A stretch of DNA of 30,052 nucleotides, from positions 1-30,052 of the forward strand of contig NZ_JAEDAM010000100.1 in NCBI RefSeq assembly GCF_018420025.1, read 5' to 3'. Below are positions 1 to 30,052 of this stretch, piece after piece. Within the stretch, counting starts at the first letter, position 1, and the number at the start of each line of letters is the position of its first letter. This DNA is from Candidatus Vampirococcus lugosii (GTDB lineage: Bacteria; Patescibacteriota; Gracilibacteria; Absconditabacterales; Absconditicoccaceae). The position numbers and the translations under genes were made by a program. The notes below the pieces were generated by a model. That model did not search any database and was not told the DNA's origin. It worked only from the letters and a program-made list of their open reading frames with translations.

Positions 1-99
1 TATAATTTTATATGTGTTGAAAAAGACGACTTTAGAACAGGTGGAAAGTTTTTTGAATGGCAGAAAAGAAATTATCGTCCAGAAATAATTAATCAATAA
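1..99 (+). CDS. 3' end of an unidentified protein-coding gene (5' end outside window)
   Basis: Frame 1 is open from position 1 to TAA at 97-99 (...FRTGGKFFEWQKRNYRPEIINQ*). A long hairpin plus T-run follows at 137-186. No family recognised. Confidence 0.4.
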   Translation, partial: YNFICVEKDDFRTGGKFFEWQKRNYRPEIINQ

Positions 100-136
100 T
101 ATTATCTATAGATAATAAAGAAATTTTGTTTTTATA

Positions 137-186
137 AAATTGAGAGATTTAGTGATTTAAATTACTTTATTTCTCAATTTTTTGTT
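137..186 (+). terminator. Rho-independent terminator-like long imperfect hairpin plus T-run
   Basis: aaaattgagagatttagtgattt / aaattactttatttctcaatttt pair as an extended stem (a few G-U pairs and mismatches). A T-run follows, 38 nt after the stop at 97-99. Confidence 0.5.
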
Positions 187-575
187 TAAAAATTATGAAA
201 ATATTCAAAATGTAAAATCTTTTTTGAATTTTCAGATAAATATGAAATACTTTATAATTGGAATTCTATTAATAATTCTAATATTTTTTCCAATTTTTTT
301 GTATCTTTATTTTTTAATCTCATCTTTGTAAACTATAATACTTTGTCTTGTAATGAAAAATATTATTGTATTTACTCTTGAAATTATACTTTTTGATTAT
401 TTTTTGTAAATCTTTTTTTGATTATTTTATTTGCTAAATAATTTTTTTTCTTTTATTTTTTGGTTGATATATTTGAAATTGGTCTTCTATTAAATAAAAA
501 AATTATTAGTCTTGAAAAAATATAAAAATTCTTTATTATTAGTTTTGATTTATTTTATTGTTTTTATATTTTATT

Positions 576-1370
576 ATGAGTTCTAAAAAAAAAGCTGGAT
601 TATTATTAAGTACTGATAGTCTTTCTTGATATTGACTTGATTTAATATTTCAAACTGCTAGTAATGTAGGTTTTGATTGAATAGATTTGGCTATGTGGAA
701 AAATTTTGATAGTTGGAGTTATTCGTATGTTAAAAAACTTTCAGAAAATCATAATATACCTGTTAAGTGTATTCAACTTTCAGAGAATGTTAATTCTAGA
801 GAAATGAATCAAGCAGTTGATATAGCTAAATATTTGTCAATTAATACTATATCTATAAATGCACCTAAAATAACTAATTTTAAATCATATAAGTTTATAG
901 TTAATAATATTTGAGCATACAAAAGACATAATCCAGATATTAAGTTTTGTATGATAAACCCACCAAAAAGTAATTTATTTATACTTCCAGTTTATACTTA
1001 TAATTTTACTAGTATTGTAGAAATATTTAAAAAGTATAAAATGTTTTTATGATTAGATATTGTTAATTTGGATGAAACAATACTTGAAACAAATTTTTTG
1101 AGAAAAATGGCAAATTTTATACCATATATATGAATTGTTTATGTTTCAGATAAAACTAAAACATGAGTTTGACATGCTCCTCTTTGACAATGAACTTTAA
1201 AATTAGAATCAATTTTTAAAAAGTTTAAGCAAAATGAATATTATGGTGATTTTAGTTTAAAATTAAATTTGGATAAATTAGTATTGTCTGATATAGAAAA
1301 AGTTGAACAAGTTCTAAAAAAATCTAGACTTTTTTATAAAGATAATTATATTGATTTAGTTATTGATTAG
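576..1370 (+). CDS. Xylose-isomerase-like TIM-barrel protein (sugar phosphate isomerase/epimerase, AP-endonuclease-2 fold), putative
   Basis: ATG 576 to TAG 1368-1370, 264 aa under table 25 with about 11 in-frame TGA. The track ORF 687-914 is an internal fragment in the same frame. Recognised by eye only, from the GFDGIDL..., ...INAP... and ...GVGHAPLGQGTLKL... pattern typical of this fold. Confidence 0.5.
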
Positions 1371-1397
1371 TATTTTATATATTTTAATTTATAAGTT

Positions 1398-2114
1398 ATG
1401 AGCTCGCCAAGACATATATGATTTATTCCTGATTGAAATAGAACTTGGGCAAAATCAAAATGAATTCATAAATTCTTTTGACATTTGGAGTGATTTAATA
1501 ATGTTATATCTTTGGTAAAATATGTTTTTGCAAATACGGATGTTGAAGTTTTTAGTGTTTGGTGATTGAGTACTGAAAACTCTTTATCAAGAAATGAAGA
1601 CGAATTAGAATACCTTTTTAAATTATATGAAAAAATTCCTTCTGAACTTGATGATTTTTTGCAAGAAAATAAGATAAATTTTAAATTAGTTTGAAATAGA
1701 GATTGATTACCTTGATATCTTACAGATTTTTTTGTAGAAAAAGAAAAAAAATTTAACTTTTCTTGATCAAATAAAACTTTTGTGTTGGCGGTAAATTATT
1801 GATGAAGGGATGAAATAATAAGATGAGTTAAATCTCTTATTAGTGATAATGTTAATTGTTGAAATTTAGTTTCTAAACTTGATTCTGATTTGCTTTCAAA
1901 ATATCTTGATTTTTCTGATTTACCTTTGATTGATTTAGTTATTAGAACTAAATGAAATAAGGCAAAAAGATCTTCTTGATTTATGTTGTGGTGGATATGA
2001 TATGCAGAATTATATTTTTCTGATAAGTTGTGTCCAGATTTTACAAGTGAAGATTTGGAACAAGTTCTTGAATGGTTTTGCGATATTCAAAAAGATAGAA
2101 ATTTTTGAAAATAA
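1398..2114 (+). CDS. uppS: Undecaprenyl-diphosphate synthase (cis-isoprenyl transferase)
   Basis: 238 aa under table 25. Hallmarks: GFIPDGNRTWA (the G of DGN is TGA at 1434-1436), WGLSTEN, AVNYGGRDEI, DLVIRTKGNKAKRSSGFMLWWIGYAELYF...CPDF. No in-frame TAA/TAG (checked codon by codon). Confidence 0.9.
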
Positions 2115-2142
2115 TTTAATTATATAAAATAATATATTAATA

Positions 2143-3273
2143 ATGAACTTCTCTATAAAAAATAATGATTTGAATGATGTTTTGGATTTATGTATGAAAT
2201 TTATTTCCAAAAGTTCAACTTTACCTATATTGGAAAATATTTGTATTGAGGCTTGAGAAGATGGAGTTGTTTTTAAAGCAACGGATATGGAAAAATATAT
2301 TAGTTTTAAATTACCTGTTGATGTGCTTACTGAAGGTTCGCTTACTGTTAATTGAAAAATATTTTTGGATATTATAAGAAATATTGAATCGGATGTTGTA
2401 AATTTTAATAAAGATGATAGAAATGAAATATTGTATTTGAATTCAAATGAAGATAAATTTGAAATAAATTGAATAGCATCATCAGAATATATAGCTTCAC
2501 CCAAAATTGATTTGGATGAAAGTATTAGTTTATCTGCAAAAAATTTTGTTAATTGAATATCAAAAGTTACTTATTCTGTTACAGAGAGAAATTTCTCTCC
2601 TATATTGACATGATTACTAATTAGATCTACTGAAGATTGACTTGCATTTGTTTGAACTGATTCTTTTAGACTTGCAGAATATAATATTCCTGTGAATTTA
2701 AATAAGTATTTTGATATTATTGTTCCTAAATTAAATATTATTGAAATTCAAAAAGTTTTAGATTTTTTTATCTCCAAATGATGAGATGATTTTGAATTAA
2801 ATTTTTCAAATAATTTAATTTCTTTTAAATTAAAAACTGATGAATTTAGTATATATTTAACTTCTATTTTGATACAATGAAATTTTCCAAATTATAAAAA
2901 TGAAAATATTATGCCTACTAATTCAAATACTGATTTTGAAGTTCCCAAAAATGAACTTGAAAAAGCAATAAGAAAAATATCTATTTTTACTAGAGATATT
3001 AATAATTTTATTGATTTGTCTATTTCTTCATCTTGAAATATTTTTATAGAATCTGGACAAACTGATAAAGGTAATGCAAAAACTTCTATTAATACAAAAA
3101 TAAATTGAGATGATGTTTATTTTGGTGTTAGTTGAAAATATATTCAAGATTTTTTGAAAAATATAGATTCGGATACTGTTATTGTTAGGATTGTTGATAA
3201 TCAAAATCCTATTGTTTTTAAAGATAGTCAAGATAATAATTTGACTTATATTGTCAGACCACTGGTTAAGTAA
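2143..3273 (+). CDS. dnaN: DNA polymerase III beta sliding clamp
   Basis: 376 aa. Frame checked codon by codon, no TAA/TAG. Motifs: LPILENICIEA, FVGTDSFRLAEY, ILIQGNFPNYKNENIMP, C-terminal ...LTYIVRPLVK*. Starts 29 nt after uppS. No dnaA upstream. Confidence 0.9.
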
Positions 3274-3296
3274 GTTTATATAATAATTTAAATATT

Positions 3297-3935
3297 ATGA
3301 AAATAAATAATAAATGATTTACTCTTGTTGAACTTATGATAGTTCTTTCTATAATATGAGTTCTTTTTGGTGTTTTTTCTAGATTATTAAGTTTTGAAAA
3401 TAGAGATTATATTAGATGAGAGTGATGTGTTAATCATGTTTATTGAGAAATAAAAAATTATTTTGATAATGCATCAACATGAAAATGAATATATACATGA
3501 TGAAATGATTTAGAATTCCCTAGTTTATATTCAGTACAATTTAATACTTGAGATAATAAAGTGTTATTTAAATATGATACTGTTAGTTCAACAGGTCAAG
3601 ACTATAAAGAAATTTTGCTTTCTTGAACTTGAAGAGATTCCAATTTTTGTTTTGATGAAAATGCATGATATCATATTAATATAGATAAAGTGAATTTGGA
3701 TAAAATTGCTATGAATAAATTATTACAATCGGATGTAAAGACTTCTCCATTTACATTACATGAAACTAATGATAGTATTGTTACTTGACATGTTGAATTT
3801 GTTTTTGAAAAATGAGATTTTAAAAGAATAATAAGTAAGATAGAATTTGATAAAAGGGTTAGTAGAATTTATCATAATAAATGTGTTCATCGGTGAGATG
3901 ATTATGAAACTTGTGAAACTTGGTCAGATAATTAA
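3297..3935 (+). CDS. Type IV pilin / prepilin with class III signal peptide, candidate major pilin
   Basis: 212 aa. N-terminus MKINNK-G|FTLVELMIVLSIIGVLF is a prepilin peptidase site with Glu+5, and the invariant Gly-1 is TGA at 3315-3317. The C-terminus has a Cys-x10-Cys pair (NKCVHRGDDYETCETW) resembling the pilin D-region disulfide loop. Confidence 0.75.
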
Positions 3936-4013
3936 TTATTTTTATATGATTACTATATTATATCATATTAAAATTATTATAAATTGACTTTAACTTATCT
4001 TTATTTATATATT

Positions 4014-4043
4014 AGTTTAGATTTATATCTAAACTTTTATTTT
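4014..4043 (+). terminator. Rho-independent terminator after the pilin gene
   Basis: Perfect 9-bp stem agtttagat / atctaaact, 4-nt loop ttat, then tttatttt. Confidence 0.55.
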
Positions 4044-4056
4044 ACTTAAAATAATA

Positions 4057-5241
4057 ATGAAAGATATCAGATTAATTATTGATATTTGAAATTGATATCT
4101 AAAAGGTATCGTAGTTTGAAATGAAGATTGAAAAAATATTCTTTTGGCTAGAGATTCTTTAAAAACTAAATGAATGAGAAAATGAAGAATTCTAGATGTA
4201 GATGATTTTGTTTATTCTATAAGATCTCTTTTGGATAGTTTTGAAAAAAAACTATGATGAGATTATTTTGATGATGTTACTATTTGAGTTTCTCATCCTG
4301 AAATGAAAATCAAAAGATTATCTGAACAAAAAAGAATAGTTTGAGATAAAATATTGCAAGAGGATGTAGATCATTTATCTAGTTTAGTTGATGATACTAG
4401 TTGAATTCAAAATTATGAAACTATAAAAATAATGCCTGTGAAGTGGGTGATAGATGATGAAACGAAATTAAAAGACCCTCTAGGCATGGAATGAAGAAAA
4501 CTTGAAATTGTGGCAGACGTTTTTATGATACCAAAAAACTATTACAATAGTTTATTAGATGTTTGTGAAAAGCTTGAATTAGATTTGTCTGATGTTGTTC
4601 CTAATATATTATGATCTGCTGAAGTTGCATTGGATTTTGATTCCAAAGATTTATGAACATTGCTTTTGGATATTTGAGCTAATCAAACTAGTTATGTTAT
4701 TTATGAAGATGGTTATCCTGTACATTATGGGGTAGTTCCTATTGGTTGAGAAGATGTAACAAAAGATATATCTATTTGAATGCAAGTTGATATTAAAGAA
4801 GCTGAAAAAATGAAATTAGAAGTTTGAGATATCTATATGGATGATGATATTCCTGAACAAAGTGATAACAGTATAGATACATCTTTTTTGTCTGATATAA
4901 TAGCTGCTAGGTATGAGGAAATATTTGATTACATAAATAAAGATCTTATAGATTTATGAAAAGATGCGAGATTGCCTTGATGAATTAATATGATTTGATG
5001 AGCATCAAAACAAAAAAATTTGGATAAACTTGCAAAATTTCAATTTAAATTAGCTACTTCAAGTTGAAGAGATAATTTTACATGATTTTGAGAAGTTTCC
5101 AATAATTTATCTTATATAAGTTGTTTATGAGTTTTTTATTGGGGGATGAAATATCCTTGATCTTTTTCCAAATGATTGGGTATGTGAATGTGATTCTCTT
5201 GGTTGGGAAAGATATTTAAATATATAAAAGATATGTTCTAA
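4057..5241 (+). CDS. ftsA: Cell division protein FtsA (actin-like ATPase)
   Basis: 394 aa, frame checked codon by codon. IIDIGNGYLKG (phosphate-1), LLLDIGANQTSYVIYEDG, VPIGGEDVTKDIS, INMIGGAS. C-terminal amphipathic helix GKIFKYIKDMF. Sits immediately upstream of ftsZ. Confidence 0.85.
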
Positions 5242-5313
5242 TTATATCTTAAAAATAAAAAAAATAAAAAAAATATTATTAAAAATTTACTTAATTAAAA
5301 AAAATAATATATT

Positions 5314-6549
5314 ATGAATATGCAAGAATTTGTTCCAGATTTTGTTCCTTGAGCTAGAATTAAAGTAGTTTGAGTTGGTTGAGGTTGAGCTAATACTGTA
5401 AATAGAATGATAGAAGATTGAATGCATTGAGTAGAATTTATTACTGTAAATACTGATGCACAGGCTTTATCTAGTAGTTTAGCTGATAAAAAAATTAATA
5501 TTTGATTAAATATTACTAGATGATTGTGAGCTTGAGCTAATCCAGAAGTTGGTAGGAAATCTGCTGAAGAAAATATTGATGAAATAAAAAAAATTTTACA
5601 AGATACTGATATGATTTTTGTTACTGCTTGAATGTGATGATGAACTTGAACTTGAGCAGGTCCAGTAATAGCACAAGCAGCAAAAGAAATGTGAATTTTG
5701 ACAGTTTGAGTTGTTACTAAACCTTTTACTTTTGAGTGAAGAAAAAGATTTGATAATGCAAATGAAGGCTTAGAAAAAATTAAAGCATCGGTTGATACAT
5801 TGATAGTAATTCCTAATGATAAAATTTTTAATATTATAGATAAAAAAACTACTTTTAAACAAGCTTTTTCTATGGTTGATAAAGTTTTATTGTTGTGAGT
5901 TCAATGAATATCTGATTTAATAATTAAACCTTGAGATATTAATATAGATTTTGCAGATATAAGAGTTATTATGGAAAATTCTGGTACTGCTTTATTATGA
6001 ATTTGATATTGAGATTGAGAAAATAGGGCAGTGGATGCAGCTAGGAGAGCAGTTGATAATCCTTTGTTGGAAGCAAATTTGGAATGAGCTGAAAATATTA
6101 TATTTGCAGTTACATGATGAGATGATTTAACTCCTGTAGAAGTGCAAGAAGCATCTAGGGTAGTTGAAGAAATAGCAAATCCAGAAGCAAATATTATTTG
6201 GTGAATGACTTTTGATGAAGGTTTTGAATGAGAAGTAAAAGTTACAATTGTAGCAACTTGATTTCCAGAATCTACTCAAGAAAGTATGATAAGATGAGCA
6301 AAACAGTCTAATGTAGGTATGAGAAGAACTAGATGAGATGATTTTGTAGCAAAAGCTATATGATGAATGTGATGAGAAAAATCTAATTCTACAAAACAAA
6401 ATTATTCTAATTCTAATAATTATTCTAATTCTAATAATTATTCTAATTCTAATAATTATGATTCTTGACAATCTTGATATAATCAAAACAATAAATCATC
6501 TAATGATATAGAAACTCCTGCTTTTTTGAGAAAAAAATTATGAAAATAA
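5314..6549 (+). CDS. ftsZ: Cell division GTPase FtsZ
   Basis: 411 aa, frame checked codon by codon. ARIKVVGVGGGGANTVNRM, NTDAQAL. In the tubulin signature AGMGGGTGTGAGP, all six Gly of GGGTGTG (5635-5655) are TGA. C-terminal conserved peptide DIETPAFLRKKLGK. Confidence 0.97.
6400..6459. repeat. 18-bp tandem repeat (aattattctaattctaat x3.3) inside the ftsZ C-terminal linker
   Basis: Three perfect copies at 6400-6453 plus a partial copy. In frame they encode (NYSNSN)x3. This also generates the artefactual antisense track ORF 6127-6486 (RIIIRIRIII...). Confidence 0.95.
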
Positions 6550-6696
6550 ATTTTATTTCAAAATAATAAATATTGTGATAGCTAAATATAAGTAATATTT
6601 GGTACATAGATAATTTTTATGTATAATTAAGATTATAAAGTAATAGATTATCTTGAAGAAAATCTATAAATGAATAGATAAAAAATTATTGAAAAT

Positions 6697-6736
6697 AAAA
6701 ATAGATTTATGTACTACATAAATCTATTTTTATTTT
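6697..6736. terminator. Perfect 17-bp palindrome flanked by A-run and T-run (bidirectional terminator-like)
   Basis: aaaaatagatttatgta c tacataaatctattttt. It lies in the convergent gap between ftsZ (+) and the 6822-7979 gene (-). Confidence 0.5.
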
Positions 6737-6795
6737 CTTGCAAATTCTTGTCTAAATCAATGATTTAGAAATTTTGTTCTACAAAGATGAGATAT

Positions 6796-6826
6796 AACTA
6801 TAAAATTGAGTTATAGTTTTTTTATT
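6796..6826 (+). terminator. Hairpin plus T-run
   Basis: aactataa / ttatagtt 8-bp stem, 7-nt loop, followed by ttttttattt. It overlaps the stop codon (6822-6824) of the minus-strand gene. Confidence 0.35.
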
Positions 6827-7979
6827 TATCAAAATCTGATATTTTATTAATTTTATTTTGAAAATCTAAAATTTTATTATTCATTAAGTAGAAATCTATA
6901 CATCATTTCAAAAAAGAATTTGTATCATCTCAAAAATTTAAAATATCTTTTTTTAAATTTAACATAACATAAATTTCATTATTTTTTATAAAAAATTTAA
7001 ATTCTTTATCATTAAATAATTTTATTAATTCTTCTATAATTTCAAATAATTGAGTTTTCTCAAATTTTTCTCTATGATATGTATCATCTATTAAAATATT
7101 ATATTTTTCTTCTAATTTTAAATTATATATTTTATATTTTAAATATATATATAATATTAAAATATTAAGTGAAACCCAAAAAATAACACTATTAATATTT
7201 AATATTAATTCATTATAATTCATACTTGTAATATAAAATATTGTACCTAATAAAAGTATTGCAAAAAATATTGGAAATAAAATTTGTAAAATCATAAATA
7301 AAATACCTTTTGAAGTAATTTTTTTAATTATTTTTATTCATTCAGAATAATTATAATCTATTTTTTTATCAAAAATCATTTTTCGTATATATAGTTTATC
7401 AACAGTTATTAAATTAGGTCAATTATCTGAATCATTAACATTTTTTGTTTCCAATTCAATTCATTTTATTTTTGAATTTTTATCAATATCATATTCCAAT
7501 GAATTTCAAAAAAATCAAATTGTTGTATAATCTCTTATGAGATTAGTTTTATTTTTTACTTCATCTATACTTTCATCAAAAAAATTATCAGAAAAATTAA
7601 ATTTAATTCATTTAAGCATAAATTCTAAAAAAAATACAAACATATAATTTTCCTCATCAATTATTTTTTTTTCATCATCTTTGAGACTTCAAGATTTTAA
7701 AATAATATAAAAAAATAAAATAAAAAAAGTAATAATTCAGATTAGTGATGTAAATTTAAATTCAAGCTGAGATAAAACTAAAATAGATACTCCCCATAAT
7801 AGAAAAATATAAAGAACTAATTTCCCAAAAATATTACTTTTTTGTTTATATTTATTTTTATTTTTATTAAAATCTAAAATATTTGTTTCATTTTCAAAAA
7901 ATGAATAAATTTTATTAATTTCTTCTTCTGTTATCTTGGAATTATAAATTTCTTTAATATTCTTTTTTATATTTAACAT
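6822..7979 (-). CDS. Uncharacterised membrane protein, paralog A (two TM pairs separating two soluble domains)
   Basis: 385 aa. Track ORFs 7737-7979 and 6930-7295 are in the same frame, and the stretch between them has only TGA, no TAA/TAG (checked codon by codon). Stop is TAA (rc of 6822-6824). Homologous to the 9985-11148 product, e.g. KFNFSDNFFDESIDEVKNKTNLI vs KFSLSDKYFDETVKEIKDKTGLL, and FFIKNNEIYVMLNL vs FFFEKNQIYVIIHL. Confidence 0.7.
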
Positions 7980-8000
7980 ATTTTAATTTTTAATATTAAA

Positions 8001-8048
8001 TTATATTAAAATTATATTATATTAAAATTATATTATATTAAAATTATA
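8001..8048. repeat. 16-bp perfect tandem repeat x3 (ttatattaaaattata) in a divergent promoter region
   Basis: Copies at 8001-8016, 8017-8032 and 8033-8048, between the start of the minus-strand gene (7979) and the plus-strand gene (8158). Confidence 0.9.
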
Positions 8049-8157
8049 ATTTATTTCAAATTTATTGATATGAAAGTTAAAAAATATGAAAAAAAGTTTT
8101 GACTATAATCATAAAAAAATATATAATATATATATTTATATTTATATAAGAATAAAT

Positions 8158-9303
8158 ATGCAAGAAAAAATAGTAAAATATATTGAAGAAATAGAATGAT
8201 ATATTATTAAATTAGATTCTTTAAATTATGATGAAATAGTTAATTTATACTATATGATAATAAATAATTATGATATAGTAATAAAAATTTCATATGAAAA
8301 TATTGCTAATTCAAAAGAATATGTTTATCTTAAATTAAGTAAATTAAATAATTTACTTTATGTTTTGCCATATTTTTATAAATATAGTGATTTTTCAAAA
8401 TGACTTGAAGCTTTTAATTTGATTGATGATTTAAAAATAAATTGTATGTCTGAATTATCAAAATTAGATATAAATAATGAAAATAAAATAATAAAACTTT
8501 TGGATATAGCTTATCTGTATACTAAAGCTTGAAAAAAAATAATTGAGTTTAATAATGAAATACAAATAGTAGAACATATATATACATCAGCTATTAAAAT
8601 TTTTGATCAAGCTATTTATATAGATGATAAAAGAAAAATTTCTTATTTAATAAAAATTTCTGCAACTGAACTTATGTGAAAAACTTCTGAATCTTTAAAA
8701 ACTCATTATGATTTATTAAATAATGATTCGGATTTTATAGATGATTTTTCTGATAATTTAGATAAAAATGGTAATATAAAAATAAAAACTAAAGATTTAG
8801 ATAATTTGATAAAAGATAATAAAATAATTGCAAAATCAAATAAAATTATTTTTCAATCTGCTAGTTTTTGAGCACTTATAACTATTCATCCTTTTCCTAT
8901 ACCTATGTTAGATTATTTTTTGATTGTTAGTATTCAAATAAATATGCTTGTTAGAATATGAAAATTATATTGAATAAAATTAAACAAAAAAATGGCAAAA
9001 GAAATTTTAGTTCAATTATCTTGAACAATGTGATTTTTATATTTTAGAAATCATATAATTATATTTTTAACAAAATTATGAATTCCAATATTTTGAGGTT
9101 ATATAATAATTCCATTTGTTTTTGCTTTTATATATTGAATGTGAAAAGTTTTTGATGCATATTATTATTATCAATATAATAATATTGAATTAAATTCAAA
9201 TGAAATTAAACAATTATTTACAGAAAATAAAAACTGGGCTTGGAATTTTGCAAAACAACAAAAGAATTTTATCATTAAAGAATGAAGAAAACAAAAATTA
9301 TAG
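8158..9303 (+). CDS. Membrane protein with C-terminal DUF697/YcjF-like domain (putative)
   Basis: 381 aa, frame checked codon by codon, TAG at 9301-9303. An alternative in-frame ATG at 8086 lies in very AT-rich sequence. The C-terminal half SASFGALITIHPFPIPMLDYFLIVSIQINMLVRIGKLYGIKLNKKMAKEIL...GIPIFGGYIIIPFVFAFIYGMGKVF matches the DUF697 pattern as I remember it (P-x-P-x-x-D, Q-x-x-M, YG). Confidence 0.55.
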
Positions 9304-9435
9304 AAAATATTATTAATTGTATTACTTTGTTGCTATAAAGCTTAAAATATATATATGAAATATATTGTTTGTAATTAGATTATGAAAATTAAACTTATTT
9401 TTTATATTTAGTTTTCATAATTTTTTTAAGTTAAT

Positions 9436-9963
9436 TTATTTTTCAAATTCAAAATATTTGTATTCTGGAATGTTTATTAAATTTGCTATTAAATTATATG
9501 GGAAAGTTTGTTTAGTAGTATTTAATATATTCAAATTTGAATTATATATTTTTTTTGATCAAGATAAATTTTCTTCTATTCTTGATATTTCGTTTTGTAA
9601 TTTTAAAAAGTTTTCATTAGCTTTAATATCTGGATATTTTTCTATATTTGCAAAAATATTTTTAAGATTATAAGATAATTTTTTTTCTTGTTCTTGTCTT
9701 TTATTATCTAATGATGAAGTTTTTTTTATAAAATTTCTTGTATTAACTAATTCTGATAAAACATCTTTTTCATAATTTTGGTATTGATTTATTATTTTTA
9801 CTAAATTAGGAATCAAATCAGCTCTTTTTTGTAAATTAATATCTATTAATCTATAGGAATTTTCTACAAAATTTTTGTATTTTATTATTTTATTATAGAT
9901 AATAATAATTCATATTGATAATAATATAGTTATTAAAACTAATATATAAAAAAATAAGTTCAT
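9436..9963 (-). CDS. lemA: LemA family protein
   Basis: 175 aa. N-terminal TM (MNLFFYILVLITILLSIGIIII), then IDINLQKRADLIPNLVKIINQYQNYEKDVLSELVNTRN ... KLQNEISRIEENLSGSKKIYN...FPYNLIANL, the canonical LemA pattern. The track ORF 9559-9816 is an internal fragment. Confidence 0.85.
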
Positions 9964-9984
9964 CAATTAAGTTTAATAATAAAA

Positions 9985-11148
9985 TTAAATATAGTAATCA
10001 ATATTTAAAACTTTGGGAATATTAAATATTTCTCTAGTTAATATATAAAAATCTACATAACATTTATATGTTGAATGTAAAAATAAATAATTTCATAAAG
10101 AGAAAAAATTATTATTTAAATGAATAATTACATATATTTGATTTTTTTCAAAAAAGAAATTAAATTTTTTGTTTGGAAATTTACTAACTAAATCTTTGAT
10201 AGAATTTATTGTTCTACTATCCAAAAAATTTCTTACTTTAATCTGATCTTCAGCTCTAATATTAAATTTTTTTGTAAAATCAATATCTTCAAGTTCTACT
10301 TTTTTACCTTTTTTACTAGTCCAAAAAAATAAAAAAATAATTACAAAAAATGTAAAAGATAAAACGATAACCCAATAATTAATTTTAGTTTGAATAAAAT
10401 TATATAATATAAAAACTGAAAAAATTAAAATAATTAATAAAAGTCAAATTTCTTTTGTCTCAAAAGAAAATTTATTAGTAATTTTAATTCGGTCAAAAAT
10501 ATCAGAATTTTCTCAAATTAATTCTATTTTTTGAACATAAACATGATCAGCTTTTCTCCGTTTTGTATTTCAATCTTTATCTTTGTATTTCTTCATAGTA
10601 TAAATTTCAATTCAAGAGATATCAGCAATTTTAGTATCTCAATCAAAATATTCATAAGATAAAGAATTTGCAAATTTATCTATTTTGTCATAATAAGAAA
10701 GTAATCAAGTTTTGTCTTTTATTTCTTTTACTGTTTCATCAAAATATTTATCAGATAAACTAAATTTTGCTCAATCAAAAATTGATGCAACAAAATTAGA
10801 AAATATATTTTCTTCTATATTTTTATTTTTTGATAGAAAATTACTTTTAAAATCAAATTTTAAATAAAAAAGATAAAAAGATATTAAAATAATTAATATA
10901 CTAAAAACATTATATAAATTAATTCATCATAAATTAATAATAAAAATAAAATTTAAAATTATTAAAAATATTATATAAATTATAAAATATATTTTATATT
11001 TTTGATAAGCATTTTTTTTATCTTTTAATAAAGATTGAAAATCTTCATTTTTTTTAAAAAAATTATAGATCTTGTCTAATTCATAATCTGAAATTAAATC
11101 TTTTTTGTTCTCTTTTTCATAATCTTTTTTTATTTTTTCTTTATCCAT
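9985..11148 (-). CDS. Uncharacterised membrane protein, paralog B (same architecture as 6822-7979)
   Basis: 387 aa. The entire frame was read codon by codon and has no TAA/TAG. Stop at 9985-9987, only 21 nt upstream of the lemA start. N-terminus DYELDKIYNFFKKNED parallels EEEINKIYSFFENETN of paralog A. Confidence 0.7.
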
Positions 11149-11241
11149 TTAATTAGAATTTATATAATAAAATTTGCTTTATAATAATTATTATATATAA
11201 TATATATATGTAAGTTTTTAATTATTTTATTTAATATTTCA

Positions 11242-11790
11242 ATGTCATTTAAATTAAAAATTTTAATAAGAAGTATAAAAAATGATATATGGAAACATAT
11301 ATTTTTTGTATTTTTTTTGTTGTTTTGTGTTTCTTGATGATTTTATATACATAATATATATATGAGTTCATTGTATGATAGTAAAATAGATGATCTTGAA
11401 ATTACTATACAAGAAAATTTAAAAAAATATGAAAATTTAAGGCAGGAAGATAATTATATGAATTTTGAAATTGCACAACATATTCAAGAAAATAAAAATA
11501 AAATATCTTGGGTGAATAATATAGAATCTTTGGTTGAAATGTTTGATCGTGTTTCTTCTGTTTGAAGTAATAGTGATATTAGTTTGGAAAATTTTTTGGT
11601 AAATTATGATTCTATAAGAGTTAGATGATCAGTTCCGAGTTTGGAAACTGTTTATAATGATGATTGACTTTTGGATGAATTAAATTCTTTAGATTTTATA
11701 AATGAAATTTTGATTCCATCATATTCTCTTATGTGAGATAAATATGAATTTGATTTAACTTCTAAAATAAAATTAAATGAGTGAAGATAA
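11242..11790 (+). CDS. Bitopic membrane protein, PilN-like pilus assembly component (tentative)
   Basis: 182 aa. Short N-terminus, one TM (HIFFVFFLLFCVSGGFYI), a coiled-coil-like segment, then a small C-terminal domain. First gene of the pilus operon. Overlaps the next gene by 14 nt. Called from position and architecture only. Confidence 0.4.
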
Positions 11791-12490
11791 AATAAATAAA
11801 GAAGATAAAAAAATAAAAAAACAAATTCAAGATACTAAATATAAAATTTGATTATTTATTATTATATTGTTATCTTTTATTTATTTTTGAGATTTTGAAT
11901 CTTCTTTTACTGATTTAAATGTTTCAAAAGAAAATTTTGATTCAAAAATATCTGAAAATAAACAAATATTATCTGATATAAAAAATATTGAAAATAATAT
12001 TGATACTGTATCTATTTTTACTGAAAAATCTAGCGAATTTGTTGATTGTATAAATGATGATGAATGTGTTTTAGATTCTGTTTTACAAGATTTATGAATA
12101 GAATTTTCAAAAGAAATATCTAATGATGTGATAAGAAATTTTTTTCTTTTAAGAAAACATGAATATGATAAAATGGATTATGATCAAGCTCTTATTTTAA
12201 AAAATATAAATGAATATTTACTTGATTTTCAATGATCTGATTTAAATATTGTTTCATTTTCCAATGTGGTAAAAAGTAATTCTCACGAAAATATGTATAC
12301 TTTACCAATAACATTAAATATTACCGTAAAAAATTTAGATTGATTGATAGATTTTTTGAAAAATGTTGAAGAATCTGTCGGTGTTGAATATCCTGTCTTG
12401 TATGAAATAGAAGCAATAAATTATGATATAGTAAAAAGTGATGAAGAACAAAGTATATCTGTAAATTTATTAGCTTATTTTATAAAATAA
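11777..12490 (+). CDS. Bitopic membrane protein, PilO-like pilus assembly component (tentative)
   Basis: 237 aa, frame checked codon by codon. Lys-rich N-terminus, one TM (IGLFIIILLSFIYFG), coiled coil, then a C-terminal alpha/beta-like domain ending ...LPITLNITVKNLDGLIDFLKNVE...SVNLLAYFIK. Confidence 0.4.
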
Positions 12491-12500
12491 TTTTTTGTAT

Positions 12501-13592
12501 ATGTTTGATAATATTATAAAAAAATTTATTGAAAATAAATGAAAAAATAGATTTAATATTAAAGATAAAATATTTTTTTTTAGAGAATTAGCATATTTAA
12601 TAAATTGATGAATTGTAATAACTGATTCTATTTTGATGATAAAAGAAAATTCTGAAAATATTGCTATTAAAAATCTTTGTTGAGAAATATATTCTTCTTT
12701 AAAAAAATGAGAACAATTTTCAAGAACAATATCAAGATTGCCGAAATATTTTAATGATGGTGATGCAAATATTATTAGATCATGAGAAGGTTCTGGTGAA
12801 TTAGTTAGAGTTCTTAAATATTTAGCAAATGAATATGATTTTTTGTATGATATTAAAAATAAATATATTTGAGCTATGATTTATCCTGCTTTAATATTTT
12901 TTGTATCATTGATTGCAGTTTATATTATATTTACAGTCGTTTTACCTTGAATTTTGGTAATAGTACATGATTTTGATGATTTAGAATTACCTTTTGCTAC
13001 TAAAGCATTGATTAATATTACTGATTTTTTTGTACAAAATAATATATCTATAATTATTGTATTAATTATGTCAATATTAGCTTTTTCTATATTTTTATGA
13101 ATACAAGAATGAAAAAGATGGTTTGATAAACAAATATTTAAAATTCCTATTTTTGGAAATTTTACAAGGAAATATTTATTAGTAAAATATTTAAGATATA
13201 ATAAATTATTGATAAGTTCTGGAATGTCTTATAAAGAGCTTTATTCTTCTCTAAAAAGATTATTTAATAATTATCAATATATTTCTATGATTAATGATAT
13301 TCAAAAAAATATAAATATTTGACAAGATGTTTTGGAACCACTTAAAAATTATAGAAATATAATACCAGCAGATGTTTTTGTTTTATTAAAATCTTGACAA
13401 GAATCTGCAAATATGATTGAAGCTATAGATAATGCAATAGAGTTATATCAAGAAGAATTTAATAAAGATTTAAATAATTTAAGTAAAATTATAGAACCAA
13501 TTTTGGTAGTTTTTGTATGATGAATTGTTGCATTTATTGCTTTATCAGTATTTTGAATAGTTTGATCTATATTAGATTCTGTAGCTTTATAA
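12501..13592 (+). CDS. pilC: Type IV pilus / T2SS platform protein (GspF/PilC family)
   Basis: 363 aa, frame checked codon by codon. Two GspF-type repeats (FFFRELAYLINGGIVITDSI...IIRSGEGSGELVRVLKYLA and LISSGMSYKELYSSL...LLKSGQESANMIEAIDNAIELY). Three TM segments. Confidence 0.85.
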
Positions 13593-13610
13593 TTAATAGT
13601 TATTTATTCT

Positions 13611-14144
13611 ATGTTTTTTAATAAAAAAATAAATTATTGATTTACATTGATAGAAATTGTGTTAGTAATTATTATTATATCAATAATATTAATTTTTATA
13701 ATATTTTATGGGTATTGACAAATAAAGACAACACAATTTAGAATTGATAAACAATCTCTTATTGATATTCATCAAAAAGTTCATAGTTCTACTTTGGGAT
13801 CAAATATTTATTATTGAGAAAGATTTGATTATCTTAAATTAAAATTGGAAGATCAATCCGATAATATAAATTTATATATTTCTTGAGCAAATTCAAAAAT
13901 GTTTTATGAAAGAACTAAACTTAATAATTCATATATATCTTGATTTAATTATTCTCAAAATTTAGAAGATGAAATTTATTTAAATATGAAAGCTTATGAA
14001 TTGTCTTGTTCAATAGAATCTTGAGCCGATTTGTATACTTGATGAAATTTATATTTTGATTTAATATCAACTAATTGAGCTGAAAAATATTGTTTTGATA
14101 TAAATCTTAGTTCTTGTAAAATTTTTGAATATAAATGTGATTAA
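13611..14144 (+). CDS. Prepilin-type pseudopilin
   Basis: 177 aa. MFFNKKINY-G|FTLIEIVLVIIIISIIL, with Gly-1 as TGA at 13638-13640 and Glu+5 present. Confidence 0.75.
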
Positions 14145-14173
14145 TTTAATACTTAAAATTTATTTTGTAAAAA

Positions 14174-14743
14174 ATGAAAAAGTGATTAACTTTGATAGAA
14201 GTTATGTTTTCTATAGCTATATTTGGAGTATGAGCAGTTTATGTCTTATCTAGTTTGATAGATAATATTTCTTTTTTTGAAAGAACTAATTTGAGAAATG
14301 AAGCAACATTTCTTGCAAAAGAAGGAATAGAAATTGCTTACAATATAGTAGATAGTAATATAAATAGATGAATGGCTTGGAATTGTCTAGGTTATGATTC
14401 AAATTATAATTGTACAGAAAAAATATGAGATTCAAATAATTATTATAAATTTTCTATAGATAAAGATTGATATTTTAATACTTCTATTACTAATAAAGAT
14501 TTTGATGATAATATTATTTATTATCATACTTGAACAAGTGATTTATTTTGGTACAATCACGATGATACTTGACAAGAAACTTATTTCTCTAGATATTTAT
14601 ATTTTACATGAGTTTATTCACAAGGAGATTCATGAATTATTGATAAAAATAAAATATTAAAAGTAAATTCTATTGTAGAATATAAAAAATGAGCTTTTAC
14701 TTGAGAAGTAATTTTGGAAAGTTTTATTTGAAATGTTAGATAA
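14174..14743 (+). CDS. Prepilin-type pseudopilin
   Basis: 189 aa. MKK-G|LTLIEVMFSIAIFGVGAV, with Gly-1 as TGA at 14183-14185. Confidence 0.75.
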
Positions 14744-14770
14744 TTTAATTTTTTTGAAAAATTTAAAAAT

Positions 14771-15343
14771 ATGAATAAATGATTTACACTTATAGAAATA
14801 ATGATATCCGTAGTTATATTATGATTACTTATTGTAATTATTTTTTCTGTTTATAATACAGTAGCTGAGTTATCTATAAGAATAGAAAATGAAAAAAATC
14901 TTTCAAATGAATTACTTTTTGTTTCACAAAATATTCAATGATTTGCAGATAGTTTAAGTTTAGATTTTAGTAAATATTCTGATTTAGATACTACTAAATG
15001 ATTTACTTGAAGCTTGTATTTTACTTGAAATGATTTTGTAAATATTTATTTAACATGAGATACTTCGTCAGATATTGATAATATAAGAAATAGTAAATCT
15101 TGGATAGAAATGAATAAAAATTGAGAGATAATGAAACTTACTGATCCAAATAAAATTTATATAAGAAATTTAAATTTTAAAATAATTCCTTTTGATGAGA
15201 TAAGATGATTAGATTTTGATAAAATATATAATCAATGATTTTGGATTTTTGTAGAAGCTTATACAAATAATTATTCAAAATATTCAAGTGTTTATGATAT
15301 TTCTTCAAATGTTCAAGCTTTTTTTAATGTAAGACAATATTAA
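14771..15343 (+). CDS. Prepilin-type pseudopilin (PulJ/minor-pilin-like)
   Basis: 190 aa. MNK-G|FTLIEIMISVVILGLLIVI, with Gly-1 as TGA at 14780-14782. Confidence 0.75.
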
Positions 15344-15367
15344 ATTTTAATAAATCAAATAATTAAA

Positions 15368-16162
15368 ATGAATAATAGATGAAATATGTTAATTATTGTA
15401 ATATTTGTTATGATTATTACCTCTCTTTTTGGTATATTGACAACTAGATATGTAAATAGTATAATACAATATGGTTCTGCTTTCCATAATTATTACAAGG
15501 CATATTATTTGGCAAATGCTCCATTGCAATTACAACTTTTGAAACAAAAAAATCGTTGACTTGGATTTGAAGATAAAATTTTAACTTGATCCTCAACTTT
15601 TTCTAATAATTTTGATTGTGAAAATTGTTTTTTTGAATCAGAATTATTAGCAAGGAATTCAATAATTATAGATGAATCTGAGCATAATCTTTTTCCATCA
15701 GATTGTGATTTAGATAATTCTAATCATTTTGCTTTGGCAGGTTGAAAAGGTACTGTAATACCACTTTTTTGGGATCAAAATACTTGAGAAGGTTCTGTAA
15801 ATTTAATTAATATAAAAAGACTTCCAAATCTTGGTGGTTTAAATATAAAAAAAACTTCAAGTGATACAAATAATTATGTAATTTGAATTATTGATGAAAA
15901 ATTAAATTCTTCAAGTGTAGATGATATTAATTTTGTTAATACATTAAGTATTATTGATGAATCAATAAATAATTATTTAGTAATTGCAAATAATACTTGA
16001 AATGCATGAAAATCAAGGTTTTGTATTAATGACACCAATAATCTTCCAACTACTCATATTAATATTAATTCTTTATGAAAGTTTCAAAATACTTATGTCT
16101 CGTTGAGAGCTAAAAGATCAATTCAATTACCAGAATATTTGATATATTCAATAGTAGAATAG
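15368..16162 (+). CDS. PilX/GspK-like minor pseudopilin (hydrophobic N-terminal helix, no Glu+5)
   Basis: 264 aa. MNNRGNMLIIVIFVMIITSLFGILTTRYV. Last gene of the pilus operon. TAG at 16160-16162. Confidence 0.5.
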
Positions 16163-17080
16163 TTAAATTTGTTTAATTTTATGATCTTTACCTTGTATTA
16201 TATTATTTGTTCATCATCATTTTAATCATTTTGATTTTGCAAATTCTTTTGCATTTATATTTTTTGTAAAAATAACAAAATTTCAATCATTATTATAAAT
16301 AATAATATTTTCTCAATCAAAAACTTGTTTAGCAATATTTAATATATCTTTAAAATTTATTTTATTTAATTCTTCGTATTTTGAAATATTTATTATTTTA
16401 TCAAATCATTCTTTTGATTCTCAATCTATATTTTCCAAAATAGATTTTACAATATTTTGTTTCATTGATTCATATTCTCATTTTATTTGTTCTAACTCTT
16501 TTTGTGATTTATTTAATTTTTCTATTATTTGTTTAGATGTACAATCAAGTTTATCAGATATATCTTGTAATAATTTATCTTGTTCTTTAATATAATTATA
16601 TACTTTAGTTCAAGTATATGCAATAATTCTTCTTACTCAAGAAGATACAGCTTCTTGAGATATTATTTTAAATATTCATATTTGTGAAGTATTATCAACA
16701 TGAGTTCATCAACATAATTCTATAGAAATAGTTTTTTTTTCTCAATTTCATATACTTATTACTCTTACTACATCTCAATATTTTTCTTCAAAAAATGCTT
16801 TTGCTCAAGCTTGCAAAGCTTGTTCCAAACTCATTTCTTTTTTATTGACTGATAATCATTCATATATAATATTATTTATATTCTCTTCTATTTGTTGTAT
16901 TTCTTTATTTGATAAAGCTTTTTTGCAAGTAAAATCAAATCTTATATAATCATTATCTACAAGTGAACCTGCTTGTTTAGTATTCTTTATTATTTTATTT
17001 AATTCTCAATGAAGTAGGTGAGTGGCTGTATGTGCTCTCATATTTCAATTTCTTTTTTTTATATCAATTTTTAATTTCAT
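16163..17080 (-). CDS. alaX: Free-standing alanyl-tRNA synthetase editing domain plus C-Ala domain (AlaX-like trans-editing factor or C-terminal half of a split AlaRS)
   Basis: 305 aa. Zinc/editing motifs HTATHLLH and ELCGGTH. GSLVDNDYIRFDF, GAKAFFEEKYGDVVRV, IGIFKIISQEAVSSGVRRIIAYTG, a coiled-coil linker, and a C-terminal AKSKGLKGGGTNNIIQG that parallels the E. coli AlaRS C-terminus GGKGGGRPDMAQAGG. Starts about 15 residues before HxxxH. No aminoacylation domain is encoded. Confidence 0.8.
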
Positions 17081-17243
17081 AATAACTTATTAAAAATATA
17101 AAATTTATTAATTGAAATATAAATATATAATTTTATTAATCAAGATATTTTTAAGAGAAAATATAAAAATGTATTAAAATTTATTTGCAATATATACATT
17201 TTTTATATATAATTGAATTAATTATAATTTTAAAAAATAGAAA

Positions 17244-19670
17244 ATGCAAATAAAAATAAAAATTATACTATCTTTTTTGTTATTGTTTTTGATATACTTT
17301 TTAAGTAAGGATTTTTTTATTTTAAATGTATATGCTCAATCTGCTGATACTTCTGATTGAGATATTTCTAGTATTGTTTCTATTTTGGAAGTAATAGTTC
17401 AATTTTTTTATATTATAATACGACCATTTATTTCTATAGCTTGAGCTAGTTTGTCAAATGAATTTGTTTATGGTAGTATATTCAATTTAGATTGAACATT
17501 ATATATATTTTGGAATATGATGAAAAATTTTGCAAATTATATTATTGCATTTGTATTTTTGATTTCTATATTTTTTTATTTTATAAACTATAAACAAGAC
17601 GGTTTCAATCCTAAATCATTAATACCAAAATTTTTGGTAGCTACTGTATGAATACAAGCAAGTTGGTTTTTGTTAGCTGCTTTGATAGATTTATCAACAG
17701 TTATGACTTATAGTATATGATGATTGCCTTTGACCGTTTTGGATAATTTTAAAGAAGATGAAGAAGCATTAATGTTGCCCGTTATGAGAATGGAAATGTG
17801 AGATCAATGATTATGATGAATTACAAAATCTGATAGAACATTATTTTATACAAATCCTTGAAATTCAGAAACATATGCAACTTGTGTTACCGATTGACAA
17901 GAAATTGATCGAGATTATTTAAATGAAAATTCATGATCTTTGCAAGAACAACTTGATCAATTTGATTGAAATTATAATCTTAATACTCAATGATGTGTTT
18001 TCTCAAATAGACTTTATTGACAAGGATGAGGTAATAATTGGAATGATGATAGAGATTGACTTATAGAAGCTTGAAATAATTTATGTGATCCAAGTGGTGA
18101 TGATTGTTATTCAATTAAAGAATTTACTGATAGTGTTAAATGATTTTCTTGACCTTTGTATACACTTTTTGGAAGTTTATCAAATATTGCTGATTTATGA
18201 GTTTCTTGAGTTTGATGATGAGGTGGAGCAGAAGTTGGGGCATACAGTATTATAGCTATGATGAAAATAATTATTTTTTTAGCACTTATTATACCATTAC
18301 TTACATTGACAATAGTATTGATAATAAGATGAGTTTTGATGTGGCTTATTATAGCTTTGGCACCATTATTAGTAGTTTCATGGACTTTTGGATTTAATAT
18401 TAGTTGATCTTCAGATAAATATTCTATGTCGTCAGTTTTATCACTTATATTTTTACCAGTAATTGTAGCTTTTGCAGTAAGTATTAGTATTATATTCTTG
18501 ACAGTATTAAATAATACATTAAAAGTATGAGATTTTCAATGATCTACTTGAGCATTAGCAGTATTATGATTAGAAAAAAATGTAGATGATGCATGAGAAG
18601 AAAAATGACAAGAAATTTGTTTTAAAATTCCATTGTGAGATGAGAAAGAAACAAATATTTGTTTTAATTCTCCTGAAAATGCAGTATGAATTTCTCCATT
18701 TTTGGATATACTTGGTTGGATAGTTGTTAATTTATTTGCTGTAGCTCTTATGTGGTCTATAATATTCGCTGCACTAAAATCAGCAAAATTGACTTCTTGA
18801 GTTGTTAATTGGGTTGATGGCATATCAAAAGAAGCATTCAAAACTGCTCCTGTTATTCCTACACCTTGGTGATCTCAAAGTATTTGAAGTCTTGGTAGAG
18901 TTTGAGAAAGTTTAAGTAAACAACCTTGACAAATAATAAGTAGACAATATGCAGAATCTTGAATACAAGATACTATGAGAACATTAGAATGAACTTTTTC
19001 TTGAACAAATTCTCAATGAATTCAGAATTTTAAAAATTCTGTTAAAAAACCATGATATGATTCATCTACATTTACTCAAACAGCTAGTTCAGCTATTTGA
19101 GCTTGACAACATATATGAGATATTCAAGAAGATGTTTTATCTGAATTGAAAGATAAAGATAAATCAGGTATGTTTAATTCAGCAAATTCTTTGACAGATA
19201 TAGCACAAGATCCTGATATGAGAAGTCATTATAATTCAAATTATTGAAATATAGATAATTTATTATCCCAAACTAATCGTAGTGATGGTAAAACTTTATT
19301 AAGTGAACAAGAATTAAAAGAAGTTTATTTTAATTTGGAAAATAATATGATATCAAATTGATATGATAAAAAATTATCTATAGATTGAAATAGAATATAT
19401 AAAAGTAAAGATTGAAGAAAATTTTATCATTTTTCTTGAGAAAATATGGATGTTAAATTAATATGAAATTTAGATTTAGATTATGTTGATAAATCAAAAG
19501 CAAATGAATTTATAAATAAAATATATAATATTGATGTTGATAATTATAAATCTAATTTAGAAAAATTATGATTTAAAATTTGAGATGATATAAGTATTAA
19601 AGGTGAAAAATATATAATACAAGATACATGATCTTGAATAAATTTTGAAAAAGAAGACCCTAGTTCTTAA
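17244..19670 (+). CDS. Large polytopic membrane protein, paralog 1 of 3 (VirB6/TrbL-like topology, hypothesis)
   Basis: 808 aa, whole frame read codon by codon (only TGA interruptions). Signal-peptide-like N-terminus (...LNVYAQS). Motifs: WNMMKNFAN, KQDGFNPK, IQASWF. About 190 aa Cys-containing loop. TM cluster MMKIIIFLALIIPLLTLTIVLIIRGVLMWLIIALAPLLVV. ICFNSPEN loop. KLTSG...KTAP. About 270 aa soluble C-terminal tail. Confidence 0.75.
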
Positions 19671-19711
19671 TAATTTAAAATAAAAAAATTTAAAATAAAA
19701 ATTAAATAAAT

Positions 19712-21562
19712 ATGTTAAAAAATAATAAATCTTTTTTATTGATAATATTTGTAATATTCTTTTTGATGCCTTCATTTGTATTTGCATCTTGATGAGAGGA
19801 TACAGATTTTTTGATTAAATTTTTGAATAGTTTAATATCTTTATTTAGTTGGTTTTGGATTATTCCATCTATTATTGCAGGTACTTTGATGACCAATGAG
19901 CTTGTATATGGTGAATTAATGTATTTGGATAAATATCTTTTTGAGATATGGAATATGTCCAAAAATTTTGCAAATTTTACTTTGTGATTTTTATTTTTAT
20001 TTTTGGTTTTAAAATCGTTTTATAAATGAGAGCCTTGAAGTGTTGTCAAATCATATCTTCCCAAAATTACAGTAGCTTGAGTTTTGATTCAAATGAGTTG
20101 GTTTTTGGTAGCAGCTATTATAGATATTAGTATAGTTGCTATGTCAGCAGTTTCTACATTGCCAAATTATTTTGTAGATTCTACAGATGGTAAAGATAAT
20201 GAATTGACAATTACTATGCCTGAGAAATGTGATTTTTTGAAAGCATTTAGTGATCCAAATAATGTTGATATTTGTACTTGAGAAATTGGTGATATCAAAT
20301 TGAATGATATAAGTGCTAATGCATTGAATGCAAGTTGACCTTTACTATATTTTTGATTTACTGTATTAAAATTACAACAATTTTCAAATTCTGAAGTTAC
20401 AAGCTGGGAAAATATAACGGCAGAATTTTTGATAAAATTATTTGTAGTATTAATGTTTACTATTCCTTTGATTGTTTTGATGGTAATAAATTTTATAAGA
20501 TTGTTTTGGCTTTGGATGTTTATAGTTTTTTCTCCTTTTGTAGTATTGGATTCTATTTTTTCTAATGCAGTAAGTTCAAAAATGGAATGATCTGTAAAAA
20601 AATTAACTCTTTCAAATTTTATATGACTTGCTTTCCAGCCTGTAATTGTAATTGGTATGTTGTCTGTAATATTAATTTTTGTAGTATGACTTAATACTAT
20701 ATTTCAAATTGATGATAATCAAGCTCAATCTGAAGATCTTATAGAATCCTTGAAAGAAACTATGTGAGTTTTTAGTTCTGATAATGAATCTTGATGAATA
20801 ATGTTGTGATGAGAAAATGGTTGACAAATTCTGGCTGCATGAGATATTATGAGTGATGTTTGAAATGTTTTGTGATGAGCTATATGATATTTAGTTTTGG
20901 CTATATTTGTGTCTTTTATGGTTTGGTCATTGGTTAAATTATCTTTCAAAACTTCTGAAATTACTTCATGAGTTTCTGATAGTATATTTAAATTTACTGA
21001 ACAAACTATGAAAACAGTTCCAATACCAGGTACTAAAATTAGTTATTGAGCATTGGAAAGATGAAAAAGTAATTTAAGATGAGAAATATTCTGAATGACT
21101 CAAGCTCAACAAGCATCATGAATAGAATCTAAACTAGATAGTTTGTTTGGTAATAATTGATGATGAAGTGGGTGAGGTACTAGTTGATCAGTAAGTCCTG
21201 GTCCATCAATTAATAGTTTAGAAGAACAAAGTTTAAAAGTAAAGATACAAGATTGAAATGTACTTCAATCAAAGATATTCTGGAAAGAAATTATAAGATT
21301 ATGAGAATCTTGAAAATCATTAAATCCTAATCAAGATAAAAGGTTAAAATCTATTATAGAACAACGAGCATTAGAATATGGAAAAAATCATTCTAATCTT
21401 AAGATATTAACTAATTGAAAAGTAGATCGGAATAATGAAAATTTTAAAAGATTAGTTAATTATATTATGGCGAATTCATGAGATGTGCCATGATGAGGTG
21501 ATAGTAATTTATTGAGAGATAATCCTGATAGTAGTTCTATTGAATATTGATTAAAAAAATAA
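19712..21562 (+). CDS. Large polytopic membrane protein, paralog 2 of 3
   Basis: 616 aa, frame checked codon by codon. Signal-like N-terminus (...FVFAS). WNMSKNFAN, IQMSWF. TM cluster LFVVLMFTIPLIVLMVINFIRLFWLWMFIVFSPFVV. Gly-rich tracts written as TGA runs. EITSG...KTVP. Track ORF 20084-20281 is an internal fragment. Confidence 0.75.
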
Positions 21563-21591
21563 TTAATTTTAATTAATTTATATATCAAAAA

Positions 21592-23376
21592 ATGAAAAAA
21601 AGTAAAATTATTTTATTAATTGTATTAACATTAATATCAAGTTTATTCTTGAATAATTTTGCTTTTGCTTCAGAAACTATTAATTATCAAACTGCATTAT
21701 CAGATAGAGTGGAGTCATGATTTTGAATGTTTGAAACAATATTAAATGGAGCTTATATAATTGTTTGGCCATTACTTTTGGTTGCTTGACAAGCTATGGA
21801 TAATCAATTGATTTATGGATCTATAATTCATATAGATGTTCATTTGTGGAATATATGGAATATGTCCAAAAATTTTGCAAATTTTGCTTTATGATTTGTA
21901 TTTTTAATATCAATATTTTTGTATATTTTAAATATTAAACAAGATAAATTTAATCCAAAAAAAATATTTCCCAAAATGCTAGTTTGAGTAGTATCTATAC
22001 AAGCAAGTTGGTTTATAGTTTCTATTTTATTGGATATTTCTACTATAATTACTTATAGTGTATGAGCTATGCCTTTGAATATTATATCGGCAGATGCAAC
22101 ACTTGATAAAAAAATTCTTTTACAAAATAGTAATTTGGATTTGGAAAGTTTATGAAATTCTTTTGGTACTGGTGCTGAAAATCAAACTTGGTTTTCGGAT
22201 TGAAATACTAATTATATAAATTGTACATTGGAAAATAAAGATTGAGATTATTATTTTTCTTGAACATTATTTGAAGATTCTATAAAAGATGCACAAAATA
22301 AATGAATAGATGTAAATGATTGAAAATGTATATTACAAATTATGTGAAATAGATTAGTTCCAGCTGATGATTCAATTCCTATATCTGAAACTATAAAAAA
22401 GATAGAAGAAGATTGAACATATTGACAAGATGATTGAATTAGTATGTCAGAAATAATAAATAGTGCTAATTGACTTACATGAATTTTTTATACTCTTATA
22501 TGAAGTTTTTTGGGGACTTCTACTATTTCTACATCTGGTTCTTGAATTACAGGAGATACATGAACAGCTAGTTTGTGAGCTATTTTTGTTATGAAAATGA
22601 TTATAGCTCTTGCAATGATTGTTCCTATTTTTGCATTGGTTATTGTGTTGATTATGAGAATATTTATTATGCGGGTTTTGATAGCATTTTCTCCAATATT
22701 AGCTTTTGTTTATTCTTTTGATTTGTGATTATCAAAAAAATTATGAAAATATTCACTTTGATGATTTTTATGGTTAATATTTTTACCAGCTTTTGTTGTG
22801 TTTGCATTAAGTATTTGATTTATTTTTATGACAATACTTACTGAAAGTATATGAAATGTTAATAAAGATAATCCATTATCTATTTCTGCATCTGATGTTG
22901 GGAATGATAAAAATAATTGTTGGGAATTGTGAGAATATTTTCCACAAATATGTTTTGGTTCGCCTGACGAAAATACTTCATGATTTTCAACATTTTTGGA
23001 TTATTTTTCTTGGTTGATAGTTAATATTTTTGGTATTATAATACTTTGGAGTATGGTTTTTTCTGCTATTCAATCCTCAAAAATAACTTCTTGAATTGCC
23101 AAAAGTATTCAAAATTTTTCAAAAGATATGTTAAAAACTGCACCGATACTACCTGGTTGAAATAGTTATTGATCCGTTAAACAATGAATGTGAGAATTAT
23201 CTACTATACCAAGATCAATAACATCAAAACAATATAATGAATGAGAAGTTTGATGATTTGCTAAATCTGTTCAAGGTTTAGTAGATAATAATAACAAAAA
23301 AACAAAAGATTGAGATCAAGATGATGATCAAGATGACGATAATCAAGATGAAAATAAAAATAATCCAAATCAATAA
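21592..23376 (+). CDS. Large polytopic membrane protein, paralog 3 of 3
   Basis: 594 aa, frame checked codon by codon. Signal-like N-terminus (...FAFAS). WNMSKNFAN, KQDKFNPK, IQASWF. MKMIIALAMIVPIFALVIVLIMRIFIMRVLIAFSPILAF. ICFGSPDEN. KITSG...KTAP. Acidic tail DGDQDDDQDDDNQDENKNNPNQ. Confidence 0.75.
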
Positions 23377-23640
23377 AAATTAGTTTAAAATAGATATAAT
23401 TGAAATATAAAAGCTTATTTATGATTAAAAATTAAAAACTTAATATTAAAATATATTTTTTTGTAGTATACTTTTTAAAATTTAAACTTATTATTACTTT
23501 TTTTATTATTTTTGTCTTTTATTATTTTAAGTGGTGCTAATAATCATAATATGTTTATTAAAAAAAGTACTTGCAAAACTTATATAGAAATTAAAAAAGA
23601 AACGAAAAACACAGGGAAAATATGAAAATTTTTCTAATAT

Positions 23641-24312
23641 TTACAAAACTAATTCTCATCAATTTCTTTTTAGCCATTCTTTATGATTTTGGTAATCAGG
23701 CATATATTTATAAACTAAATCCCAAAATTTTGGAGAATGATTTTTTTCTTTTGTATGACAAAGTTCATGAATTATAATATATTCAATAACTGAAACAGGA
23801 GCCAACATAATTTTCCAGTGAAAATTTATATTATTATTTGAAGTACAAGATCCCCATCTATTTCATAAATCTTTTATAGATATTTTATTTATTTCAAATC
23901 AGTTTTCTTCTGCCAAAAGTTTAACTCTAGGAAATATTTTTTTATTAAATCTTTTTTTGTACCGTTCTACAAAAATTTTTTTTCAATTAAAAATATATTT
24001 TTTATTTAACTCAAAAGAATTTTTATAAAATCTTAATTGAAAATCAACATTTTCTACTAATTTAAGTTTATACATTCTTCATAAATAATAAAATCATTCT
24101 CAATTTACAAATTCTCTATTTTTGAAAGAATATGATAAACATTTTTTTTCTTCAAGTTTGGTATATATCCATAATTGTTTTTTATCAAAAAAATCTTTAA
24201 TTTGTTCATCACTTGCTTGATTAGGAGCTTTAATAATAATATTATTATTTCTTTCTATTGTGACACAAATTGTTTTTCTTTTTGATTTTATTATTTCATA
24301 ATTTAAATTCAT
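23641..24312 (-). CDS. YgjP-like zinc metallopeptidase (DUF45/M48-related), typical companion of type I hsdR
   Basis: 223 aa, frame checked codon by codon. YEIIKSKRKTICVTIE, NRWGSCTSNNNINFHWKIMLAP, IEYIIIHELCHTKEKNHSPKFWDLV (HExxH). Confidence 0.85.
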
Positions 24313-24393
24313 ATGTCACTAAATTATTTATCTAAATGATAAGCAAGATTTAATAAGTTTTCTATTAAATTATTTTTTAATTCAATATTTTCT

Positions 24394-27300
24394 TTAGATA
24401 TTTTTTATCAATCAAGATTTATTAATTAAATCATTTATTTCAAGTCTTACTTTATCTTGAGATCATTCATCATTCCAAAAATTTACAATTTTTAATTTTT
24501 TACTAAAAATTTCATAAATTTCAATAGTTAATTTCATTAATTTTTGATTTTGTTCTTGATTTATTTCTTTTTTTTCAAAAATATTATTTTTGATAATATC
24601 AAAATATGGTATTTGATTATTGTTTAATCATTCAATATTTTCATTAGGTCTTTTCATAATATCTTGCAAAACTTCTTCCAAATCTTCAATCATTTTTTCC
24701 CAATTATTTTTTTGGTCTTGTATTATTTCTTGCAACTTATCAGATAATGTTTTGAAAAATTCTGGGTCTTTTTCAAAATTTTCAGATATATGATATCTAA
24801 TTGCATGTTCCATCTCGGAAGCTTTTGATTTATTAGATTTTATTCAATTTATAAATTTATCAAAATCATCATCCATAATAGAAATAGGAGGAATATTTGG
24901 ATCTATTCATTGACTTGTAATGTATTTATCTATAAGTTTTTTTACTTTTTTTCAAGTTCATATTATATTCAATTGATTGTCTCTATATCTATTTTTGGCA
25001 GAAAACAAAATAAATCAAAATGCCTTGTAATTATTTATATATTTCAAAATCGCTTTATCTGGACTTACTATATCAATACTTTTTGATAATTTTCTATATG
25101 CAACAGTAAATTTTGCTCTCAAACTTACATCTTCAAGTAAATCAATACATAAATCAATATCTTCATTTGTATCAAAACTTTTAATTCAATTTTCTTCAAA
25201 AATTTGTACTACTTTTCTATATTTTTCATCTAATCTTGGAATTTCTTCATCCAAATTAATCATAGCTCACTTAATATCATTATCTGAAAATATTTCAAGT
25301 GCTTCTTTTAGATTATTTGCAATTCAATAATAATCTACCAAATATCAACAATTTTTTCAACTTGCAGTTCTGTTTACTCTAGCAATAGTTTGCAATAAAT
25401 TATGTTCAATTAATTTTTTATCCAAAAATAAAACTTGTTCAATAGGTGCATCAAATCAAGTCAAAAGCATATCTGTAACTATTATTATTCATAAACTACT
25501 TTTTTTATTTTTGTCTTTATTTTCAAAAGGTTTTTTGAAGTTTTCTATTTGTGTTTTGTGAATTACAGAGTTAGTATATTTTTTATAAAATTCTTCATCA
25601 TTATGATTACTTGATATAATTACAGTAGTTTCAAGTTCTTTCAATATTTCTAAATCAATAAAATCTTTATTTTTCAAATTTGAAATTCAATTTTTTATTT
25701 TTTCAATCTCTTGTTTTATTGCCTTATCAAGATATTTTTTGTATAATATTGCTGATTTTCTACTATTTACAACTACTTGAGCTTTGAATCAGTTGATAAA
25801 TATCTTATCAATATAATATTGTATCATATCATTAGCTTTTTGTTCAATAATTTCTGGAGCATCAAGATAATTTTGTTTATTTCAATATTTTTTTAATATA
25901 GCTTGTCTTTCTTCATCTGTATAATCTTTAAACATATCAATAAATTCTTTATCCATTGCTTGTTTATCTTTTATAATATCTTGAGAAGTTCTTCATTCAT
26001 AAATAATTTGGACTGTAGCTCAATCTTTTACAGCTTGTTCTATAGTATAAGTATCAATATATTCTCAAAATATTTCATGGGATTTTTTTCTTAATTTTCA
26101 AGTAATTATTGGTGTACCAGTAAATCAAATTTTAATAGCATTTGGCAGTGCATTTGATAAATTTGCTCATAAAGTTCAATCTTGACTTCTATGTGCTTCA
26201 TCTATAAGTAATAAAATATTTGGACTATTGTTTAATTCTGTAAGTAATTTAGTTTCTTTTACATATTTATCAGGATTTTCATTATCTTTGGATTGAAATT
26301 TGTGTATCATTGCATTTACTATATTTGAATCATCGCTTGATATTTCTTTTAATATATTTTTAATATTATTATCTTTGTTATTTTTGGGATAAATAGTTTC
26401 TCAAATAGTTTTTGCTGTTTCTCAAATTTGTCTTTGTAAATCTGTTCTATCTGTAAGAAAAATAATTTTAAATTTTTTTCATTCTTTTGTTTTTCTAAAT
26501 TTCCTAATCAAAAAAATCATAGTAAGAGATTTACCACTTCCTTGAGTATGCCAAATAATTCAACCTTTTTGTTCTTGAGATAAAGATTTATTAGTAAGTT
26601 TATTTATTGCTTTATTTACAGCTCTATATTGTTGATATCTACACAATATTTTTATTTTTCTTCATTTATCATCACTTTTAAATACTATAAAATTATTTAT
26701 AATATCAAGAATATTTTCTTTTTTCAAAACTCATTTTATAAGAATATTTTGAGAATTATCATTTTTTTCTAAATCTTTCCATTCAAGATAATGTTCAGCA
26801 TTTGCTTTTATAGTTCATATTCTTGTTTCTTGTCTACTTGTTGCAATCAATAATTGATTAAAATAAAATAATTTTTCATTTCATTCATTATTTTCTGCTC
26901 ATCTATCATTTTGATATCTTTTGAGTTGATAAATAGCTTCTTCTATAGCTTCACTAATTTTTGGTGATTTGCATTCTACTATTCATATAGGAATTCAATT
27001 AATAAAAAGTGTAATATCTGGAATTATATGTTTTTCTGTTCAAGGAATATTTACTTTGTATTGACTAATAGCTGTAAAAATATTATTTTCTAGATTATCA
27101 AAATCTATAATTTTTACACTGGGACTTTTTTCTCAAGTAATTCTATTTTGATCAACATTTAATCAATTAAGTAATATATCAGTTGCTTGTTCATTTGCTT
27201 CAAAAAGATTTGTTTTATTTATTTTTTTTAATTCTCAAAAAATTTCTTCAATTTGATCAGTTTCCAAAAAAGAATTTATTTTTTTTATAGATTTTGTAAA

Positions 27301-27447
27301 TAAATCTTCAATCAATATTTCTTTAAAACTTTGTCTAAAAGTAATATTTGCATCATCTTTATTTCAATATACAATATTCCAACCTAAATTTTGTAATTGT
27401 TCTAAAAAAGGTTTTTCTACATACAAATCCTCATTATAGTGAGCCAT
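24394..27447 (-). CDS. hsdR: Type I restriction enzyme R subunit (HsdR), intact
   Basis: 1017 aa. All ~1018 codons were checked for TAA/TAG and none found. The track shows only fragments because of TGA=Gly. N-terminus EKPFLEQLQNLGWNIV, FINGIPIGIVECKSP, Walker A WHTQGSGKSLTM, LLLIDEAHRSQ, GFTGTP, LLTGFDAP, QTIARVNR, and a long helical C-terminal domain. Confidence 0.92.
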
Positions 27448-27461
27448 AGTTTACTTGTTAT

Positions 27462-27842
27462 TTATTTATTTAAATTATTTCAATAATATTTTTTAATTCT
27501 ATCTATGTTATGATTTTCTTTTATATTTTTATGATAAATTTCTATTAAATCAAGTTCAATTAAATCTATCTCTTTTTTATCTTCTTTGTAAGCATAAACT
27601 AACCTTAATGATTTATTGTCTTTTAAGCTTTTACAAGGAAATTTTCTAACTTTCATAATAGGTATTTTAACTTCTTTTCATAGATCAGAAATTTGAATTA
27701 TATTATCTCAATATCCTTTTGGATATCTTTCAATTGCTAATTTTACAATATCTAAGTCATCTTTTAATGATGGGTATTTCTTTTGAAGTTTTTTAAATTC
27801 CTTTTTAAACTCTTCAAGTTTATTATATAAAAAATTAGTCAT
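27462..27842 (-). CDS. RelE/ParE-superfamily-like toxin (putative)
   Basis: 126 aa, frame checked. EFKKEFKKLQKKYPSLKDDL...MKVRKFPCKSLKDNKSLRLVYAYKEDKKEIDLIELDLIEIYHKN fits the usual RelE/ParE/Gp49-type pattern (K-x-R ... R-h-h-Y ... IY-x-K). The start overlaps the upstream gene by 8 nt. The stop is 14 nt upstream of the hsdR ATG. Confidence 0.55.
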
Positions 27843-28575
27843 TATTCTCAGATTTACTAATATACTCTCAACTTCTCATATGTGCTAATTGGTAAGGTAT
27901 CTTATCTCATATATTTTTTGTTGATATGTATGGCATATCATTGTGAGAATAATCACTTACTTGTTTTGCATTCATATTTGATAATTTTTCTATTACATTA
28001 TCAATAATTTCTATCTCTAATCAATTGAAAACACTTAAATCATATCTTATATTTGGTATAAATCTTATTTGTTTATATCATTTAAATTCTGTTTCTAATT
28101 TTTCTATTTGTTTATCATCTTCCATTTGTGTTAGTACATCATCAATATCTTTTGGAACAGGTCATCTTGGTAGTTTTATATAATCTTGATTAGATATATT
28201 TTCCCACTTATTTTCATAGTAATTAAAATCACTAAAGTATAATAATTTATTTAATACTGTTTTTCATATATTTGGCTTTTGTCAGCACTTTGTTAATATA
28301 TAAAGTATAAGATTTTTAAATTTTTTATGGTCATCATCTTCTTTTATCTTTTTATATTCTTCTTTTTTTGTTCAGTCTAAAAGTTCATCTTCATCAACCT
28401 CAAAAAGATTAGCTATCTGTAATAGTAATTTATCACCTTTTTTTAGTATTCTTTTATCATTTTCAATATTTGCAAGACTAACTCTATTTATTTCAAGATA
28501 ATTAGCTATCTGTTCTTGTGTTAATTTTGAATCTTTTCTAAGTTCAGTTATCTTTTCTCATAGTGTTTTAGTCAT
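27835..28575 (-). CDS. XRE-family HTH fused to a DUF4065/Panacea (SocA-like) antitoxin domain
   Basis: 246 aa, frame checked codon by codon. HTH: LGEKITELRKDSKLTQEQIANYLEINRVSLANIENDKR. Panacea-type core: KTVLNKLLYFSDFNYYENKWENISNQDYIKLPRGPVPKDIDDVL ... VSDYSHNDMPY. Confidence 0.7.
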
Positions 28576-28594
28576 TTTTTAAAATAATATATTA

Positions 28595-28615
28595 AATTAC
28601 TTAGTAATAGTAATT
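28595..28615. promoter_or_regulatory. Inverted repeat (aattact-N7-agtaatt) just upstream of the HTH gene; candidate autoregulatory operator
   Basis: aattacttagtaatagtaatt begins 20 nt upstream of the ATG at 28575 and contains the overlapping palindrome ttact-t-agtaa. No binding data. Confidence 0.3.
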
Positions 28616-28710
28616 ATTTCATTACAAAAATCAAGTATTTTGTAAGCTATTTTTATATTATTATATTACATTATTATATAATTGTGTAATGTTGTATGAT
28701 TATGTATTTT

Positions 28711-28790
28711 TCAAGACTTTTTTATACTTTTCAAGACTTTTTTATACTTTTCAAGACTTTTTTATACTTTTCAAGACTTTTTATATTTTT
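28711..28790. repeat. 20-bp direct repeat x4 (tcaagacttttttatacttt), iteron-like
   Basis: Three perfect head-to-tail copies (28711-28730, 28731-28750, 28751-28770) plus a degenerate fourth. There are no spacers, so this is not CRISPR. The track ORF 28696-28884 is simply its translation. Confidence 0.95.
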
Positions 28791-28894
28791 GTTTTTTGTT
28801 ACAAAAAAGTACATTTATATATTGATTTTGTTAATGAAATCCTTATATAATAATTACATTTATCTATTAAACAAAATTATATGAAAATTTGCAC

Positions 28895-28926
28895 ATAAAA
28901 AAAACTCCCTTTAAGTAAAGGAGTTC
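28895..28926 (-). terminator. Hairpin with T-run on the minus strand
   Basis: aactcc(c)ttt aagt aaaggagtt, a 9-bp stem with one bulge. It is preceded on the plus strand by an A8 run, which is a T8 tail on the minus strand. No obvious minus-strand CDS ends here. Confidence 0.35.
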
Positions 28927-29039
28927 TTTATATACATTTAATTTAAGAAGTTAAAGAAATATAAAGTTTTTGAACTATTTTTCAAGAGATTTTGAGGTTA
29001 TAATAATCTCTTAATTCTTTATATTTTAAATTAAATAAT

Positions 29040-29255
29040 ATGGAAAATATAAACATATATTGATTATTACTTATAATAATAATCATTATAGTATGATTAA
29101 ATTCTATAGATAAAAGAATAATGGCTATTACTTGATTTACATTAATGATAATTTGATTATTATGAACCTTTATTTTTTGAATAAATAATTTATGTTCTAC
29201 TATGATGATATCTTGATGAATAGCAGTGTGAATATCTTGAAAAAAACTTTTATAA
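29040..29255 (+). CDS. Small Gly-rich two-TM membrane protein (hypothetical)
   Basis: 71 aa under table 25: MENINIYGLLLIIIIIIVGLNSIDKRIMAITGFTLMIIGLLGTFIFGINNLCSTMMISGGIAVGISGKKLL. It has 10 in-frame TGA, placed like the small-residue positions of TM helices. Weak call. Confidence 0.35.
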
Positions 29256-29272
29256 TTTAAATTAAAAACAAT

Positions 29273-29446
29273 ATGGCAAAAAATAAACCATACTGAGATA
29301 ATGCTAGAAAAGGTGCAGTAAAAGATAGAACTCAGTTTTTTAATGAACAAACTAATCTTTGGACAAAAAGAGATACAGAAAATTGACAATTCCTTGATAA
29401 TAAAACATCTTGAGGAAAGTTTAAATGAGTTAGAAAAGAGAAATAA
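29273..29446 (+). CDS. Small basic conserved-looking protein (unknown function)
   Basis: 57 aa: MAKNKPYGDNARKGAVKDRTQFFNEQTNLWTKRDTENGQFLDNKTSGGKFKGVRKEK. A strong terminator follows directly. The KGAVK...KRD...FKGVRKE pattern looks familiar from small hypothetical proteins, but I cannot name a family. Confidence 0.5.
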
Positions 29447-29467
29447 AATAACTTGTAATCTATAAAT

Positions 29468-29500
29468 AAAAAAAGAGACTTTAATTTAGTCTCTTTTTTT
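29468..29500. terminator. Bidirectional rho-independent terminator
   Basis: aaaaaagagact ttaattt agtctctttttt. A-run and T-run flank a 9-bp stem. It sits between the convergent stops at 29444-29446 (+) and 29502-29504 (-). Confidence 0.75.
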
Positions 29501-29501
29501 A

Positions 29502-30052
29502 TTATTTAAATCTAATTCTAACACTTTGTTTTATTTTAGGATTTGTATATTCTATGATATACCTACATATAAGTTCTAAAATCTTATTAATTTTAATTAT
29601 TTCAAAATAAGATGTTCAATAGTTATGTAATATAATATCATCTTTATTTCATCAATGTGCTATTCAGCATCTTCAGTATTTATATACTTTTTCTCAAACA
29701 TCTTCTCATTTTTTTTCTAGTTGTTTGATATATTGTTTAACTGTTCTTTTCCAAATTGTTACCTGATTTTCAATTTTGTTTTCATCAAGATGTTTTCTTA
29801 TTGGAATAGGAATATATTTATAGTTTAAAGATTTTCATATCATATAATTTATATATTCTTTATATTGATTAATCTTTTTTCATTTTTTACTGTAAGAATA
29901 GTTATATCAAAAAATCTCTAAATTATGAAATGCATATTCAATTATTCTAAACAAAAAAACACATTTTGATAATGGTTCAGGTTGTTTTATAGAAGTATGA
30001 TATAATGATAATAATATTGGATTATGTATTTTATTAAAATTAACTATATAAT
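29502..30052 (-). CDS. 3' part of a gene encoding a protein with an Rx4H (HEPN-like) motif; 5' end outside window
   Basis: Open under table 25 from the window edge to TAA (rc of 29502-29504). ...EKVYKYGRCGIAHGGNKDD... has R-x4-H at 29655-29672. Family not identified. Confidence 0.45.

What the first reader, a model, noticed from the sequence alone, without database searches (positions are those of the whole stretch)
5314..6549. UGA is decoded as glycine across the window (table 25), so standard-code ORF calling breaks every gene
In ftsZ, all six Gly of the invariant tubulin motif GGGTGTG (5635-5655) and the VGVGGGG P-loop glycines are TGA. The invariant Gly-1 of four prepilin cleavage sites is also TGA (3315, 13638, 14183, 14780). 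So are the DGN glycine of UppS (1434) and the CGGTH glycines of the AlaRS editing site. Reading TGA as sense joins the fragmented track ORFs into full-length uppS, dnaN, ftsA, ftsZ, pilC and hsdR with no frameshifts. TGA appears to be the dominant Gly codon. This places the organism in the Gracilibacteria/Absconditabacteria (BD1-5/SR1) group. Any prior annotation made with table 11 would have missed most of the content.
Basis: partly seen in the sequence, partly recalled or inferred. Interest (0 to 1): 0.6.

Follow-up and report, generated by a model that had tools for sequence, protein, structure and literature searches.

The report
TGA read as glycine (known code)
This stretch comes from a tiny, very AT-rich SR1/Absconditabacteria bacterium that reads the stop codon TGA as glycine, and almost certainly the arginine codons CGA and CGG as tryptophan; both changes are real here but already published for this group.

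Summary
Under table 11 the window has 5 ORFs of 100 aa or more. With TGA as sense it has 26 genes covering 89% of it, all ending in TAA or TAG. Genome-wide, ORF coverage rises from 7% to 82%.

TGA means glycine, not tryptophan:
- In TGA-masked FtsZ, 28 of 32 core TGA positions align to Gly of B. subtilis FtsZ.
- In TGA-masked HsdR, 40 TGA columns average 49% Gly and 0.4% Trp in 121 homologues. Background Gly is 2.6%.
- In orthologues from two relatives, TGA swaps with GGN 894 times and with TGG 4 times.

The machinery fits. A 74-nt tRNA(UCA) carries glycine identity elements. tRNA-Trp is CCA. A dimeric GlyRS is present. Only an RF1-type release factor was found, and no prfB, in a 92%-complete genome.

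TGA makes up about 80% of glycine codons, the extreme of its family.

Table 25 is not the whole code. CGA and CGG (10 codons in the window) behave as tryptophan, as Shulgina and Eddy predicted for Absconditabacteria in 2021. This scan has already noted that change in other genomes.

The deposited protein checked already uses table 25. Verdict: real, well supported and already known.

The parts
5314..6549 (+). ftsZ, 411 codons, of which 41 are TGA
   Evidence: Pfam Tubulin 1.3e-51 and FtsZ_C 2e-28. With TGA masked as X, 28 of 32 core TGA positions align to Gly of B. subtilis FtsZ 2vam and none to Trp (counted by eye).
5629..5655 (+). GMGGGTGTG tubulin signature; all six Gly are TGA (five lie inside 5635-5655)
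1398..2114 (+). uppS, 18 TGA codons, including the DGN glycine at 1434
   Evidence: Pfam Prenyltransf 1.8e-47, profile positions 1-218 of 219
2143..3273 (+). dnaN, 13 TGA codons, all three beta-clamp domains present
3297..3935 (+). prepilin; Gly-1 of the cleavage site is TGA (3315); CGG codon at 3891-3893
   Evidence: Pfam N_methyl 2.4e-8
4057..5241 (+). ftsA, 31 TGA codons
12495..13592 (+). pilC / T2SS-F family gene, 16 TGA codons
   Evidence: Pfam T2SSF 1.2e-33, two stretches
13611..15343 (+). three prepilin genes in a row; Gly-1 is TGA at 13638, 14183 and 14780
   Evidence: Pfam N_methyl hits
16163..17080 (-). 305-aa free-standing AlaX-like editing protein; both Gly of CGGTH (16700-16714) are TGA
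   Evidence: Pfam tRNA_SAD 1.1e-17
24394..27447 (-). hsdR (type I restriction R subunit), 1017 codons, 41 TGA
   Evidence: Pfam HSDR_N, SWI2_SNF2 and T1R_D3. With TGA masked, the 40 aligned TGA columns average 0.49 Gly and 0.004 Trp in 121 homologues.
23641..24312 (-). YgjP-like metallopeptidase, 8 TGA codons; the CGG at 23962-23964 sits on a Trp/aromatic column
   Evidence: Pfam YgjP-like 3.7e-58. Distant homologues at that column show W 56, F 24, A 11, K 6, and R not among the four commonest. The deposited translation has Arg there.
17421..17423 (+). CGA codon in a hydrophobic stretch of the 808-aa protein; read as Trp
   Evidence: The three matching orthologues held show TGG, CGA and ATC here; context
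22672..22674 (+). CGG codon in a hydrophobic stretch of the 594-aa protein; read as Trp
   Evidence: TGG in 2 of 2 relatives held
21365..21367 (+). CGA codon. The other window CGA/CGG codons are at 7383, 10489, 10558, 17910 and 21428.
   Evidence: TGG in the one relative held; coordinates

Best explanation
The window is ordinary chromosome of an Absconditabacterales (SR1) bacterium with 21% G+C. It is probably the published Vampirococcus genome.

TGA is read as glycine. An extra tRNA with anticodon UCA carries the glycine identity set and is presumably charged by the dimeric GlyRS (inferred). No release factor 2 was found to read UGA as stop, so only TAA and TAG terminate. Because TGA is the only AT-rich glycine codon, AT mutation pressure has made it the main one, at about 80% of Gly codons. 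That is the extreme of a GC-dependent trend among relatives.

The same genome also reads the rare codons CGA and CGG as tryptophan. The tRNAs with anticodons UCG and CCG carry Trp-like identity features (G73, A1:U72, no A20). The real code is therefore table 25 plus CGA/CGG = Trp.

Shown here: codon positions, alignments and the gene inventory. Inferred: which synthetase charges which tRNA, and decoding in vivo.
For: ORF structure:
- Window: 5 against 26 long genes. Genome ORF coverage: 7% against 82%.

Composition:
- TGA is 4.9% of codons, GGN 1.3% and TGG 0.7%.
- TGA as Gly gives a normal 6.2% Gly. TGA as Trp would give 5.6% Trp and 1.3% Gly.

Alignments with TGA masked as X, so the query carries no bias:
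- FtsZ: 28 of 32 core positions are Gly in B. subtilis FtsZ.
- HsdR: mean Gly 0.49 at TGA columns against 0.026 background; mean Trp 0.004 against 0.73 at TGG columns.
- 230 orthologue pairs with two relatives: of 2604 TGA codons, 1304 align to TGA, 894 to GGN and 4 to TGG.

Machinery:
- tRNA(UCA) is 74 nt with G1:C72, C2:G71, G3:C70 and U73, like tRNA-Gly(UCC). tRNA-Trp has anticodon CCA.
- tRNA(UCA) is found in 22 of 24 same-family genomes. In the 12 copies read out (this genome and 11 relatives) it lies beside a Tyr and Ala tRNA pair, followed by Arg and Glu tRNAs in 10 of them, and U73 is invariant.
- One class-I release factor only. It scores 396 bits to prfA and 223 to prfB, and has PNT and GGQ motifs.
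- A dimeric GlyRS is present. No selA was found.

CGA/CGG:
- Of 53 reliably aligned codons, 26 align to TGG, 17 to CGA/CGG and 0 to any Arg codon.
- Of 1546 AGA codons, 0 align to CGA/CGG and 2 to TGG.
- 3 of 6 CGA codons fall on invariant Trp of solved CysRS, ThrRS and TrmD.
- The YgjP CGG sits on a Trp/Phe column.
- tRNA(UCG) and tRNA(CCG) have G73, A1:U72 and no A20. The Arg tRNAs (GCG, UCU, CCU) have A73 and A20. G73 is conserved in all 12 tRNA(UCG) copies read out.

Literature:
- Campbell 2013 and Rinke 2013, as cited in PMC8629427.
- Kantor 2013 (PMC3812714).
- Hanke 2014, with proteomics (PMC4032931).
- Shulgina and Eddy 2021 (PMC8629427).
- Moreira 2021 (PMC8080830).
Against: - There is no direct protein evidence for this organism.
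- The genome is 92% complete, so the absence of prfB is 'not found', not proven.
- For CGA/CGG the numbers are small. 10 of 53 aligned codons face unrelated codons. 2 of 6 positions tested against solved structures are variable polar sites (E/D; R/K), and 1 is a hydrophobic site (Leu in the TrmD chains shown).
- CGG rests on 11 aligned codons plus one YgjP column.
- The two relatives used belong to the same family and share the code, so only their TGG codons are unambiguous.
- A tRNA(UCA) with U34 could also read UGG by wobble. Ambiguity cannot be excluded from sequence.
Confidence: 0.9

Rival explanations
1. Plain table 25: TGA is Gly, but CGA and CGG are still arginine. Their alignment to Trp would reflect a few real Arg-for-Trp substitutions or misalignments.
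For: Two of six CGA positions tested against solved structures face variable polar residues, including Arg or Lys in CysRS. One window CGA aligns to AGG in one relative. The deposited annotation reads them as Arg.
Against: None of the 53 reliably aligned CGA/CGG codons faces an Arg codon in relatives, and 26 face TGG. No AGA codon faces CGA/CGG. Three CGA codons fall on invariant Trp. Both cognate tRNAs have G73 and lack A20, unlike the genome's Arg tRNAs.
Confidence: 0.08
2. Table 4: TGA is read as tryptophan, as in Mycoplasma and some insect endosymbionts.
For: ORF lengths are identical under tables 4 and 25. Many public metagenome-derived proteins of relatives are in fact translated this way.
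Against: TGA columns carry Gly and not Trp in homologues that are mostly from outside this group. Table 4 would give 5.6% Trp and 1.3% Gly. tRNA-Trp has anticodon CCA, and the UCA tRNA has a Gly-type acceptor stem with U73 rather than G73.
Confidence: 0.01
3. Standard code: the genes are pseudogenes or assembly artefacts, or TGA marks selenocysteine or programmed read-through.
For: ARAGORN labels the UCA tRNA 'tRNA-SeC', from its anticodon.
Against: There are 15,694 in-frame TGA codons in 798 long ORFs, and no in-frame TAA or TAG. The tRNA is 74 nt, with a normal cloverleaf in the ARAGORN drawing. No selA was found. TGA sits on invariant Gly of essential genes.
Confidence: 0.005

Closest known systems
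[quoted passage not shown] 2013, Rinke et al. 2013, as cited in PMC8629427 and PMC8080830)
   Same: UGA is read as Gly. A tRNA-Gly(UCA) has G1:C72, C2:G71, G3:C70 and U73. RF2 was not found. TAA and TAG are the stops. The genome is small, AT-rich and CPR-type.
   Different: Here TGA is the majority Gly codon, at about 80%, not just an additional one. Two further codons (CGA, CGG) depart from table 25.
Absconditabacteria code predicted by Codetta: UGA = Gly plus CGA and CGG = Trp (Shulgina and Eddy 2021, eLife, PMC8629427)
   Same: CGA and CGG are rare (7.1 and 2.8 per 10,000 codons) and sit on Trp positions. tRNA(UCG) and tRNA(CCG) have G73 and no A20. tRNA-Arg(GCG) serves CGU and CGC. No tRNA-Arg(ACG) was found.
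   Different: Nothing essential. This genome has lower G+C (0.21) than the 0.26-0.38 range that paper gives for the reassigned clades. Vampirococcus is not named in its main text.
Vampirococcus lugosii genome paper (Moreira et al. 2021, PMC8080830)
   Same: A 1.3-Mb Absconditabacteria genome with 38 tRNA genes. UGA = Gly is stated, and the genome was annotated with Prodigal table 25. ARAGORN finds 38 tRNAs here in 1.26 Mb. Three type I restriction systems are reported there, and one hsdR lies in this window.
   Different: That paper does not mention CGA/CGG. I could not verify the organism name directly. It comes from earlier scan notes plus these matching numbers.
Table 4 organisms (Mycoplasmatales, Hodgkinia, Zinderia and others)
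   Same: Loss of RF2, low G+C and UGA captured as a sense codon.
   Different: There UGA is Trp, read through tRNA-Trp(UCA). Here tRNA-Trp stays CCA and UGA is Gly.

Membership tests
Table 25 (UGA = Gly) | In-frame TGA inside conserved genes, at positions where homologues have Gly | tested here: met
   FtsZ 28 of 32. HsdR mean Gly 0.49 against 0.026 background. TGA aligns to GGN 894 times and to TGG 4 times in orthologues.
Table 25 (UGA = Gly) | A tRNA with anticodon UCA carrying Gly identity elements (G1:C72, C2:G71, G3:C70, U73), the rule used in PMC8629427 | tested here: met
   On contig C28 at 27332-27405, minus strand. All four elements are kept in 11 of the 12 copies read out; one has A3:U70.
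Table 25 (UGA = Gly) | No release factor 2; RF1 retained | tested here: met
   One locus only. It scores better to prfA (396 bits) than to prfB (223 bits) and has PNT and GGQ motifs. The genome is 92% complete, so this means 'not found'.
Table 25 (UGA = Gly) | TAA and TAG remain the only stops | tested here: met
   The 26 window genes end in TAA (23) or TAG (3), with no in-frame TAA or TAG. Freeing TAG or TAA does not restore long ORFs.
Table 25 (UGA = Gly) | All other 61 codons keep their standard meaning | tested here: not met
   CGA and CGG behave as Trp.
Table 25 (UGA = Gly) | GlyRS charges tRNA(UCA), and Gly is inserted at UGA in vivo | not testable with these tools
   A dimeric GlyRS gene is present. 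Biochemistry and proteomics exist only for other SR1/BD1-5 organisms (PMC3812714 citing Campbell 2013; PMC4032931).
Absconditabacteria CGA/CGG = Trp code (Shulgina and Eddy 2021) | CGA and CGG fall on conserved Trp positions and interchange with TGG, not with Arg codons | tested here: met
   26 of 53 face TGG and 0 of 53 face Arg codons. 3 of 6 fall on invariant Trp in solved structures. The YgjP column shows W 56 and F 24. CGG alone rests on 12 positions.
Absconditabacteria CGA/CGG = Trp code (Shulgina and Eddy 2021) | tRNA(UCG) and tRNA(CCG) with G73 and without A20 (that paper's Trp-acceptor rule) | tested here: met
   G73 is present in all 12 tRNA(UCG) copies read out.
Table 4 (UGA = Trp) | TGA at Trp positions; tRNA-Trp with a UCA anticodon | tested here: not met
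   Mean Trp is 0.004 at TGA columns. tRNA-Trp has anticodon CCA.
Selenocysteine decoding | Long-arm tRNA-Sec, selA/selB, and rare UGA in a few selenoprotein genes | tested here: not met
   The tRNA is an ordinary 74-nt one. No selA was found. TGA makes up 4.9% of all codons. selB was not searched.

The most novel reading that the evidence does not exclude
This lineage may show the end-state of codon capture. The former stop codon has become the principal glycine codon, at about 80%, against 16-51% in the other genera of its family that were sampled. GGC, GGG, CGA, CGG and CGC are nearly extinct. The same high-TGA state appears in low-GC genomes of two other families. For this particular organism, the CGA/CGG = Trp change seems unreported. 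The deposited table-25 proteome would then carry Arg in place of Trp at most of about 360 CGA/CGG codons counted in called ORFs (some of them in spurious ORFs over the rRNA region).
Probability: 0.5. Interest if true: 0.3.

Novelty: already known. Interest (0 to 1): 0.2.

Why it matters
Practically, every protein-level statement about this genome depends on the code used.
- Table 11 destroys nearly every gene.
- Table 4, which many public metagenome pipelines evidently apply to relatives, puts Trp at about 5% of residues where Gly belongs.
- Table 25 still mistranslates the CGA and CGG codons.

Conceptually, this is a clean and extreme example of AT pressure driving a captured stop codon to become the dominant codon for an amino acid. 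The phenomenon itself has been in the literature since 2013 (UGA) and 2021 (CGA/CGG).

Tried and rejected
- No tRNA lies in the window itself. The decisive tRNAs are on other contigs.
- My first Pfam call for the release factor failed on a coordinate slip and was redone.
- The closest FtsZ database hits could not serve as independent references. Many are table-4 translations with 6-10% Trp. I used solved structures and distant HsdR and YgjP homologues instead.
- The exact FtsZ sequence is not in the protein collection under table 25 or table 4. A different start-codon choice is the likely reason; I did not pursue it.
- ORFs with many CGA/CGG codons on contig C24 (1997-3407) lie beside the tRNA-Met and tRNA-Gly pair. 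They are probably spurious frames over the rRNA operon. They found no orthologue pair except one 105-codon frame, so they barely enter the counts. This was not verified with an rRNA search.
- A DNA search with tRNA(UCA) found no full-length match outside the family. This shows divergence, not absence.
- In-frame TGA in FtsZ was seen in only 5 of 33 sampled families of the class. A zero count in one gene does not prove a standard code. One genome of the window's own family also has no TGA in FtsZ although TGA is 16% of its Gly codons nearby.
- No paper in the searchable library combines Vampirococcus with CGA, CGG and tryptophan.

Full report

Yes. Table 11 gives only five ORFs of 100 aa or more in 30 kb. 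Reading TGA as sense gives 26 non-overlapping genes covering 26,850 of 30,052 bases. Each ends in TAA (23) or TAG (3), and none has an in-frame TAA or TAG.

Pfam then sees near end-to-end matches:
- UppS (profile positions 1-218 of 219)
- all three DnaN domains
- FtsA
- FtsZ (Tubulin and FtsZ_C)
- a T2SS-F/PilC protein
- four N_methyl prepilins
- a tRNA_SAD editing protein
- a YgjP-like peptidase
- a 1017-aa HsdR

There are three small slips. The GGGTGTG motif has five glycines, and the sixth TGA lies just upstream at 5629. Only three of the five P-loop glycines are TGA. The 'AlaRS' is a 305-aa free-standing AlaX-like protein.

The window is contig C95 of a 1.26-Mb assembly with 102 contigs, 21.4% G+C and 92% completeness. 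Across the genome, ORFs of 100 aa or more cover 7% under table 11 and 82% with TGA as sense. Freeing TAG instead gives 10.5%.

**2. Which amino acid does TGA encode?**

*Composition.* TGA is 4.9% of codons, GGN 1.3% and TGG 0.7%. TGA as Gly gives a normal 6.2% Gly. TGA as Trp would give 5.6% Trp and 1.3% Gly.

*Alignment.* I masked TGA as X so the query could not bias the result.
- FtsZ against B. subtilis FtsZ (PDB 2vam): 28 of 32 core TGA positions face Gly and none faces Trp (counted by eye).
- HsdR against 121 diverse representatives at 30-44% identity, plus one at 71%. The 40 aligned TGA columns average 0.49 Gly and 0.004 Trp. Other columns average 0.026 Gly. The query's own TGG columns average 0.73 Trp. 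Gly is the commonest residue in 29 of 40 columns and Trp in none.
- 230 orthologue pairs with 400 kb from each of two same-family genomes. Of 2604 reliably aligned TGA codons, 1304 face TGA, 894 face GGN and 4 face TGG.

Table 4 is excluded.

**3. The machinery**

- ARAGORN finds 38 tRNAs and a tmRNA.
- One 74-nt tRNA has anticodon UCA (contig C28, 27332-27405, minus strand). It has G1:C72, C2:G71, G3:C70 and U73, the glycine identity set used by Shulgina and Eddy (PMC8629427). Its first five acceptor pairs match those of tRNA-Gly(UCC).
- tRNA-Trp has anticodon CCA, with A1:U72 and G73.
- The UCA tRNA recurs in 22 of 24 same-family genomes at 86-99% identity. In the 12 copies read out (this genome and 11 relatives) it lies beside a Tyr and Ala tRNA pair, followed by Arg and Glu tRNAs in 10 of them. 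U73 is invariant, and the acceptor stem shows compensatory changes.
- Only one class-I release factor locus exists (contig C69). It scores 396 bits to prfA against 223 to prfB, and has the RF1-type PNT motif and GGQ.
- No prfB and no selA were found.
- A dimeric GlyRS is present.

**4. TGA is the dominant glycine codon**

The TGA share of Gly codons is 81% in the window and 79% genome-wide.

I sampled 10-20 kb around ftsZ in 20 related genomes. The TGA share falls as G+C rises (Spearman -0.78). These genomes are kin, so this is a trend and not a test.

The ten other genomes sampled from the window's own family have 16-51% TGA at 30-39% G+C. Two other families contain low-GC genomes (21-27%) with 66-89%.

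This fits the idea, already voiced by Kantor et al. 2013 (PMC3812714), that UGA = Gly lowers G+C because all the other Gly codons are GC-rich.

**5. Table 25 is not the full code**

Shulgina and Eddy (PMC8629427) predicted CGA and CGG = Trp in Absconditabacteria. I tested this here.

- *Usage.* CGA is 7.1 and CGG 2.8 per 10,000 codons, against 70.7 for TGG and 210 for AGA.
- *Relatives.* Of 53 reliably aligned CGA/CGG codons, 26 face TGG, 17 face CGA/CGG, 10 face other codons and none faces an Arg codon. Of 340 TGG codons, 37 face CGA/CGG. Of 1546 AGA codons, none faces CGA/CGG and 2 face TGG.
- *Solved structures from standard-code organisms.* Six CGA codons were tested. Three fall on invariant Trp: the W before SPWG in CysRS, a conserved Trp in ThrRS (W in both solved ThrRS shown), and the WR motif of TrmD. 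One falls on a hydrophobic TrmD position (Leu in the chains shown). Two fall on variable polar positions.
- *In the window.* The CGG of the YgjP-like gene (23962-23964) sits on a column with W 56, F 24, A 11 and K 6 among 107 distant homologues. Arg is not among the four commonest residues there. Five of the other nine CGA/CGG codons face TGG in at least one relative held.
- *tRNAs.* tRNA(UCG) and tRNA(CCG) have A1:U72 and G73 and lack A20. tRNA-Arg(GCG), (UCU) and (CCU) have A73 and A20. G73 is kept in all 12 tRNA(UCG) copies read out.

I put CGA = Trp at about 0.9. CGG is somewhat lower because it has fewer positions.

**6. State of the public annotation**

The YgjP-like protein is in the collection twice:
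- as the table-25 translation (NCBI, UniRef, nr), which has Arg at the CGG codon
- as a table-4 translation (Logan)

Many FtsZ and YgjP relatives in metagenome-derived collections have 6-10% Trp, which means they were translated with table 4.

Earlier scan notes call the genome Vampirococcus. That fits the published 1.3 Mb, 38 tRNA genes and Prodigal table 25 of Moreira et al. 2021 (PMC8080830). I did not verify the name independently.

**7. Novelty**

- UGA = Gly in SR1/BD1-5 dates from 2013, with biochemical and proteomic support in other members (PMC3812714, PMC4032931).
- It is stated for Vampirococcus in 2021 (PMC8080830).
- CGA/CGG = Trp was predicted for the clade in 2021 (PMC8629427). 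This scan has since noted it in at least 33 other genomes.
- No paper in the searchable library links Vampirococcus to CGA/CGG.

The finding is correct and important for reading this genome, but it is not new.

Noticed in passing
window 3891, 7383, 10489, 10558, 17421, 17910, 21365, 21428, 22672, 23962 (first base of each codon): These ten CGA/CGG codons are most likely Trp, not Arg. Two lie in hydrophobic stretches, and one lies on a Trp/Phe column of the YgjP-like family. The deposited table-25 translation of YgjP has Arg there.
   Followed up: yes
database relatives of window 5314-6549 and 23641-24312: Many public metagenome-derived proteins of related organisms are table-4 translations, with FtsZ at 6-10% Trp and about 2% Gly. 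The window's own YgjP exists in both a table-25 (NCBI) and a table-4 (Logan) version. Homology searches in this clade therefore meet systematic Gly-to-Trp artefacts.
   Followed up: partly
window 16163-17080 (-): A 305-aa free-standing protein with the HxxxH and CGGTH editing motifs (tRNA_SAD) and a GGG-containing C-terminal tail. It is AlaX-like or a fragment copy of AlaRS. Kantor et al. 2013 mention extra fragmented AlaRS and ValRS copies in SR1 genomes.
   Followed up: no
window 17244-23376 (+): Three consecutive large genes (808, 616 and 594 aa) with 59, 42 and 39 TGA codons and no Pfam match. They have few matches (three each) in the stretches of related genomes held.
   Followed up: no
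window 23641-30050 (-): Probable defence island: a YgjP-like peptidase, a type I restriction hsdR, a 126-aa unknown, an HTH plus SocA/Panacea antitoxin-like protein, and a weak MauJ-like match at the contig end. No hsdM or hsdS was identified among the window's called genes.
   Followed up: no
genome contigs C28:27332-27405 and C15:4052-4123 (outside the window): tRNA(UCA) and tRNA(UCG) both have G at position 37. tRNA-Gly(UCC), tRNA-Trp(CCA) and tRNA(CCG) have A37. G37 is conserved in all 12 tRNA(UCA) copies read out. G37 suggests that tRNA(UCG) derives from an Arg tRNA, and the A37 of tRNA(CCG) suggests descent from tRNA-Trp. That is speculation and was not tested.
   Followed up: partly
genome contig C24:1997-3407 (outside the window): Short ORFs unusually rich in CGA/CGG lie next to tRNA-Met and tRNA-Gly(UCC). 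They are probably spurious frames over the rRNA operon and should be kept out of codon statistics.
   Followed up: no
window 3297-3935 and 12495-15343 (+): Type IV pilus genes sit in two places. One prepilin is wedged between dnaN and ftsA. Further along, a pilC gene is followed by three prepilins.
   Followed up: no
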